Assembly (NCBI GenBank): GCA_947053345.1
Contig: CAMRSM010000009.1
Location: forward strand, 27,732-67,731
From: an uncultured Lachnospiraceae bacterium
GTDB taxonomy: Bacteria; Bacillota; Clostridia; Lachnospirales; Lachnospiraceae
Length of the DNA stretch: 40,000 nt
Reading direction: 5' to 3'
Part shown: piece by piece, positions 1-40,000 of the stretch
How the letters are laid out: every line of letters begins with the position of its first letter
How positions within the stretch are numbered: position 1 is the stretch's first letter
The notes under the pieces: model-generated
Told to the model about the DNA's origin: nothing
Database searches by the model: none
The model's input: only the letters and a program-made list of their open reading frames with translations
Made by a program: the position numbers and the translations under genes

Positions 1-37
1 CATTTCTATTAAAATATTATAACCCGCTCTCCTTCCC

Positions 38-66
38 TTGCAGATTTCTCTCATTTATGCTATGAT
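38..66 (+). promoter_or_regulatory. sigmaA-type promoter candidate for the PLD-family gene
   Basis: TTGCAG (38-43), 17-nt spacer, TATGAT (61-66). Confidence 0.3.
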
Positions 67-156
67 TCACGAATAAACTTACGCATACGCGTTTTTTTCC
101 CGTCACCCCAACTCACCCGCCGGAACAGGACAACAAAAAGGATATGGAGGTTCACA

Positions 157-2274
157 ATGCCAGAAGAACGACCGGATGCAAGACAAGCGCATTCCACCCC
201 GACACAAAATAAAGCCGGCTGCCTTTTTATTTGCACGAACCTGTTCGCGCTCCTTTCCGCCGCCGTAAGCGCGTGGAATCTTGCACGGCAATACCCCCTG
301 ATGCGGGAATTCTTCCTCCTGTTCCTTTTCTCGGAAGCCGCCTCCCTCTGCCGTCCGCTCATTTTTCGGGTCAAATCCGGCACCCGTGGATATGCGGGAT
401 ATATACGCTGCTGCCTGACGGACTGGCTCACCGCCAAAGCGCAGAAAAAACTTTTGGCCACACGGGCATTTTTCCTTCTCGTGCTGATCTTCCTGCTCGC
501 TCTGCGCCCGGATTTTTTCAAAGCAAATATCATAATGCTGACCGGCATTGTAATAATTTTAGTACTGCTCGCCATGCGGGCAGCGGACACACTGCGGCAA
601 CGCTGCGGAAGGCGGCAGGATGACAGGGAATATGAAACGGCCGTTCAGGGGAAAGCCTGCCCACAGACAGAGCGCGGGGATGCATCATCGCATCTTACAC
701 AGGGTGTTTCCGCTTCCGCACAGACTAAACACTTGGAAACATCCCCGCAATCCGCGCCGCACACACCGGCACCCACACCAAAAAAGCGCATGAAAACCCT
801 CACAAAAATCGTGTCGGCCGCCGCCGCTTTCCTTCTCTATATTGTCCTGGGCGTACTTTTCTCCGGCTTTCCACAGCCGGAGATCAGCGACGGATACAAA
901 GAAAACTTTCATCCGGAATCCTTCTACGGCAGCGCCCCGCATTCCGGAACCGCCGCAGGCTCCGCGGAAGGAAACAGCACACAGGATGGTACCGCCCCAT
1001 CCGTCACGTGCAGCGACCGCGCCGTAATCCTTGAGGACAACAGCGAGGCGTTGATTGAGCGCGTGCGCATGATCCGGGGCGCAAAAGAGCGCATCATCCT
1101 CTCCACCTTCGATTTCCGCCCCGACATCAGCGGTAAAATCCTGCTCGCGGCGCTGCTTGATGCGGCAGAGCGCGGCGTTTCGATCAGGGTTGTCGTAGAC
1201 GGGGTCAGCGGGCTTTTGCGCATGGAACAAAATCCATACTTTTTTGCACTGTCCTCCCATGAAAATGCTGAGATCCGCATTTATAACCGCGTCAATCCGC
1301 TGATGCCCTGGCGGCTGATGGGGCGGCTGCACGATAAATATCTGGTTGCCGATGACACTGCGTACATCCTTGGCGGGCGCAATTCCTTCTCCTATTTCCT
1401 CGGCGAATGGCCGGGCCATAAAAATTACGACCGTGATGTTCTGGTCTACAACGCAGGCGGGGATACCGCAAGCTCGCTCTATCAGGTGGAAGCCTATTTT
1501 AATGAAGTCTGGAACCTCAAATATACCAGCACCTTCCACAACCGCGCGGACACCGCAGACCGCACCTGTGTTAAGCGGGCGGCCGCGGAACTAAAAGAAT
1601 TGTACGCGCAGTACCTTTCCGATTACCCTGCGGCAGAAACGGTACCGGATTATCTGACCATGACTTACCCGACGAAAAAGATCACGCTGCTCGCCAACCC
1701 GACTACGGCTTACGCCAAGGAACCGACCGTATTTTACGCGCTCACTGAACTAATGAAGCAGGCAAAGCACAGCGTCACCATCCACACGCCGTACATTATC
1801 GCGAACGGCCTGATGTACGACGCGTTTGCCCAGATCGCCGCCGCCGTGCCGGATGCCAGGATGATGACCAATTCCGTGGCAAATAACGGAAACCCGTTCG
1901 GCGCGGGGGATTACCGGGCAAATTTTGACAAAATCCGCGCCACGGGAATGCAGTTGCTTGAGTACGAGGGCGGTATTTCCTATCACGGGAAGAGCATCGT
2001 GATCGACGACGACCTCTCGATTGTCGGCTCGTTCAATATGGATATGCGCAGCGTCTACCTTGACACTGAACTGATGCTTGTGATCGACAGCAAGGAAGTC
2101 AACGCACAGCTCCGTTTCCTGCTTGCCCGCTACGAGGACGAATGCGCCATTGTACAGCCGGACGGAAGCCGCGTGTTCCCTACCGGCGTGGTTCCGCAGG
2201 AAGTTTCTTCAAAAAAAGAATTTAACATGAAAGTACTGTATAACCTGCTTCGATGGGCGAGAAGACTGCTGTAG
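157..2274 (+). CDS. Phospholipase D / cardiolipin synthase superfamily membrane protein (host gene)
   Basis: GGAGG RBS at 146-150. Several N-terminal hydrophobic segments. Two HKD motifs (HDKYLVADD and HGKSIVIDD). Confidence 0.85.
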   Translation: MPEERPDARQAHSTPTQNKAGCLFICTNLFALLSAAVSAWNLARQYPLMREFFLLFLFSEAASLCRPLIFRVKSGTRGYAGYIRCCLTDWLTAKAQKKLLATRAFFLLVLIFLLALRPDFFKANIIMLTGIVIILVLLAMRAADTLRQRCGRRQDDREYETAVQGKACPQTERGDASSHLTQGVSASAQTKHLETSPQSAPHTPAPTPKKRMKTLTKIVSAAAAFLLYIVLGVLFSGFPQPEISDGYKENFHPESFYGSAPHSGTAAGSAEGNSTQDGTAPSVTCSDRAVILEDNSEALIERVRMIRGAKERIILSTFDFRPDISGKILLAALLDAAERGVSIRVVVDGVSGLLRMEQNPYFFALSSHENAEIRIYNRVNPLMPWRLMGRLHDKYLVADDTAYILGGRNSFSYFLGEWPGHKNYDRDVLVYNAGGDTASSLYQVEAYFNEVWNLKYTSTFHNRADTADRTCVKRAAAELKELYAQYLSDYPAAETVPDYLTMTYPTKKITLLANPTTAYAKEPTVFYALTELMKQAKHSVTIHTPYIIANGLMYDAFAQIAAAVPDARMMTNSVANNGNPFGAGDYRANFDKIRATGMQLLEYEGGISYHGKSIVIDDDLSIVGSFNMDMRSVYLDTELMLVIDSKEVNAQLRFLLARYEDECAIVQPDGSRVFPTGVVPQEVSSKKEFNMKVLYNLLRWARRLL

Positions 2275-2423
2275 CAGACAAATAGACTCCGGCTGCCAAA
2301 ATCTATGGCCGCCTATGAAACACAGGAACAAAAGAATTTTAATGCGGCAGGATGGGATCCTTTGTGCATTGCTGCACATATTAACAAACAGTGCCATTTG
2401 TTAACCGGGCATGCCGGCAATAG

Positions 2424-2447
2424 TGGATGGGGCAGGACTCGAACCTG
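2424..2447 (-). other. tRNA 3'-end fragment (T-loop plus 3' acceptor strand), candidate prophage att core
   Basis: The minus strand reads CAGGTTCGAGTCCTGCCCCATCCA (GGTTCGAGTCC T-loop signature). No D arm, anticodon arm or complementary 5' acceptor lies upstream, so it is a fragment and not a gene. It sits exactly between the host gene and the phage lysis end. Confidence 0.5.
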
Positions 2448-2787
2448 TCATTTTAATAAGAAAAAATCCCGAAAATAGAGCATTCTCAAAATCCCATGAC
2501 GAGATTCATGACAAGTTTTTCTTTATGGTTATACAGGGATTTCCCGTCTTGCCAGTGCCCGCTTGGCGGATTTTAAGGCTGATCCAGCTCCGGCAGTCCG
2601 CCAAGCGACATAAAAAGCGACAATACCCCTGCAAGCCAAAATAAAAGCTCCAATACCCCACAACAATGATGCCGACAGCAACGCTTACAGACACTATAGT
2701 TACTGTTACCTTGATCTTCCAGCAGTTCCAGCATCCATCCAGCTCACATATTTTTTATACCCCTATCTGATTGTTGATTTTCTATTT

Positions 2788-3525
2788 TTACATCCCCTTT
2801 CCGAGCGCTTTGATCGTGCTCTGCCCGACACCCCAGACCTGATCCTCCTTTGTCCACCCCTTTCTCTTCCAGTATGCCGCAGCTGCGGCTGCCGTCTTAC
2901 TGCCATATATCCCATCCACATCAAGTGGCTTCCCCTTGATATAGCCCACGCTGATCTGGTGGTTCAGGGCGAGCTGCAGCCAGACGATAGAATACCGGCC
3001 GGTCTGCTTCCCCACCTTCGCCGGGCTGGGCGCGGGGAGTGCGGTCTTGGTATATTTAATCCTTGGGTGCTTATACCAATGCGTCCATGGCCTGCCCTTT
3101 AACGGCGTGATACAAACGCCATAGTTAAACCCGCGCGCTTCCACCACATAGCCGCCGCCGATGTACACCCCGGCATGCCCTTTGTACCTCACACACACGC
3201 CCGGAAGTTCCGGGATGGTACCAATCGCCCCCTTGGCTGTTGCGGCGTTATAAGCCGCGTCCGCCGTGGTATCATAGGCCACGCCGGACTGTTCCCGCAC
3301 GAACCATTCCACCAGCCCGTGGCAGTCCGTCACCTGCCGCCCGATGTACCCCTTCACGGCAGGCAGGCGGGCGGCCGTGAACCACCCGCCGGGGTTGCGC
3401 CTTACCAGGTCAGTGTACATGAACCGTGTAAAGGTGCGCCCGTTCGTCCCCATCACATAGGGTACGCCCACCTTGTTTATGCAGAAGCGCGCCAGTCCCG
3501 CGTTGTCCATCTTCCCTGCCATCAC
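2788..3525 (-). CDS. Endolysin: NlpC/P60-type peptidase domain plus C-terminal peptidoglycan-binding domain
   Basis: DCHGLVEW (Cys) and GHAGVYIGG (His) motifs. C-terminal LQLALN...VDGIYGSKT PG_binding_1-like segment. Overlaps the holin stop by 4 nt. Confidence 0.88.
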   Translation of the reverse strand: MMAGKMDNAGLARFCINKVGVPYVMGTNGRTFTRFMYTDLVRRNPGGWFTAARLPAVKGYIGRQVTDCHGLVEWFVREQSGVAYDTTADAAYNAATAKGAIGTIPELPGVCVRYKGHAGVYIGGGYVVEARGFNYGVCITPLKGRPWTHWYKHPRIKYTKTALPAPSPAKVGKQTGRYSIVWLQLALNHQISVGYIKGKPLDVDGIYGSKTAAAAAAYWKRKGWTKEDQVWGVGQSTIKALGKGM

Positions 3526-3845
3526 ACATCCCCCTCCCTGCGCCGCCCAAGCTGCGCGAGCGCCTGCACCACCTTGTCATAGCCGACCATCGCCGCGAGC
3601 CATGACAGGAATACAAGCGCGAGCACATACACCGCCGCCCCTGCACTGAACGCCGTCCCCGACAGCACAAGGTAACCGGCGGATACCGCCACCGCAAGCA
3701 CCACCGCCACAATGCCCGCGAGCAGGTTTGGCGGCGGGTTCTTGCCCAGCTCACGCAGGAGCTTCTTCACCGCCTCCGTCACCAGCCCCGTCAGCGTCGA
3801 GACAGCCAACAGCCCAAGCAGAAAATCCCCATAGTCCATCCTCAT
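3522..3845 (-). CDS. Holin (about 107 aa, multi-TM)
   Basis: Internal start MRMDYG behind a purine-rich RBS. Hydrophobic helices and a charged C-terminus. Lies directly upstream of the endolysin. Confidence 0.7.
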   Translation of the reverse strand: MRMDYGDFLLGLLAVSTLTGLVTEAVKKLLRELGKNPPPNLLAGIVAVVLAVAVSAGYLVLSGTAFSAGAAVYVLALVFLSWLAAMVGYDKVVQALAQLGRRREGDV

Positions 3846-4207
3846 CTTCCCCCTTCCCCATCCTGCACCGCGTCCCCCGCGGCGGCACACATCCTCCCGG
3901 CTGCCTCCTCCCACAGCCGGCCTTCAAGCCCATACCCGCCACCGGCATCCGGCGGCCCCGCGGACTGCGCCCGCTCCCATAGCCGGTCGCCAAGCTCGTA
4001 CCTGCGTTCCCTCTGCCGATCCTTCGTTGTCCGGATCCACCCCATGACACCGCACTCCCCGCCGCACGCGGCAAAGACACAGGTGCACAGCGTGTCCGGG
4101 ATGCCGCCCGTCGTCCGGTACAGCCACAGCATCGCCGCGACAAACACCAGCAGGAACACCGCCATCGTGGCGAGCACGGCATCCATCGTTTTAACCTTCC
4201 TTTCCAT
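3842..4207 (-). CDS. Membrane protein of the lysis cassette (N-terminal TM, Cys-rich juxtamembrane segment)
   Basis: GAGGGGG RBS 6 nt before ATG 4207. TM segment AVLATMAVFLLVFVAAMLWLY. Confidence 0.5.
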   Translation of the reverse strand: MERKVKTMDAVLATMAVFLLVFVAAMLWLYRTTGGIPDTLCTCVFAACGGECGVMGWIRTTKDRQRERRYELGDRLWERAQSAGPPDAGGGYGLEGRLWEEAAGRMCAAAGDAVQDGEGGR

Positions 4208-4217
4208 AAGTACCCCC

Positions 4218-4538
4218 TCAGTAAAGTGACTCGATCCCCTGCTCCGTCAGGAAATCCTTCTGCTCATGCTTGATCCGCCCCGCATACTCCAGCGCGTCGT
4301 GCATGTCCCCGTTGCAGTGCGCATCCGGGATCCGCTGCACCGCCCGCGCCGTCGCCTCGCCGAGCGCGATCGCGGCGTTCATCCCGTGGATCACGATGAC
4401 CTCGTTGCGCCTCCTCGCCTCGTCCTTCCGGTCCTGCTCCGCCTCACGCCTTGCGATCCGGCGCTCCAGCGCCCAGAAGCAGAAGCCCGTCAGTGCCGAC
4501 GGGATGCACATCGCCGCAACCAATGCTGGGATATCCAT
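4218..4538 (-). CDS. N-terminally membrane-anchored protein with charged coiled region (lysis-associated, function unknown)
   Basis: Internal start MDIPALVAAMCIPSALTGFCFWAL preceded by GGAAGGGGGTGG. The upstream part of the track ORF lacks coding character. Confidence 0.5.
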   Translation of the reverse strand: MDIPALVAAMCIPSALTGFCFWALERRIARREAEQDRKDEARRRNEVIVIHGMNAAIALGEATARAVQRIPDAHCNGDMHDALEYAGRIKHEQKDFLTEQGIESLY

Positions 4539-4717
4539 CTTTTTTCCACCCCCTTCCCTGCACGCAAAAGGAGCGCCAGAAATCTTGGCGCTCCTGCTTG
4601 CATTTTCTATTTGTTTGTGGTATAGTGGCATTAAGAAGGACACCGCCCACAAAGTGGTTAGCCTCCCTGATTGGCAATAAGCCTACCTGAATCGGCCAAG
4701 AAACAAGGTAGGCTTAT

Positions 4718-4816
4718 TTATTTTCGCTTGTTGTTCCTATCGTCCAGATAGGCAAGCAGCGCGATCAGGAAATTACCACCCAAAAACAACAGGGTTAAAA
4801 TCTGGTATGTATCCAT
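4718..4816 (-). CDS. 32-aa Hol-Tox-like (holin-like toxin / type I toxin-like) hydrophobic peptide
   Basis: My translation: MDTYQILTLLFLGGNFLIALLAYLDDRNNKRK. GGAGGTGGTG RBS. Below the 60-aa cutoff of the ORF track. Single TM with a basic tail, matching the Hol-Tox pattern. Confidence 0.55.
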   Translation of the reverse strand: MDTYQILTLLFLGGNFLIALLAYLDDRNNKRK

Positions 4817-4881
4817 CCGCACCACCTCCCTTCTTTTGTAAGTGAGGGAGGCTACCACCTTGTAACACGGTGTCCACCTAA

Positions 4882-4910
4882 ACTATAGCATATCTTGTCA
4901 GGTGCTGCAA
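4882..4910 (-). promoter_or_regulatory. Promoter of the Hol-Tox-like mini-gene
   Basis: Minus strand TTGCAG (4905-4910), 17-nt spacer, TATAGT (4882-4887). In the leader, CCTCCC (4846-4851 on the plus strand as GGGAGG) can pair with the SD (4825-4830). Confidence 0.45.
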
Positions 4911-4911
4911 C

Positions 4912-4933
4912 AAAAAAACAGCGGGGTTCCCGC
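4912..4933 (-). terminator. Intrinsic terminator after the glycosyltransferase gene
   Basis: Minus strand GCGGG-AAC-CCCGC followed by TGTTTTTTTG. Confidence 0.55.
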
Positions 4934-4939
4934 ACAACG

Positions 4940-6838
4940 TCACAGCAGCATTGCCTTCAGCCTCCCCTTCCATTCCTCCGGGAGGCCTTCCGCCATCTTC
5001 AGGTATTTCATCGCATACTGCCGGTTCTGGTAAAAGACCTCCCTCAGGACGTATTCCCCGGGGTTTTCCCTCTTAAAGTCATGGTCGTGCCGGTCAAGGA
5101 ATGCATAGAAGCTGTCCCGGTCAAACCCCCAGGTATCCTCCATGATAAGCAGAATCCCCATGAAATACTTCGCATTCGCCTTTTTGAAGTTCCTGCTGTT
5201 TTCCTCAAAGGATTTCAGCTGGTGGCACGCCCAATAGACCAGCTTTAAATGGTGTCCTGCCTTCACGCCCCTGTCGAGGTCAAGGTCATATGCCGCCAGG
5301 AATGCCCTGGCATACTCGCGGTAGAACTCCTCCTCATAGCACCTGCCGTTGTACGTCCGGTTGAACGCGCTCCCCTCCCTCCATATCCAGCGGTAGTAGA
5401 CCGGGGATTTTTCACAGGCACCCCCCTCACCGTAAAGCACCCGCGCCATGATGTTCGCCCTGCGGTTGAAATAGACATCCTCCGACGTGTCCAGCCCGTC
5501 AAGGAACCATATCCCATTTTCCTTCAGGAACCCCCTCCGGTACAGCGTCCCGTGGACGACCTCGATGCAGTGGTACGGGGCCTGCGGGTTATCCTTTGCC
5601 ATGTCCACGTTGATGGACTCGCCGGTTACCACACACAGGCCACTGCCATGCCCCCGGAATGCTTCGTCAACCAGTTCCGCGGTGATCTCATCGTCGTGGT
5701 CAAGGAACGTCACCCACTCCCCCTTTGCCATCCGCAGCGCACGGTTCCGGTTGCCGCCCATCCGAAGGATCCCCGCATTGTACAGGATCCGCATGCCGTC
5801 CCTGCGGGCATACTCGTAATCCGGCCGCGTGGACGCATCGTCCGTCAGGATGACCTCGACCTGCCCCGCCCTGCTGCCGACCGCATCGTACAGCGCATGG
5901 ATGGTTGCCGCGGTATATGCATGCGACTCCCGCAGCGGGATCAGGACAGAAAGCTTTATGGTATCAAACGCCCTGCGCCACTTCCCGTACAGGGCTTCCT
6001 CCCGCGGTCTTGGTTCTGCCCCCAAAAAGTTACAGTATCCCCCGTAATCCTCAATGCCTGTGAGGCGTTTCACGCAGTCAAAGAAGAGGTACCAGGTCTT
6101 ACCATCCCCCTCCTTTTCCGGGAGGTATTCCCTGTCATGTTTCAGCCTGGCAAGGCATTCTTCCGGGAAGACCTCGTAATATTGCCCCACCAGCTCCGTT
6201 ATCATTTCAATCCGCTCATGGTGTGTCGTCCCGAAAAAGTCCGCCACCTTCCTTGTCACGGAATCCGGGTTATACATGAGGTCGAACGATATTTCCGGGA
6301 TGTACCGGATCCCGCCCTGCCTTTTGGCATGATAAAACGCCACCATGTTGAAAAAGGAGTCCTCATAGATCCGGATCCCCGGGTGGAACCATATCCTGTT
6401 CCGCAGGAGGAACGCCCTCCGGTAGATTTTCCCGTGCACCATCCAGTCAAGGCTTTCCGGCAGGACCTCCTCCCCGGTGAAGGAAGCATCCGCCTGCCTC
6501 CCGGCACATGATATGATGTCCTCCGTGATTTCCGCGTCATGGTACAGCGGGTCGAAGATGTTTTTCCTTACAATGTCATCCGCGTCCAAAAAAAGTACCC
6601 ATTTCCCGGTGGCCTTCCCCAGGCCGCGGGTTCTGGCGACCCCCGCGCCACGGTTCGTCCTCCCCCTCACGATGGTAACCCCCCATCCCGCCGGGAAGGC
6701 ATATGGCCTGTCCGAGGCATCGTCCGAAACGATGACCTCCACGTTGTCATACCCCGTGGCAAGGACGGACTGTACCGCCGCGGATACCGTGCCGTGCGCA
6801 TTGTACGCCGGTATGATGACCGATACTTTTACATTCAT
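4940..6838 (-). CDS. Tandem two-domain family-2 (GT-A) glycosyltransferase
   Basis: Two GT2 N-termini (VSVIIPAYN...VSDDAS...DADD and LSVLIPLRE...LTDDAS...DHDD). 632 aa. Confidence 0.88.
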   Translation of the reverse strand: MNVKVSVIIPAYNAHGTVSAAVQSVLATGYDNVEVIVSDDASDRPYAFPAGWGVTIVRGRTNRGAGVARTRGLGKATGKWVLFLDADDIVRKNIFDPLYHDAEITEDIISCAGRQADASFTGEEVLPESLDWMVHGKIYRRAFLLRNRIWFHPGIRIYEDSFFNMVAFYHAKRQGGIRYIPEISFDLMYNPDSVTRKVADFFGTTHHERIEMITELVGQYYEVFPEECLARLKHDREYLPEKEGDGKTWYLFFDCVKRLTGIEDYGGYCNFLGAEPRPREEALYGKWRRAFDTIKLSVLIPLRESHAYTAATIHALYDAVGSRAGQVEVILTDDASTRPDYEYARRDGMRILYNAGILRMGGNRNRALRMAKGEWVTFLDHDDEITAELVDEAFRGHGSGLCVVTGESINVDMAKDNPQAPYHCIEVVHGTLYRRGFLKENGIWFLDGLDTSEDVYFNRRANIMARVLYGEGGACEKSPVYYRWIWREGSAFNRTYNGRCYEEEFYREYARAFLAAYDLDLDRGVKAGHHLKLVYWACHQLKSFEENSRNFKKANAKYFMGILLIMEDTWGFDRDSFYAFLDRHDHDFKRENPGEYVLREVFYQNRQYAMKYLKMAEGLPEEWKGRLKAMLL

Positions 6839-6850
6839 ATACTGCCCCCT

Positions 6851-7036
6851 TTAATACAGCTCGCCCTCCGTGTCGTCCGCCAGCAGGATCGCATCGACCT
6901 CCGCATCCCCCGTGAGGCCTGCGACTGCATGGTATTCCTCCTGTGTGATCTGCCCGGAAAGCACGAAGTTATATACATCCCCAAGGGAGTACAGGCCTTT
7001 GTCATAATACTTCACGACCAGTTCAAACATCCGCAT
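6851..7036 (-). CDS. XkdX-family small phage protein
   Basis: M(R)MFELVVKYYDKGLYSLGDVYNFVLSGQITQEEY matches the XkdX pattern. GGGAGGGAAGGGGG lies upstream. Only the last 61 codons of the track ORF 6851..7360 look coding. Confidence 0.7.
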   Translation of the reverse strand: MRMFELVVKYYDKGLYSLGDVYNFVLSGQITQEEYHAVAGLTGDAEVDAILLADDTEGELY

Positions 7037-7370
7037 CCCCCTTCCCTCCCTGTGTACCCAACAGCATTGCCATGATCCTTGCCTGTCCCAGGAGGATCTG
7101 CGCAAAAACCCCGTCGTTGTCCGGCAGGGCAGCCGGCATGCTTCCCCCCGTGCCAGCTGCCGTCCCCGCGTCCCCCTCCCCACCCACATAAAGGTCTTCC
7201 CTCGCCCCAATGATGGGCTCGTGGGGTTCCTTTGAGACATCGACCCCCGTGACATAAAACTTATTGGGGTCAATGTCAGCCTCCAAATAAGGGATTCCCG
7301 ATGGGGGATCATACGTCCCCGCAACCTGGTAGAGCACCCGACCGGATGTGTCATAAACAACCAATACCAT
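7023..7370 (-). CDS. Hypothetical tail-fibre-associated protein (XkdW position)
   Basis: ORF directly downstream of the tail fibre gene. Coherent composition. Confidence 0.5.
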   Translation of the reverse strand: MVLVVYDTSGRVLYQVAGTYDPPSGIPYLEADIDPNKFYVTGVDVSKEPHEPIIGAREDLYVGGEGDAGTAAGTGGSMPAALPDNDGVFAQILLGQARIMAMLLGTQGGKGDADV

Positions 7371-7384
7371 AATCTTCCCCTCCT

Positions 7385-8503
7385 TTAAAATGCGATGATC
7401 CTCGTGGTGTATTCACACATATTAGACGGATAATCATATGGTCCCATGCTATAATATGTATATTTTCCCACCCCGACGGATTTTGGCAGATAAGACAGTT
7501 CATTACGAGTTCTATAAAAATTTGTACCAATAAAAGAAGAATTTAAATCAACATTATTATTTAGTGGGAATGAGTTATTAAAAGTGGAAATGTTATTTGC
7601 ATTCCCAAGCAGAAAGAAAAAATTACCATTTTTTATTATTATAATATTTTCGTAATAAGTTATGCATTTTATATCCGAAGCCCCAGGGATTCCCTTCCTC
7701 ACGATGCTATCAACCACCTGTATGACAAGGACGTTGTAATCTGTTATCCCATAATCGGATAGGTTCACTTTTACCGGGGTCATGGAAGTTGTTGTGCCTG
7801 ATACCGTCACGTCCTTGCCACCGCCGCCAGTCCCCGTGCTGATTTTCCCGATATTGGCCGCGATCGCCGCGAATGTCGCGTCGGCTGCCGTCGTGACCCC
7901 CTTTGCAGTGACGGCGGCGGCAACCGATCTCTTGCCGTCACTGACAGATTTTTTTAGCCCTTCGACCTCACTGGAGGCTGCAAAATGCGCCGCATGGTAG
8001 CCGTCCAGGGTGTCCGCGTTCCCGCCGTCCCGTTGTGCCGCGATGGTCACCTTCTTCGCCGCATTGTCCGCCGCCAGCGTGATGTTTGCCCCCGCCTCCA
8101 GCACAAGCGCTGCCATCTTGCCGTTCGCCGTGACGGTGGCATCCCCGACCCTCACGTTGCTGTAGGCGTTCTGGTTTGCCTCCGCACCCGCTGCCACCCC
8201 GTCCAGTTTCTTCTTGTCCGCCGCAGCCATCAGCCCTGCCGCACCCTGCGTTGCCACGGCTGTCCCCGCCTTGGCATCCCAGCCCTGCTTTTCCTGCGTG
8301 CTCACATGGATATCCCCGTTGTCCCTGTGCCCCTCCAGTACCCGTGCGGTTCCCCGAGCCAGCGCCGCAAGGAATGCGTCATTGTTGACCAGCTGCCCGA
8401 ACAGCGCGTTGAACACATCCGCATGGTTTGGATCCGTCGTCTCCAACTTCCGCAGTGCCTGGTTATATTCCGGCGGGTCCTTTACCACAAAGTCTGCCAT
8501 CAC
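7385..8503 (-). CDS. Tail fibre protein with AT-rich C-terminal (receptor-binding?) module
   Basis: Fibre-like Ala/Gly/Thr-rich shaft with NADTLDGYHAAHFA motif. The last ~100 codons (7385-7700) are strongly AT-rich and Asn/Ile/Phe-rich. Confidence 0.8.
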   Translation of the reverse strand: MMADFVVKDPPEYNQALRKLETTDPNHADVFNALFGQLVNNDAFLAALARGTARVLEGHRDNGDIHVSTQEKQGWDAKAGTAVATQGAAGLMAAADKKKLDGVAAGAEANQNAYSNVRVGDATVTANGKMAALVLEAGANITLAADNAAKKVTIAAQRDGGNADTLDGYHAAHFAASSEVEGLKKSVSDGKRSVAAAVTAKGVTTAADATFAAIAANIGKISTGTGGGGKDVTVSGTTTSMTPVKVNLSDYGITDYNVLVIQVVDSIVRKGIPGASDIKCITYYENIIIIKNGNFFFLLGNANNISTFNNSFPLNNNVDLNSSFIGTNFYRTRNELSYLPKSVGVGKYTYYSMGPYDYPSNMCEYTTRIIAF

Positions 8504-8563
8504 CTTTCCTCCTTCCGCCGCCTGCGCGGCATTCCTTTTCCCCTTTGCATGTACCTGCCCGCA

Positions 8564-8956
8564 TCAGAAAATCTCGTCCATGTCAAACACAAACTCCATG
8601 TCCCCGTCCTTGCCCTTTGGCAAAAACGTCTTGTACGCAACCAGGTCGCCTTCCGCGTCGACCAGCCCCATCTCGCTGATCTGCTCGCCCGCCAGCTCCA
8701 CCTTCCCCAGCCGCACGCTGTAGCGCGCCGTGGCTTCCCCTGGGTAGGTGTGGCTGTCAATGTCCTTTTTTGCCAGCTCCGCCCGCAGGGACACTTCCTC
8801 CCCGGTCGTTGCGATCACTGCCCCCTCCCCATCCACGCCGCCGCTGCCGAATGCCATCTGCGTGACCGCCGGCAGGGTGATGTCCCCGGCGTGCGCCCGG
8901 CAGAGCTTCTCACGCCCTGTCTTTGTGATTACCCCCTGTGCCATCCTTCTATCCAT
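8564..8956 (-). CDS. Tail-collar/tail-fibre N-terminal-domain-like protein
   Basis: MAQGVITKTGREKLCRAHAGD...PAVTQMAFGSGG resembles the N-termini of P2-H-like fibre proteins. Position is between the baseplate and fibre genes. Confidence 0.55.
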   Translation of the reverse strand: MDRRMAQGVITKTGREKLCRAHAGDITLPAVTQMAFGSGGVDGEGAVIATTGEEVSLRAELAKKDIDSHTYPGEATARYSVRLGKVELAGEQISEMGLVDAEGDLVAYKTFLPKGKDGDMEFVFDMDEIF

Positions 8957-9080
8957 CCTTTCCCCCAGCCATGCCGGGCTTGCTTACATTTTTACCCATC
9001 CCTGTGACAGTGTCTGCGCCCACCCGCCGATCCTTTATTTATCCGCCGCGCCAGCTGTTCCTGCCCGGCCACGGCCCAGT

Positions 9081-10013
9081 CTACATGTCAACTTCATACG
9101 CCGCGGCATCCAGCCGCCTGCCCCCGTCAAGCCGCCTGCTGCCATCCAGCGTGCCCCATGCCTTCTCGACCCGCAGGTGCCCGGCGGCGGATGCCCACCC
9201 GCTTTCCCCTGCACCTGCGGCTATCCGCGTCCCGGCCTGTGTCCCCGTGGTGCATTCCCCCGCGCCCCGGACGAGCACTGCCGCACTGCCCCTGACATCC
9301 TGTGTAGCCGCGGCACAAAAAGCCGTCCGGGACCAGGCCGAAACCAGCCCCGCATGCCCTACCCCGCATCTTACCTGCAGCAAGACCGGGTAAAAGTCCA
9401 GGGTCTCCCCCGACAGGTAGCCGTTGAGGGGATAGCCACCGTCCAGCCGTGTTGTTCCGTCAAGCCGGTGCAATGGTACATTGGAGCGCGGGTAGAATGC
9501 GGCGGTTATACGGATATGTGCCCGCAGAGCCAACTGTAAAGCAACTTCACCTAGAATCCGGTCAGCCAAAACAAAAAACATATTGGCTGGCAGCATCTCC
9601 TGTACCATATCCTGCATCGCCCGAAGAATACCCGAAGGAAGATTCTCCGTGACCAACTCAAACCGATAATCCTCCGGGGAAAGCAGGATATGGTATTTCT
9701 CCCGCGCCGCCAATATATCCAGATATTCATAGAGCCGTGCCATCGTATACGGGAGGCTTCGGTTCCATTTTCCAAGGACAGCTGCCTGTCGCCCCACCAA
9801 ATCCTGCCCTGATGACAAAATCCCCAGCAGCTGCTCCCACCGCTTTAGCCCTTGCAAATCAGCAGTCCTGATAAACCCATTATCCAATAAAGCATCCGCC
9901 ATCTCATACAGAAGCATGAATTCCGGGTTTTCTGCCCTAAACAGCTCCTGGTACTCCTTCATCCTTTGCAGGAACTCCGGCAAATATCGAATCAGCTCAA
10001 CCTCCTGCTTCAC
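9081..10013 (-). CDS. DUF2313/XkdU-like baseplate-tail protein with LDG-repeat C-terminal extension
   Basis: N-terminus LIRYLPEFLQRMKEYQELF...LKRWEQLLGI. C-terminal RLDG repeats. Confidence 0.7.
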   Translation of the reverse strand: MKQEVELIRYLPEFLQRMKEYQELFRAENPEFMLLYEMADALLDNGFIRTADLQGLKRWEQLLGILSSGQDLVGRQAAVLGKWNRSLPYTMARLYEYLDILAAREKYHILLSPEDYRFELVTENLPSGILRAMQDMVQEMLPANMFFVLADRILGEVALQLALRAHIRITAAFYPRSNVPLHRLDGTTRLDGGYPLNGYLSGETLDFYPVLLQVRCGVGHAGLVSAWSRTAFCAAATQDVRGSAAVLVRGAGECTTGTQAGTRIAAGAGESGWASAAGHLRVEKAWGTLDGSRRLDGGRRLDAAAYEVDM

Positions 10014-11070
10014 TGACTGTCCCCCTTATCGCGATCTCATCCTCCCCAAGAATCACATTCTGCGGTTTTCCGTTCAGTCTCGTTTCTGTAATATCCAGAA
10101 TCCCCTTTACTTCCAATATCCTGCTTTCCAGTCTGGACACCCGGACAATAAGACGTTCACTGTCCGCCCACGCCCGGCTTAACTCACAGAAGTAAGCATC
10201 CACTGCTTCCTCCACACCCTCTTTCACACTGTCAAAGCCATATCCATCCTGATAAGCAAACTGAAATTCCAAATCAATATTTTTCCCGCCCACTGGCACA
10301 ACCGTCACATGGTGTCCGATTGGCGCAATGCCATATCCATTTCCACTGCACGCCGGCGGGTCAATTTCCTCCTGTACAAATTTCACCAGTTCTTCGGAAG
10401 GTATCCTGTATTCCGAACTGATTACTACCAGTTTTACACTTCCTCCGCCGTTCCATGCCGGGTACACCTTTACGCCGCCCACCCCCTGGATTGCCACGGT
10501 TTTTTCCCTGTAATCAGCAACATTTCCGCCATAAGCCTGTGAATCAAGACCCTGGAAATATCTTTTTCTAAAATGTTCCGTTTCCTCCTCATCCTCCCCC
10601 GGAATGAGCAGTTCCGCCAGCTCACAGCCTTCCAAACCCGCAATGTAGTCAATCGGAATCAACGTCCCAAATACGGTATTGCCCGCGCTACCCACCGTTT
10701 CACATTCTAGCTTGTATTCACCATCCCAAATCTTTTCAACCACAGAATAAGCATGCTCTCCGCAACGAAACCTAGCTCCCATCGGTATTTCAACTGTAGC
10801 AGGCACAAATTCCCCCTTCAGGACAGCGTATGTAGCAGGCAGGGGAACAATCCCGCGCTCCGCCGCCCTGCGGATGAGGTATTCCCTTGATGCCGTGTCC
10901 GCGAACAGTTCCCGCAAGATACCCTCTAAACCGAGGTACATCAGCTGCAACTCCATCGCTGCCGGTGCAAGTGCATCGTAGATCACGGATCCCTCCCGCT
11001 TATCAAATTTGTCCGGGATACGTGCAAGCATACGTTCCAGCAGCCCCTGATAAGACATTTCCTCAAACAT
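9997..11070 (-). CDS. Baseplate J-like protein (XkdT-like)
   Basis: Size, position and N-terminal LLERMLARIPDKFDKREGSVIYDALAPAA pattern. Confidence 0.85.
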   Translation of the reverse strand: MFEEMSYQGLLERMLARIPDKFDKREGSVIYDALAPAAMELQLMYLGLEGILRELFADTASREYLIRRAAERGIVPLPATYAVLKGEFVPATVEIPMGARFRCGEHAYSVVEKIWDGEYKLECETVGSAGNTVFGTLIPIDYIAGLEGCELAELLIPGEDEEETEHFRKRYFQGLDSQAYGGNVADYREKTVAIQGVGGVKVYPAWNGGGSVKLVVISSEYRIPSEELVKFVQEEIDPPACSGNGYGIAPIGHHVTVVPVGGKNIDLEFQFAYQDGYGFDSVKEGVEEAVDAYFCELSRAWADSERLIVRVSRLESRILEVKGILDITETRLNGKPQNVILGEDEIAIRGTVSEAGG

Positions 11071-11474
11071 CAGACATTCACCTCCCTTCCTGCCTGCACA
11101 TCCCCAAAAACTGTATGTACCGTAAAACCCACATGTATGACACCCTTCTGCGGGATATCAAACTCAAAATCCACAACCTCCAATACACGGTCATCCCAAA
11201 GCAGCGCCTCCCGGATCCTCCGTTCCAGCTCCGGGAAGACGTAGGAGGTCGGCTGCCCGTACAGGTCTTCCGTCTCGATCCCGTAATCCCCACTGTACAT
11301 GGCATACCGGAAGCGTTCTGTCAGGAGGGTCTTGCTGATCGCCTGCGCCATCGCCACAATCCCGTCCGTGCATCCGCGCATCCTCCCGGCGGACATATCC
11401 ATCCGGTAAGTATGGGTTGGCTGTTCTTCCTTTCCAAAATCCTGCGATAGGAAAGCTGCGCTCCCTGGTATCAT
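11070..11474 (-). CDS. DUF2634/XkdS-like baseplate wedge protein
   Basis: Position upstream of baseplate J and about 134 aa. Family assignment is from memory. Confidence 0.65.
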   Translation of the reverse strand: MIPGSAAFLSQDFGKEEQPTHTYRMDMSAGRMRGCTDGIVAMAQAISKTLLTERFRYAMYSGDYGIETEDLYGQPTSYVFPELERRIREALLWDDRVLEVVDFEFDIPQKGVIHVGFTVHTVFGDVQAGREVNV

Positions 11475-11803
11475 CCGGTTTTATCCCATACAATATATTT
11501 TTGCCCGCCCTGCTGCCGCAGGAGGATCACCTGGTCATCCACCGCCAACCCATTATGGATGGTTACCAGCTTCCTTTCGGAATCATCCCTGCTACCGAGC
11601 ATCACCTCATGATCCGTCACATGGCGTGGGAGCACAAGCTGGGCTTCCCCAAGCCGCATTTTCTGTTCGACAATTATCTCGAGGGGACTTGTTCCCGCGA
11701 CCCTGCCAAAGCAGACTTCGACTGGCTTTGACGCACCCACCGCCGCCAGCGCCACCCTCTTTATCATATTGACAAAGCCAACCGAATCAGCCAATAAAAT
11801 CAC
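11471..11803 (-). CDS. DUF2577/XkdR-like baseplate spike-associated protein (start uncertain)
   Basis: Synteny with the Xkd module. Alternative starts at 11794 (TTG) or 11767 (ATG). Confidence 0.6.
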   Translation of the reverse strand: MILLADSVGFVNMIKRVALAAVGASKPVEVCFGRVAGTSPLEIIVEQKMRLGEAQLVLPRHVTDHEVMLGSRDDSERKLVTIHNGLAVDDQVILLRQQGGQKYIVWDKTG

Positions 11804-12767
11804 CCCCTCTGAGTGTCAGATCCATAAAATGCCCGTCCAACCGGAATTTGTGCGTCACTTTCTCAACCAGCATAAAATTCTTCACCTCCATATCCCAAAG
11901 CACAAGCCTTACCAGTACCAGGCTTCCCGCCCTGACCCTGATATCCCCTGCCGCATTCGTAATCTTCAGGTTCTGTGTCCTGCTGTTATACAACCTTAAC
12001 AGGGCATCCGCCTTTGCCTTCCCGTCTTCCCCCTCCGAAAGCGTATCATAATACTGCAGCACGCCCCAGCGGTTCATATTGCTGGAATCCTGTGCCACAT
12101 AGACTTCCCTCTTCCCACTTTCCTCATTGTCATACGTCAATTTGATCTTATTGTAAGTGCTGTTATCAATGCTGGAAACATACTCAAAATTCTCCCCCGT
12201 TTCCTCATCAACCATCAGAAACGCCCCGGATGCGCCGACCCGCATGGAAGAGATATTCTTCAATGTCAGCTTACCGGAATCATCAAACAGCACAAACATT
12301 TCCTTCCTGTTCTGCAAAGTCAGGTCAAGGGCATTGCCTATCATATCAAATAAGGAAGTGTTGTCCTCAACCCTTGAGGCAATCACAAAACCGGTATCCT
12401 CAATCGTTCCGGTGTTCAGCCTGAAATCCGCAGCGATCATCCGGATCAACTGGGAAGCCGTCTTGTTTTCATAAACATATGTATCCTTGTTATTCAAGTA
12501 ACGCAGCTGGTCATAGGCCGTCACTGAGACAACCCGGTTCTTGTCATGCTTTCTCGAAAATACAAACCCGAAGAAAACATCCTTCCCATCCAACCTCATC
12601 CGCACCGCCGCGCCTTCCCCAAAACAGAGTACATCATCCCCCAGAACCTTAAAACTCAATTTCCCTGGCACACCCTTCCGCTCCGTGCTCCACTCAATGC
12701 CCTCCTCCACAAGGGGAAGGTAGCTTTTTGTACCGACAGAATCCGAAAGAAAAAGTTCAATGCCCAA
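11787..12767 (-). CDS. XkdQ/YqbQ-like baseplate hub (gpD-like) protein
   Basis: 326 aa. Synteny between the XkdP-like and XkdR-like genes. Confidence 0.7.
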   Translation of the reverse strand: MGIELFLSDSVGTKSYLPLVEEGIEWSTERKGVPGKLSFKVLGDDVLCFGEGAAVRMRLDGKDVFFGFVFSRKHDKNRVVSVTAYDQLRYLNNKDTYVYENKTASQLIRMIAADFRLNTGTIEDTGFVIASRVEDNTSLFDMIGNALDLTLQNRKEMFVLFDDSGKLTLKNISSMRVGASGAFLMVDEETGENFEYVSSIDNSTYNKIKLTYDNEESGKREVYVAQDSSNMNRWGVLQYYDTLSEGEDGKAKADALLRLYNSRTQNLKITNAAGDIRVRAGSLVLVRLVLWDMEVKNFMLVEKVTHKFRLDGHFMDLTLRGGDFIG

Positions 12768-12770
12768 ATG

Positions 12771-13478
12771 TCACACCCCCTGTACACTCCCTGCTGTAAC
12801 CCAGCCAAGCCAGCCGCCAGAAAGTGAAGTTACATGGTACGGATGTGAACCTTTCTGGTTGACAAAATTTATTTTTCCCCTGTAATTTGAAAGTGTCTTC
12901 CCGGCACCACCCCCGTAACTGTCACGGTGCAGCCGTCCGTTCACAACAACCTCCGACCCTATCCCAACCGGCACGGAAGCCCGGACAGTTGATTTTGCCC
13001 TCCTGGCCTGTATGCTCATCCCACCTCCCCCAACCTTCACCGTCTTCGTACCATATTCCCTGAACTGCTTCAGCTTGATCTTTACCGTCACGTCAAACCC
13101 GTTTTTTGCCTGCTCCGTAACCACATAATCTTCCATGGACACTTTCATATCTGTGGAAAAAAGTACCTTCCCATCCGGCAGCGTCCGTGAAACAATGAAC
13201 TGGAATGGCTTCTTCTGTGCCTTCAGCTGTTCAAAAACAACTAAAAAATGATAGGCCCCCTGGAAACCGTCACGGTTAACCGCAAACGGGTACTCCACTT
13301 GCGGGATGCAGCATTCAAACTCAATATCCGTCAGTGCCGGTGTCTTCAATATATTGATTTCCCCCTCATTGAGCAGGGTAAGTGTAGAATTTGCATTGTT
13401 GACCTTCACCTGCAGCTTCTGGGGCGCGACTGGCAATAAGCACTTATCCAAATAGAAATCATACCCATCCCTGCCCAT
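12771..13478 (-). CDS. XkdP-position tail protein
   Basis: Immediately downstream of the tape measure gene. 235 aa. Confidence 0.55.
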   Translation of the reverse strand: MGRDGYDFYLDKCLLPVAPQKLQVKVNNANSTLTLLNEGEINILKTPALTDIEFECCIPQVEYPFAVNRDGFQGAYHFLVVFEQLKAQKKPFQFIVSRTLPDGKVLFSTDMKVSMEDYVVTEQAKNGFDVTVKIKLKQFREYGTKTVKVGGGGMSIQARRAKSTVRASVPVGIGSEVVVNGRLHRDSYGGGAGKTLSNYRGKINFVNQKGSHPYHVTSLSGGWLGWVTAGSVQGV

Positions 13479-16102
13479 TATTCAGCCCCCTCCGCAATCA
13501 TGTTTGCCGCCTCATTCGCAGAATCAACCAGCCCGTCAATGATGCCATCCAGATCCATTGCACCCGTAACGGTATTGTAATTTGTCTGCTCAACTGTAAT
13601 CTCGCCGGTCGTGTACCGGTTGACCACCTCCTGCTCCGCAATGTCACGCAAATATTTCAATTCTTCCCCCGTGACAGCCACGGAATCCTTGATCGTCCCG
13701 GTATCTGCCGCAATGTTGTCCAGATCCCATGCCATGCCCGAACCATAATCCCCAAGGTTCTCGTAGTCTTCTGGGTCTGGGATACCATCATCCCAAGAAT
13801 GGTCTGAAAAGAAGTTTTCCACTTTTTCCGTGATACCATCTCCCCAAGATGCCCCCGCCCGGTACGCATCCATGACCCAACCTTCCTGAAAAGTATCATA
13901 CGTTGATATCCCATCATGGAATGCCTCTGAAATGCTAGCATATTCACTTTTATTATTCGCAGCAGCAGCGGCTTTTGCTGCATAGTCATCTGCCGCATTA
14001 CTTATGCCAGAATAATCAAAGCTCACAAACGGTAACCTATTAAGGGACGCACATATCTTCTCAACTACCTCAAGCGCAGTTGAGAGAAGATCATACCACC
14101 ATGAACAGACACTGGAAATTGCATTATGAAATGCCGTCATGAGGTTCTGCCCACATGCACCAATGGCAGCGCCGATTCCAAGAGCGATATTAGCCACCGT
14201 CAAACCCAAATTTTTGATAAACTGAATACCCACATTGACACCACCACAGACCACTCCAAACGCACTCTGCGCAATATGCCCTGTACCCGAAAAATAATTT
14301 GCCAGAACAGCAATCACCGCAATCAGCGCAATAATCGCCAGAATAATCCATGTGATAGGGCATGCCAGTAATGCCGCATTCAACCCATATTGTGCAGCGG
14401 TAGCTGTAAAAGCTGCCCCGGATTCCATGGCGAGCGAAGCTGCGTGAACCTTTTCAGCAAAAGCTTTTGCTGCCGTGATGCCCGTTGAAATCCCAGTAAC
14501 GGTATTATACAAAAGCATAGCGCCGTAATAAACTGTCAGGGCAGCTGCCACACCATAGATAATCGGTGCCAGCCATGACCAGTTATCAGAAACCAACCCT
14601 GCAACTCCAACCAACAAATCAAAAATCTCAAGTACTGCCCCTGCAACTGCCGAAAGAGCCTCCGCCGCATTGCCCACAAACTCTTGAAATGCCACACTGT
14701 TCGCAAGCTCATTCAGCTGCTGCAGGACAGGCCGGAAAGCGATTTGTGCAGTATTTTGAAAGGATGTCCAGACCTGCCCAAAGGTCACCGGCATACTCTC
14801 AAAAGCCGCATTGGTCTCGTCCATTGCCGCAAAAATAGCAGCTTTTACAATGTCAGCAGTAATTTGCCCTTCCGCTGCCATATCCTTTAATTGTCCCTTG
14901 GGAACTTCCATGTAGTCAGCAATCGTCTGTATGATGTTCGGTGCCTGCTCCAATATACTATTGTATTCCTCCCCGCGAAGCACACCGGAACCCATTGCCT
15001 GCGTGAGCTGCAGCATGGCGGCATCAATACCGCCTGCTTCCGTGCCCGCGATCTTAAACTGCTTGTTTATCTGTTCCATGAAGGCTATGATCTCTTCTGA
15101 ACTGCCAAATGCATCCCCCGCCATCAGGCCAAGCTTGGAAACCGCGTCGGCGGTCGCCTGGTAAGATCCCCGCGACCGCTGCGCCGAAAGATAGATCATA
15201 TCCTGTAACTCCTGCGTGGTCTGTAGCCCGTCATTCATCAGGTTCAGGCGGGCAGCCGTTTCCGTCATTTGATCCGATAAACCAAGCGCAGCCGAAAAGG
15301 TATGAACCGTTGCATAAGCCGCGACCGCCCCCTTTATCATATCCGTCAGCCGGCTCGCCTCCTCCGTGCCTTGGCTGACCTCCCGGTTAAAGCGTCCCTG
15401 CCCATCCACATTATCACGGATATACCGTTCCGTATTCCCCACCGTCTTGGAAAGCCGCAGGTAAGCCTCGTTTGCCGCCTGCACATCCATACCCTCCACC
15501 GCACGGTTTAGGTTTTCCTGTTCGCGCACGGCCTGGTCAAGCTGTGCCCTTAGCTGCTCCAGTTCCCCATTCACGGCATCCACGCCCATATTGAAAGGAT
15601 TGCCCTCGATCTCCTTGATCCGGTTGCGCACCATATCCATCCGGACGGCCAGGCTGTTCAGGTTGCGGGCTGCTTCCGGAGGGAACAGGTCCGTATTATA
15701 CGCCTGCTTTGCGATGGCATCCTGTGTCGCGCACAGCTGTTCCAACATACTGTTTACACCCTGTACCTCCTGTCCAAACCGCTCGACCCCGGACGAGGTA
15801 AACACCCCCATGCTGTCCGCCTGCCACATAACCGGGGCAGGGCTGTTTTCAGGGTGGCGCACCGTCGCAGGGACATCAAGCCCTTGCATGGCCTCATCAA
15901 GCTCACGGACGGCGATCGTCGCCTGGTTGATGGAATCCCTTGCCGCTTCCATGGAAACCATATCAACGGATGCACCCATCGTCTGGTTCAGATCCCCCAT
16001 TGCCGCCAGGCTAAGGTTGACCGAATCAATGACCCGGTATAAAACTCCTGTAAAATTGTCCCGTAACTCAATCGCCGTCCGGATGGAAGCCATCTGGATC
16101 AC
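13478..16102 (-). CDS. Tail tape measure protein
   Basis: 874 aa, helical N-terminal half and a central multi-TM/Gly-Ala-rich region. Follows the chaperone pair. ATG at 16093 with GGAAAGGAAGG RBS is the likelier start than GTG 16102. Confidence 0.9.
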   Translation of the reverse strand: MIQMASIRTAIELRDNFTGVLYRVIDSVNLSLAAMGDLNQTMGASVDMVSMEAARDSINQATIAVRELDEAMQGLDVPATVRHPENSPAPVMWQADSMGVFTSSGVERFGQEVQGVNSMLEQLCATQDAIAKQAYNTDLFPPEAARNLNSLAVRMDMVRNRIKEIEGNPFNMGVDAVNGELEQLRAQLDQAVREQENLNRAVEGMDVQAANEAYLRLSKTVGNTERYIRDNVDGQGRFNREVSQGTEEASRLTDMIKGAVAAYATVHTFSAALGLSDQMTETAARLNLMNDGLQTTQELQDMIYLSAQRSRGSYQATADAVSKLGLMAGDAFGSSEEIIAFMEQINKQFKIAGTEAGGIDAAMLQLTQAMGSGVLRGEEYNSILEQAPNIIQTIADYMEVPKGQLKDMAAEGQITADIVKAAIFAAMDETNAAFESMPVTFGQVWTSFQNTAQIAFRPVLQQLNELANSVAFQEFVGNAAEALSAVAGAVLEIFDLLVGVAGLVSDNWSWLAPIIYGVAAALTVYYGAMLLYNTVTGISTGITAAKAFAEKVHAASLAMESGAAFTATAAQYGLNAALLACPITWIILAIIALIAVIAVLANYFSGTGHIAQSAFGVVCGGVNVGIQFIKNLGLTVANIALGIGAAIGACGQNLMTAFHNAISSVCSWWYDLLSTALEVVEKICASLNRLPFVSFDYSGISNAADDYAAKAAAAANNKSEYASISEAFHDGISTYDTFQEGWVMDAYRAGASWGDGITEKVENFFSDHSWDDGIPDPEDYENLGDYGSGMAWDLDNIAADTGTIKDSVAVTGEELKYLRDIAEQEVVNRYTTGEITVEQTNYNTVTGAMDLDGIIDGLVDSANEAANMIAEGAE

Positions 16103-16299
16103 CTTCCTTTCCTGCCAGCCTTCCGCTTCACCTCTTTTTCCTTTTCACGGTCATTCTTAATCTTGACTTTGACCGCTGCCACGACAAAGGCTTTTTCCTG
16201 CTCATCCATCCCTAAAAAGACGGACGGCAGGATATGGAGCTTCAGGAGGGCATAGTAAGCAAAATTTGCTTCCCAATCCCCTCCCTCGATCAGTTTTTT
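16099..16299 (-). CDS. -1 frameshift extension of the tail assembly chaperone (G/GT-like long product)
   Basis: Re-reading from AAAAAAC (16293-16299) in the -1 frame gives an open 64-codon extension (KLIEGGDWEANFAYYALLKLHILPSVFLGMDEQEKAFVVAAVKVKIKNDREKEKEVKRKAGRKGR). It stops at 16099-16101, abutting the tape measure start. Confidence 0.65.
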   Translation of the reverse strand, partial: KKLIEGGDWEANFAYYALLKLHILPSVFLGMDEQEKAFVVAAVKVKIKNDREKEKEVKRKAGRKGR

Positions 16300-16721
16300 G
16301 CCTCGTCGACCTTATCCTCAAAGGACGTATTGAATCCCTGGAAATTCTGCACATAGGCGGCGAGGTCATTGTATTCACCCGGGTCGTCCACCATCGCAAG
16401 GAGCAGTTCCTCCGGTGTCTTCACGCCATAAGAATCCTGTAGCTGCGCATCGTACAGATCCGGCACGGCGATAGAAGCCACCAACATTTTTTGGATATAA
16501 AGGCTTGATTTCAGCTTTGACCGGTACATGTTCGGCTTCCCCGGTACCGGGAGGTCAACCGTACACGCTTCCCGGATTTCCTCGTTTTCCTTTGATGTAA
16601 TGTGGCGGAATTCCCATTCCAACGGGGTTCCCTTCTCATCGCAGATCGACTTTGTTACGGCGTGGAGCTCATTTGCCCGGACTGCCTTATTTCCCTTCAT
16701 GAACCTTGCAAATTTCGACAT
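16290..16721 (-). CDS. Tail assembly chaperone (XkdN-like), zero-frame product
   Basis: Position between the tube and tape measure genes. 143 aa. Ends just after an A AAA AAC slippery heptamer. Confidence 0.8.
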   Translation of the reverse strand: MSKFARFMKGNKAVRANELHAVTKSICDEKGTPLEWEFRHITSKENEEIREACTVDLPVPGKPNMYRSKLKSSLYIQKMLVASIAVPDLYDAQLQDSYGVKTPEELLLAMVDDPGEYNDLAAYVQNFQGFNTSFEDKVDEAKN

Positions 16722-16744
16722 TATTAAATCCCCCTTTTCATTTT

Positions 16745-17224
16745 CTAATTTGAAGCAAAACCATCCATTTCCGTAAACTTCTCCGGCAGATCCCAGCTCT
16801 CGAACGTCCCGGAGATTTCCTCATCCAGCAGTTCCTCCCCCGCTTTGAATTTTGCCAGGATAAAACTCTCACACAGGCAATCACGCAGGATGACCGTCTG
16901 CCGCCCCACGGTGCTGCTCGGATCCTCGTTGCTGACTTGGATCTCAAAATACGGCATCACGCCCGTCTTCTGGTAATTGTCCGCAAGCTCGCGGAAACAG
17001 GATTGATTATAGTGCATCGTCCCGCTCCACGTCCCCTTTCCGCCCGCGATCTTATGCCCCATCCCCACCTTCCCGAGGATCGGCACGTCAACGATATTCA
17101 CTTCCCACTTGCTCTCAAAATCCGTCATGCTCATAAAATTGAGCCGCCGCCCGTTGATTGTGACATAGCATTCCGCAAGGCCACCATAAACGGCATCCTT
17201 CGAATTCATCATGGTATCCGACAT
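16745..17224 (-). CDS. Tail tube protein (XkdM-like)
   Basis: 159 aa directly after the sheath gene. Confidence 0.85.
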   Translation of the reverse strand: MSDTMMNSKDAVYGGLAECYVTINGRRLNFMSMTDFESKWEVNIVDVPILGKVGMGHKIAGGKGTWSGTMHYNQSCFRELADNYQKTGVMPYFEIQVSNEDPSSTVGRQTVILRDCLCESFILAKFKAGEELLDEEISGTFESWDLPEKFTEMDGFASN

Positions 17225-17244
17225 ATTTTCCCAGCCCCCCTTTC

Positions 17245-18552
17245 CTATGCCACCGTGACCGTCATGTACAGTTTGCCCATCGCATTGACCACGGTCACAT
17301 AATCCTTTACCACAACAGACTTCTTTGTCTCCCCAGGTTCCACGGAAACATCGGCATCCGAGAAACCTTCAATCGCCCGGATGCCCTCCATCTTCCGGTG
17401 GTGCGCCACGATATCCGACCAAAGGGAAACCCTGCCCGCCGCATCGTTCGGGACAACACCCAGATATTTCGTATTGAACATTACCGCAATATCGTTTCCG
17501 ATCTGGTCGATCACCCGGATCGTCTGATTGTCCTTGAACACCTCCCCCTGCGTGTCCGTGACCGTCACCATCGTATTGATGTCCGCCAGCACACGGATCT
17601 CCTTCCCAACCTTGTGGAGCGTGAATTCCCCCTGACGGATCGTTTCCTTGAGCTCGCCCTGCGTATAATCAGCAGCCACGGCAAATTCCCCGTCATAACG
17701 CCGGTTCTGGGTGCTTTTGTTCACCTCACAGCCCGCCAGGATACCTGTCACCCAATAGACAAGGGCTGCCTCACCCCACCCTTCATCCAGTACCCTGTTC
17801 TTGACACTGACCGTACCGCAGTAATCCGCCGCTTTGTTGTAAAGCACCAGCTGGAACTTAACCCCCATCTCCTCGCGCAGCCTACGCACAAAAGCCGAAT
17901 ACAACCCCTTCGTGGTCTCATCCGTCACCGCCACGCCCATCGTGTTATAGGAAAAGGATTCGATCTTATCCAGATACGTCTGGTGTGCCGTACCATCCAC
18001 CGTGCCGTTTGTCCCCCCGGATAATGGAACCGCCGCTGTTACCATAAGTTCCGCCCCAGACTTAAATCGGACAAAACGGTTTGGCACAAGCCCGTCCGCC
18101 CCGGAAACGACCTGCTCGTCCACCGTTACTGTGCCAAGCACCGTCTTTACGACAAACAGCTCCTCATCGTCCGCATCCTTCTGCACAATGATCTTCAGGT
18201 CATTGCCACGGATGCCCCCACAGACCGCCTCCGCCAGGTCATTGCCCGCCTTCGCACCCCCGGAAGTCAGTTTGTACACATAGAGCGTGCGGATGTTCCG
18301 GAACAGATCCCGAAGCCCTTTTAGCTTATCGTGGGTATAATCATAACCGAAGATCCCCATGCTATTTTTCTGGAAATCCTCGCTGGTAACCTCGAACACC
18401 TCACCATCTATGCCCCAGTCCAGCTCCAGTGGCATCGTCGCAATGCCCCGGTCAGAAAGCGCCGCGTTTGCGGATGTTGCTGATACAAAGTTGATATACG
18501 TGCCCGGAAGTTCCTTATTTTGGACTGTAAAAGTCCCTCCGCCAAAAGCCAT
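17245..18552 (-). CDS. Contractile tail sheath protein (XkdK-like)
   Basis: N-terminus MAFGGGTFTVQNKELPGTYINFVS is a typical sheath signature. 435 aa. Confidence 0.9.
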   Translation of the reverse strand: MAFGGGTFTVQNKELPGTYINFVSATSANAALSDRGIATMPLELDWGIDGEVFEVTSEDFQKNSMGIFGYDYTHDKLKGLRDLFRNIRTLYVYKLTSGGAKAGNDLAEAVCGGIRGNDLKIIVQKDADDEELFVVKTVLGTVTVDEQVVSGADGLVPNRFVRFKSGAELMVTAAVPLSGGTNGTVDGTAHQTYLDKIESFSYNTMGVAVTDETTKGLYSAFVRRLREEMGVKFQLVLYNKAADYCGTVSVKNRVLDEGWGEAALVYWVTGILAGCEVNKSTQNRRYDGEFAVAADYTQGELKETIRQGEFTLHKVGKEIRVLADINTMVTVTDTQGEVFKDNQTIRVIDQIGNDIAVMFNTKYLGVVPNDAAGRVSLWSDIVAHHRKMEGIRAIEGFSDADVSVEPGETKKSVVVKDYVTVVNAMGKLYMTVTVA

Positions 18553-18553
18553 C

Positions 18554-18757
18554 TTATTTCACCTTTCCTTTCATATAATCCCCCACCATTTTTTCCACGT
18601 CCGAAAACGTGTACCGTTCCCCTGGCTTTAAGAGAGCCGTCAGGATATCCCTCCTGTCCCGGTACTTCTCCGAGCGAAGTAACTGCTCTGCGGAAAATAA
18701 CCCACCGGACTGTTTTGCTTTCCCTTTCACCACTTCCATTTCCTTCTGTCCTGCCAT
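18554..18757 (-). CDS. Small hypothetical structural-module protein
   Basis: 67-aa ORF tightly packed between the neck and sheath genes. Confidence 0.45.
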   Translation of the reverse strand: MAGQKEMEVVKGKAKQSGGLFSAEQLLRSEKYRDRRDILTALLKPGERYTFSDVEKMVGDYMKGKVK

Positions 18758-18761
18758 CCCA

Positions 18762-19205
18762 TCACCTTCTTCCCTTTTTCACTGATACATCCTCTGAAAA
18801 CTCCTCCATCGGGTCAAGATCTACCACCTTGCGGACGATCCGGTCATAATCTACAAAAAAATTCAATATCCCGTCCACAGTCTCCGCCCTCATCCCTGTC
18901 CCGCGCACCAAGGAATCCCCAACCTTAATCCATTCCAGGCAGCAAAACAGCCGTCCGGCAACCATGTTACATTCTTCCTCTGCACGCCCCCCATCTTCCG
19001 GGAAATACCGGATACAAAACCCGTTCTCCTGCAGATACCGTTCCCCAAGGAACAGCTTTTGCGCCAGAAAGATGCAGGAAATAAAAAAGCACGGCTTCTC
19101 AAAGCCCTGCTTTACTTCCTCCACATAATTTTTGTAGCGCTCACCGAACTCCCTATTCAGGGCAATGCTAATTGCCGCGATGGTCGAATTTGTCACTTCA
19201 CACAT
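18762..19205 (-). CDS. Neck/tail-terminator-position protein (XkdJ position)
   Basis: Synteny only. Confidence 0.5.
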   Translation of the reverse strand: MCEVTNSTIAAISIALNREFGERYKNYVEEVKQGFEKPCFFISCIFLAQKLFLGERYLQENGFCIRYFPEDGGRAEEECNMVAGRLFCCLEWIKVGDSLVRGTGMRAETVDGILNFFVDYDRIVRKVVDLDPMEEFSEDVSVKKGRR

Positions 19206-19675
19206 CCCTCCAAAAACTTCTTGAGCCTTGCTTCCAACACCTTGGGGGCAACCGCCCGGATCTCCTTCTCTGATATGGTAAGCATAAAATGCCCTTGAAC
19301 CCAGCCCTTATGATTGGCTGTTCTATATCCATATTCCACGTAGCTGGCATATTCCGTATTATTGATAACATCTACTTTATAAATGCCGCCTTCTTTCCTG
19401 ATTTCCCCAATAGTCCAGCCCCTGCGAAGTGTCCCGCCTTTCTTACCCATTTCTTTCTGTCCTTTGTGTTGCTTATTTGATTCACAAGTATAAGAATTTC
19501 CTGAATAATCCCCCACTGGGGTGCGCTTTATCACCTTGGCGAGCAGCCGCGCCGCAAGTTCCTTCGCACATCCGGCAAGGAAATCCTCCTGTGTCTTCTG
19601 CAGTGCGAGGAGCTGCTGTTGGAGCTTTTTCATATCCCCTGATGAAAAACCGCCCATCCCTCCCATCACGCCCAC
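19193..19675 (-). CDS. HK97 gp10-family head-tail joining protein
   Basis: LAARLLAKVIKRTPVGD motif and position. Confidence 0.72.
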   Translation of the reverse strand: MGVMGGMGGFSSGDMKKLQQQLLALQKTQEDFLAGCAKELAARLLAKVIKRTPVGDYSGNSYTCESNKQHKGQKEMGKKGGTLRRGWTIGEIRKEGGIYKVDVINNTEYASYVEYGYRTANHKGWVQGHFMLTISEKEIRAVAPKVLEARLKKFLEGCVK

Positions 19676-20070
19676 CCCCCGAACAATTCCAGCATGACCT
19701 CCTGATGGGAATGGTAAACGGCTGGCTCACCGCTTGCCGCATATTCACCAGTCACCCCGTTCTGTGTGACAATCACCTTGGAGCCAGGATTTACCCTGAC
19801 CTCCGGTGCAATAAACAGTTTAACACCCTGCGATACCTTTGCCGCCACATCCGCCTGCAGGGCAGCGCTTATCTTTTCAAAAGACAGCCTGCATGGCTGA
19901 TCCCGGAGGACAACCACTTCACCCTGCCGGGAGACCTTTGTTTTTTCGTCCACGGTGCTTGCATATTCCACAACGGTACAGGTTCCCTCATAAACACCTT
20001 CAACAGCGCCCCTCGCCGCCCGCCGCGCGGCCTTTACCGCCTTACTTACCATCGGATTTTGCGATAACAT
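19666..20070 (-). CDS. Head closure / head-tail adaptor protein
   Basis: 134 aa, by synteny. Confidence 0.6.
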   Translation of the reverse strand: MLSQNPMVSKAVKAARRAARGAVEGVYEGTCTVVEYASTVDEKTKVSRQGEVVVLRDQPCRLSFEKISAALQADVAAKVSQGVKLFIAPEVRVNPGSKVIVTQNGVTGEYAASGEPAVYHSHQEVMLELFGGWA

Positions 20071-20441
20071 GAGAATTCATCCTTTCCATAGGCAAGAAGA
20101 TGATTGATAAAAGAGGTCAGTCTCTGTTCTGGTGTCAGGCTCCCTTCGCCGGTCGCAAACACGGTGTTGGTATCACCCGTCTGAATCTGCTTTACCGCAT
20201 AGTCCAAATCGAAACCATCCAATCCCGCTGGTGCAAAGGTTTTCTTCGACAGGAGAAACTCCCCTGCTGCCATATCCACTGCCACATGTTCCAACCTCTC
20301 TGGTACATTTTTACCACCAATCTCATTCTTAATGGTGTTTTGCACTTTCTCAACACAAAAAGCCAGTGCAGACGCATCCCCTGCCCCGGCCTCATAGCCA
20401 AACGATTTTAACCGTTCCTTTACGGTTTGTGTATCAAGCAT
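20046..20441 (-). CDS. gp6-like head-tail connector (DNA packaging) protein
   Basis: Internal start MLDTQTVKERL behind AAGGAGGGGG. Lies directly after the capsid gene. Confidence 0.62.
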   Translation of the reverse strand: MLDTQTVKERLKSFGYEAGAGDASALAFCVEKVQNTIKNEIGGKNVPERLEHVAVDMAAGEFLLSKKTFAPAGLDGFDLDYAVKQIQTGDTNTVFATGEGSLTPEQRLTSFINHLLAYGKDEFSCYRKIRW

Positions 20442-20454
20442 GGCATCCCCCTCC

Positions 20455-21558
20455 TTACCCGCGGGAGATAATGCGGGCAATCGGGATTGCCTTGTGGTCA
20501 ATCGTCTTGCTGTCGCCGTTGCTGACCAAAGACCAGTTCTTGCCGTTTTTCAGTTCCGCATCCGTAGGGCTGTTGGTTTTCTGTACCGCTTTCAGGTAAG
20601 AAATCCCCGCCACGCTGACCGCATTGCGCCTGCGGGAAATCAGGGTATCCTCCCCGCCCCTGGTCTTTGCATCGCGCACCATCTCATACGGCACTTTCGC
20701 CCCGACCGGTTCAAAGCCAACCGCACCTTCCCCAAGGACATAGCTCGTATACTGTGTATAAGCATCCTGCGCCGGAACCCCATCGGAAGCCGGGACTGCA
20801 GGGATTACTTCGATCGGCATGGAATCATCAACGATGACCAGCCGCCCGTTCCATGTCCCCATGCCAAGGTCGCGCTCGATCCCCTCCGCATCCGTATATT
20901 TTAAATATGCTAAGAGTTTCAGGTTTTCAAGGTTTGTGGCAACCGTGGAATGGCAGATCACCAAACTGAACTTCTGCTTGTTGTCACCGCAGGCCTTCTG
21001 GATTGCCACATTCAAAGAAGTAGCCCCCATGCGCTGTCCCTCCTGCGTGGTTTCCCCCGAAATATCATAAGTATGCTTATCCACAAATTCGGCATTTGCT
21101 GTCCTGACCTTCCCCGTCCCGGTTTCCGACATGGCAAAAATACCTTCAAAGACCGCAAGCAGAGTACCCTGATCCACATCATTCCAATAGCGGTTGATCT
21201 GGTTCCTGACATTCGCCATAAAGTCAACGCCTCCGGTTACATCATAAGAAAAATCCGCTTCTGTCCAACCCATCATACGCCCATAGGTGAAAACACCCTG
21301 CTCGAAGGTATCCGTCTTTTCGGCAGTCAGGTTCGTTTCGCCGTCATAGTTCAGTGCGCTTCCCCCGATCAGGCCAAAGTAGGGAAGGACAGCATAGACA
21401 GTCCCAGTCTGCGAATTGGTGACGAAGGTTTCCCGCAGGCGCTTGTCGGAAACAATCGCCTTTGATTCCTTCAGCTTGTTCAGCTTCACATTCGGGACAG
21501 CAGACATATACTTCCCAAATGCCTTTTCATTAAAATTCTTTGCATCAAACTTAGCCAT
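20455..21558 (-). CDS. Major capsid protein
   Basis: 367 aa following the scaffold gene. Confidence 0.85.
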   Translation of the reverse strand: MAKFDAKNFNEKAFGKYMSAVPNVKLNKLKESKAIVSDKRLRETFVTNSQTGTVYAVLPYFGLIGGSALNYDGETNLTAEKTDTFEQGVFTYGRMMGWTEADFSYDVTGGVDFMANVRNQINRYWNDVDQGTLLAVFEGIFAMSETGTGKVRTANAEFVDKHTYDISGETTQEGQRMGATSLNVAIQKACGDNKQKFSLVICHSTVATNLENLKLLAYLKYTDAEGIERDLGMGTWNGRLVIVDDSMPIEVIPAVPASDGVPAQDAYTQYTSYVLGEGAVGFEPVGAKVPYEMVRDAKTRGGEDTLISRRRNAVSVAGISYLKAVQKTNSPTDAELKNGKNWSLVSNGDSKTIDHKAIPIARIISRG

Positions 21559-21584
21559 TTTCCATCATCCTTTCCTGAATCTCA

Positions 21585-22178
21585 TTATTCTGCGTCCGGG
21601 TTGTTTTCGATATAAGCTGCCAGTTCCTCGTAAGACATCTTCGACATGTCAACATTCGCCCCTGGCTTGTTGTCCCCGGAGGCTCCCGGCTGGAAACCCC
21701 GGAAATTGTTCTGCTGCTTTGCATTGAACAGATAAGCGTCCGTTTTCTGGATCGCCTTGATCTGCTCATCCCATCCAGCCAGCTTCCCGTCCTCGCCCAG
21801 CTTCACCTTTGAAATATCAATCAGGGCTTTCACCGCCTTGCCGTTCTTTGCCCCTGCAGCGGTCAGGGCAGCATCAATCGCATTGTCAAGGCGGAGTTGC
21901 GCCAGTTCTGCCTTGTACGCCTTCTCCTGGTCGGCATTCTGCTGCTTCATGGCTTCGATCTGTTTTTTCAGTTCTTCGTTGTCGCCCGCTGAACCTTTCA
22001 GGGTTTCAAGCTGCTTGTCACGGTCAGAAACCGATGTTTTCAGCGTCTTGTTCTCCTCGACCACCTCATTGTGTTTTGACTTCTCCACATAACCTCCCAG
22101 CTCTTTCAGGGAAGCTGCTTCTGCTTTGGCTGCCAGTTCTTCACTGATGCCAAGGGCAATAAACTCCTCCTTCTTCAT
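21585..22178 (-). CDS. Scaffolding protein
   Basis: Highly charged, helical, Ala/Lys/Glu-rich 197 aa upstream of the capsid gene. Confidence 0.82.
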   Translation of the reverse strand: MKKEEFIALGISEELAAKAEAASLKELGGYVEKSKHNEVVEENKTLKTSVSDRDKQLETLKGSAGDNEELKKQIEAMKQQNADQEKAYKAELAQLRLDNAIDAALTAAGAKNGKAVKALIDISKVKLGEDGKLAGWDEQIKAIQKTDAYLFNAKQQNNFRGFQPGASGDNKPGANVDMSKMSYEELAAYIENNPDAE

Positions 22179-22213
22179 TTCTTGCCTTCCTTTCTGAATT
22201 TTTTGTATAAAAA

Positions 22214-22238
22214 GAACGCCCTCACGGAGAGGACGTTC
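22214..22238 (-). terminator. Intrinsic terminator just upstream of the scaffold gene
   Basis: Minus strand GAACGTCCT-(7-nt loop)-AGGGCGTTC followed by TTTTTAT. Confidence 0.6.
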
Positions 22239-22382
22239 TGATTATTTTTTGATATGCCGAATTTGGAATCAAAATTTCCCAATTCACAAATCCTGCACTG
22301 TTACAAACTCCCATTCTCTAAAAATTCTTTTGTTCAAATGCCCCATTGTCTAAAGCCGGCTGAATCACAGTGTTTATTTCCC

Positions 22383-22411
22383 TTGCATTTTACCTAAAAG
22401 TATGGTATAAA
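22383..22411 (+). promoter_or_regulatory. Strong sigmaA-type promoter pointing against the late operon
   Basis: TTGCAT (22383-22388), 17-nt spacer containing TGn, TATAAA (22406-22411). Confidence 0.5.
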
Positions 22412-22418
22412 ATAATTA

Positions 22419-22496
22419 GGAAAAGACCATTTCCCGTCCCCATTGTCCCAATTCCATGAATCGGTTGACCGGACAGATAAATGGTCTTTTTTATTT
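22419..22496 (+). ncRNA. Candidate ~75-nt structured small RNA convergent on the MuF-toxin stop codon
   Basis: Predicted start about 7 nt after the -10. A 12-bp closing stem AAAAGACCATTT (22421-22432) / AAATGGTCTTTT (22479-22490) is followed by TTATTT. No ORF with an RBS lies inside. Confidence 0.35.
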
Positions 22497-24089
22497 CCTG
22501 CTATATGCTTTTAAAAGGTTTTTATTCTTTATTACAATGATTTTTTCTACAAATTTTGTATGTTCTGAAGCATAAAGTCCTTTTATCTGCCTTTCAATAT
22601 CTTCTTCGGACAACGGACAGTCTGTAATATCAAAAATAAAGTTGGGAGATTGTTTCTTTTTCTTTGCAAGCATACCATAAAATAAATTTTTTCCTCTCCC
22701 CGTCGGAGATTTCAGATCAAACCTTTCCCCATCAATCAAATAATCGGGTGTCTGTATTCCTTGCGGAAACAACACTTGGGGCACAAACTCCACCGTTTTT
22801 CCATATTCTCCGCTTAGTATAGCGGCGACTTCCTTTTCTTGTTTTGTTGGTTGGAGTATGACATGTTTCCCGTCCACTTTATATGTTGTACCGTTTATTG
22901 CATATTCCTGCCTTTCAATAACAGTACCTTTTATTCCCTTTGTCCCTGTCCATTCCTTAGTAATATCCATGGGACTAATTTTATCAGAATCTTCTTTTCC
23001 TGTCCAGTGCACATTTTCGTCTCGATTTACTTCATCAAACTTTGTTTTTTCCCCACCATCTACAAAACTTTTCTTCCATTCCCCATAGCTCATATCGTCC
23101 GGAACATGGTACGTCTTCCCATCCTCGTCCCTTGCCGCCCGCTTTCCTGCCTGCCCAAAGTCATCCTCAAAATACGGAACGGTCGTGCTCCGGCAGAAGA
23201 CATGGAACGGCGGCGCGGTCACACCGGCCTGGTAATCCTTCATCGGGAATACCTGCCCATCAAGGCTGCGGCAAATTTCGGAGGTGTGGGAATCCAGCGT
23301 CGCCACGATCTCATACTGGTCAACCCCCAATTCGCAAAAACAGTCCTTCTGCGCCGCCGAGCTGAAATAAGCTTCCTCCGTCATGACAAGCCGTCCAGCA
23401 TTGTAACTGGAATTTTTCATCTTGCGCGCAATGGCATCAATGGCTTTCTGCGGATCTTGCCCCAGCATGATATTATGCGTCAGTTCGTTATGTACCTCCC
23501 CGATCAGCTTCTGGCGATTGCCCCAGACCCTTTCGGAAAAATTCTTCCCGTCCACAGCCCACGGTTTGCTGATAACCTTTTCAACCGCAGACTGGTCAAT
23601 CCCTGCAATATCCCAGCCTACCCCAAAGCCCTTCTGCAGCTCATAAGCCGTATGGTAGTAGCTATCCAGATAAACACGTTTCATAGCCGCATCCACATTG
23701 TCCAGCTGGTTTTTAAACATTACCTCGAGGCTCTGCTGTACTTGTAGCTTTAAAGCCTCAAGACGTGAGATGTGGAAGCGTGCCGAGGCGTTTTCCAGTT
23801 CCTTCATCCATTTCCCATCCAACTTATTTTCTTTCCCGTGACGGATATATTCCCCGACATCCCAGCGGAACTCCGTTAATTCATTTCCGGAAAGCATCCG
23901 CCGGGCTTGTGCCATCGACACCCCATTGTTGGCAGCAAACCGCTGGTACCACATACTGATCTTGCCTTCCAGTTCCCTCTCCGCCTGCCGGTATTGCCGC
24001 TCGACTTCTGCACACACAGCCGCCCCTTCCCGGTTCTGTGCCTCCTCAAGCTGTGAAAAGCGCAACTTCCAGTAGTCACTGTTTTTCAT
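22491..24089 (-). CDS. MuF / SPP1 gp7-family head morphogenesis protein with toxin-like C-terminal domain
   Basis: MuF core TLDSHTSEICRSLDGQVF...PPFHVFCRST. An extra ~180-aa AT-rich-encoded C-terminus carries TPDYLIDGERFDLKS. Confidence 0.88.
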   Translation of the reverse strand: MKNSDYWKLRFSQLEEAQNREGAAVCAEVERQYRQAERELEGKISMWYQRFAANNGVSMAQARRMLSGNELTEFRWDVGEYIRHGKENKLDGKWMKELENASARFHISRLEALKLQVQQSLEVMFKNQLDNVDAAMKRVYLDSYYHTAYELQKGFGVGWDIAGIDQSAVEKVISKPWAVDGKNFSERVWGNRQKLIGEVHNELTHNIMLGQDPQKAIDAIARKMKNSSYNAGRLVMTEEAYFSSAAQKDCFCELGVDQYEIVATLDSHTSEICRSLDGQVFPMKDYQAGVTAPPFHVFCRSTTVPYFEDDFGQAGKRAARDEDGKTYHVPDDMSYGEWKKSFVDGGEKTKFDEVNRDENVHWTGKEDSDKISPMDITKEWTGTKGIKGTVIERQEYAINGTTYKVDGKHVILQPTKQEKEVAAILSGEYGKTVEFVPQVLFPQGIQTPDYLIDGERFDLKSPTGRGKNLFYGMLAKKKKQSPNFIFDITDCPLSEEDIERQIKGLYASEHTKFVEKIIVIKNKNLLKAYSRK

Positions 24090-25605
24090 TCACACCACCA
24101 TCCCCATCCTGTGCAGGATTCCCCTGCTGCCTGAAAGGGTTATATACCTGCTGCCGCTCAAACTCCGCTTGTTCTTCCTCTTTCTGCTTTTTCAGCCTTT
24201 CCATTTCCTTCTTTGGATCGTCAACCCATGGGTGCTGCCCTACAATGGTTTCATCCGAAAGAATCCCTGTCGAAGCCACGCAGTCTGCGATTACTTGGCT
24301 CTCATCCATCAGCATGTCACGGTTGAAGATGACCGTGGCTTCCTGACCGGAAAAATCCCCCTGCCCGGTATTTGCAAGATAGGCATTCACAAACCAGAAG
24401 ATTTCCCGAAATGCTGCCTGCAGCTCCGTCTCCATATCGTTCGCATCAAGGTCAATGTCCGAATACATGGACTGGATATTCATCTGGTTCGGGTTGCCGG
24501 AAAGCCGGTCGTCCTTCGCATCGTAGCCCATGCCATTTTCAATCAGGGCTTTCTTGAAGATATCAAGTATAATCCGGTAATTCTCCGGGTTCACCTGAAC
24601 CTCCAACGTTTCCACCCCTCCCTTTGTCTCACCGTCATAACGCACCTTCACCGCGCCATAGGTCGCAAGGTTGCGCCGGAATTCCCCCAAGTTCGTACCA
24701 TCATAATTTTTCAGCACAAGGATTGTGTTCCTAGAATCCTCCTGCATGTTATTCTCAAAATCCGACAGCATGGCGTTGATCCCGTCCTGGAGCGTTTTCA
24801 CCCTGTTGAGCAGTGGGAGCTCCTGCTCATTGTATTTTATGGGGATCAGTGGTATCCTCTGCCAGTTCAATCCCATCACCGCGCCATCCGCGCCGGAAAC
24901 CACTGCATGGGGCACCGAGACTGCCTCCCCCTCCAAGCCCACATCCGGGAAGAGCAAGCCGCCATCAAGGACAAAACGGTGGACACCCCTCAGGTCATAT
25001 ACCTCCACTTTCTCAACAAGCCGCAAAACCGTCCCCTCATAGCACTCCGCCAGATACAGGCGCACCGCAAAATCAAGAACCGTGTGTTCCCTGTCCTTCC
25101 AGAACGGCAATACCTCATAACCCGGAAACAGGCGGAAGGAAAATCCCCCCTCCCCGTCATGGAATGGATACAGCCATGCAATCCCGTTGTTCATTGCCAT
25201 CTTGCCCGCATTCTTCAGTGTCTTCATGAACCGTTTGTCAAAGACCTGCCTCAGATACCCGGCATACCCTTCATGATCCGTTTCCACAACAAAGGGCTGC
25301 CCCAGAAGGTAATTTGCTTTCTGGTTGACCAGCTTTCCATACTGGTTGTCAATGACGCGGTTGTTCGGAAGATTCCCAACCTCCGTCAGCTTCCCATCCT
25401 CCCCGATTACCGTCCTTTTGCGGTGCAGGATGTCATGTTCCCCTTCATAGTACAGGCTTCCCTTAACCTGCATGGCGCGCTGTGGGCTGTTCTTCCATCT
25501 GGCTATCTCCCTCTCAAGAAATTCCCGGTCGGACATCCGGCTTCTTGCACCCTGCAGAATCAGACCGGAAACCCCATTCTTTAGAAAATCAATAAAATCC
25601 AACAT
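24076..25605 (-). CDS. Portal protein (SPP1 gp6-like)
   Basis: 509 aa between terL and MuF. Confidence 0.88.
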   Translation of the reverse strand: MLDFIDFLKNGVSGLILQGARSRMSDREFLEREIARWKNSPQRAMQVKGSLYYEGEHDILHRKRTVIGEDGKLTEVGNLPNNRVIDNQYGKLVNQKANYLLGQPFVVETDHEGYAGYLRQVFDKRFMKTLKNAGKMAMNNGIAWLYPFHDGEGGFSFRLFPGYEVLPFWKDREHTVLDFAVRLYLAECYEGTVLRLVEKVEVYDLRGVHRFVLDGGLLFPDVGLEGEAVSVPHAVVSGADGAVMGLNWQRIPLIPIKYNEQELPLLNRVKTLQDGINAMLSDFENNMQEDSRNTILVLKNYDGTNLGEFRRNLATYGAVKVRYDGETKGGVETLEVQVNPENYRIILDIFKKALIENGMGYDAKDDRLSGNPNQMNIQSMYSDIDLDANDMETELQAAFREIFWFVNAYLANTGQGDFSGQEATVIFNRDMLMDESQVIADCVASTGILSDETIVGQHPWVDDPKKEMERLKKQKEEEQAEFERQQVYNPFRQQGNPAQDGDGGVNEKQ

Positions 25606-25633
25606 TGTGCTGCTATCCCCCTTAAAAACAAAA

Positions 25634-25654
25634 GCCCTGGATTAACCCCAGGGC
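25634..25654 (-). terminator. Intrinsic terminator between terL and portal
   Basis: GCCCTGG (25634-25640) / CCAGGGC (25648-25654). On the minus strand it is followed by TTTTGTTTTT. Confidence 0.6.
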
Positions 25655-25674
25655 CTTTTGTCTATTGAGCATCT

Positions 25675-26904
25675 TCAATCAAAACTGAACGCATCCGGCA
25701 GCAGGAGCTTTGTCACTCCGTACCGCATTGAATCCATACCGTGGGAAAATTCGTGATCCGGCTTCCCTGTCAGCTTCCCGTCTTTATCCTTGCCCCAACA
25801 ATAGTTGTCAATCTCTTTCTTGAACTCCACACACCGCGGATGAACCACAATCTGGTAATTCTGTATCAGCTGGATACCGTGGTTCACGCTGTCATTACCC
25901 TTGCGGGAAGGCTCTGCCCGGATACCCTCTTCCTGAAGCTCCGCTATGCTTTTCGGTTCCGCGCTGTCACAGATGATCCTCTGTCCGCCGTACCCCATCT
26001 TTTTGATCTGCCCCGCTATCATCTTGTTTGTAGCGCCCGTTTCATACCATTCATCAAAAATATATATCCGCATGGCGGCGTTATCCACCATCTCACATAC
26101 AAAAGCGTTCGGGTCGGTGAAACCGAAATCAAGGTTGAACGCCGATTTTATACCGGGAATTGCCCTGACCGCGTCAATGTCAAAATCCTCACACACGACA
26201 TTGGTGTAGATCAATCCTTCTGCAATCCCCCATTCGCCTTCCCCCTCGATCCGGTAGCGGCGAGGGTTGTTTTCCCTCATTTTGAGGAAGATGCCGCGGT
26301 CAGCCCCATCCAGCCATTCATTGCATTGCCATGTGGTTGTTTTTACAAAAGTATCTTCATCGGGCGCATCAAAGAAACGGGCTTTCAGCCAGCTTGTGGC
26401 GCTCCACGGGTTGAATGTCAGGGTAATCTGCTTGAAATACCCTTCCGGCACTTCGCCGCGGATGGACAGGTCAAGCTTGTTGAAATCATCCTCATTCGTG
26501 ATCTCGTAGGCTTCCTCAATCCACACAAAACACAGGACACCTTTGTCAACCGAAATGGAAGTGATTTTTAATCCGTCATCCAGCCCCCGGAACAAAATTT
26601 TCTGCCCGGTCGAACGGCGGGTGATCTGCATCGGGGAGACCGTGCATTCAAAATGCCCGTCCAGCCCTAAGCGGTGGATTGCCCATTTCAAATCACTGTA
26701 CACCGAATCCCGCAGCGTATTGGAATAACGCCGGACACACAGGGCATTGCTCTGCGGATATTCAAACAGGCGGTAAATCATGTTCAGGGCTGTTGTCTTG
26801 CTTTTCTTTGACCCCCTCGAACCTTTACAGACACGGTATCTTTTCCGGGTATTCCAGAAGTCTGCATAACTTTTACCGACAACGTCCTGCAGTGATACTT
26901 TCAC
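25675..26904 (-). CDS. terL: Terminase large subunit (PBSX/Terminase_3-like)
   Basis: Walker A-like CKGSRGSKKSKTT. 409 aa. Follows terS. Confidence 0.92.
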   Translation of the reverse strand: MKVSLQDVVGKSYADFWNTRKRYRVCKGSRGSKKSKTTALNMIYRLFEYPQSNALCVRRYSNTLRDSVYSDLKWAIHRLGLDGHFECTVSPMQITRRSTGQKILFRGLDDGLKITSISVDKGVLCFVWIEEAYEITNEDDFNKLDLSIRGEVPEGYFKQITLTFNPWSATSWLKARFFDAPDEDTFVKTTTWQCNEWLDGADRGIFLKMRENNPRRYRIEGEGEWGIAEGLIYTNVVCEDFDIDAVRAIPGIKSAFNLDFGFTDPNAFVCEMVDNAAMRIYIFDEWYETGATNKMIAGQIKKMGYGGQRIICDSAEPKSIAELQEEGIRAEPSRKGNDSVNHGIQLIQNYQIVVHPRCVEFKKEIDNYCWGKDKDGKLTGKPDHEFSHGMDSMRYGVTKLLLPDAFSFD

Positions 26905-26915
26905 AGAGACACCAC

Positions 26916-27335
26916 CTATTCCTTCAGGTCATTCAGAAGAACAACCGGCTCAAGGTCTACGCTCGAATCCGTCTTCGTCGTATACCCATGCCTGCTCATC
27001 CAAAGCCCTGCAAGCTGCGATGGGATAACCCCCAGTTCAAACTTTGACCGCGCGTCCACCTCACACTCTTCTTTCATACGCGTGACCATGTCGCAAAACT
27101 TAGGGTTGTCTGCGTAAGTGGCGTAAAAAGCCTGCCTCGCAATTCCTGCATATACGCAGAATCCCTCAATGGTATAAGTCACGCTGCGCCGCAGTTCCTT
27201 GCTGACAAATTCTGAGTTTTTGGAGCTGAAGTCATGGGTAAGTACCATTTTGTTGTCACAGTCGAGTTTGTATGCTTCCCATGCTTCCTCCAGCTGTTTT
27301 GCACTGTTAAATTTTCTGTGTCTGCCCATGAACAT
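26916..27335 (-). CDS. terS: Terminase small subunit
   Basis: N-terminal GRHRKFNSAKQLEEAWEAY pattern. GGAAGGAGGGGG RBS. Upstream of terL. Confidence 0.8.
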   Translation of the reverse strand: MFMGRHRKFNSAKQLEEAWEAYKLDCDNKMVLTHDFSSKNSEFVSKELRRSVTYTIEGFCVYAGIARQAFYATYADNPKFCDMVTRMKEECEVDARSKFELGVIPSQLAGLWMSRHGYTTKTDSSVDLEPVVLLNDLKE

Positions 27336-27362
27336 GCCCCCTCCTTCCTTCGGGTTTATGGC

Positions 27363-27387
27363 AAAAAAGATGCCTCACATGGGCATC
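27363..27387 (-). terminator. Terminator-like hairpin 28 nt upstream of terS
   Basis: Minus strand GATGCC-CATGTGA-GGCATC followed by TTTTTT. Confidence 0.5.
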
Positions 27388-27467
27388 CTTTCGTTAATGA
27401 TCCAGCCGATATATGCATTTACCCTGCCACCGGGGATGATAACTCCCTCCAAACGTTTATAAAAACA

Positions 27468-27486
27468 CCCCCGGCATTGCCGGGGG
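27468..27486 (-). terminator. Intrinsic terminator closing the AT-rich small-gene module
   Basis: Minus strand CCCCCGGC-AAT-GCCGGGGG followed by TGTTTTTAT. Confidence 0.6.
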
Positions 27487-27533
27487 CATAAACATATTGG
27501 GGCGGGTATCTTCCGACACCTTTCTCATTTTAA

Positions 27534-27566
27534 ATTATAACATGGATTTAGGGGAATTGTGGGAAA
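27534..27566 (-). promoter_or_regulatory. Extended -10 promoter-like element (TGTTATAAT) with upstream TTTCCCA box
   Basis: Minus strand TTTCCCA (27560-27566), N17, TGTTATAAT (27534-27542). The same architecture recurs at 22275-22307 on the plus strand. Confidence 0.3.
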
Positions 27567-27654
27567 GTTGTTGATTTCGTATCGGTTTCCGAAATTTTGC
27601 TGCCCGACATGTCCATCCCACTTCCCCAGTATTACCCGGGAGGGATGGGGCGAA

Positions 27655-27816
27655 TTATTGGCATTTGAAAGTTACTTCATGTCCTGGATTTTCTGTGATG
27701 AGCTGCTTTTTTAAAGCATCAACCATCATATTGTTGTCAAGGGCAGCCTGGACTACATTGACCAGTTTTTTGCCGTCCAGATAAGCCCATACAGTTTTTC
27801 TTTTCATTCTTCTCAT
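27655..27816 (-). CDS. 53-aa hypothetical protein (third gene of the small-peptide operon)
   Basis: My translation: MRRMKRKTVWAYLDGKKLVNVVQAALDNNMMVDALKKQLITENPGHEVTFKCQ. AGAAGG sits 6 nt before the ATG. Confidence 0.4.
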   Translation of the reverse strand: MRRMKRKTVWAYLDGKKLVNVVQAALDNNMMVDALKKQLITENPGHEVTFKCQ

Positions 27817-27864
27817 ATCTTGCCTTCTTTCTCCCGGCGAAATCCCGCCGGGTGGGTGGTGTGG

Positions 27865-27948
27865 TTAGAAAAAAAGTAAAATCAATCCAACCACGACAAT
27901 GAGCAACCAAATAACCGCCATCACAAGCTTCAAAATGTTCTTTATCAT
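27865..27948 (-). CDS. 27-aa fully hydrophobic peptide (no clear RBS)
   Basis: My translation: MIKNILKLVMAVIWLLIVVVGLILLFF. No Shine-Dalgarno sequence was found. Confidence 0.3.
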   Translation of the reverse strand: MIKNILKLVMAVIWLLIVVVGLILLFF

Positions 27949-28010
27949 ATTGATTTTACAGACAGACTGTGATATCTTTTTAGGCAGGGGAGGTTTCCCT
28001 CCCCCGGAAC

Positions 28011-28130
28011 CTATCGGATGCTCTCTATAATCATTTTGATTACGGCTATGAGAGTTCCTATTTCGAGGGCAAGCTGAGTGAGTGCTCGTACCACTTTTAT
28101 CAGCTTGCCTATTTTTTTGTCCATCTGCAT
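28011..28130 (-). CDS. 39-aa amphipathic/hydrophobic peptide (first gene behind a consensus promoter)
   Basis: My translation: MQMDKKIGKLIKVVRALTQLALEIGTLIAVIKMIIESIR. GGAAAGGAGGAA RBS. Confidence 0.5.
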   Translation of the reverse strand: MQMDKKIGKLIKVVRALTQLALEIGTLIAVIKMIIESIR

Positions 28131-28157
28131 TTCCTCCTTTCCTCTCTTGATAATATA

Positions 28158-28186
28158 ATTATACATCATTTTTTATAAAATGTCAA
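28158..28186 (-). promoter_or_regulatory. Perfect-consensus sigmaA promoter with palindromic operator in the spacer
   Basis: Minus strand TTGACA (28181-28186), 17 nt, TATAAT (28158-28163). The palindrome TTTTATAAAA lies inside the spacer and a near copy lies at about 28192-28201. Confidence 0.65.
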
Positions 28187-28213
28187 CTATTTTTTATAAA
28201 GTAAATTAAATCA

Positions 28214-28242
28214 TTGACTAAATATAAAATATAGTGTATCAT
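28214..28242 (+). promoter_or_regulatory. Promoter of the small XRE regulator
   Basis: TTGACT (28214-28219), 17 nt, TATCAT (28237-28242). AAGGAGG RBS at 28249-28255. Confidence 0.45.
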
Positions 28243-28261
28243 ATAAAAAAGGAGGTATGGC

Positions 28262-28480
28262 ATGGACGTAAGGGAATATATCAAGCTATGTTGTGTGAAA
28301 AGAGGGAATATGTCAGAAGCGGAACTTGCCCGTAGGACAGGACAGACACCACAGAACATGAACAATAAACATAAGCGGAACACATTTAAAATATCCGAAC
28401 TAGAGAAGATAGCGGACGCATTGGACGCTGAATTAAAAATATCATTTATTGACAGGGAAACCGGGAATCCAATTATATAA
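28262..28480 (+). CDS. Small XRE-family HTH regulator (72 aa)
   Basis: HTH_3-like MSEAELARRTGQTPQNMNNK. AT-rich. Opposite orientation to the flanking phage genes. Confidence 0.8.
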   Translation: MDVREYIKLCCVKRGNMSEAELARRTGQTPQNMNNKHKRNTFKISELEKIADALDAELKISFIDRETGNPII

Positions 28481-28496
28481 AAATCCCCCACGACAC

Positions 28497-28518
28497 GGGA
28501 CGGCATTGATGCCGTCCC
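28497..28518. terminator. Perfect 10-bp palindrome hairpin downstream of the XRE gene
   Basis: GGGACGGCAT TG ATGCCGTCCC. Weak T-rich tracts lie on both sides. Confidence 0.5.
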
Positions 28519-28637
28519 GTTGCCTTTGTCCATGCTGTGATACCTCCATGGCGGCTGGTCGTCCGTTTTGTGGAACAGAATAGTATCCCCTGCCTTTTTA
28601 TCCATCATCGGATAATATGCTGTATAACATACAAAAA

Positions 28638-29057
28638 TCAACACTGCATAATTTGCAGATAGCGGTTAATTTTCTTCCCGATACTACTACGGTCAAGGTT
28701 TACCTCCCCCGCAATCTCCCGCAGCTTCCGCCCCTCGATGAACCTCATCTCAAAGATCTGCCGCACCTCGGGGTCACCGATCCCGTTGATGAATCCCTCA
28801 ACCTCCAGCATCTGCCGCCCGACCCTTTCCTGCCGCCCCCGGTAGATCCGGAGCATCCGCCCGATGCGGTCTGCCTCCACCGGGTCATACATCTGCACGC
28901 TGACTTGGTGCTCCGTGTATGGGAAATCGCGCGAGGAGGCTTTCACCTTCCCCGCGACAACCGGGATCTCTTTTTCCTGTAATGCCATGATACGCCGGAG
29001 CAATAACCCCTGTTCCCGCTTGAGCTTCTGGTAGCCCATCAGTCTCTGCTTGTCCAT
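28638..29057 (-). CDS. Late-gene transcriptional regulator with sigma-70 region-4-like HTH (RinA/ArpU/DUF1492-type)
   Basis: C-terminal IFEMRFIEGRKLREIAGEVNLDRSSIGKKINRYL. Last early gene before the packaging module. Confidence 0.72.
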   Translation of the reverse strand: MDKQRLMGYQKLKREQGLLLRRIMALQEKEIPVVAGKVKASSRDFPYTEHQVSVQMYDPVEADRIGRMLRIYRGRQERVGRQMLEVEGFINGIGDPEVRQIFEMRFIEGRKLREIAGEVNLDRSSIGKKINRYLQIMQC

Positions 29058-29891
29058 CCTGTCCCCCTTCCTGTATCCGGGATTCCCCCCAGTTCCAGTT
29101 CCATCTGCCAGCCCTCCGGCTCAAAATTCATCCAGAGCACTTCCCGCTTGAGCGAACCCGCCTGTGAACGGTATACGGTCTCCTCCCTGTGCCACCCACG
29201 CAGACGGTCATTGTAAAGCGCGCTGTCATACCCGCTCAGCAGCACCTTCCCCTTATGTGCCAGCAAAACATCCAGTAGCTCCTCATGGTTCTGGTCACGC
29301 GTCTCATGCCGGTACTGCTCCCCCCCCGCTCCTTGTCCCCAGCATGTATGGCGGGTCACAGTAGACCAAGGTGTTCCTGCTGTTGAAACGCCGGATCACC
29401 TCCACCGCGGGGCGGTGCTCGATCTGGACACCCCGGAGCCGTTCCGCGGCACACATGAGCCGCCCCGGCAGGCTGCCCCAATCCCGTGCCGCATAGGCAC
29501 GCTCTCTCCCCTGCACGTCGTTCTTCCAGCCTTCCCGGTGCCCGTTTGTCCGGAAGCCGTACCCCATGTTCAGCCGGACGCAGAAATCAACCGCCTTCTG
29601 CAGGCTATCCCCCGGCATCCTTGTAAATGTCCCCTCGTACACCTGCCTCGCATACGGCGTGTAATATATCTCATGCGCGAGGCGCTCCGGGTTCTTCCTG
29701 ATCCACTCAAACAGGTTCACAACATCCCCGTCAAGGTCATTCACCGTCTCGATATTGCTCCTTGGCTTGTTGAACAGCACCGCCCCACTCCCGAAATACG
29801 GTTCGAGGTAGCTGTGGTGTCCCGGGAAATGGCGGATGATCCACCCTGCGACCGACCATTTGCTCCCGGGGTATTTTATAATCGCCTTCAT
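29039..29891 (-). pseudogene. Dam-family N6-adenine DNA methyltransferase split by a frameshift in a G8 run
   Basis: N-terminal part has KYPGSKW, EPYFGSGAV and DPPY, then stops 13 codons later. The C-terminal continuation (EQYRHETRDQNHEELLDVLLAHKGKVLLSGYDSALYNDRL) lies in the next frame. The junction is the C8 run at 29320-29327, and removing one G restores a single ORF. Confidence 0.85.
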
Positions 29892-29908
29892 GCATGCCTC
29901 CCCCTGCA

Positions 29909-30460
29909 TCAATCCCTATGCACCAGCTTTGTATACCGGATACAGGTAATACTCTGCGAGCTAACCGACCCGCCAACTTTCCCCCACTGCTCCGCCATCG
30001 CCTTTTGATAACGCTCCTGCACGATCTCCCCGGATACCCTCATCCTGACCGCCCCCGCATTGGTCATGTATGTACATGGGGGAAAAGCAATAATCATATC
30101 CCATGCACCATCAACCCTATGTCCCGTGCCGTCCATTGTCCAAAAGTTGCAATTACCATTTAGCAGGGGCAGCACGTCAGCCTGTATGTGCCATTCCGGA
30201 TGCCCGCCGGAACAGGGCTCTATGTCACAGGAATAAGCCTCATGCCCCAACCGCCGGAACCCCGTGCAGACGCGCCGGCTTTCCTCGCAGGCCACCAGCA
30301 CGCGCATATGATGCCCTGCGTCCTGCCCAAAAAGGCTTAGCTGCCGGAAGCCGTTGTAATCCCCGCAGACTTCCCTTTTCCCCGCGCAGTTTTTCCCGTC
30401 ACCGTCACAGCATATCCTGATGCATGTCCGGCAGAGACAGGAATAACACCTTGTCCTCAT
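29909..30460 (-). CDS. Cys-rich N-terminal segment fused in frame to a DNA-methyltransferase-like domain (PPC motif)
   Basis: CYSCLCRTCIRICCDGDGKNC... is followed by MRVLVACEESRRVC...DMIIAFPPCTY. Assignment from memory of phage MTase-like proteins, unverified. Confidence 0.45.
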   Translation of the reverse strand: MRTRCYSCLCRTCIRICCDGDGKNCAGKREVCGDYNGFRQLSLFGQDAGHHMRVLVACEESRRVCTGFRRLGHEAYSCDIEPCSGGHPEWHIQADVLPLLNGNCNFWTMDGTGHRVDGAWDMIIAFPPCTYMTNAGAVRMRVSGEIVQERYQKAMAEQWGKVGGSVSSQSITCIRYTKLVHRD

Positions 30461-30469
30461 CCAACCTCC

Positions 30470-31408
30470 TCACCTCCTGCCCTTGTCCCCCTGCTTCCCT
30501 AAGAGCTGCCGCTCAAGTGCCGCATAATCATACCCACGCTGCTCAAAATCGTTAAACCGGTTCTTCGGCTTTTGCTGTGCGGGCTTCTTGTATTTCCCCG
30601 GAAGGTATCTCTCGAATGTCAAATCTTTGAGGAAATTCTGCGCACTCTTAATATACCGATCTGGCGTTTCGTCCATCTTGCAGGCCTCCGCATAGTTTAC
30701 AGCACAAGCAACGAGGTTATCTTCCGTTTCCAGCCCGCGGGTAATCAGATCAGCGTAAGCAGCCCCGGTCAAATGCCGGTTGCCGCCTTTTGGGTATGCG
30801 GACAGGAAATCCTCAAAGCGGCAGATTTCATTCGCACGCGCATTCTCTGTTTTATATACTTTACTTTCCTTTCCTTTACTTTGTCCGGTTCTTACGTCAG
30901 ATTCGCCATTTCTTACGTAAGAACCACCGATTATTACGACATTTCCCTTAATTTCGGCATCACTTAATAAGAGGTAGTCTTTTTTGATTTCAACTTTTTT
31001 CCGGTTTCGGACAATGTTCAAGAAGTTCCTCTGTATCCCTCTTGATGTAAGGATGGAACATTCTTCAAAAAGTTTACTGTCAAAAATACCTCTCCTGATG
31101 GAAGCAGCGACCACATGGTCTATTAAGTTTCTAGGCCTTCCGGGCTGCGAAGATGCATCCGCACAACCAAGGAGACCCGAATTGCATTTAACGTTTGACG
31201 CTCCGACATTTGAAAAACCACATTGTTTCGCAAACATAAGAGATATGTCATCATTCCATTCACAATAGTAACCATGTTCCTTATATATCCTTTGGAAGAG
31301 CTTGACGACTATCGCAAATCCTTTTAATCCATATTCTGCTTCCAACAGCTCGAACTTCTCATCAAGTGTGCAGTGTAAAGGGAAATAACTTATCCCTTCA
31401 TCTGCCAA
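30470..31408 (-). CDS. Replisome organizer / replication initiation protein (DUF4373, Lin1244/Lin1753-like N-terminus)
   Basis: N-terminus ISYFPLHCTLDEKFELLEAEYGLKGFAIVVKLFQRIY. Position after RusA. Confidence 0.68.
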   Translation of the reverse strand: MADEGISYFPLHCTLDEKFELLEAEYGLKGFAIVVKLFQRIYKEHGYYCEWNDDISLMFAKQCGFSNVGASNVKCNSGLLGCADASSQPGRPRNLIDHVVAASIRRGIFDSKLFEECSILTSRGIQRNFLNIVRNRKKVEIKKDYLLLSDAEIKGNVVIIGGSYVRNGESDVRTGQSKGKESKVYKTENARANEICRFEDFLSAYPKGGNRHLTGAAYADLITRGLETEDNLVACAVNYAEACKMDETPDRYIKSAQNFLKDLTFERYLPGKYKKPAQQKPKNRFNDFEQRGYDYAALERQLLGKQGDKGRR

Positions 31409-31786
31409 TTAACATCTCACCTCACTTATCAGCACCTCAATGCGAGGATTCGTTTTATCTACCTCGAACCTGTCTGAAAATCCGACAACATACTTCCAGC
31501 CATCGTCTTTTAATACCCCGGTACTCACAAGCGCATCCTGAATTACCTTTCGACCGAAGCCAGACACATTATCAAGATCCCGCCTCTTGTTCGGCTCATA
31601 CCAAGAATAGTACATCTCGACCGGCTTCTCAATCCTTACGCCCCTCATGCACTGCCTTATCGCCACCGCAACGATATTACCGCTGTCCGCTTTCATCTTC
31701 GCGCCTTTGTGGCGGTTCGTGCGCTCCGCGGCAATGTAATCGTTAAGGTTGTTCAGCGTGCCGGGGATCTTCAACAGATATTCCAT
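31409..31786 (-). CDS. rusA: RusA-family Holliday junction resolvase
   Basis: RRDLDNVSGFGRKVIQDALVSTGVLKDDGW motif. 125 aa. Confidence 0.85.
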   Translation of the reverse strand: MEYLLKIPGTLNNLNDYIAAERTNRHKGAKMKADSGNIVAVAIRQCMRGVRIEKPVEMYYSWYEPNKRRDLDNVSGFGRKVIQDALVSTGVLKDDGWKYVVGFSDRFEVDKTNPRIEVLISEVRC

Positions 31787-32004
31787 TACCCCACATCCCC
31801 ATAAATGCTTAATGCCGCATCCACCCGAAAAGGATTTCCGGCAATGAATTTCACACCGATCTCGCTACCTTCCAATGATAAAATCAGGATGCAGTTGTTG
31901 AATATCGTTACAAACTCCTCACCATCCTCAAGCAGTGCATCATCCCCAAATTTCTTCCGGAATTCCTGCATGGCTAAGTCGACCGCTTTCTTTATCTCCT
32001 CCAT
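31786..32004 (-). CDS. Hypothetical 72-aa early protein
   Basis: Internal start MEEIKKAV behind GGAGGG. The upstream part of the track ORF overlaps the recT end and looks non-coding. Confidence 0.5.
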   Translation of the reverse strand: MEEIKKAVDLAMQEFRKKFGDDALLEDGEEFVTIFNNCILILSLEGSEIGVKFIAGNPFRVDAALSIYGDVG

Positions 32005-32050
32005 TTTCCCTCCATTCAGGCAGCGGGTTCGCCCGCCGCCCCTCATATTG

Positions 32051-33019
32051 CTAATCCCCAAACAGTGCATCTTCCGCGCCGCCCTGCGCGAAGGACTGTT
32101 GTTCGTATTGCTCCGGCGCAGATTCCTGTGAGCTCTGCCGTGTTTCCTGCGGCTGCTCAGCAATAATTTCTTCTTCCGGCCGATTGTCAACATACTCTCT
32201 CGTTCCATCCTCTTTAATAACTGTCATATCAGCGTCCATTGCATTCACCATATCAATACTCATAACTCCCCACTTACTGATAAGCTGCCGGAGCATGGTC
32301 TTGTACGCCATTCCGTCGAAGTCCTTATACCAAAAAGAGGAATACAGCCATTCGTCATCTTTTGGGAAATTCCCGGCTTCAAAATCCGCAAAAGAAACCT
32401 TTGTCTTTTTCTTGCCGTTAACGGTAATTTCTTTTGCGTCTTTGGAAAATGCCTGGCTGTATCGGTCTGCATGGGCAAGCATTTTATTCTTACTCCAATA
32501 CATAGCTTTTTTGAAACCATTAGTATACTCAAACATGGCATAATATCCGATGGTTTTTGCCAGCTCTCTCTGCTCCTCGTCCTCAACCAGGCGAACTTCG
32601 ATTTCTTCCTCAAGAGGATTAAACCGTATCAATTCACCCTCTTTAATCGCAAGGACGTTGAGCTTCCTATACTGTCCACTGCGGATCGCAAGCTGAATGT
32701 ACCCTTTGTACCCCATCTGAAACTGCGCAACCTTTACGCCCTCTTTCTTATTCTCGTAGGGCACCATGTAATACTGCCCAAGCTGCGGGGATGGGGAGAG
32801 ATTCAGGGATTCCCCTAAAAGCGCTGCCGATAAGATGGACGGGTTTGTACATTCCTGCAACGCTGGATTGACTGTCACTGCCGACACAACGGACGAAACA
32901 AACCTCATACTGTTCTTTCCTACTGCCTGGCTAAGCTGGGCCTTTACATTGTCCTGATTCAAAAAAGCCGTAATTCCCATTTTGGATTTTCTGTTTACCA
33001 AGCTGTTCTGTACTGCCAT
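32051..33019 (-). CDS. recT: RecT-family single-strand annealing recombinase
   Basis: RecT-like core (NPSILSAALLGESLNLSPSPQLGQYYMVPY). AAGGAGG sits 9 nt before ATG 33019. Confidence 0.9.
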   Translation of the reverse strand: MAVQNSLVNRKSKMGITAFLNQDNVKAQLSQAVGKNSMRFVSSVVSAVTVNPALQECTNPSILSAALLGESLNLSPSPQLGQYYMVPYENKKEGVKVAQFQMGYKGYIQLAIRSGQYRKLNVLAIKEGELIRFNPLEEEIEVRLVEDEEQRELAKTIGYYAMFEYTNGFKKAMYWSKNKMLAHADRYSQAFSKDAKEITVNGKKKTKVSFADFEAGNFPKDDEWLYSSFWYKDFDGMAYKTMLRQLISKWGVMSIDMVNAMDADMTVIKEDGTREYVDNRPEEEIIAEQPQETRQSSQESAPEQYEQQSFAQGGAEDALFGD

Positions 33020-33033
33020 CTCTCGCATCCTCC

Positions 33034-33852
33034 TTAAATCCTGCTAAACTCAATATTTCTTCTCTCAAAAAACTCTTTAAGTTCCAGTGCCTGCGTCACG
33101 GTCAGAAGCGCCTTAAAGCATACATAGGTAGGCATTTCCTTCGGGGACTGCACAGCCTCTTCTTTCGCCTGATACTGCATGGCCATAGTGGGCTTTTCCA
33201 CCACCTTCTCCTGTTCTGCCTTAATCCGCTCCTGCCCTGCCTTGCGCTTCTGCATCTCTGAAAGCCGGTGCCCCTCTGCAATCGACCTGTTCAGGTCAAG
33301 GGTGGTTTTATATGTCTCGATGGCTTCAAAGGCAAATTCGGGCAGTTCAGAGAGTGTGGCAAGGTCACTTCTGACGCTCTCTATCCTTGCACCAATCTCT
33401 TCCTGTATGGACTTCATAGACACAGACGCATTCAGCCACTTCTCGTCCCATATCATGGAGATATGTAGCCAAACCGGCATATGCGGTATTTGGGAATCGA
33501 AGAAATCATCAATCTTCTTTTTCTTCTCCTGCCGCTGCTGTTCCTCGTACTCCTTGATCTGCTTATCAATCAGCGCCACCGGCTTGTCAATAATTCCGAT
33601 AATCTCGTTAATCTGCGCCTTAAAGGCGTTAAACGGCTGCATATACTCTTTCTCGCGCCGGATTCGTTCATCATTCAGCGCCTTTTTCAGTCTGTTCAGA
33701 TCCGCCCTGTCGGCCTTTGCGCTCTTAATCTGGTCGTCCGTGTAGACAAGGGTTTCATACATTTTTACCTTGTCGGACAGTTCCTGTTTTAATTCCTCAT
33801 AGTTAAATGCAATTTTTTCGGGAATTGCCACCTGTTCAACTTTTAATTCCAT
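33034..33852 (-). CDS. DUF1351-family phage protein
   Basis: N-terminal IAFNYEELKQELSDKVKMYETLVYTDDQIKSAKADRADLNRLKKAL pattern. Typical position next to recT. Confidence 0.72.
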   Translation of the reverse strand: MELKVEQVAIPEKIAFNYEELKQELSDKVKMYETLVYTDDQIKSAKADRADLNRLKKALNDERIRREKEYMQPFNAFKAQINEIIGIIDKPVALIDKQIKEYEEQQRQEKKKKIDDFFDSQIPHMPVWLHISMIWDEKWLNASVSMKSIQEEIGARIESVRSDLATLSELPEFAFEAIETYKTTLDLNRSIAEGHRLSEMQKRKAGQERIKAEQEKVVEKPTMAMQYQAKEEAVQSPKEMPTYVCFKALLTVTQALELKEFFERRNIEFSRI

Positions 33853-34055
33853 TTATTTCTCCTTCCGAATATCTTTCACAGCTTATTTCAGATGTATAAT
33901 AATCTTCTGGAATATCGCCTTTTACATGCTCTAGTTTCCCATTGACCATCTGAAAAAATGCTCCACATATAGGCTCCCAATAGCTGTAAAAAAATAACTT
34001 CTACTATGTCTAATTCTCTGATTTTCCTTCCACACTTATCTACCATTTACCCACC

Positions 34056-34706
34056 CTATATTTCCGGCAGAATCAGTGGTGGTCTTGTATCGCTTTTCAC
34101 ATACTCCCAAAATTCCGCCCCTTTCTGCATCAGATAATCAATATCCTCCTGTACCTCACTACGCTCAATGTGGTAATGCCTTGTTTCCTGCAGCATATCT
34201 CCGCCAAAGTCTGTTTTAAGCTGTGCTTTCAGCACTGCAAAATCTGCCTCCATCACCGCCATGTAAAAGCACACTTGGCAGTAATAGTTGTCGGGAATCC
34301 TATCTTTCCACTTCTCCCTCTGCCCGGTTCTAATGATTTCCGTGGTCTTAATCTCCAAAACCCCCAGCCGTCCGTTTTCGTCCTCCAGCCAACCATCAAG
34401 GGAAGCCTGCGCGAACGGGTACGGGTCGTTGAAAAAGGAATTGTTTTCCTCATACATCACCTTGTACTGCGGAAAATCAAGTGCAAACAACGCCCTTAAA
34501 TGTTCCTCAGCCTGCGTCCCATACCGCACGTAAGGCTTGTCCGATATGTCATCCGCCCTGCGCCTCCCGGTTTTAACCTCCCATAAGGTCACATTATCCA
34601 TATACGGGTTGCGCCCAACTACGGCAGATATTTCAGAACCGCCGATGCCCTTATTGCGGTTCCCAAGCCATTCATTACGGCTTTCAAATATGTGCTTTCT
34701 CACCAT
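34056..34706 (-). CDS. YqaJ-type (lambda Exo-like, PD-(D/E)xK) recombination exonuclease
   Basis: GGSEISAVVG, SLDGW...LEIKT motifs. Partner of RecT. Confidence 0.85.
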   Translation of the reverse strand: MVRKHIFESRNEWLGNRNKGIGGSEISAVVGRNPYMDNVTLWEVKTGRRRADDISDKPYVRYGTQAEEHLRALFALDFPQYKVMYEENNSFFNDPYPFAQASLDGWLEDENGRLGVLEIKTTEIIRTGQREKWKDRIPDNYYCQVCFYMAVMEADFAVLKAQLKTDFGGDMLQETRHYHIERSEVQEDIDYLMQKGAEFWEYVKSDTRPPLILPEI

Positions 34707-34938
34707 ATTCCTTTACCCAGTTCCCGGAGTAAAACCACTCCACAAACTCCTGCCTCTCCTTATCTGTGCCAAGGGAAACCCTTTCCATTGCATATTCAAA
34801 TGCTTCTTCCTCCGGCACGAACACACCCGTCCCGACCTCACTGTATCCCGCGGAACCGTTCACCTTTTCGTGGATCTCCGGCTCATGGCCTCCCTGCCAT
34901 AGCATAATATCCGCGACCATCCTGTTCTCAAGCTCCAT
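34684..34938 (-). CDS. Hypothetical early protein (84 aa)
   Basis: Packed ORF with overlapping start and stop. Confidence 0.45.
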   Translation of the reverse strand: MELENRMVADIMLWQGGHEPEIHEKVNGSAGYSEVGTGVFVPEEEAFEYAMERVSLGTDKERQEFVEWFYSGNWVKEYGEKAHI

Positions 34939-35110
34939 TCGCTACCTCCAAGACCATCTGGCCGTCCCCCTGTTCCTTAACCTCCCTGCCCATCCATAGT
35001 ATCCTTTCCGTCCTTCTTGCGTCTTCCTGACGGCATTCGGCGCACACCCCGCCCACCAGTTCGCCAGGGTCGCAGGTTCCGCCACAGGTATCACACTGGT
35101 AACGGCTCAT
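34928..35110 (-). CDS. Small CxxC...CxxC zinc-ribbon-like protein (60 aa)
   Basis: Start MSRYQCDTCGGTCDPGELVGGVCAEC behind GGAAGGAGG. ATGA overlap with the upstream gene. Confidence 0.5.
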   Translation of the reverse strand: MSRYQCDTCGGTCDPGELVGGVCAECRQEDARRTERILWMGREVKEQGDGQMVLEVANGA

Positions 35111-35280
35111 TGCGCGTCCTCCTTCCCGATCAAAATGACATGACCTGCCGCAATCTCTGTTACGAGCCCGTTGGTTGTATATAGCGCGTCGCAGAACCAT
35201 ACGGATAGCTTGTCCATGGATTCCTGCGCGGCGCGGTTTTCACCAGTAGCTTTTTTCTTGCGCGTCCATTTTAAAAGCAT
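35107..35280 (-). CDS. Hypothetical early protein (57 aa)
   Basis: Start MLLKWTRKKK behind GGGAGGG. Confidence 0.42.
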   Translation of the reverse strand: MLLKWTRKKKATGENRAAQESMDKLSVWFCDALYTTNGLVTEIAAGHVILIGKEDAQ

Positions 35281-35294
35281 CCCAATCCCTCCCT

Positions 35295-35573
35295 TCACAT
35301 CGTGAGCAGCTTCCGCCGCTCGTCGTCGTCCACCCCAAAATACTCGCAAAGTGTGAGCACCTGTCCGTAACTGAACGGATCCGGGTTTGTCTTATCGCCT
35401 TTGCCCTTTGGGATTTTCAGCATCTGCGACACCCGCCCGACGGAAAGCCCCAGCACGTCCGCAACATCGGCCTGATGCTTCCCGGTGAGCTTCATCTGCG
35501 CTGCCACCCAGCCCTTCAAGGCGATTACCTTTTTCTCCCGGCGCTGCCGGTCATTTAACACCACTCGCGGCAT
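35295..35573 (-). CDS. HTH DNA-binding early protein (full-length copy)
   Basis: HQADVADVLGLSVGRVSQMLK helix-turn-helix. ATG 35573 behind GGGGTGA. Confidence 0.62.
   Translation of the reverse strand: MPRVVLNDRQRREKKVIALKGWVAAQMKLTGKHQADVADVLGLSVGRVSQMLKIPKGKGDKTNPDPFSYGQVLTLCEYFGVDDDERRKLLTM
35456..35573. repeat. 118-bp direct repeat, copy A (5' part of the HTH gene)
   Basis: Aligns without gaps to 36711-36828. The first 43 nt are identical, then scattered mismatches. Confidence 0.8.
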
Positions 35574-35762
35574 TGTTATCACCCCGATTCTTATTTCATA
35601 TCCCTGAACGCATCCCCATGATGCGCCCGCGAGTACTCGATCTCCCGGATTTGCTTACGCATTTTTTCGGGACTACTGTGTAAAGTCGGATCCCCTCTGC
35701 CCTTGCATACTGCTTTAATTCATCCTTGTCCATAAGTTCCAAGTCTTTCGTCATGTCTACCG

Positions 35763-35969
35763 TCACCTCCGGGCGCTTCCCGCCAGCGCGCCCCTTCTGG
35801 TTCGCTTCGCCACTGGTACTTGGTGTATTTGTTTTAAAACAGCAAATTCCCCATCTTCATATACGTTCATGAGTTCCGCAATTTTCGCAGCATAGACGCG
35901 CATATCTGACCAAGCGACCGGATACCAGACATCTGGTTGCGTTGTGCTCCTTTTCCTGATTTCGTACAT
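35763..35969 (-). CDS. Hypothetical early protein (68 aa)
   Basis: Long purine-rich RBS region GGAGGGAAGGAAGGGGGG. Confidence 0.45.
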   Translation of the reverse strand: MYEIRKRSTTQPDVWYPVAWSDMRVYAAKIAELMNVYEDGEFAVLKQIHQVPVAKRTRRGALAGSARR

Positions 35970-36032
35970 GCAATCCCCCCTTCCTTCCCTCCGTTCCCTT
36001 CATCCCGGCCTGCTGCCCTTACATGCGCTCTC

Positions 36033-36061
36033 TTGTAATTTCCCCCGCTTCTCGCTATAAT
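36033..36061 (+). promoter_or_regulatory. Promoter of the AT-rich + strand moron
   Basis: TTGTAA (36033-36038), 17 nt, TATAAT (36056-36061). Confidence 0.55.
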
Positions 36062-36078
36062 GTACTTACAGGCTCTGC
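36053..36078. repeat. 26-nt repeat CGCTATAATGTACTTACAGGCTCTGC, copy A
   Basis: 25/26 identical to 36897-36922. Confidence 0.85.
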
Positions 36079-36110
36079 CAAGCTGAGTACAAAGAAAGGA
36101 GGACAGAAAA

Positions 36111-36440
36111 TTGTCATCGTCAATTAAAATAAAAGGTCTTGACAAACTTGAGAAACAATTAAAACAAATGCAAAAAGGTGCTAAAGAATTAAGTCGTACC
36201 AAACAGGTATCATTCAGCGAACTATTTACTACTTCATTCATGAAGAAATACACATCTTTCTCTAGCATGGATGAACTGTTGAATGCTGGCGGTTTCAAAG
36301 TTGAATCACAAGAAGATTTCGAAGCCATACCTGATACCGAATTGGATAGGCACATAGCCGCCACTACCAAATTCAAAAACTGGAAAGATATGCTTAATGA
36401 AGCAACCACCCAGTATGCTACAAAAAAATTAGGTTTCTAA
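36111..36440 (+). CDS. 109-aa hypothetical protein of an autonomous moron (TTG start)
   Basis: AAGGAGG at 36096-36102, 8 nt before TTG 36111. AT-rich. Internal motif duplication (YTSFSSMDELLN / TKFKNWKDMLN). Own promoter and terminator. Confidence 0.62.
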   Translation: MSSSIKIKGLDKLEKQLKQMQKGAKELSRTKQVSFSELFTTSFMKKYTSFSSMDELLNAGGFKVESQEDFEAIPDTELDRHIAATTKFKNWKDMLNEATTQYATKKLGF

Positions 36441-36722
36441 TTCTCCTTTGCTTAAAAGGGAACCGACAATCTGTTGGGCTTCCTTCAAAAGCCCAACAAG
36501 CCGGTTGGTTTTTTCTATGGCCTCATCCAACCCTTCACTGTCAACTGTTATTTTTATTGTCGATTTTGTTTTCGCAAGTACATCCAAATCCAGTTCATTT
36601 GGATAGAACCTCGGCTCTCGGAGCTGTTCCAACTTTTTCTTACCCCCTTTCCGTTTTGCTGAATAAGCTTTCGATTCCGATGCCTGCTGCATTGCAAATC
36701 GGAACAATCTCGTCCGCAACAT
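36429..36722 (-). CDS. Possible 5'-truncated remnant ORF (97 aa, no RBS)
   Basis: Open frame with a plausible helical C-terminus. The start lies in the repeat junction and no Shine-Dalgarno sequence is present. Confidence 0.25.
   Translation of the reverse strand: MLRTRLFRFAMQQASESKAYSAKRKGGKKKLEQLREPRFYPNELDLDVLAKTKSTIKITVDSEGLDEAIEKTNRLVGLLKEAQQIVGSLLSKGELET
36493..36514 (+). terminator. Terminator of the moron gene, overlapping an alternative 9-bp hairpin
   Basis: CCAAC-AAGCCG-GTTGG followed by TTTTTT. The alternative stem GTTGGGCTT (36473-36481) / AAGCCCAAC (36489-36497) shares the CCAAC arm. Confidence 0.5.
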
Positions 36723-36828
36723 CGGCCTGATGCTTCCCGGTGAGCTTCATCTGTGCTACCACCCAGCCTTTCAGGCTGATGACCTTATGTTCGCGGCGCT
36801 GCTGCGCATTCAATGCTATTCGTGGCAT
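36640..36828 (-). pseudogene. Truncated duplicate of the HTH early gene
   Basis: First 39 aa (MPRIALNAQQRREHKVISLKGWVVAQMKLTGKHQADVAD) parallel 35295..35573. Homology ends at 36711 and the HTH itself is missing. Confidence 0.6.
36711..36828. repeat. 118-bp direct repeat, copy B
   Basis: See copy A at 35456-35573. Confidence 0.8.
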
Positions 36829-36896
36829 TTCATCACCTCCCCCATTTAATATTTTCTTTGTGCCCTTCCTTTCCCGTCTGTGATAAGTAAACTTCC

Positions 36897-36922
36897 CGCT
36901 ATAATGTACCTACAGGCTCTGC
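36897..36922. repeat. 26-nt repeat CGCTATAATGTACCTACAGGCTCTGC, copy B
   Basis: 25/26 identical to 36053-36078. Confidence 0.85.
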
Positions 36923-37015
36923 AAACAGCTCCATCTTCCTTCAGGCCACTTGTCTTTTCTCCCTCGCCATATAGCAGAGTATCTTGGAAAAAAACCAGAC
37001 AGCTTTTCTTTGAAA

Positions 37016-37264
37016 TTAGTTCAAGTCCTCTACTGGTTCGTTACTCCTTTCCTGATTGCTTTCCGCACCGAAATCTATCATTTCATCACCGAACTTATTG
37101 GCAAGATGCAATAGATACTTGGAAATCAGGATTACTCCTTTAACATCTCCCCTTTCCGTTGCTTTCTCCTGTGCAGAGAACAGATTTTTTACTACCTGCT
37201 CCATAACAACCCTTTTTGCCCTCAACTTCAAAATTTTCACCTCCCTTCTGTCTCCTTTTCTCAA
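37016..37264 (-). CDS. Hypothetical early protein (82 aa)
   Basis: ATGA start/stop overlap with the Cro-like gene. Confidence 0.5.
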   Translation of the reverse strand: MRKGDRREVKILKLRAKRVVMEQVVKNLFSAQEKATERGDVKGVILISKYLLHLANKFGDEMIDFGAESNQERSNEPVEDLN

Positions 37265-37488
37265 ACTTTTTCTCGCATATAACGAGAATTTTCTCCAAAA
37301 AAAATATTATCCAACGGAATCCCAAAAACTTTAGATAACTGCTTTGACTCATCATAATTTGGTATTTTAGTTCCCTTTTCCCACCGCCTTACTGTCGAAC
37401 GATCAACCCGCATTATATGTGCCGTTTCCTCTTGTGTAAGTCCAGCATTTACTCTTGCTGCTGCAAGGCTAATCTGTATCTCTGCCAT
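37261..37488 (-). CDS. Cro-like XRE-family HTH regulator
   Basis: LTQEETAHIMRVDRSTVRRWEKG. AAGGAGG RBS. Divergent from the repressor gene. Confidence 0.85.
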   Translation of the reverse strand: MAEIQISLAAARVNAGLTQEETAHIMRVDRSTVRRWEKGTKIPNYDESKQLSKVFGIPLDNIFFGENSRYMREKV

Positions 37489-37512
37489 GCTCTCACCTCC
37501 TTATTTTCCTAC

Positions 37513-37541
37513 ATTATATCTCGCTATTAGCGAGTTGTCAA
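37513..37541 (-). promoter_or_regulatory. Early lytic promoter (perfect consensus) with operator in the spacer
   Basis: Minus strand TTGACA (37536-37541), 17 nt, TATAAT (37513-37518). The 15-bp palindrome CTCGCTATTAGCGAG (37520-37534) fills the spacer. Further half-sites AAAGCGAGA (37547-37555) and TCTCGCTTT (37581-37589). Confidence 0.7.
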
Positions 37542-37571
37542 CCCTTAAAGCGAGATTTTTTAAACTTTTTG

Positions 37572-37600
37572 TTGCTTTTTTCTCGCTTTCATGGTACGAT
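37572..37600 (+). promoter_or_regulatory. Repressor (maintenance) promoter candidate
   Basis: TTGCTT (37572-37577), 17 nt with TGn, TACGAT (37595-37600). Overlaps a CTCGCT half-site. Confidence 0.5.
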
Positions 37601-37624
37601 ACTCTACAGAAGGGGGTTACTGTA

Positions 37625-38062
37625 ATGGCAGAAGACGAATATAAGACAATATTTTCCAAAAATTTGCGCTATTATATGAATTTGCGAAATAAGAATCAAA
37701 TGGATTTAATGCGAGATTTAAATCTTAGTTCTTCAACAGTTTCAAACTGGTGTACTGGATTAAAGCTACCACGAATGGATAAAGTGCAGTTATTGGCTGA
37801 CTACCTTGGTATACGTAAGTCTGACTTAATAGAAGAAAAACAATTGCCCACACACACCTCAAAAGACGAACGCGATATCAAGCGAGACCTCGACCGAATC
37901 ATGGGCGAAATCCGCAAAGGTGATAATGGTCCACTATATTACAATGGTGTGGAGATAAGCGATGCTTCCGTAAACCTACTCCAAAACGCAATAGAATTTG
38001 CCTTGAAAGAAACCAAGATAGAAAATAAGGAAAAATACAATCCCAACAAAAATAAAAAGTAG
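37625..38062 (+). CDS. ImmR/cI-like XRE-family phage repressor
   Basis: Start MAEDEYKT behind AGAAGGGGG. HTH NQMDLMRDLNLSSSTVSNWCTG. Followed by an ImmA-type protease gene. Confidence 0.85.
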   Translation: MAEDEYKTIFSKNLRYYMNLRNKNQMDLMRDLNLSSSTVSNWCTGLKLPRMDKVQLLADYLGIRKSDLIEEKQLPTHTSKDERDIKRDLDRIMGEIRKGDNGPLYYNGVEISDASVNLLQNAIEFALKETKIENKEKYNPNKNKK

Positions 38063-38521
38063 GTGATGTCTTTGGAAAATATTGAAAACAAATCCAGAAG
38101 GCTTATCCAATACTATGAGCGGATGACCGGAAGCCACGACCCTGTCAAAATTGCGGAATGTGCCGGAATAAGGGTTGCCATCATGCCGCTTGGAGAAATC
38201 GCCGGAAACTACATATTATTAAAACGCAAGCGTTGGATTTTTATAAACGACACCATCACAAAAGACAGCCCTTTATTCCGTGTCGTGGCAGCCCACGAGC
38301 TTGGTCATGCCCTGCTACACCGCAAAGAGAACTGTGCTTTTATTAAAAATCATACCTTGCTTCAAACTTCAGGGATTGAGCGCGAAGCTAATCTGTTTGC
38401 TGCATATTTACTTATCACAAACGATATGCTGTCAGATTATACTGGATATACACAAGAGCATTTTTGCAAATGCACAGGATATCCGCAAGAGCTGATTGAA
38501 TTGAGACTGAAAAATATATAA
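38063..38521 (+). CDS. ImmA/IrrE-family zinc metalloprotease (anti-repressor protease)
   Basis: HELGHALLH (HExxH). Adjacent to the repressor. Confidence 0.85.
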   Translation: MMSLENIENKSRRLIQYYERMTGSHDPVKIAECAGIRVAIMPLGEIAGNYILLKRKRWIFINDTITKDSPLFRVVAAHELGHALLHRKENCAFIKNHTLLQTSGIEREANLFAAYLLITNDMLSDYTGYTQEHFCKCTGYPQELIELRLKNI

Positions 38522-38587
38522 GATTTATAATTATGATTAAACCGCTCCGGCGTTTTAATAAAATACAAAGAAAAGAGGGGAATTAAC

Positions 38588-39385
38588 ATGGCGCTTATCA
38601 AATGTACAGAGTGTGGAAAAGAAATCAGTGATAAAGCAGCAACCTGTCCTAATTGCGGATGTCCACTAATTCACATCACCTTGCCAAATCAAAATCTTCA
38701 GACGGCTTCCAAATCAAAAAGGCGGAAACATGGTTGCCTCATTCCTATACTTATCATATTCATTTCATTAGGGGTAGCTGTTTCTGTCGGTATATCAGAT
38801 ATGATGAAAAATCCCGAAAAATATGATTCTTCAGGAATATCTGCAAAATTTATTGATGTTTCTCCTGAAGAAGGAAAAAAGATTGACTCTGTCTTAAAAG
38901 AATGCGGAATAGAAAAACTGAAATCTTTTGAACACGATGAGCTTTTAGATGGAGCACACCTTGATGGTGAAACAGGCTACCGTTTGGCTATCAATGACAA
39001 TGTAAAAAATATAATTTTATATCTGAGCGAAGACAAAAGTGTTTATTTACTAAAATATAACACTTACGACTTATATATTGATAATACTGTAATGGCAACG
39101 ATACAGGATTATACTTTGACCAACAAAGAAGTTTCGGATTTAATGATTAAGTGCGAAGAAAAGGTGAAAAGTATATTAAAATCTCCCTCCACTGCTAAGT
39201 TTCCAAATATTTTAAGCTGGGGTTTTAAGAAAGAAAAAAATATTGTTACAGTACAAGGTTATGTAGATGCACAGAACAGTTTTGGTGCAGAAATAAGAAG
39301 TACGTTTCAATTTATCATCAATACAGATGGTGATATCATACAATCTTTTATATTTGATAATCAGGAAATGATAACAGGAAAATAA
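38588..39385 (+). CDS. Zinc-ribbon, single-pass membrane protein with extracytoplasmic domain (prophage cargo)
   Basis: CTECGKEISDKAATCPNCGC, TM LIPILIIFISLGVAVSVGI, C-terminal AKFPN...GYVDAQNSFGAEIRS. AT-rich. RBS AGAGGGG. Confidence 0.72.
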   Translation: MALIKCTECGKEISDKAATCPNCGCPLIHITLPNQNLQTASKSKRRKHGCLIPILIIFISLGVAVSVGISDMMKNPEKYDSSGISAKFIDVSPEEGKKIDSVLKECGIEKLKSFEHDELLDGAHLDGETGYRLAINDNVKNIILYLSEDKSVYLLKYNTYDLYIDNTVMATIQDYTLTNKEVSDLMIKCEEKVKSILKSPSTAKFPNILSWGFKKEKNIVTVQGYVDAQNSFGAEIRSTFQFIINTDGDIIQSFIFDNQEMITGK

Positions 39386-39506
39386 AAAGTTTTCTCAATC
39401 GTCGCCAAGATCAACTAATCTATAGTAAGGTTTGGCATAATCTCCAGGTTATCAAAGCAAAAACCGCCCGGTGCTACCAACACCGAACGGCTTTATAATA
39501 GATACC

Positions 39507-39548
39507 AGAAGATGATACCTACACCACAAAAGTATTGTATCATCTTCT
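39507..39548. repeat. 12-bp perfect inverted repeat upstream of int
   Basis: AGAAGATGATAC (39507-39518) / GTATCATCTTCT (39537-39548), 18-nt spacer. Confidence 0.7.
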
Positions 39549-39615
39549 TGGACAGCTTGCAAGCGTTTTTTCGCTGGCTGTTATTTTTATACCCATTTTT
39601 AAGGAGGATGATGCA

Positions 39616-40000
39616 ATGAAGATCGAGAAACTGCCATCCGGTTCTTACCGGATCAGGAAAAATTACAAAGGGAAAACATACACCGTAGTATTTGGCTACA
39701 AGCCCACACAGAAAGAGGCGATGCTGGCAATGGCGGCGGAGCTGGAAAAAATCCAGTCCACAAAAGAACATATGACATTCCGGAAGGCGGCAGAAAATTA
39801 TGTGGACATGAAGCGCAACATCCTTTCCCCGCGAACCATAAAGGAGTATTCCGATACTGCCAAGCACCTCCCGGAATGGTTCCGCGAAATGCTGCTCTCC
39901 GATATCACGCAGGCAGAAATCAATAAGCTTGTCAATGAAATCTCCAAGGGAAGAGCCCCAAAGACCGTAAGAAACTACCATGGCTTTATATCTGCCGTTT
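39616..40000 (+). CDS. int: Tyrosine-type phage integrase, N-terminal part (truncated by window end)
   Basis: Not in the ORF track because there is no stop in the window. AAGGAGGA at 39601-39608. My translation: MKIEKLPSGSYRIRKNYKGKTYTVVFGYKPTQKEA...LSPRTIKEYSDTAKHL...RAPKTVRNYHGFISAV, typical of the arm-binding plus SAM-like N-domains. Confidence 0.82.
   Translation, partial: MKIEKLPSGSYRIRKNYKGKTYTVVFGYKPTQKEAMLAMAAELEKIQSTKEHMTFRKAAENYVDMKRNILSPRTIKEYSDTAKHLPEWFREMLLSDITQAEINKLVNEISKGRAPKTVRNYHGFISAV

Follow-up and report, generated by a model that had tools for sequence, protein, structure and literature searches.

A conserved antisense small-RNA gene lies in place of an immunity gene beside a phage MuF toxin and may serve as its antitoxin

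Polymorphic toxins are held to be neutralised by cognate immunity proteins. At the 3′ end of the MuF-toxin gene in the window (the whole 40,000-nt stretch of DNA analysed here), where such an immunity gene would be expected, no credible ORF was found within 22179–22490, and the question is what takes its place. The original prediction had proposed a structured RNA without an RBS-preceded ORF, in agreement with our analysis, in which a fold of ∼78 nt is predicted. Positions 22375–22498 of the + strand carry a compact small-RNA gene consisting of a promoter, a ∼78-nt three-helix hairpin and a U-tract. We consider it somewhat probable (roughly 55%) that this gene and the convergent toxin gene form a two-gene module in which the RNA acts as a type I-like cis-antisense antitoxin.

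The toxin gene encodes a fusion protein with two Pfam domains, MuF in the N-terminal part (PF04233, residues 198–303) and the toxin domain in the C-terminal part (PF18451, residues 447–523). Its toxin domain matches CdiA_C (PF18451) with an E-value of 6e-22, is modelled by AlphaFold with a pLDDT of 93 and has a sole significant PDB match in Foldseek, 4g6v_A (E 3e-6, probability 1.0). Further, the PD...DxK residues (D76, D85 and K87 of the domain) are invariant. Judged from sequence and model together, the domain is a homolog of the Burkholderia CdiA-CT Bp1026b tRNase with predicted tRNase activity, and its Pfam assignment, fold and invariant residues make it look active. Within the fusion gene, an internal promoter ends 7 nt ahead of the ATG at 22970, a position that predicts a leaderless toxin mRNA in cassettes of the Lachnospiraceae type; 28 of 33 loci share this layout, among them truncated remnants that have in-frame stops upstream. 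The internal promoter and the small-RNA promoter converge on a cassette of ∼637 bp, and the part of the window that is homologous to unrelated chromosomal contexts stretches from promoter to promoter (22373/22383 to 22986/23009). The cassette region is AT-rich (GC 0.29–0.43 versus ∼0.5). The small-RNA promoter had originally been described as an orphan, a label that proved wrong because it is one of two convergent promoters flanking a discrete toxin cassette.

The small-RNA promoter had been predicted as TTGCAT-17-TATAAA with a TGn extension at 22383–22411, and every coordinate agrees with the sequence: a 17-nt spacer lies between TTGCAT and TGG + TATAAA, giving a promoter of σ70 type. In ∼47 of 51 distinct loci, the −35 site reads TTGCAT, TTGTAT, TTGCAC, TTGATT or TTGAAA with a constant spacing of 17 nt, and the TATA core of the −10 is invariant in alignment A3; the small-RNA −10 of Streptococcus phages is TATAAT. 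Among homologs, the hexamers and the 17-nt spacing are retained and the letters of the spacer vary, and distant homologs carry a different, still consensus-like promoter at the same position. At the level of sequence, such retention is promoter-like evolution, and the promoter, which is aimed at the toxin gene, is of the σA type and constitutive-looking.

Nearly the whole small RNA is one irregular hairpin made up of P1, P2, a C-rich internal loop and P3 (Table 1). P1 is the perfect 12-bp stem that had been predicted, followed by a T-run; it encloses a 46-nt interior, and its 3′ arm immediately adjoins the TAA stop codon of the toxin gene (22493..22491). P1 shows covariation, with A-U replaced by G-C at two positions in 13 of 32 sequences, for instance, and P2 pair 34-72 is found as AU, UA, CG and GC across the aligned sequences; in the window, two pairs of P2 are C·A on the + strand and G·U on the − strand. 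In P3, 94.6% of cells are paired and 6 of 7 pairs show two-sided changes. Read on the toxin strand, the 5′ internal-loop columns, GGACAATGG, are nearly invariant, and TCAAC of the 3′ internal loop is invariant or nearly so. Three C-runs are present in the loops of the RNA. On the opposite strand, the toxin mRNA ends in the same hairpin, which serves as its terminal structure and terminator; because the hairpin is common to both strands, small RNA and toxin mRNA are fully complementary over ∼70 nt. Small ORFs inside the element, on either strand, have start codons without conservation. Covariance model R1 gave one match in the window, with no second copy of the element found in the spacer, and an Rfam scan of both strands of 21500–23500 at permissive thresholds returned only chance-level matches (E ∼1 or more, far under gathering scores).

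Table 1. Positions in the window of the toxin gene, the small-RNA gene and neighbouring features
Feature	Position	Strand	Basis
Full MuF-toxin fusion ORF, 532 aa	22491..24089	−	ORF and Pfam
159-aa CdiA-CT (Bp1026b-like) nuclease toxin domain, conserved internal Met to stop	22491..22970	−	Pfam PF18451
Internal toxin promoter, TGGACA-17-TGnTAAAAT	22978..23006	−	promoter scan, 10/12 plus TG
Small-RNA promoter, −35 hexamer TTGCAT	22383..22388	+	sequence
Small-RNA promoter, extended −10 TGG TATAAA	22403..22411	+	sequence
Predicted small RNA, ∼78–80 nt	22418..22498	+	TSS inferred 7 nt past −10; 3′ end inferred within U-tract
P1 5′ arm (partner 22479–22490)	22421..22432	+	perfect 12-bp inverted repeat
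P2 5′ arm (partner 22471–22477, A22478 bulged)	22433..22439	+	covariation
C-rich internal loop CCAUUGUC, 5′ side, conserved	22440..22447	+	alignment columns
P3 apical hairpin (22448–54 / 22458–64)	22448..22464	+	covariation
Internal loop GUUGAC, 3′ side, conserved	22465..22470	+	alignment columns
P2 and P1 3′ arms	22471..22490	+	inverted repeat, covariation
U-tract of small-RNA terminator, covering toxin stop codon	22486..22498	+	T-run TCTTTTTTATTT at 22486–22497
Degenerate spacer motif repeats	22270..22354	.	not conserved, probably incidental
Intrinsic terminator of late operon, upstream of scaffold gene	22213..22239	−	11 pairs, T-run

The conserved block, ∼120 nt in length, extends from the toxin stop codon to just beyond the −35 site. 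Using model R1, the element was found immediately 3′ of the toxin-domain gene in ∼75 loci (∼50 distinct sequences) from Lachnospiraceae and other Clostridia, including loci with toxin homologs of only 36–47% identity. In the alignment, 87% of cells were paired, compared with ≤58% when the partners were slid by 1–3 columns, and compensatory double changes occurred in 21 of 26 base pairs, the observed value being reached by 0 of 500 shuffles. By this comparative sequence evidence the structure of the element is under selection, and covariation-backed conservation in dozens of independent loci places the promoter and hairpin far beyond chance. The covariation and BLAST comparison of the spacer suggested in the original prediction found the element conserved, with covarying pairs, in loci that carry the same CT domain. 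As for the strand, wobble-compatible pairs numbered 100 cells for the antisense RNA versus 38, distinct cores folded better on the antisense strand in 36 of 50 cases, and the tail after the stem was richer in T when read antisense in 44 of 51 distinct loci, the sense reading being the richer one in 1. The window's own hairpin is better on the toxin strand (−32.6 kcal/mol versus −23.5 kcal/mol, z −2.9, for the small-RNA strand), and the structure may be important on both strands. The stems covary whereas the internal-loop nucleotides are nearly invariant. A pure cis-antisense RNA does not need conserved loops because its complementarity is automatic, and the conserved loops hint at a protein or a trans target.

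A scan for promoter and fold revealed the promoter-hairpin-U-tract module after the toxin gene in 10 of 10 inspected sequenced phages, 9 of which were Streptococcus phages. In four related phages, in which MuF carries another C-terminal domain or none, the element was absent, with neither an antisense promoter nor a hairpin, and a small ORF overlapped or abutted the MuF gene instead. All-against-all clustering of the ORFs in ∼2 kb around 50 loci returned only the toxin and shadow ORFs, such that the immunity gene typical of MuF modules has no counterpart at these loci, either as an ORF in the window's spacer or as a conserved neighbouring protein. In decayed chromosomal remnants that have lost the scaffold and other late genes, the element still lies beside the toxin domain, and at locus L074, where the catalytic DLK segment is deleted, the RNA element has decayed as well. 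On one short contig (L067), the toxin domain is intact and the element is missing. Conversely, complete RNA genes without a toxin gene were found at L015 (a tandem second copy, which belongs to another sequence class), L029 (copy 1) and L101 (one); such copies are hard to explain if the cis toxin mRNA is the sole target. A degenerate pattern scan of viral contigs returned 47 stretches, of which 8 were real, and the toxin was present in 7 of these 8. A blastn search of the 1-kb region against cultured phages gave no match, the streptococcal relatives being found by protein search alone. Overall, these sequence comparisons indicate a near-obligate co-occurrence of the element with the toxin domain.

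In S. pyogenes S119, a TSS (pyotss0677) has been mapped by dRNA-seq at the homologous promoter, and a 70-nt primary transcript, SP119_SR103, has been catalogued (Rosinski-Chupin et al. 2019; PMC6431027). This RNA is antisense to the gp7/MuF gene at its 3′ end, is also listed as antisense to the following gene's 5′ UTR and was expressed in cultures in which the late operon was at <3 rpkm (PMC6431027). It was one of many prophage antisense RNAs, and no function, toxin-domain link or family was reported for it (PMC6431027). As in the window, an antisense promoter (TTGATA-17-TATAAT) precedes this 70-nt RNA, the terminator of which reaches into the 3′ end of the gp7/MuF-toxin gene. SP119_SR103 is a positional homolog with a partner gene identical in kind, although its RNA has diverged too far for a strong match to R1 (23.8 bits in phage P9 and 15.0 in L128). 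The hairpin sequence is another one, and the internal leaderless promoter was not evident in P9, the one Streptococcus phage examined, in which the domain starts without a Met. Promoter conservation, covariation, co-occurrence with the toxin, absence elsewhere and this mapped transcript uphold the core of the original idea of an RNA-based regulator or antitoxin, in that a toxin-linked antisense small RNA occupies the site of the immunity gene; its antitoxin function is putative.

We propose that in a lysogen the late operon would be off, yet some toxin mRNA would be produced. In cassettes of the Lachnospiraceae type, transcription from the internal promoter would give a leaderless mRNA that encodes the 159-aa nuclease on its own; elsewhere, the mRNA would arise by leaky read-through. 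The abundant antisense RNA would anneal to the 3′ end of the toxin mRNA, first at the exposed complementary loops, and the duplex would be cleaved by an RNase III-type activity. With the duplex cut and the toxin mRNA deprived of its protective 3′ hairpin, the tRNase-like toxin would not be produced. Transcriptional interference from the convergent promoters might contribute as well. In this way, the small RNA would substitute for the protein immunity gene of other MuF toxins. For the window, we infer the transcript ends, the RNA-RNA pairing, the toxicity of the domain and its neutralisation. Classically, immunity in polymorphic toxin systems guards against delivered toxin protein, and an antisense RNA is powerless against toxin protein delivered from outside.

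Alternatively, the structured RNA might bind and inhibit the nuclease itself, for example as a substrate mimic, in a type III-like manner that would make the antisense layout secondary and would shield lysogens against toxin made in the cell or brought by related phages. The near-invariant internal-loop nucleotides between covarying stems, the requirement that classical immunity act on protein and the toxin-less RNA genes, which resemble the orphan immunity genes of polymorphic loci, fit such a role, as does the fact that Bp1026b CdiA-CT is a tRNase with structured RNA as its substrate (PMC5576092, citing Nikolakakis 2012 and Morse 2012). However, tandem repeats and processing sites of the ToxI kind are absent, the toxin fold is unrelated to ToxN, and convergent full overlap with a shared terminator is a hallmark of antisense control, and we regard inhibition at the protein level as unlikely. 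The same tentative standing is given to the idea that the RNA is a true polymorphic-toxin immunity factor that binds the tRNase domain and neutralises it, perhaps by mimicking tRNA as a decoy. A little more doubtful is a regulatory RNA or bidirectional terminator of the phage that is unrelated to toxicity and merely travels with the cassette, insulating the late operon or acting in trans as a C-rich sRNA against Shine-Dalgarno regions. Its three C-runs, the G-rich complements found again on the late-operon strand ahead of the scaffold gene in the window, the second antisense overlap of the S. pyogenes homolog with the next gene's 5′ UTR and the retention of the element at L101 in the absence of the toxin would be in keeping with this, but element and toxin domain persist together in remnants without scaffold or late genes, the element is absent from related phages with another MuF C-terminal domain, and motif recurrence 3′ of the element in other loci (6 matches versus 3 expected) is no family feature.

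Two further explanations appear far less probable. A decayed protein immunity gene or a hidden small protein in the spacer, for which the candidates are the downstream 77-aa ORFs of relatives and a 39-aa + strand ORF at 22456–22575, would account for the weak tblastn matches of the 77-aa ORFs of L001 and L006 to 22497..22372 (E 8e-4 and 0.014) and for a cluster of antisense-frame ORFs in 29 loci. We consider it very improbable: start codons and frames are not conserved, the ATG lying in the variable P3 loop or missing in whole classes; in-frame stops occur in the window; substitutions are compensatory in helices rather than synonymous in codons; and the + strand ORF has no ribosome-binding site and crosses its own terminator. 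The decayed immunity gene was rejected as a candidate, the weak tblastn matches having come from conserved nucleotides of the RNA element that were read in a single frame. At least as improbable is an element acting as DNA, whether an array of protein-binding repeats or a site of recombination, for example the attC-like hairpin of a mobile cassette. The cassette does have sharp boundaries in many contexts, and repeats lie in the spacer at 31–34-bp intervals; however, the repeats are not conserved, the G·U/A·C asymmetry of the hairpin is typical of selection at the RNA level, a promoter and U-tract are present with a transcribed homolog, and no recombinase accompanies the cassette.

The spacer repeats themselves were examined in the window and its relatives. 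The two exact repeats shared by loop and spacer, CCCCATTGTC (22341–50 = 22438–47) and TCCCAATTC (22277–85 = 22446–54), had been noted correctly, and of the degenerate ∼21-nt units, two (∼21–24 nt) are 75% alike, with no conservation in relatives. The number of exact repeats of ≥9 nt in 22150–22550 was not above a Markov control (P = 0.19), and the recurrence of two RNA-core 9-mers in the spacer was unusual post hoc only (P ∼0.001). Further, 22312–22372 is present only in the source contig of the window, and 22183–22311 is common only to the window and one relative. On these sequence grounds, the repeats are probably incidental, and the protein-binding array offered as the other half of the original prediction fails as a conserved feature. 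The second terminator reported in the spacer is real (22239..22213) and is oriented for the late operon on the − strand; from its conservation with L057, L012 and L015/L058, it is part of the phage backbone, outside the cassette.

If the cis-antisense antitoxin that we prefer is correct, a whole clade of phage MuF toxins has a small-RNA gene in place of an immunity protein. The clade is found in prophages of S. pyogenes M1 and M3, S. equi, S. agalactiae, S. suis and S. pneumoniae and in many gut Lachnospiraceae, and its streptococcal homologs would make the question testable in genetically tractable hosts. An RNA partner would account for the lack of an annotated immunity gene and for the spurious "small ORFs" in this toxin class, would bring a 159-aa nuclease toxin that doubles as a virion protein within the reach of type I-like control and would give a testable role to SP119_SR103, a detected yet unexplained sRNA. 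The persistence of the compact ∼640-bp cassette in decayed prophages is as expected for an addictive or defensive module. If the RNA were to neutralise the toxin protein, lysogens and cells with an orphan RNA would be protected against capsid-delivered toxin of related phages; if true, this would mark the first case in which RNA confers immunity to a polymorphic toxin, and would define a toxin-antitoxin class in which one cis-antisense RNA acts on mRNA and protein alike.

We compared the module with known systems. Like MuF polymorphic toxins, for which downstream immunity proteins have been described (Jamet et al. 2017; PMC5576092), and like CdiA-CT/CdiI of B. pseudomallei 1026b (PDB 4g6v), the window protein joins an N-terminal MuF domain to a toxin domain at its C-terminus that is also found in CDI systems (cd13442 / PF18451), and it resembles the Bp1026b type in sequence, fold and PD-(D/E)xK residues. 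Its gene likewise lies between the portal and scaffold genes, and orphan partner genes are left over. Unlike in MuF toxin-immunity pairs, there is no immunity ORF here, and the role of conserved partner falls to an antisense RNA gene; the "small ORF" called downstream in some relatives coincides in part with the RNA element and shows no conservation as a reading frame. We found no literature on an RNA partner for MuF or cd13442 toxins. With type III systems (ToxIN, AbiQ and CptIN), the module shares a protein toxin acting on RNA, a structured non-coding RNA and a mobile-element or defence setting. However, ToxI consists of tandem repeats that lie upstream on the same strand and are processed by the toxin, whereas here a single antisense copy lies downstream, and the toxin belongs to Pfam CdiA_C, with a fold match to 4g6v only, and not to the ToxN, AbiQ or CptN families.

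The type I hallmark of an RNA complementary to the toxin mRNA is present in silico, as a predicted pairing over ∼70 nt of full overlap together with a conserved antisense promoter. The usual hydrophobic toxin of <60 aa is not, the toxin being a 159-aa soluble domain or a 532-aa fusion; SymE and RalR are known type I exceptions to this feature. In SymE/SymR and RalR/RalA, an RNA antitoxin opposes a nuclease-type toxin, and RalR/RalA is prophage-borne (PMC4041452, PMC1891008). Unlike the present cis element with its 3′-end overlap, SymR overlaps the 5′ end of symE and RalA is trans-encoded with 16 nt of complementarity, and both are systems of Proteobacteria with protein families unrelated to the present toxin. 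Among the closest known systems are the type I modules txpA/RatA, bsrG/SR4 and yonT/SR6 of B. subtilis prophages and par RNA I/RNA II of pAD1. All four are type I systems of Firmicutes mobile elements with convergent, 3′-overlapping RNAs. SR6 of yonT/SR6 has been described in PMC5848175. Where Firmicutes type I toxins are hydrophobic peptides of <60 aa, the toxin here is a soluble PD-(D/E)xK-type nuclease domain fused to a virion protein, and its RNA is hardly more than a terminator hairpin, with conserved loops and orphan gene copies. Overall, the module shares with them the convergent promoters, a short cis-antisense RNA over the 3′ end of the toxin mRNA, a bidirectional terminator hairpin, the prophage location and, by prediction, an antitoxin RNA produced in the lysogen.

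In the window, the gap behind the MuF-toxin gene had been predicted to hold an orphan antisense promoter and a hairpin RNA in place of an immunity gene. The predicted coordinates all proved correct against the sequence, the 12-bp stem is perfect with a T-run that reaches into the toxin stop codon (22493..22491), the hairpin interior and spacer do have a 10-nt and a 9-nt exact repeat in common, and no frame of the gap contains a credible ORF. The second terminator, proposed to isolate the spacer from the scaffold gene, is indeed strong, but its direction is that of the - strand: it faces along late transcription and is kept in the related phages L057, L012 and L015. Its position ahead of the scaffold gene implies that expression of the capsid gene depends on read-through or antitermination. 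An Rfam search returned no match for the element. A 39-aa hydrophobic + strand ORF (22456-22575) was judged spurious, as it has no ribosome-binding site and its start is not conserved; it begins in the loop of P3, the apical helix, runs antisense into the toxin gene and crosses the RNA's own terminator.

Features of the toxin-RNA region and neighboring late genes in the window
Feature	Position	Strand	Remark
Portal gene	25605..24076	-	late operon
MuF protein, 532 aa	24089..22491	-	late operon
Internal toxin promoter	TGGACA 23006..23001, TG 22986..85, TAAAAT 22983..78; ATG 22970	-	sequence
Perfect stem, 12 bp	22421-32 / 22479-90	+	sequence
Extended -10 TGG-TATAAA	22403-11	+	sequence; 17 nt from -35
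-35 TTGCAT of RNA promoter	22383-88	+	sequence
Gap, 312 bp	between MuF and scaffold genes		
Intrinsic terminator	22213-22239	-	strong; just upstream of scaffold gene ribosome-binding site
Scaffold gene	22178..21585	-	then capsid gene

The MuF protein carries a Phage_Mu_F domain (residues 198-303) followed by a C-terminal domain that matches the Pfam profile CdiA_C (PF18451, E 6e-22). Both in sequence and in predicted fold this toxin domain resembles CdiA-CT of Burkholderia pseudomallei 1026b: a PDB sequence search led to the CdiA-CT/CdiI complex 4g6v, and an AlphaFold model built from the C-terminal 159 residues (pLDDT 93) had chain 4g6v_A as its sole significant fold match (E 3e-6, probability 1.0). 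The PD...DxK residues did not vary across 29 homologs. The corresponding tRNase domain, cd13442, is in the list of MuF toxins of Jamet et al. (PMC5576092).

Homologs of the toxin domain were fetched with their surrounding DNA, giving 36 loci in species-representative genomes (Lachnospiraceae for the most part, and one Selenomonadaceae) and a further 10 viral and 27 metagenome contigs. One contig, L055, matches the window at 100% identity across the toxin domain and at 99.3% across 6 kb, and is probably the source of the window. Alignment of the DNA after the stop codon revealed a conserved block of ~120 nt that extends from the stop codon to just past ATGCAAG, the reverse complement of the -35, beyond which similarity among loci ends entirely. 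A covariance model of the element, R1, matched this block at the same position after the toxin stop in ~75 loci (~50 distinct sequences), including loci whose toxins are only 36-47% identical, which ties the element to the toxin domain. The most distant homologs (38-40%) gave weak R1 scores, yet there too a hairpin and a consensus antisense promoter occupy the corresponding position. The RNA folds into P1 (12 bp), a bulge, P2 (7 bp), an internal loop and the P3 hairpin (5-7 bp), and this structure covaries: in an alignment of 32 sequences, 21 of 26 base pairs had changes on both sides, 87% of cells were paired compared with at most 58% after sliding the 3' partners by 1-3 columns, and none of 500 shuffles reached the observed covariation. 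The internal loop (toxin strand GGTCAAC and GGACAATGG) is nearly invariant in the close family.

Several features favor the antisense strand. The promoter hexamers and their 17-nt spacing are retained in ~47 of 51 distinct sequences, whereas the spacer sequence varies, and distant homologs have different, equally good hexamers (e.g. TTGATT-17-TATAAT). Among non-Watson-Crick cells, those that read G.U on the antisense strand (100) outnumber those that read G.U on the toxin strand (38). Folding is better for the antisense core in 36 of 50 distinct sequences, and the stretch behind the stem is richer in T on the antisense strand in 44 of 51, with one sequence showing the opposite. The window copy belongs to the minority with the better fold on the toxin strand (-32.6 kcal/mol, z -5.3, compared with -23.5, z -2.9, for the antisense strand). 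Probably the hairpin is a bidirectional terminator used by both transcripts.

A small ORF overlapping or abutting the MuF stop is the usual toxin-immunity layout, and it was present in all four control phages (Javan570, Javan199, Javan380 and phiFL1A), which have related MuF N-termini and another C-terminal domain or none. In none of the four is the MuF stop followed by a hairpin or by an antisense promoter, for which the scores peak at 7-8 of 12. Clustering of all ORFs within ~2 kb of the element at 50 loci found no conserved protein partner. Downstream "77-aa ORFs" of some relatives were rejected as genes; they coincide in part with the RNA element and show no conservation as reading frames.

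A tblastn search of cultured and deposited phages with the toxin domain yielded 42 records, 41 of them Streptococcus phages and prophages (S. pyogenes MGAS5005, MGAS315, NZ131, SSI-1 and Manfredo; S. equi P9, S. agalactiae, S. suis SMP, S. pneumoniae IPP24 and S. oralis); the remaining record comes from a rodent gut phage, in which the gene carries the annotation "CDI toxin, Bp1026b-like". All 10 loci inspected have ~90-120 nt of unannotated DNA after the MuF-toxin stop, with a hairpin that sets its U-tract against the stop codon and an antisense promoter scoring 9-11 of 12. The promoter string of pyotss0677, a transcription start site from dRNA-seq of S. pyogenes M1 strain S119 (PMC6431027, supplementary tables), is the exact reverse complement of the sequence in L127 (phage P9) and L129. 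This start site belongs to the 70-nt antisense sRNA SP119_SR103 (1445566-1445636), entered as "as 3'UTR SP119_1434", and the late operon was below 3 rpkm in the same cultures (PMC6431027). L127 (3081-3196; same in L129) also encodes a very hydrophobic 38-aa peptide, MFIWQMVLVALGVLVLILIVGIAAIAVKSIIAELKKEG, right after the RNA promoter, the -35 of which overlaps its strong ribosome-binding site; the small ORFs at this place in other streptococcal phages are unrelated. Overall, the results show a conserved, structured, promoter-driven antisense RNA gene that is coupled to a toxin family and has a homolog transcribed in a lysogen.

In the Lachnospiraceae type, the toxin domain has a promoter of its own. 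Of 33 such loci, 28 have an internal extended -10 (TGnTAnAAT) whose -35 lies 17 nt upstream as a rule and 16 nt in a few cases. The distance from its end to the conserved Met at the start of the toxin domain is 7 nt, or 6 in a single locus, leaving no room for a Shine-Dalgarno sequence, which predicts a leaderless mRNA encoding a free 159-aa nuclease. In full-length fusions (~40% of loci), the promoter is embedded in codons of the MuF-toxin linker; among the short remnants that make up the rest, truncated chromosomal ones with upstream in-frame stops keep it, often improved to TATAAT. It may be clade-specific, as neither internal Met nor promoter was seen in Streptococcus phage P9. In blastn against all loci, window homology in unrelated contexts ran from promoter to promoter (22373/22383 to 22986/23009), and GC drops to 0.29-0.43 across 22400-23000 from ~0.5 in flanking late genes, a drop in step with the toxin-RNA cassette and consistent with horizontal acquisition. 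The unit is therefore a discrete ~637-bp cassette of toxin promoter, toxin ORF, shared structured terminator, RNA gene and RNA promoter. In L004 (4001-4640, Eubacteriales MAG), a stand-alone cassette lies between DEAD-box helicase and LexA-like repressor genes, adjoining JetD/JetC (Wadjet) genes with an integrase nearby, in what looks like a defence-island context.

The spacer beyond the cassette fared differently. The motif repeats of the original prediction did not hold up as a conserved feature. Exact repeats of at least 9 nt in 22150-22550 are no more numerous than in a Markov control (P 0.19), two core 9-mers that recur in the spacer are unusual only post hoc (P about 0.001), and the loop motif recurs downstream of the element six times in 39 loci against three expected, once as the L015 tandem copy. 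By blastn against all loci, 22179-22372 falls outside the conserved unit and matches only the near-identical L055, and 22183-22311 additionally a single relative, L057; the - strand terminator belongs to the phage backbone and recurs with it. We treat the repeats as incidental, at most debris of an older copy.

RNA and toxin do not always travel together. L015 (5601-5730, equal to L058 3601-3730) has a second complete element of a different sequence class (108 bits; promoter and hairpin) in tandem directly after the cognate one, without a toxin gene of its own, resembling an "orphan immunity" arrangement. An extra copy in L029 (3851-3979), without toxin domain, lies 1.5 kb upstream of the cassette beside HicB-like and UPF0175 genes, with a downstream same-strand small ORF bearing an HNHP motif. 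In L101 (8273-8403), an element 86% identical to the window copy occurs without the toxin domain, behind a 726-aa MuF that has a different C-terminus (HNHP...S..D motif) and a highly charged ORF of 153 aa. Conversely, L067 (736-1287) keeps the toxin domain intact and lacks the RNA; a ToxN-family gene (type III toxin, PF13958, E 5e-39) overlaps the toxin 3' end, with no ToxI repeats visible beside it, and this short, low-coverage 1.4-kb contig is possibly a chimera. Decay is joint in L074, where the catalytic DLK segment is lost and the element decayed, and in L042/L076, where the toxin gene 3' half and the element are lost together.

We favor, at a probability of roughly 0.55, a mechanism in which the RNA would pair with the 3' end of the toxin mRNA and thereby silence toxin expression. 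Direct inhibition of the nuclease protein by the RNA is the main rival; it is favored by the conserved internal loops, by the existence of orphan RNA genes and by the need for immunity to act on a delivered toxin. We consider it unlikely, and a combination with mRNA silencing possible. Somewhat more doubtful is a regulatory RNA or insulator unrelated to toxicity. A hidden ORF and, marginally below it, a DNA site are poorly supported and very improbable.

The S. pyogenes RNA is already known as an unexplained catalogue entry without proposed function (PMC6431027). In our searches of the literature, no RNA partner of MuF or cd13442-type toxins came up. The arrangement would be a new form of antisense (type I-like) toxin control, in which a polymorphic-toxin nuclease resides within a virion protein and an RNA would replace the protein immunity gene. 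Convergent transcription over a shared terminator characterizes txpA/RatA, bsrG/SR4, yonT/SR6 and the par systems, and the proposed silencing in the window cassette, with its convergent promoters and shared terminator, would follow their example.

Follow-up and report, generated by a model that had tools for sequence, protein, structure and literature searches.

A CdiA-CT-type nuclease module on a phage MuF head protein and the structured RNA element linked to it

The head protein and its nuclease module

We analysed a 40,000-nucleotide stretch of Lachnospiraceae DNA (the window), which carries the head and packaging module of a temperate phage or prophage in the order terminase, SPP1 portal, MuF-CT, scaffold, capsid and tail sheath (Table 1). 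The initial annotation had recognized a MuF/SPP1-gp7 signature in the 532-residue head protein, and this is confirmed by Pfam Phage_Mu_F (PF04233; residues 198-303, E 4e-14, 53.8 bits for a cut-off of 29.6), by TIGR01641 phageSPP1_gp7 (E 1.8e-23) and by PHROG 115 'minor head protein' (E 3e-131). The gene named there as the downstream scaffold gene is indeed one. A megablast of the region against the phage collection gave no near-identical match. The C-terminal module was also described as AT-rich DNA within a GC-rich operon, and base composition agrees, with an island of 37% GC between flanks of 52%. The GC content is 0.360 in the free-CT reading frame (22491-22970) and 0.376 in the linker (22968-23060), against 0.524 in the MuF N-terminal part, 0.520 in the scaffold gene, 0.518 in the portal gene and 0.507 in the whole window. 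The island continues through the spacer (22179-22490, GC 0.372) and spans roughly 22213-23060; the toxin ORF, the RNA gene described below and the remaining spacer to about 22213 all lie near 0.37.

Table 1. Features at the MuF-CT locus, in coordinates of the window
Feature	Position	Strand	Basis or remark
MuF/SPP1-gp7 head protein ORF	22491..24089	-	532 aa
Carrier part, MuF/SPP1-gp7 head morphogenesis	23061..24089	-	PF04233, TIGR01641, PHROG 115; GC 0.52
Putative internal sigma-70-type promoter in linker codons	22978..23006	-	positional conservation
Free-CT reading frame (159 aa and stop), same frame as MuF	22491..22970	-	homologues start at MDITxEW
Predicted PD-(D/E)xK nuclease domain, CdiA-CT Bp1026b type, GC 0.36	within 22491..22970	-	PF18451, AF2 model, motifs
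Predicted small RNA, ~79 nt	22418..22496	+	promoter position and U-run
Nested hairpin, ~70 nt	22421..22490	.	covariance model, covariation, fold z-scores
Promoter-like block facing the hairpin	22383..22411	+	two blocks at fixed spacing, 34-sequence alignment
Remaining AT-rich spacer	22240..22382	.	no conservation of sequence or ORF; no RNA family
Second, ordinary intrinsic terminator, 11-bp stem and T-run	22213..22239	-	terminator scan
Scaffold gene	21585-22178		Phage_scaffold PF06810

The module had been likened to the tRNase-type CdiA-CT domains of the PD-(D/E)xK fold, and the Pfam search proposed at that time now places its last ~160 residues in the nuclease family CdiA_C (PF18451) with 78-81 bits for a cut-off of 26.6 (E 5.8e-22 with the full-length protein as query, 9.1e-23 with the tail). 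An AF2 model of the domain (pLDDT 92; elements H57-70, E73-76, E91-93, E96-101, H110-115 and E124-128) retrieved from the PDB, as the sole Foldseek match below 1e-3, chain 4g6v_A, the Bp1026b CdiA-CT tRNase (E 2.7e-6, prob 1.00, TM 0.48/0.60). The catalytic motif TPDYLIDGERFDLKS, first read as a PD..DxK-like signature, and the QSPNFIFDIT strand are both present. Across 54 homologues PDY, the D and K of FDLK (D-x-K) and the Q are invariant, and a Glu in helix 1 is nearly so; the catalytic set of Glu, Asp and Asp/Glu-x-Lys (PMC9086364) is conserved in this family. These results show that the C-terminal module is a nuclease domain of the PD-(D/E)xK fold, related to the CdiA-CT Bp1026b (tRNase) type, and that its catalytic motif is intact. 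The PDY and FD of the window domain align residue for residue to the motif of the Burkholderia pseudomallei 1026b domain (4G6V), and both domains hold the acidic/lysine catalytic set, whereas overall sequence identity is only ~20%, and a canonical D-x-K as well as an additional beta-rich region at the N terminus set the window protein apart. Moreover, the B. pseudomallei 1026b and E479 (5J4A) CdiA-CT domains are tRNase toxins of the same fold with protein immunity, whereas the carrier here is a phage head protein instead of CdiA, and no CdiI-like protein accompanies it.

MuF proteins with variable C-terminal toxins were said in the initial annotation to be a described family, and so they are: Jamet et al. 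2017 list among their domain types cd13442 (Bp1026b-like nuclease), S. pyogenes SF370.1 included, and report a downstream small ORF (<150 aa) as candidate immunity in 89.4% of the MuF toxins, which makes such an ORF usual, not obligatory (PMC5576092). The window shares with that family the N-terminal MuF/SPP1-gp7 part followed by a variable C-terminal toxin domain also found in other toxin families, and the location in the packaging module of a Firmicutes prophage, between the portal and scaffold genes. It differs in having no small downstream ORF, its conserved partner being a structured RNA gene, and in that the module has retained a start codon and a putative promoter of its own and is found free-standing as well. 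The MuF toxin was thus already known, and the RNA partner is new.

An internal start codon and a putative internal promoter in the module had been overlooked. Free-standing homologues of 157-161 aa begin at the same MDITxEW as the internal start of the window. Upstream of this start, the linker codons contain a -35 element TGGACA (23006-23001), a 17-nt spacer and an extended -10 element TGaTAAAAT (hexamer 22983-22978), which ends exactly 7 nt before the ATG at 22970. The same promoter-ATG arrangement is found in 27 of the 29 unique close-clade CT genes, fused and free-standing, with the TG in 25 of them; a -10 matching at least 5/6 together with a -35 matching at least 4/6 occurs in 62% of close-clade CT genes and in 0.3% of 9816 background ATGs. 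Because the -10 element lies so close to the ATG, a leaderless mRNA encoding the free 159-aa toxin is predicted, and the internal extended -10 promoter would yield it independently of the phage late operon.

A structured RNA element behind the stop codon

The spacer behind the toxin gene, which had passed for empty, opens with a strongly conserved structured RNA gene that the initial annotation missed. Its hairpin begins directly after the toxin stop codon and is laid out as P1 (12 bp), P2, an internal loop, GUC/GAC, an AA bulge and P3. The covariance model scores the single copy present in the window at 129.5 bits (E 5e-23). In a MAFFT alignment of 34 sequences, double changes were found in 25 of the 28 hairpin pairs; 87.5% of cells were paired, compared with 72.0% in shuffles, and double-change cells numbered 187, compared with 62+-7 in shuffles and 10-34 in slid controls. 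RNAalifold called 14 of 15 pairs compensatory, and the fold z-scores of the window hairpin were -5.0 on the - strand and -3.0 on the + strand. The near-invariant core is small (the AA bulge, GG and the flanking G-C pairs), and unpaired positions are on average no more conserved than paired ones, which counts against the antidote reading given below. U-runs flank P1 on both strands, so that the hairpin can terminate transcription from either side.

A plain bidirectional terminator would also look like this, a hairpin with U-runs on either side. With the Rfam 15 covariance models, no family reached the gathering score anywhere in the window, and the matches at E<=10 within 22000-22700 were at chance level, driven by the second terminator or by P1. 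A known RNA family, a ribozyme or a tRNA-like element was sought with Rfam and ARAGORN, and nothing was found. An integron attC-like recombination site was also considered; the R''/R' core sites are absent, and this reading is disfavoured because the promoter block and the mapped transcript described below suit an RNA gene better.

A promoter-like block on the + strand faces the hairpin, with a -35 element TTGCAT (22383-22388), a 17-nt spacer and TGgTATAAA (-10 at 22406-22411). Both elements are kept at fixed spacing in the 34-sequence alignment while the spacer sequence varies. In the window the -10, TATAAA, does not have the final T, and the -35 agrees at TTG alone; a simple promoter scan omits this site because its -10 ends in A. 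A generic promoter score applied to the AT-rich tails gave no separation from shuffles (8.3 versus 7.9 of 12), so the case for the promoter rests on positional conservation and on a transcription start site (TSS) mapped in streptococci. The predicted small RNA would start ~3 nt before P1, comprise the hairpin and end in a U-tail that reaches across the stop codon of the toxin ORF into its final two codons. Family-wide, the asymmetry of wobble pairs favours this strand, with 88 A.C pairs (G.U on the opposite strand) for 31 toxin-sense G.U pairs, and the opposite-strand fold is the more stable in 25 of 34 sequences. The window copy is exceptional in having three G.U pairs in the toxin-sense orientation; these become A.C mismatches in the predicted small RNA and thereby weaken the opposite-strand fold (-19.9 versus -29.9 kcal/mol for the alignment-trimmed hairpin, and -23.5 versus -33.0 kcal/mol for the 96-nt stretch 22405-22500).

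A transcript of this kind has been mapped in Streptococcus pyogenes. Differential RNA-seq of strain S119 revealed the start site pyotss0677 and SP119_SR103, a primary sRNA of 70 nt that lies antisense to the 3'UTR of SP119_1434, a gene of the SPP1-gp7 family; the strain was a lysogen with late-operon expression below 3 rpkm (PMC6431027, Tables S2, S5 and S6). The published string of the dRNA-seq-mapped promoter (TTGATA-17-TATAAT; PMC6431027) is the exact reverse complement of the phage P9 and Javan497 sequence at the site that is homologous in position to the window element. This RNA of an S. pyogenes M1 prophage (PMC6431027) occupies the same slot as the window element, straddling the stop codon of a MuF gene that likewise ends in a PF18451 domain, and has the same nested-hairpin shape, opposite-strand promoter and U-tail. 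Sequence similarity between the two is marginal (covariance model 22-26 bits, E 0.1-0.6, at the same position), and homology of the streptococcal and Lachnospiraceae RNAs is only suggested. Unlike the window module, the streptococcal toxin module has no internal ATG or promoter; the streptococcal element is followed by two small ORFs. Rosinski-Chupin et al. 2019 gave SP119_SR103 no function and no toxin link (PMC6431027), and the sRNA catalogue of S. pyogenes SF370 includes phage antisense RNAs (PMC4829319). For the streptococcal counterpart, it has been shown that the block is a small-RNA gene convergent to the toxin gene in the lysogen, and that the RNA is essentially the hairpin, doubling as a shared bidirectional terminator; in the window we infer the same on both points.

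Linkage to the nuclease and the search for a protein partner

The toxin family is abundant (about 1,075 clusters at 50% identity) and medically relevant, with members in Lachnospiraceae of the human gut and in streptococcal prophages (S. pyogenes, S. agalactiae, S. equi and S. suis). The nuclease is carried by MuF, minor capsid protein 2, portal and small-terminase (TerS) fusions and by free-standing 159-aa genes of Lachnospiraceae chromosomes; that the same cassette stands alone in bacterial chromosomes had also been overlooked. Clostridium sp. AF27-2AA and C. symbiosum are examples of carriers of such a free-standing copy. The RNA element lies 0-15 nt after the toxin stop codon in 14 of 14 viral loci and in about 30 intact genome loci. 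It is found behind essentially every intact Lachnospiraceae homologue, phage-fused or free-standing, and behind a TerS fusion as well. When the search started from the DNA, with a pattern scan and the covariance model, it yielded 12 true elements, and the toxin ORF was directly upstream in 9 of the 10 that could be evaluated. The covariance model gave 0 matches on 700 kb of unrelated phage DNA, its negative control being the random matches of the loose pattern scan. One locus (L181) counts against an exclusive toxin link, since its element follows a MuF protein with a different C-terminal module. Toxin genes are frequently pseudogenised (L053-L056, L220), and the element is kept behind the decayed copies of L053, L055 and L056; only L030 and L205 hold it in two tandem copies. 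These data show that the hairpin and promoter block travel with the nuclease wherever it occurs, and that a complete cassette of two genes, the AT-rich segment ~23006-22383, has been grafted in frame onto the MuF gene at its 3' end.

We also show that no protein gene is conserved next to the nuclease. The 312-bp spacer, reported initially to have no ORF of 60 aa or more, indeed has none: those of at least 30 aa, which occur on both strands, are just 30-47 aa long and lack conservation in relatives, and gene callers run on identical public contigs place no gene there. A blastn of 22240-22380 against all collected loci gave no match, nor did Rfam for the same segment. The second terminator lies immediately upstream of the ribosome-binding site of the scaffold gene, and its hairpin sequence recurs elsewhere in L025, L030 and L205. 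The absence of a protein immunity gene behind the toxin, first remarked at this locus, holds family-wide and is not a local deletion. An immunity ORF at the same position in homologous phages, named from the outset as evidence against that view, was sought, and only lineage-specific, unrelated ORFs came to light (YjcQ, DUF6275, DUF4236, RHH-like, or none). The idea that the spacer holds what is left of an immunity gene since deleted was rejected: among phages, the closest relatives (L009, L047) do have a 117-aa ORF after the element, but it is of the YjcQ family, and no nucleotide trace of it was found in the window. Clustering the neighbours of 20 free-standing loci revealed no shared protein family, and the recurrent neighbour 'families' of free-standing copies proved to be spurious antisense ORFs of the toxin gene itself.

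Two reading frames were considered as possible immunity genes. The ATG inside the hairpin is conserved, long ORFs run from it in some genomes and streptococcal records annotate one of them (P9 gp29); in the window it opens a 17-codon ORF in GACAATGGGG (MGTGNG...). However, its frame shifts relative to the conserved blocks, no usable ribosome-binding site precedes it, and across loci it ends after 17 to 108 codons, encoding unrelated peptides. As for the ORFs antisense to the toxin gene (22664-22822 on the + strand in the window, 52 aa), they cluster across 9 loci, but the frame is open for at least 45 codons in just 23 of 35 loci.

Possible roles of the RNA

Every element of the initial interpretation survived testing, and our results suggest that this toxin family is controlled by an RNA instead of a protein. 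The best reading, to which we give an even chance, is a mobile toxin/RNA-antitoxin cassette grafted onto MuF, in which the small RNA would be the antidote (immunity factor or antitoxin), a role filled by proteins for other polymorphic toxins. The RNA element and its linkage to the toxin are shown; on its function in immunity, argued from position, exclusive linkage and the absence of alternatives, we stand about midway between belief and doubt. The RNA might bind the nuclease directly through the conserved internal-loop core, in a type III-like manner, and would then also shield lysogens from toxin delivered by sibling virions. Alternatively, it might base-pair to the toxin mRNA, whose 3' end is fully complementary to it, and so cause the decay of that mRNA, in a type I-like manner. 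The more specific proposal that it is a true immunity factor, binding and blocking the PD-(D/E)xK domain through this core and protecting both lysogens and carriers of free-standing cassettes, is one that we advance only tentatively. The full-length MuF-toxin made from late transcripts would presumably be packaged with the head, as proposed for MuF toxins.

One must also consider that the hairpin is a bidirectional terminator alone, and that the promoter on the opposite strand serves to insulate or regulate, for example by blocking read-through or by interfering with late-operon transcription, the RNA being no antidote. In such a case the toxin would need no immunity, since full-length MuF-CT would be present only in doomed lytic cells or would stay inactive until processed or delivered. 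The U-runs on either side of P1, the modest overall conservation of the loops, the silence of the late operon in the streptococcal lysogen, the 10.6% of MuF toxins without a downstream small ORF (Jamet et al., PMC5576092) and the element kept behind a different module in L181 are all in line with this explanation. We nevertheless think it unlikely. Free-standing chromosomal copies have a consensus extended -10 promoter directly on the ATG, so the nuclease is probably expressed outside lysis and an antidote is called for. Moreover, insulation would hardly account for a promoter that makes just a terminator hairpin and is kept in both streptococcal phages and Lachnospiraceae, the persistence of the element beside decayed toxins and its tandem duplication are typical of antitoxins, and an invariant internal core amid covarying stems is unlike ordinary terminators.

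A role for the domain as a specialised phage or cell nuclease that does not inhibit growth (an injected anti-defence or host-takeover RNase/DNase, or a defence effector), with the RNA as cofactor, guide-like specificity element or expression regulator, seems improbable to us. It would accommodate the variety of virion and packaging proteins to which the domain is fused, the very varied functions of PD-(D/E)xK enzymes (PMC9086364), a free-standing copy that overlaps the 3' end of rarA/mgsA in a core-genome neighbourhood without an immunity gene, and another that lies near Wadjet and a toxin-antitoxin pair. On the other hand, the only significant structural and sequence relatives of the domain are bona fide interbacterial tRNase toxins, the RNA is the hairpin alone, with no variable segment able to act as a guide, and the AT-rich, patchy and often pseudogenised cassette looks like a selfish or conflict module. 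Finally, protein immunity from the adjacent ORFs is already largely refuted by the frames described above, by free-standing neighbourhoods without a common family and by downstream phage ORFs of unrelated families, and an immunity protein encoded there or elsewhere in the prophage is very improbable.

If the RNA is indeed a true immunity factor that binds and blocks the domain, it would be the first known case of immunity by RNA among polymorphic toxins, and the pairing of a leaderless nuclease gene with a convergent terminator-hairpin sRNA would be a new toxin-antitoxin architecture, a cassette able to convert whichever virion protein it fuses with into a delivered toxin. The rule by which polymorphic toxins (CDI, Rhs, LXG, MuF) are identified and searched for is that a small immunity ORF follows the toxin domain. 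An RNA as the conserved partner of a widespread toxin family would break this rule, could explain some 'orphan' toxins and would extend the range of toxin-antitoxin systems by a nuclease toxin whose antidote is an RNA. The putative internal leaderless promoter further suggests that one mobile cassette exists in two states, as a virion-protein fusion and as an autonomous toxin-antitoxin module, an idea relevant to the way in which phages gain cargo toxins and to competition or defence mediated by prophages. The antidote hypothesis is immediately testable because an sRNA at this site has already been detected experimentally, without a function.

Type I toxin-antitoxin systems are frequent in Firmicutes prophages, and their toxins are small, usually hydrophobic peptides. 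Among them, txpA/RatA and bsrG/SR4 of Bacillus subtilis and the par locus (RNA I/RNA II) of Enterococcus faecalis have 3'-overlapping convergent antisense RNAs, and the two par RNAs share a bidirectional terminator. The antisense architecture and conserved promoter of the window fit this layout, with a toxin gene and a predicted small RNA that converge, a predicted overlap at the 3' ends and a shared terminator hairpin, the transcript being mapped for the streptococcal counterpart only. In contrast to type I systems, the toxin candidate is a soluble 159-aa nuclease, the predicted RNA is just the terminator hairpin, with no extra region that could mask a start site, and its conserved internal core hints at recognition by a protein. 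Type III systems (ToxIN, CptIN, TenpIN) consist of an endonuclease-type toxin neutralised by a structured RNA, have a phage-related ecology, and encode the antitoxin as a tandem RNA repeat array that lies upstream of the toxin gene and is processed by the toxin. Our proposal shares with them a nuclease neutralised by a structured RNA and the phage-related ecology. It departs from them in the toxin fold, which is PD-(D/E)xK and not ToxN/AbiQ, and in the RNA, a single unit that follows the toxin gene and has a convergent promoter of its own. In L030 and L205 the RNA gene is duplicated in tandem, which recalls the repeat antitoxins of type III systems.

The nuclease domain and its carriers

Altogether, our results show that the AT-rich graft on the MuF gene is a cassette that combines a Bp1026b-type PD-(D/E)xK nuclease gene with a covarying hairpin and a promoter block. 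They also show that the nuclease gene and the hairpin/promoter block are linked across carriers and genomes, and that no protein is conserved near the nuclease gene. The MuF-CT ORF is placed between an SPP1-type portal gene and the scaffold gene of a prophage late operon. As the initial annotation had read from a signature, its first ~350 residues are those of a MuF/SPP1-gp7 head-morphogenesis protein (Pfam PF04233, E 4e-14; TIGR01641, E 1.8e-23; PHROG 115, E 3e-131). The AT-rich tail reported in a GC-rich operon is equally real, since GC content is only 0.36 over the last 480 nt of the ORF versus 0.52 in the MuF N-part and the portal, scaffold and capsid genes; it is still 0.37-0.40 in the 312-bp spacer after the stop codon. 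The portal and MuF ORFs overlap by 14 nt. The CT region of the window matches a public contig at 100% (ERZ808040 NODE-212, 57.7 kb), and the identical protein is found on five public contigs.

Features of the cassette and its surroundings in the window
Feature	Position	Strand	Remarks
Portal ORF	24076-25605
Portal/MuF overlap	24076-24089
MuF-CT ORF	22491-24089	-	532 aa
Internal promoter, -35	23006-23001		TGGACA, then 17 nt
Internal promoter, -10 hexamer	22983-22978		part of TGaTAAAAT, then 7 nt to ATG 22970
Free-CT frame	22491-22970	-
Covariance model match	22367-22496		129.5 bits
Nested hairpin	22421-22490
Putative promoter block	22383-22411	+	opposite to toxin gene
Second, ordinary intrinsic terminator	22213-22239	-	directly before scaffold gene RBS

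The PD..DxK-like and QSPNFIFDIT motifs quoted earlier are present in the tail, which by itself matches Pfam CdiA_C, PF18451, above the cut-off (E 9e-23, 80.7 bits; cut-off 26.6). Its sequence matches chain A of 4G6V, the CdiA-CT tRNase of B. pseudomallei 1026b, weakly; 4g6v_A is the sole significant PDB match (Foldseek E 2.7e-6, probability 1.00) of an AlphaFold2 model of the domain built from 54 homologues (pLDDT 92, pTM 0.85). Across these homologues there is no variation in P-D-Y, D-x-K (FDLK) or a Q downstream of them, and hardly any in a Glu of helix 1; these residues are the catalytic set given for PD-(D/E)xK CdiA-CT toxins (PMC9086364). Because PF18451, 4g6v_A, the catalytic set and Jamet et al. 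agree, the earlier suggestion that the tail resembles a PD-(D/E)xK tRNase-type CdiA-CT domain was correct. The toxin-domain protein by itself is of an already known kind, and the MuF-nuclease fusion was known before.

The tail also rides on minor capsid protein 2, portal and TerS proteins, or stands free. A profile search of 1.84 billion representative proteins gave 1,075 clusters at E<=1e-3; the domain is C-terminal in nearly all of the best 150 of these, among which the longest protein has 859 aa. Ten sampled clusters are fusions to MuF (one carrying an intein), minor capsid protein 2, portal protein and a small-terminase-like HTH protein. Among the protein entries, P0167, P0255, P0134 and P0112 have the domain on a portal protein (PF06381), small-terminase-like proteins and an intein-containing MuF. 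The TerS fusion locus L224, ordered TerS-CT, scaffold, short capsid fragment and amidase, resembles what a deletion would leave of a prophage. Unfused proteins 157-190 aa long, encoded by Lachnospiraceae and related Clostridia, make up most of the closest relatives (55-80% identity). DNA upstream of the free-standing genes is unrelated in L042, L044, L046, L038, L049, L041 and L045. Four loci called as stand-alone proteins of 178-188 aa (L023, L031, L039, L048) have MuF linker codons upstream (e.g. ...DMTYEQWKKSLVDGDKTGLQEV...) and are therefore 5'-truncated MuF-toxin remnants, not primary free-standing cassettes.

The spacer and its covarying hairpin

No protein immunity gene had been seen behind the toxin, and this holds in our comparison. 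Neither a scan of the 312-bp spacer nor the public gene calls on identical contigs, which are empty there, give an ORF of at least 60 aa, and the 30-47-aa ORFs of the spacer are conserved nowhere. The phage genes 3' of the element are heterogeneous (YjcQ, DUF6275, DUF4236, an RHH-like ORF, unrelated small ORFs, or directly the scaffold gene), and clustering all ORFs within 2.5 kb of 20 free-standing copies gave no family in common. Two coding candidates were rejected: a conserved ATG within the hairpin, taken as the start of an immunity peptide, is followed by no conserved peptide, and an ORF running antisense to the toxin gene stays open in no more than 23 of the 35 loci. With the second terminator of the spacer, two terminators lie between MuF and scaffold inside the late operon, implying either antitermination or a promoter specific to the scaffold gene. 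The hairpin sequence of this second terminator also occurs elsewhere in L025, L030 and L205.

Aligning the DNA 3' of the toxin stop codon from the window, 36 genome loci and 14 viral loci revealed a conserved element; in essentially all intact copies, fused or free-standing, it starts 0-15 nt past the stop. It is laid out as a nested hairpin, with P1 (11-14 bp), P2, an internal loop, a 3-bp GUC/GAC helix, an AA bulge and P3, and matches no Rfam family. The stems vary between lineages by compensatory changes, as in the P1 strands of the window (AAGACCATTT/AAATGGTCTT), L034 (GAAAATCGT/ACGATTTTC) and L015 (GAGTTGTTTT/AAAACAACTC). On a structure-blind MAFFT alignment of 34 distinct element sequences, RNAalifold predicted 15 pairs, 14 of them with double changes. 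A 28-pair structure laid over this alignment has 87.5% of its cells paired, versus 72.0+-0.7% in shuffles, and double changes in 25 pairs; double-change cells number 187, where shuffles give 62+-7 and sliding the partner by 1-3 columns gives 10-34.

A covariance model derived from this alignment finds a single copy in the window, the element at all toxin loci and also 3' of the TerS fusion, and none in 700 kb of unrelated phage DNA. The element is intact next to three pseudogenised toxin genes (L053, L055, L056), and together with its promoter block it is tandemly doubled behind the MuF-toxin genes of L030 (4471-4731) and L205 (5016-5276). These two loci come from an Acetatifactor MAG and a metagenome contig, respectively; in L040, a locus of a Selenomonadaceae MAG, another copy lies 1.6 kb upstream of the toxin gene. 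A DNA-pattern search independent of the protein returned 12 true elements, and a toxin ORF lies directly upstream in nine of the ten with enough upstream sequence. The exception, L181, has the element behind a MuF with a different C-terminal module; it looks like a replacement of the toxin module with its breakpoint just upstream of the old stop codon. In this related phage (5677-8404) the 726-aa MuF has a C-terminal extension that contains the metallopeptidase-like motif HEFLH; next come a 153-aa ORF of high charge and the element (8275-8404, 127.8 bits).

Two putative promoters in opposite directions

The hairpin is followed after about 10 nt by a pair of conserved blocks with a fixed-length spacer of variable sequence between them. 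Read opposite to the toxin gene (TTGCAT-N17-TGnTATAAa), they form a putative sigma-70-type extended -10 promoter pointing at the hairpin. A generic promoter score of the tails is not above shuffles in this AT-rich DNA, so the promoter call by itself is soft. On the same strand a U-run follows the hairpin, overlapping the toxin stop codon. Across 43 distinct sequences, A.C pairs (G.U on the opposite strand) number 88 versus 31 toxin-sense G.U pairs, and the opposite strand gives the more stable fold in 25 of 34 sequences. The window copy departs from this trend, with three sense-strand G.U pairs and a lower energy for the sense strand, both for the alignment-trimmed hairpin (-29.9 versus -19.9 kcal/mol) and for the 96-nt stretch 22405-22500 (-33.0 versus -23.5 kcal/mol).

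On the toxin strand, free-standing copies have no Shine-Dalgarno sequence. Their near-consensus TTGnAA-N17-TGnTATAAT ends exactly 7 nt before the ATG, so transcription is expected to start on the start codon and give a leaderless mRNA. Close-clade MuF-fused genes keep the same signal inside linker codons, followed by Met. A -10 with A2/T6 stands at the exact offset in 27 of 29 distinct genes (TG in 25), and a -10 of at least 5/6 with a -35 of at least 4/6 in 62% of the 29, versus 0.3% of 9,816 background ATGs. In distant fusions (L010, L015-L021, L051, Streptococcus) Met and promoter are absent and the RNA is kept. The free-standing gene of L005/L034 lies in a housekeeping neighbourhood and overlaps the last 17 nt (6001-6017) of the rarA/mgsA recombination-ATPase gene; this overlap and the absence of the leaderless promoter suggest translational coupling to the housekeeping gene. 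Another free-standing gene has LexA, an integrase and a Wadjet system in its vicinity, and neither copy has an obvious immunity gene.

The streptococcal RNA and a possible antidote role

The same toxin domain (47-48% identity) is at the MuF C-terminus in 41 Streptococcus prophages. These loci have a nested hairpin straddling the stop codon, with an invariant core and compensatory P1 changes, followed by an opposite-strand TTGATA-N17-TATAAT. For S. pyogenes S119, Rosinski-Chupin et al. 2019 (PMC6431027) provide a map of primary 5' ends, in which TSS pyotss0677 (1445566, +) defines a 70-nt sRNA, SP119_SR103, to which they assigned no function, and the surrounding late operon is below 3 rpkm (Tables S2, S5, S6). 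At the predicted site, phage P9 and Javan497 carry the exact reverse complement of the published 51-nt promoter string. The 70-nt RNA consists of only the hairpin (-30.1 kcal/mol), and its end lies 13 nt inside the ORF. In Streptococcus, promoter block and hairpin are thus a convergent sRNA gene active in the lysogen; by analogy, those of the window would be one as well. The streptococcal and Lachnospiraceae RNAs share the same architecture, and the Lachnospiraceae covariance model scores 22-26 bits at the same position, so that homology is only suggested. The literature searched describes neither the RNA gene linked to the toxin nor the leaderless internal promoter nor the free-standing cassette, the sole exception being the uncharacterised catalogue entry SP119_SR103.

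We propose that a leaderless transcript from the internal promoter would express free toxin, and that the sRNA may act as its antidote, because it occupies the immunity slot, is retained beside decayed toxins, is duplicated in some loci, and is expressed with the late genes silent, which is what a lysogen immunity factor would need. We put the chances of this antidote role at about even. A near-invariant core surrounds the internal loop, which speaks for recognition by the toxin protein; complementarity to the toxin mRNA 3' end is perfect, which speaks for antisense control. The main alternative is a role in transcription only, in which the hairpin would be a bidirectional terminator and the promoter an interfering one. 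The cassette finding is testable at once.

One annotated gene touches the streptococcal RNA. Streptococcus phage P9 gp29 (L001 3508-3696), like its equivalents in Javan phages, is annotated with a start ATG inside the sRNA hairpin (62 aa). An RBS (AAGGAGG) stands before an internal ATG, from which a single-pass membrane peptide of 38 aa would be read, so the start given in the record is probably wrong. On the other strand, this RBS shares sequence with the -35 of the sRNA promoter.

Follow-up and report, generated by a model that had tools for sequence, protein, structure and literature searches.

What is a strong promoter, with its own regulator gene and a set of very small reading frames, doing between the late-regulator gene and terS of a phage? 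An initial annotation of the window (by which we mean the whole analysed stretch of 40,000 nucleotides from an uncultured Lachnospiraceae bacterium) had delimited a self-contained AT-rich island at this place and proposed that it encodes a repressor-gated toxin. The AT-richness is borne out by composition, with a GC content of 0.405 over 27455-28520 and 0.338 over the core at 27865-28260, as against 0.507 for the window and 0.50 and 0.57 for the two flanks; the accompanying description of the phage as GC-rich holds only in relative terms. Both ends are marked by hairpins where these had been placed, namely a terminator-like hairpin on the left and a palindrome on the right (Table 1), and the region contains 11 promoter-like sites versus 3.8 +/- 2.2 in shuffles. 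The cassette thus has its own promoter, its own terminator and a low GC content, as do the morons of lambdoid phages, which likewise deviate in composition, are inserted between two conserved phage genes and occur in either orientation and in several contexts. The term moron denotes a structural category and leaves function unspecified. Our best explanation, which as a whole we hold at about an even chance, is that the island would be a mobile self-contained cassette of this kind, built around two small membrane peptides that we call PepA and PepB.

Table 1. Features of the cassette and its immediate surroundings, in order of position in the window.
Feature	Position	Strand	Description and basis
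Terminator-like hairpin	27465..27489	-	closes the peptide operon, upstream of terS; 11-pair stem with 8 G-C pairs, 3-nt loop, then TTTTATAAAC
ORF53	27655..27816	-	soluble basic protein, 53 aa; variable cargo outside the conserved core, probably co-transcribed
Second G+C-rich hairpin	27833..27852	-	in the PepB-ORF53 gap, without T-run; read directly from sequence
PepB	27865..27948	-	27-aa single-pass transmembrane peptide (MIKNILKLVMAVIWLLIVVVGLILLFF); homologues, codon-frame selection
Predicted antisense sigma-A promoter	27950..27978	+	TTGATT, 17 nt, TGnTATCTT (extended -10); -35 abuts the PepB start codon
Anti-start box	27958..27967	-	GUCUGUCUGU in mRNA; partner of the PepA start-codon region, 10-13 nt upstream of the PepB AUG
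Predicted cis-antisense RNA	27984..28119	+	about 135 nt; 5' stem-loop, central stem-loop, terminator stem and U-run
Post-stop hairpin	27987..28004	.	GGGGAGG-(loop)-CCUCCCC; 5 nt past the PepA stop codon, no U-run on either strand
PepA	28011..28124	-	37 aa (MDKKIGKLIKVVRALTQLALEIGTLIAVIKMIIESIR); phrog_38429 match, homologues, codon-frame selection
Terminator of predicted antisense RNA	28068..28119	+	stem 28068-28077 / 28100-28109, then UAUUUUUUUG (28110-28119)
Start-codon box	28119..28128	-	GCAGAUGGAC in mRNA; 5' arm of the long-range helix, holds the PepA AUG; covariation
Shine-Dalgarno sequence of PepA	28133..28137	-	GGAGG (inside AAAGGAGG); read from sequence
Operon promoter	28158..28186	-	TTGACA-17-TATAAT, 12/12 consensus; operator copy in spacer
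Candidate XRE operators	28169-28179, 28190-28200	.	two direct copies of TTTTTTATAAA; sequence search of 40 kb
Promoter-like site for XRE gene	28214..28242	+	TTGACT-17-TATCAT, 10/12; mirror image of the peptide promoter
XRE-family regulator	28262..28480	+	72 aa, presumed repressor of the peptide promoter; HTH_26 match
Convergent terminator zone	28486..28520	.	between the XRE gene and the late-regulator gene; - strand terminator-like site 28500..28486, perfect 12-nt palindrome 28495-28520

The first frame of the operon had been described as a 39-aa peptide with a strong ribosome-binding site. The frame and its Shine-Dalgarno sequence stand, the latter being nearly invariant in alignment A2, but the length does not. 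The upstream alternative ATG at 28130 would yield 39 aa; translation most likely starts at the second ATG (28124) to give 37 aa, since GGAGG lies 8 nt before this codon, the first ATG is missing from many homologues and the profile phrog_38429 covers residues 3-38. These residues align over the full length of the profile (E 3.9e-11; positions 1-36 of 37), which represents a family without annotated function and whose description is silent on PepB, the regulators and the RNA elements. The N-terminal half of PepA corresponds to a cationic amphipathic helix (muH 0.44-0.55) and its C-terminal half is hydrophobic (KD 1.75 over residues 19-36). About 60 nt past PepA a homologous peptide of 26-34 aa is encoded in nearly all loci; in the window this is PepB, which was correctly described as an all-hydrophobic 27-aa frame lacking a Shine-Dalgarno sequence, and which has a Kyte-Doolittle hydropathy of 3.32 over 18 aa and ends in LLFF with no charged tail. 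Both frames prove to be genuine genes, as judged from diversity that is periodic by codon position (0.44/0.17/0.56 in PepB) and from purifying selection, with pN/pS of 0.23 for PepA (0.80 and 1.73 in the other frames) and 0.36 for PepB (0.62 and 2.14).

In being shorter than 60 aa and hydrophobic or transmembrane, PepA and PepB resemble type I toxins. For neither was a known type I toxin family (Hok/Gef, Fst, Ldr, TisB, Ibs and others) recovered in Pfam, where the only match at E <= 1 was a non-significant one to PSMalpha (E 0.063), nor was any in NCBIfam or PADLOC. Probing the sequences in the PDB with the PepA profile yielded chance hits only, Crk SH3 domains at E >= 0.19, and a full-text literature search with the PepA motif LTQLALEIG returned nothing. 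A two-peptide or leaderless bacteriocin was considered and set aside: no transporter or immunity gene is present in the window or in the neighbourhoods inspected, and PepB is a plain transmembrane segment.

That the island is a self-contained module and not junk is upheld by its recurrence in other genomes. Clustered at 90% identity, PepA homologues fall into 273 groups, of which one is seen on 442 contigs, and at 50% identity into 95; PepA is found at 56 loci in Lachnospiraceae genomes, and also in the Clostridioides difficile phages phiCDKH01, phiMMP01 and phiCD24-1 and the Dorea phage DO134P1. PepA, hairpin and PepB occur together in more than 60 loci across Lachnospiraceae prophages, C. 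difficile phages and a Dorea phage, and their order, with the spacing of about 60 nt before PepB, is kept in nearly all. Judged by these comparisons, the conserved core is PepA, hairpin and PepB, which differs from the unit drawn initially. The relatives surfaced at the protein level only: a blastn search of the phage collection ('distant' mode) with 27340-28640 gave no match, and an Rfam scan of 27300-28700 at E <= 1 returned chance-level hits only. We also sought an empty-site relative with the same terS and no cassette; the three contigs that reach far enough upstream (L096-L098) all carry the cassette, and the other four are too short to tell. The cassette often lies between the late regulator and terS, in either orientation, and is also seen inside a DGR and next to IS30-like transposases.

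What follows PepB varies by locus. The 53-aa soluble protein that had been named as the third product of the operon exists as a reading frame but is not a member of the module: it belongs to a separate family (1314 homologous clusters), and in other prophages its homologues are found in the early region beside an integrase and a CI-like repressor, with no PepA or PepB near. A role for ORF53 as an RHH-like third component was dropped on the same grounds. Similarly, of the two GC-rich hairpins reported between the frames, both are present and only the one after PepA is conserved; the one after PepB varies from locus to locus, with pi at 0.64 in the stretch that follows PepB.

The operon promoter, described earlier as perfect, indeed scores as such, and its -35 and -10 hexamers are kept across loci while the palindrome in the spacer changes with the regulator type or cluster. 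In the window, the reported spacer palindrome and its neighbouring copy are TTTTTTATAAA at 28169 and, 21 bp further on, at 28190. The 40 kb contain no other exact copy, and both lie at the peptide promoter; with up to 1 mismatch there are 7 matches versus 1.0 expected. The product of the adjacent gene was rightly read as an XRE-type HTH protein, as it matches HTH_26 (E 9.4e-8; 32.6 bits versus a cut-off of 22), and its family has 627 clusters. A member of the same XRE family stands divergent from PepA/PepB at L014, L016, L025, L027, L045, L050, L094 and L095, and every locus with this XRE type has TATAAAAAAT(A/G)(G/A)TG within the spacer along with a second copy upstream. Nevertheless, the search of other genomes for XRE-plus-peptide as a recurring pair found a regulator that swaps among at least four fold types. 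An obligate XRE-peptide pair is ruled out by these other regulators and by XRE loci without peptides. Across the loci in which folds were checked, XRE, RHH-like, AbrB/MazE-like and HTH_59 regulators are interchangeable, and their genes are either divergent from the peptides or co-transcribed with them, sometimes downstream in the operon.

Each of these regulator families is paired with its own palindromic operator in the spacer: TATAAAAAATAGTG with the XRE type of the window, TCATTGGTTACCAATGA with the AbrB-like regulator, ATTCGTACGAAT or GCATATTTAAACTATGC with RHH-like regulators, and CCACGTTATAACGTGG with the downstream XRE. This comparative pattern supports the earlier proposal that a repressor gates the strong promoter. 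Furthermore, near-identical PepA/PepB pairs occur with at least four unrelated regulator types and some copies have no adjacent regulator at all (L072-78, in which the -10 hexamer, TAGAGT, is weak), which argues for control by the regulator at the operator only, and not as a type II antitoxin. The comparison gives no sign of the protein antitoxin, binding the toxin directly and co-evolving with it, that would be expected of a type II system.

The mRNA itself appears to provide another level of control. The start-codon box of PepA and the anti-start box covary across 18 classes, including the GTG-start copies of C. difficile phages, and cognate duplexes average -14.4 kcal/mol versus -9.1 for non-cognate ones (permutation p 5e-5). 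In alignment A2, 87% of the cells of this helix (helix 1) are paired, as against 35-54% with the partners slid, and changes on both sides are seen in 12 pairs versus 5.8 +/- 1.4 in shuffles (0/500). In some classes MAFFT sets the anti-start box one column off, which inflates the 'not paired' counts of helix 1; the cross-class duplex test is unaffected by this shift. The helix belongs to the sense strand: it is 87% paired when read as sense and 70% when read as antisense, and 96 of its cells are G.U pairs that only the sense strand allows. Restricted initiation through mRNA structure is common, if not universal, among type I toxin-antitoxin systems, and here a covarying helix sequesters the PepA start codon. 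In a more divergent subgroup (L060-65) PepB has its own Shine-Dalgarno sequence and an anti-start box was sought without being found; hence the mRNA lock is not universal. The post-stop hairpin, with 96% of its cells paired, keeps its position across loci; compensatory variants (GGGGAAGG/CCTTCCCC) occur, and in C. difficile phages and L056 it has other sequences. It was rejected as a terminator, as no T-run follows it on either strand.

On the opposite strand, a promoter and a terminator predict an RNA of about 135 nt that would be antisense to PepA, being complementary to PepA codons 3-37 and the post-stop hairpin. At the position of this predicted promoter, a comparison of 49 distinct cassettes shows TTG in 44/49, TAnnnT in 46/49 and the TG extension in 41/49; this conservation partly overlaps the anti-start box and the PepB start region, and the two signals are not fully independent. 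Where the TG extension is missing, the -10 hexamer is in most cassettes TATAAT or TATATT, a trade-off between the extension and the quality of the hexamer. The fold of the predicted RNA in the window has an MFE of -51.4 kcal/mol (z -4.1; 0/200 shuffles as stable), and its three-hairpin architecture recurs in L016 (z -5.6), phiMMP01 (z -6.1) and L004 (z -5.2), the four cassettes being divergent from one another. Its terminator stem (helix 2) lies inside the PepA ORF and has both-side changes in six pairs; it is 90% paired if taken as antisense RNA and 81% if taken as sense, and 45 of its cells are G.U pairs that can form only in the antisense strand.

In the working that we propose, PepA and PepB would be the payload and would damage or perturb the membrane when three locks fail. 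The first lock would be the cassette repressor, here the 72-aa XRE protein, sitting on the operator in the spacer of the sigma-A promoter. In the second, the mRNA would fold back such that the PepA start codon pairs with the box at the would-be ribosome-binding site of PepB; the initiation regions of both peptides would thereby be masked together and open together. As the third, the promoter and terminator of the opposite strand would make the antisense RNA. A harmful product fits the presence of two further layers of negative control, the mRNA fold and the predicted antisense RNA. From sequence we infer, with doubt and confidence evenly matched, a type I toxin-antitoxin-like module with a dedicated repressor, and with it the toxicity, the antisense transcript, the repression and the role. 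Its purpose would likely be prophage addiction, abortive infection or exclusion, none of which we favour. For a toxin held only by a transcriptional repressor on the same element, the addiction logic is not obvious. More tentatively, and with rather more doubt than belief, PepA/PepB might be the founder of a new type I-like family with two co-translated membrane peptides and three independent locks, a mobile moron of Lachnospiraceae and C. difficile phages. The turnover of its repressor-operator pairs would then be a heteroimmunity-like arms race, it would fire by zygotic induction in cells without the cognate repressor, and the antisense RNA would cross-protect co-resident copies.

Among known type I toxin-antitoxin systems, the SOS-controlled tisB/istR-1 of E. 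coli joins the elements that are proposed here for the cassette, namely a small membrane peptide, a promoter shut by a protein repressor, an inert structured primary mRNA and an antisense RNA. There the repressor is LexA, a small antisense RNA is made from a constitutive promoter and the mRNA is translationally inert. In contrast, the repressor here is encoded by the cassette and belongs to one of several interchangeable folds, the predicted antisense RNA would be encoded in cis and cover nearly all of the ORF, two peptides are co-transcribed, and PepA and PepB have no sequence similarity to that system (Pfam). The mobile-element-borne hok/sok of plasmid R1 hides the toxin start by a long-range fold-back and couples toxin translation to that of a second reading frame, much as is proposed for PepA/PepB. 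The hok fold-back pairs the 5' and 3' ends of the mRNA, activation is by 3' processing, mok overlaps hok, and hok/sok is not known to have a protein repressor. The cassette differs in that its helix joins two start regions, processing would be conjecture only, PepA and PepB are separate cistrons, a protein repressor is presumed and the host is Gram-positive. Like the cassette, bsrG/SR4 and txpA/RatA of B. subtilis and CD0956.2/RCd10 of C. difficile are prophage-borne and encode small transmembrane peptides. In these type I modules the antitoxin is an RNA encoded convergently in cis, antisense to the toxin mRNA and overlapping it, as the predicted RNA would be here; to our knowledge, neither a dedicated repressor nor a second peptide has been described for these or the other C. 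difficile systems. A part in prophage stabilisation has been proposed for them (PMC6563280, PMC7699646). In the C. difficile type I toxins the N-terminus is hydrophobic and the C-terminus rich in lysine (PMC6563280). This layout is reversed in PepA, with its charged N-terminus and hydrophobic C-terminus, and PepB has no charged tail. A literature search for type I toxins with antisense RNA in Lachnospiraceae gave nothing relevant.

Some of the same observations would also suit a benign lysogenic-conversion moron, in which a PepA-PepB membrane complex is expressed at a steady low autoregulated level and acts on a specific host or phage target without killing, for example by blocking DNA injection of a superinfecting phage or by modulating a membrane enzyme. 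PepA is about 90% identical across phages with unrelated structural modules, and its polar residues D2, K7, K10, T16, Q17, E21, G23, T24, K30 and S35 are invariant in the alignment of close homologues. Such conservation is unusual for a generic membrane toxin, and a specific protein partner with a non-lethal function would fit it equally well. A strong promoter under negative autoregulation is a standard route to constant expression, and several groups have the regulator gene further down the peptide operon; defence-type cargo (TIR, DUF4747 and DUF6731 proteins) adjoins the cassette; and one genome carries up to four copies with no apparent harm (L035, L036, L038, L054). However, three stacked negative controls, a masked start codon and a second cistron without a Shine-Dalgarno sequence typify toxic peptides and not constitutively useful membrane proteins. 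Decayed copies with PepB disrupted or the promoter lost are found (L010, L028, L049, L057), and the exclusion proteins known so far are usually larger. We regard this benign role as unlikely.

It could also be that the regulator, promoter and PepA-PepB leader mainly form a portable platform that tunes the variable downstream cargo, here ORF53, with the small frames and RNA structures serving as a leader of the translational or attenuation type. Different loci do have different genes after PepB, the absence of T-runs after the PepA and PepB hairpins leads one to expect read-through, and L086-93 lack PepA/PepB, a small cargo gene there being driven directly from the same operator with the same type of XRE. 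This is nonetheless improbable: purifying selection acts on the amino-acid sequence of both peptides, which sets them apart from most leader peptides, many loci have nothing on the same strand after PepB (in L066-71 the next gene is convergent, and L004-9 have the regulator only), and the antisense RNA signals aim at PepA itself. The holin-like role raised in the initial annotation, or more broadly a holin/antiholin-like or membrane-depolarising pair fired late in the lytic cycle beside the late operon, would accord with the frequent place of the cassette between the late regulator and terS and with its small membrane peptides. Yet the lysis region of the window is 24 kb away, with an NlpC/P60 enzyme at 2788-3525 and a membrane-protein ORF at 3522-3914 that overlaps its start. 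The cassette is served by a promoter of the sigma-A type and a dedicated repressor, not by a late promoter; it can face either way relative to the late genes, it is found in the DGR and IS30-like contexts too, and it shows neither the charged C-terminal tail, which PepB lacks, nor the place beside an endolysin that mark holins. A part in lysis timing is therefore very improbable.

If the toxin-antitoxin-like reading is true, phages that infect major gut commensals, and those of a pathogen as well, would gain a widespread family of such modules, and the cassette would offer a clear case of layered control (repressor, mRNA fold and antisense RNA) on one tiny operon. Some single PepA variants are present on hundreds of assembled gut-metagenome contigs, and the gene is carried by sequenced C. 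difficile phages without an annotated function; the record of phiCDKH01 leaves it wholly unannotated. C. difficile type I toxins are already used as genetic tools (bioRxiv 10.1101/2020.03.04.976019), and the matched small repressor-operator pairs around one strong promoter might serve Clostridia as orthogonal switches or counter-selection markers. The cassette also marks the interval between the late regulator and terS as a cargo hotspot where defence-type genes gather. At some loci it is adjoined by TIR, DUF4747, DUF6731 and Abi-like cargo, and its neighbours include toxin-antitoxin-related genes, such as a Gp49 toxin with an HTH_3 protein and a HicB-like antitoxin. HicAB and Phd/YoeB share an island with a related XRE locus that has neither PepA nor PepB.

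The AT-rich island between the late regulator and terS is not junk, but a real and recurrent module that is more structured than could be discerned in the initial annotation, in which it had been described as an XRE gene divergent from an operon of three tiny ORFs and read as a repressor-gated toxin. Its GC content is 0.405, falling to 0.338 in the core, against a window average of 0.507. The terminator-like hairpin, the perfect TTGACA-17-TATAAT promoter, the duplicated TTTTTTATAAA, the XRE gene and all three small ORFs are present as had been reported. The first ORF, here PepA, likewise exists, but probably not at the proposed length of 39 aa: its start is most likely the second ATG, giving a 37-aa product (MDKK...), because this codon has a properly spaced GGAGG, the upstream ATG is absent from many homologues and the PHROG profile begins there. 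A hairpin is indeed found after PepA, but its reading as a terminator is ruled out as no T-run follows it on either strand. At the distal end, the ~165 nt that lead from the stop codon of the third, 53-aa ORF to the terminator of the operon are devoid of a convincing ORF.

Positions of features of the module and of the surrounding prophage in the window
Feature	Position	Strand	Remark
705-aa PLD-like ORF	157-2274	+	
Lysis enzyme	2788-3525		NlpC/P60 family
532-aa Phage_Mu_F/CdiA_C protein	22491-24089	-	
terL	25675-26904		
terS	26916-27335		GP3_package
AT-rich island	27455-28520		
Terminator-like hairpin	27489..27465		
Stretch after 53-aa ORF	27490-27654		
53-aa ORF	27655..27816	-	
PepB	27865..27948	-	
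Predicted antisense promoter	27950-27978	+	TTGATT, 17 nt, TGnTATCTT
Anti-start box	27958..27967	-	intercistronic
Post-stop hairpin	27987-28004		
PepA	28011..28124	-	
Intra-ORF stem	28068-28077 with 28100-28109		
Start-codon box	28119..28128	-	contains PepA AUG
Peptide promoter	28186..28158		
Duplicated TTTTTTATAAA	28169 and 28190		
XRE gene	28262-28480		
Late regulator	28638-29057		sigma-70 region-4
D12-class methyltransferase	29039-29912	-	
Lysogeny genes	37487-38521	+	XRE-type repressor, ImmA/IrrE protease

PepA is a member of phrog_38429 (E 3.9e-11), a family with no assigned function, and forms 273 clusters at 90% identity in a large protein collection (95 at 50% identity), with single variants occurring on up to 442 contigs. 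It was recovered at 56 loci in bacterial assemblies sampled at one genome per species, as well as in the C. difficile phages phiCDKH01 (where it lacks any annotation), phiMMP01 and phiCD24-1 and the Dorea phage DO134P1. At almost every locus the hairpin lies 5 nt past the PepA stop codon, and ~60 nt past this stop codon there is a 26-34-aa transmembrane peptide, PepB, with clear homology to the 27-aa ORF of the window. Nucleotide diversity in PepA and PepB (52 and 44 distinct cassettes, respectively) displays codon-position periodicity, and the in-frame pN/pS is 0.23 and 0.36, compared to 0.6-2.1 in the other frames; by these measures the two recurrent peptides are therefore real genes under purifying selection. 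A divergent variant of the pair (L060-L065, about 4980-5250; PepA ending in ...AVIRFIIL, PepB with its own GGAGG) is found in Lacrimispora, Clostridium and Mediterraneibacter, where it adjoins a divergently oriented IS30-like transposase.

Across these loci the -35 and -10 hexamers, the 5' UTR and all downstream sequence are conserved, with the 17-nt spacer of the promoter being variable. We clustered the small DNA-binding genes adjacent to the cassettes and compared the clusters with the promoter spacers, and found one distinctive spacer sequence per cluster, in most cases palindromic and in many with a second copy upstream. Thus, the XRE gene and the peptides do not form the recurring unit that had been proposed, since the regulator is exchanged between XRE, HTH_59, AbrB/MazE-like and RHH-like types, of which the first two are firm in Pfam, the third is just sub-threshold (22.9 bits against 24.7) and the RHH assignments are sub-threshold Pfam hits alone.

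Regulator types adjacent to the cassette and their candidate operators
Regulator	Loci	Candidate spacer/operator
XRE of the window type, divergent	window, L014, L016, L025, L027, L045, L050, L094, L095	TATAAAAAAT(A/G)(G/A)TG
AbrB/MazE-like	four loci	TCATTGGTTACCAATGA
RHH-like, type 1	L026, L029, L066-L071	ATTCGTACGAAT
RHH-like, type 2	L033, L034, L038, L058	GCATATTTAAACTATGC
XRE, co-transcribed downstream	L051, L052, L056, L059, L062	CCACGTTATAACGTGG
RHH-like by eye (no Pfam hit), co-transcribed downstream	L004-L009, L019	TATACGTACGTATA
HTH_59 protein, downstream	phiMMP01	TCACGTATGCGTGA

The covariation of regulator cluster and spacer palindrome is strong comparative evidence that the peptide promoter is controlled by whichever putative repressor travels with the cassette. 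It further argues for action of the predicted regulator on the DNA and not on the peptides, since an unchanging payload is hardly likely to bind four unrelated protein folds. Within the window, exact copies of the candidate operator are confined to the peptide promoter. Cassettes L072-L078 have no adjacent regulator and a poor -10 hexamer, TAGAGT. At L086-L093 (about 2690-3220), where PepA and PepB are absent, the window-type XRE gene and its operator-bearing promoter directly drive a small cargo gene of 51 aa (MKFTWNIVHGCDLEDGTPTEW...); the surrounding island also encodes HicAB, Phd/YoeB and an immunity protein with an Imm26/Imm51 domain, and a homologue of the 51-aa gene comes after PepB in L026.

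The third ORF of the operon is equally replaceable. The 53-aa protein belongs to a separate large family (1314 clusters; one variant on 478 contigs) of very common small proteins of unknown function. In other prophages (L079-L085, 4001-4162) its gene directly follows those for the integrase and a CI-like repressor in the early operon, with no PepA or PepB nearby, and the gene 3' of PepB changes from locus to locus. On these comparative grounds we rejected it as a core component, and it is best regarded as cargo.

Folding of the window mRNA pairs GCAGAUGGAC, which contains the PepA AUG, with GUCUGUCUGU of the intercistronic spacer, and this pairing is maintained across loci through changes on both sides, including phages in which PepA begins with GTG.

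Start-codon and anti-start boxes at individual loci
Locus	Start-codon box	Anti-start box
L048	CAGATGGAC	GTCCATCTG
L027	CAGATGGAT	ATCCATCTG
L004	GGAATGGATA	TATCCATTC
L051	GATAATGGAAA	TTTCCATTATC
L059	GGAAATGGAG	TCCCATTTCC
L046	GAATGGAGA	TCTCCATT
phiCDKH01 (GTG start)	GTGGTCA	TGACCAC
phiMMP01 (GTG start)	GTGACT	AGTCAC

Duplexes between start box and spacer average -14.4 kcal/mol for cognate pairs versus -9.1 kcal/mol for non-cognate ones (permutation p 5e-5). This helix is a property of the sense strand, in which 87% of cells pair as against 70% in the antisense, with many G.U pairs being valid in the sense only. The anti-start box always lies 10-13 nt 5' of the start codon of PepB, i.e. at the expected Shine-Dalgarno site, and PepB itself has no Shine-Dalgarno sequence; in the divergent L060-L065 subgroup, with its separate PepB Shine-Dalgarno, no anti-start box was found. 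We infer that the helix masks the initiation regions of PepA and PepB simultaneously. A ribosome opening the PepA start would then free that of PepB, resulting in translational coupling at a distance along with a general damping of translation.

Three further conserved features read sensibly on the opposite strand only, namely a promoter, a 5' stem-loop, and a stem within PepA together with the side on which its T-run lies. The predicted sigma-A promoter has an extended -10, and in 49 distinct cassettes its elements are fixed in position (TTG in 44, TAnnnT in 46 and the TG extension in 41). Where this extension is missing, the -10 is mostly TATAAT or TATATT (L003, L037, L072, L040, L042), a better hexamer that looks compensatory. 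Such a promoter would account for the invariant CAYA and TA in the spacer, which lie outside the mRNA helix. The transcript would begin at the post-stop hairpin, and the presence of a conserved, covarying hairpin without a T-run after PepA is explicable if it forms the 5' stem-loop of this predicted RNA. The intra-ORF stem pairs codons 5-8 of PepA with codons 16-19, and its antisense strand continues with UAUUUUUUUG. It covaries despite amino-acid differences (GGCAAGCTG/CAGCTTGCC, GAGTTCAG/CTGAACTC, GAGTTCGG/CCGAACTT, GAGCTGAG/CTCAGCTC); at one position a C-A mismatch in the sense is a G.U pair in the antisense in 35/49 sequences, and overall 90% of cells pair as antisense versus 81% as sense. 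A 5' hairpin, a central one and a terminator make up the fold of the predicted ~135-nt RNA, with z-scores of -4.1 in the window, -5.6 in L016, -5.2 in L004 and -6.1 in phiMMP01. When the three helices were considered together in an alignment of distinct cassettes, 87% of cells were paired versus 35-54% with partners slid, a control that flatters a structure partly derived from the same sequences; free of that bias are the double-sided changes, seen in twelve pairs versus 5.8 +/- 1.4 in shuffles (0/500).

The cassette is an autonomous unit that occurs in several genomic settings. Between the late regulator and terS it lies in the orientation of terS in the window and the C. difficile phages, and in the opposite one in L004-9 and L066-71. 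In another group of phages (L072-L078, about 4800-5460) it interrupts a diversity-generating retroelement, with the target gene of FGE-sulfatase fold on one side and the bAvd and RT genes on the other. Other copies adjoin IS30-like transposases. One genome has at least four copies, contigs often break at the cassette, and decayed copies are seen in L010, L028, L049 and L057. Genes of defence or TA type are frequent around it, among them those for a Gp49 toxin paired with an HTH_3 protein and for a HicB-like antitoxin, and HicAB and Phd/YoeB flank a related XRE locus lacking the peptides. The gap between late regulator and terS behaves like an accessory-gene hotspot; in L004-L009 and L028 the cassette flanks there encode variable cargo of defence type, namely a CAP12-PCTIR TIR protein, DUF4747, DUF6731 and, by eye, an Abi_2-like protein.

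The architecture would thus combine a promoter repressor, a masked mRNA, a predicted cis-antisense RNA and tiny membrane peptides on a mobile element. Among the systems known to us, tisB/istR-1 and hok/sok are closest in logic, and the closest setting is that of the type I modules carried by prophages in B. subtilis and C. difficile (PMC6563280, PMC7699646). The cassette differs from known type I systems in having two peptides and an exchangeable dedicated repressor, and the C. difficile type I toxins have the opposite charge layout. The peptides match no known toxin family in Pfam, NCBIfam or PADLOC and, judged by sequence, are outside every described one. We give even odds to the cassette working like a type I toxin-antitoxin system, an addiction logic being unclear where the repressor resides on the same element. 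The strong conservation of PepA, invariant polar residues included, would also be in keeping with a specific role in the membrane that is not lethal, for example in superinfection exclusion, and a benign membrane moron of this kind is a weaker but serious candidate. That the cassette is chiefly a platform for the expression of cargo is improbable, and a part as a lysis accessory is the least credible of these readings. What stands of the original interpretation is a payload of membrane peptides behind a predicted repressor, plausibly toxic; its unit boundaries were wrong, since both the XRE gene and the 53-aa ORF can be replaced.

The window itself is a temperate myovirus-type prophage with genes mostly on the minus strand, including those for recombination and replication (YqaJ, RecT, RusA), DNA methyltransferases preceding the late regulator, and structural genes for portal, MuF-family protein, capsid and sheath. 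Its relatives are from Lachnospiraceae, many of mouse-gut origin, and a near-identical metagenome contig matches the module at 2183/2198 aligned bases. The lysogeny switch appears to comprise a 191-aa XRE/CI-type repressor and, after it, an M78 metalloprotease of ImmA/IrrE type, an anti-repressor protease arrangement; this switch is unrelated to the cassette's own small XRE gene. One extra G relative to the near-identical contig L096, where the gene is intact (289 aa), divides the D12-class adenine methyltransferase into two overlapping ORFs (202 and 106 aa). A frameshift mutation, a sequencing error or a phase-variable tract may lie behind the difference. At the prophage end, just past the lysis genes, the other strand encodes a 705-aa protein that has two PLD-like domains (PLDc_2, E 9.5e-34). 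Its gene may belong to the host or may be phage cargo, and a defence role as nuclease or phospholipase is another candidate. The 532-aa protein encoded beside the portal gene has a Phage_Mu_F head-morphogenesis domain and, at its C terminus, a CdiA_C toxin domain (E 5.8e-22); it resembles a polymorphic toxin that is fused to MuF and packaged by the phage.
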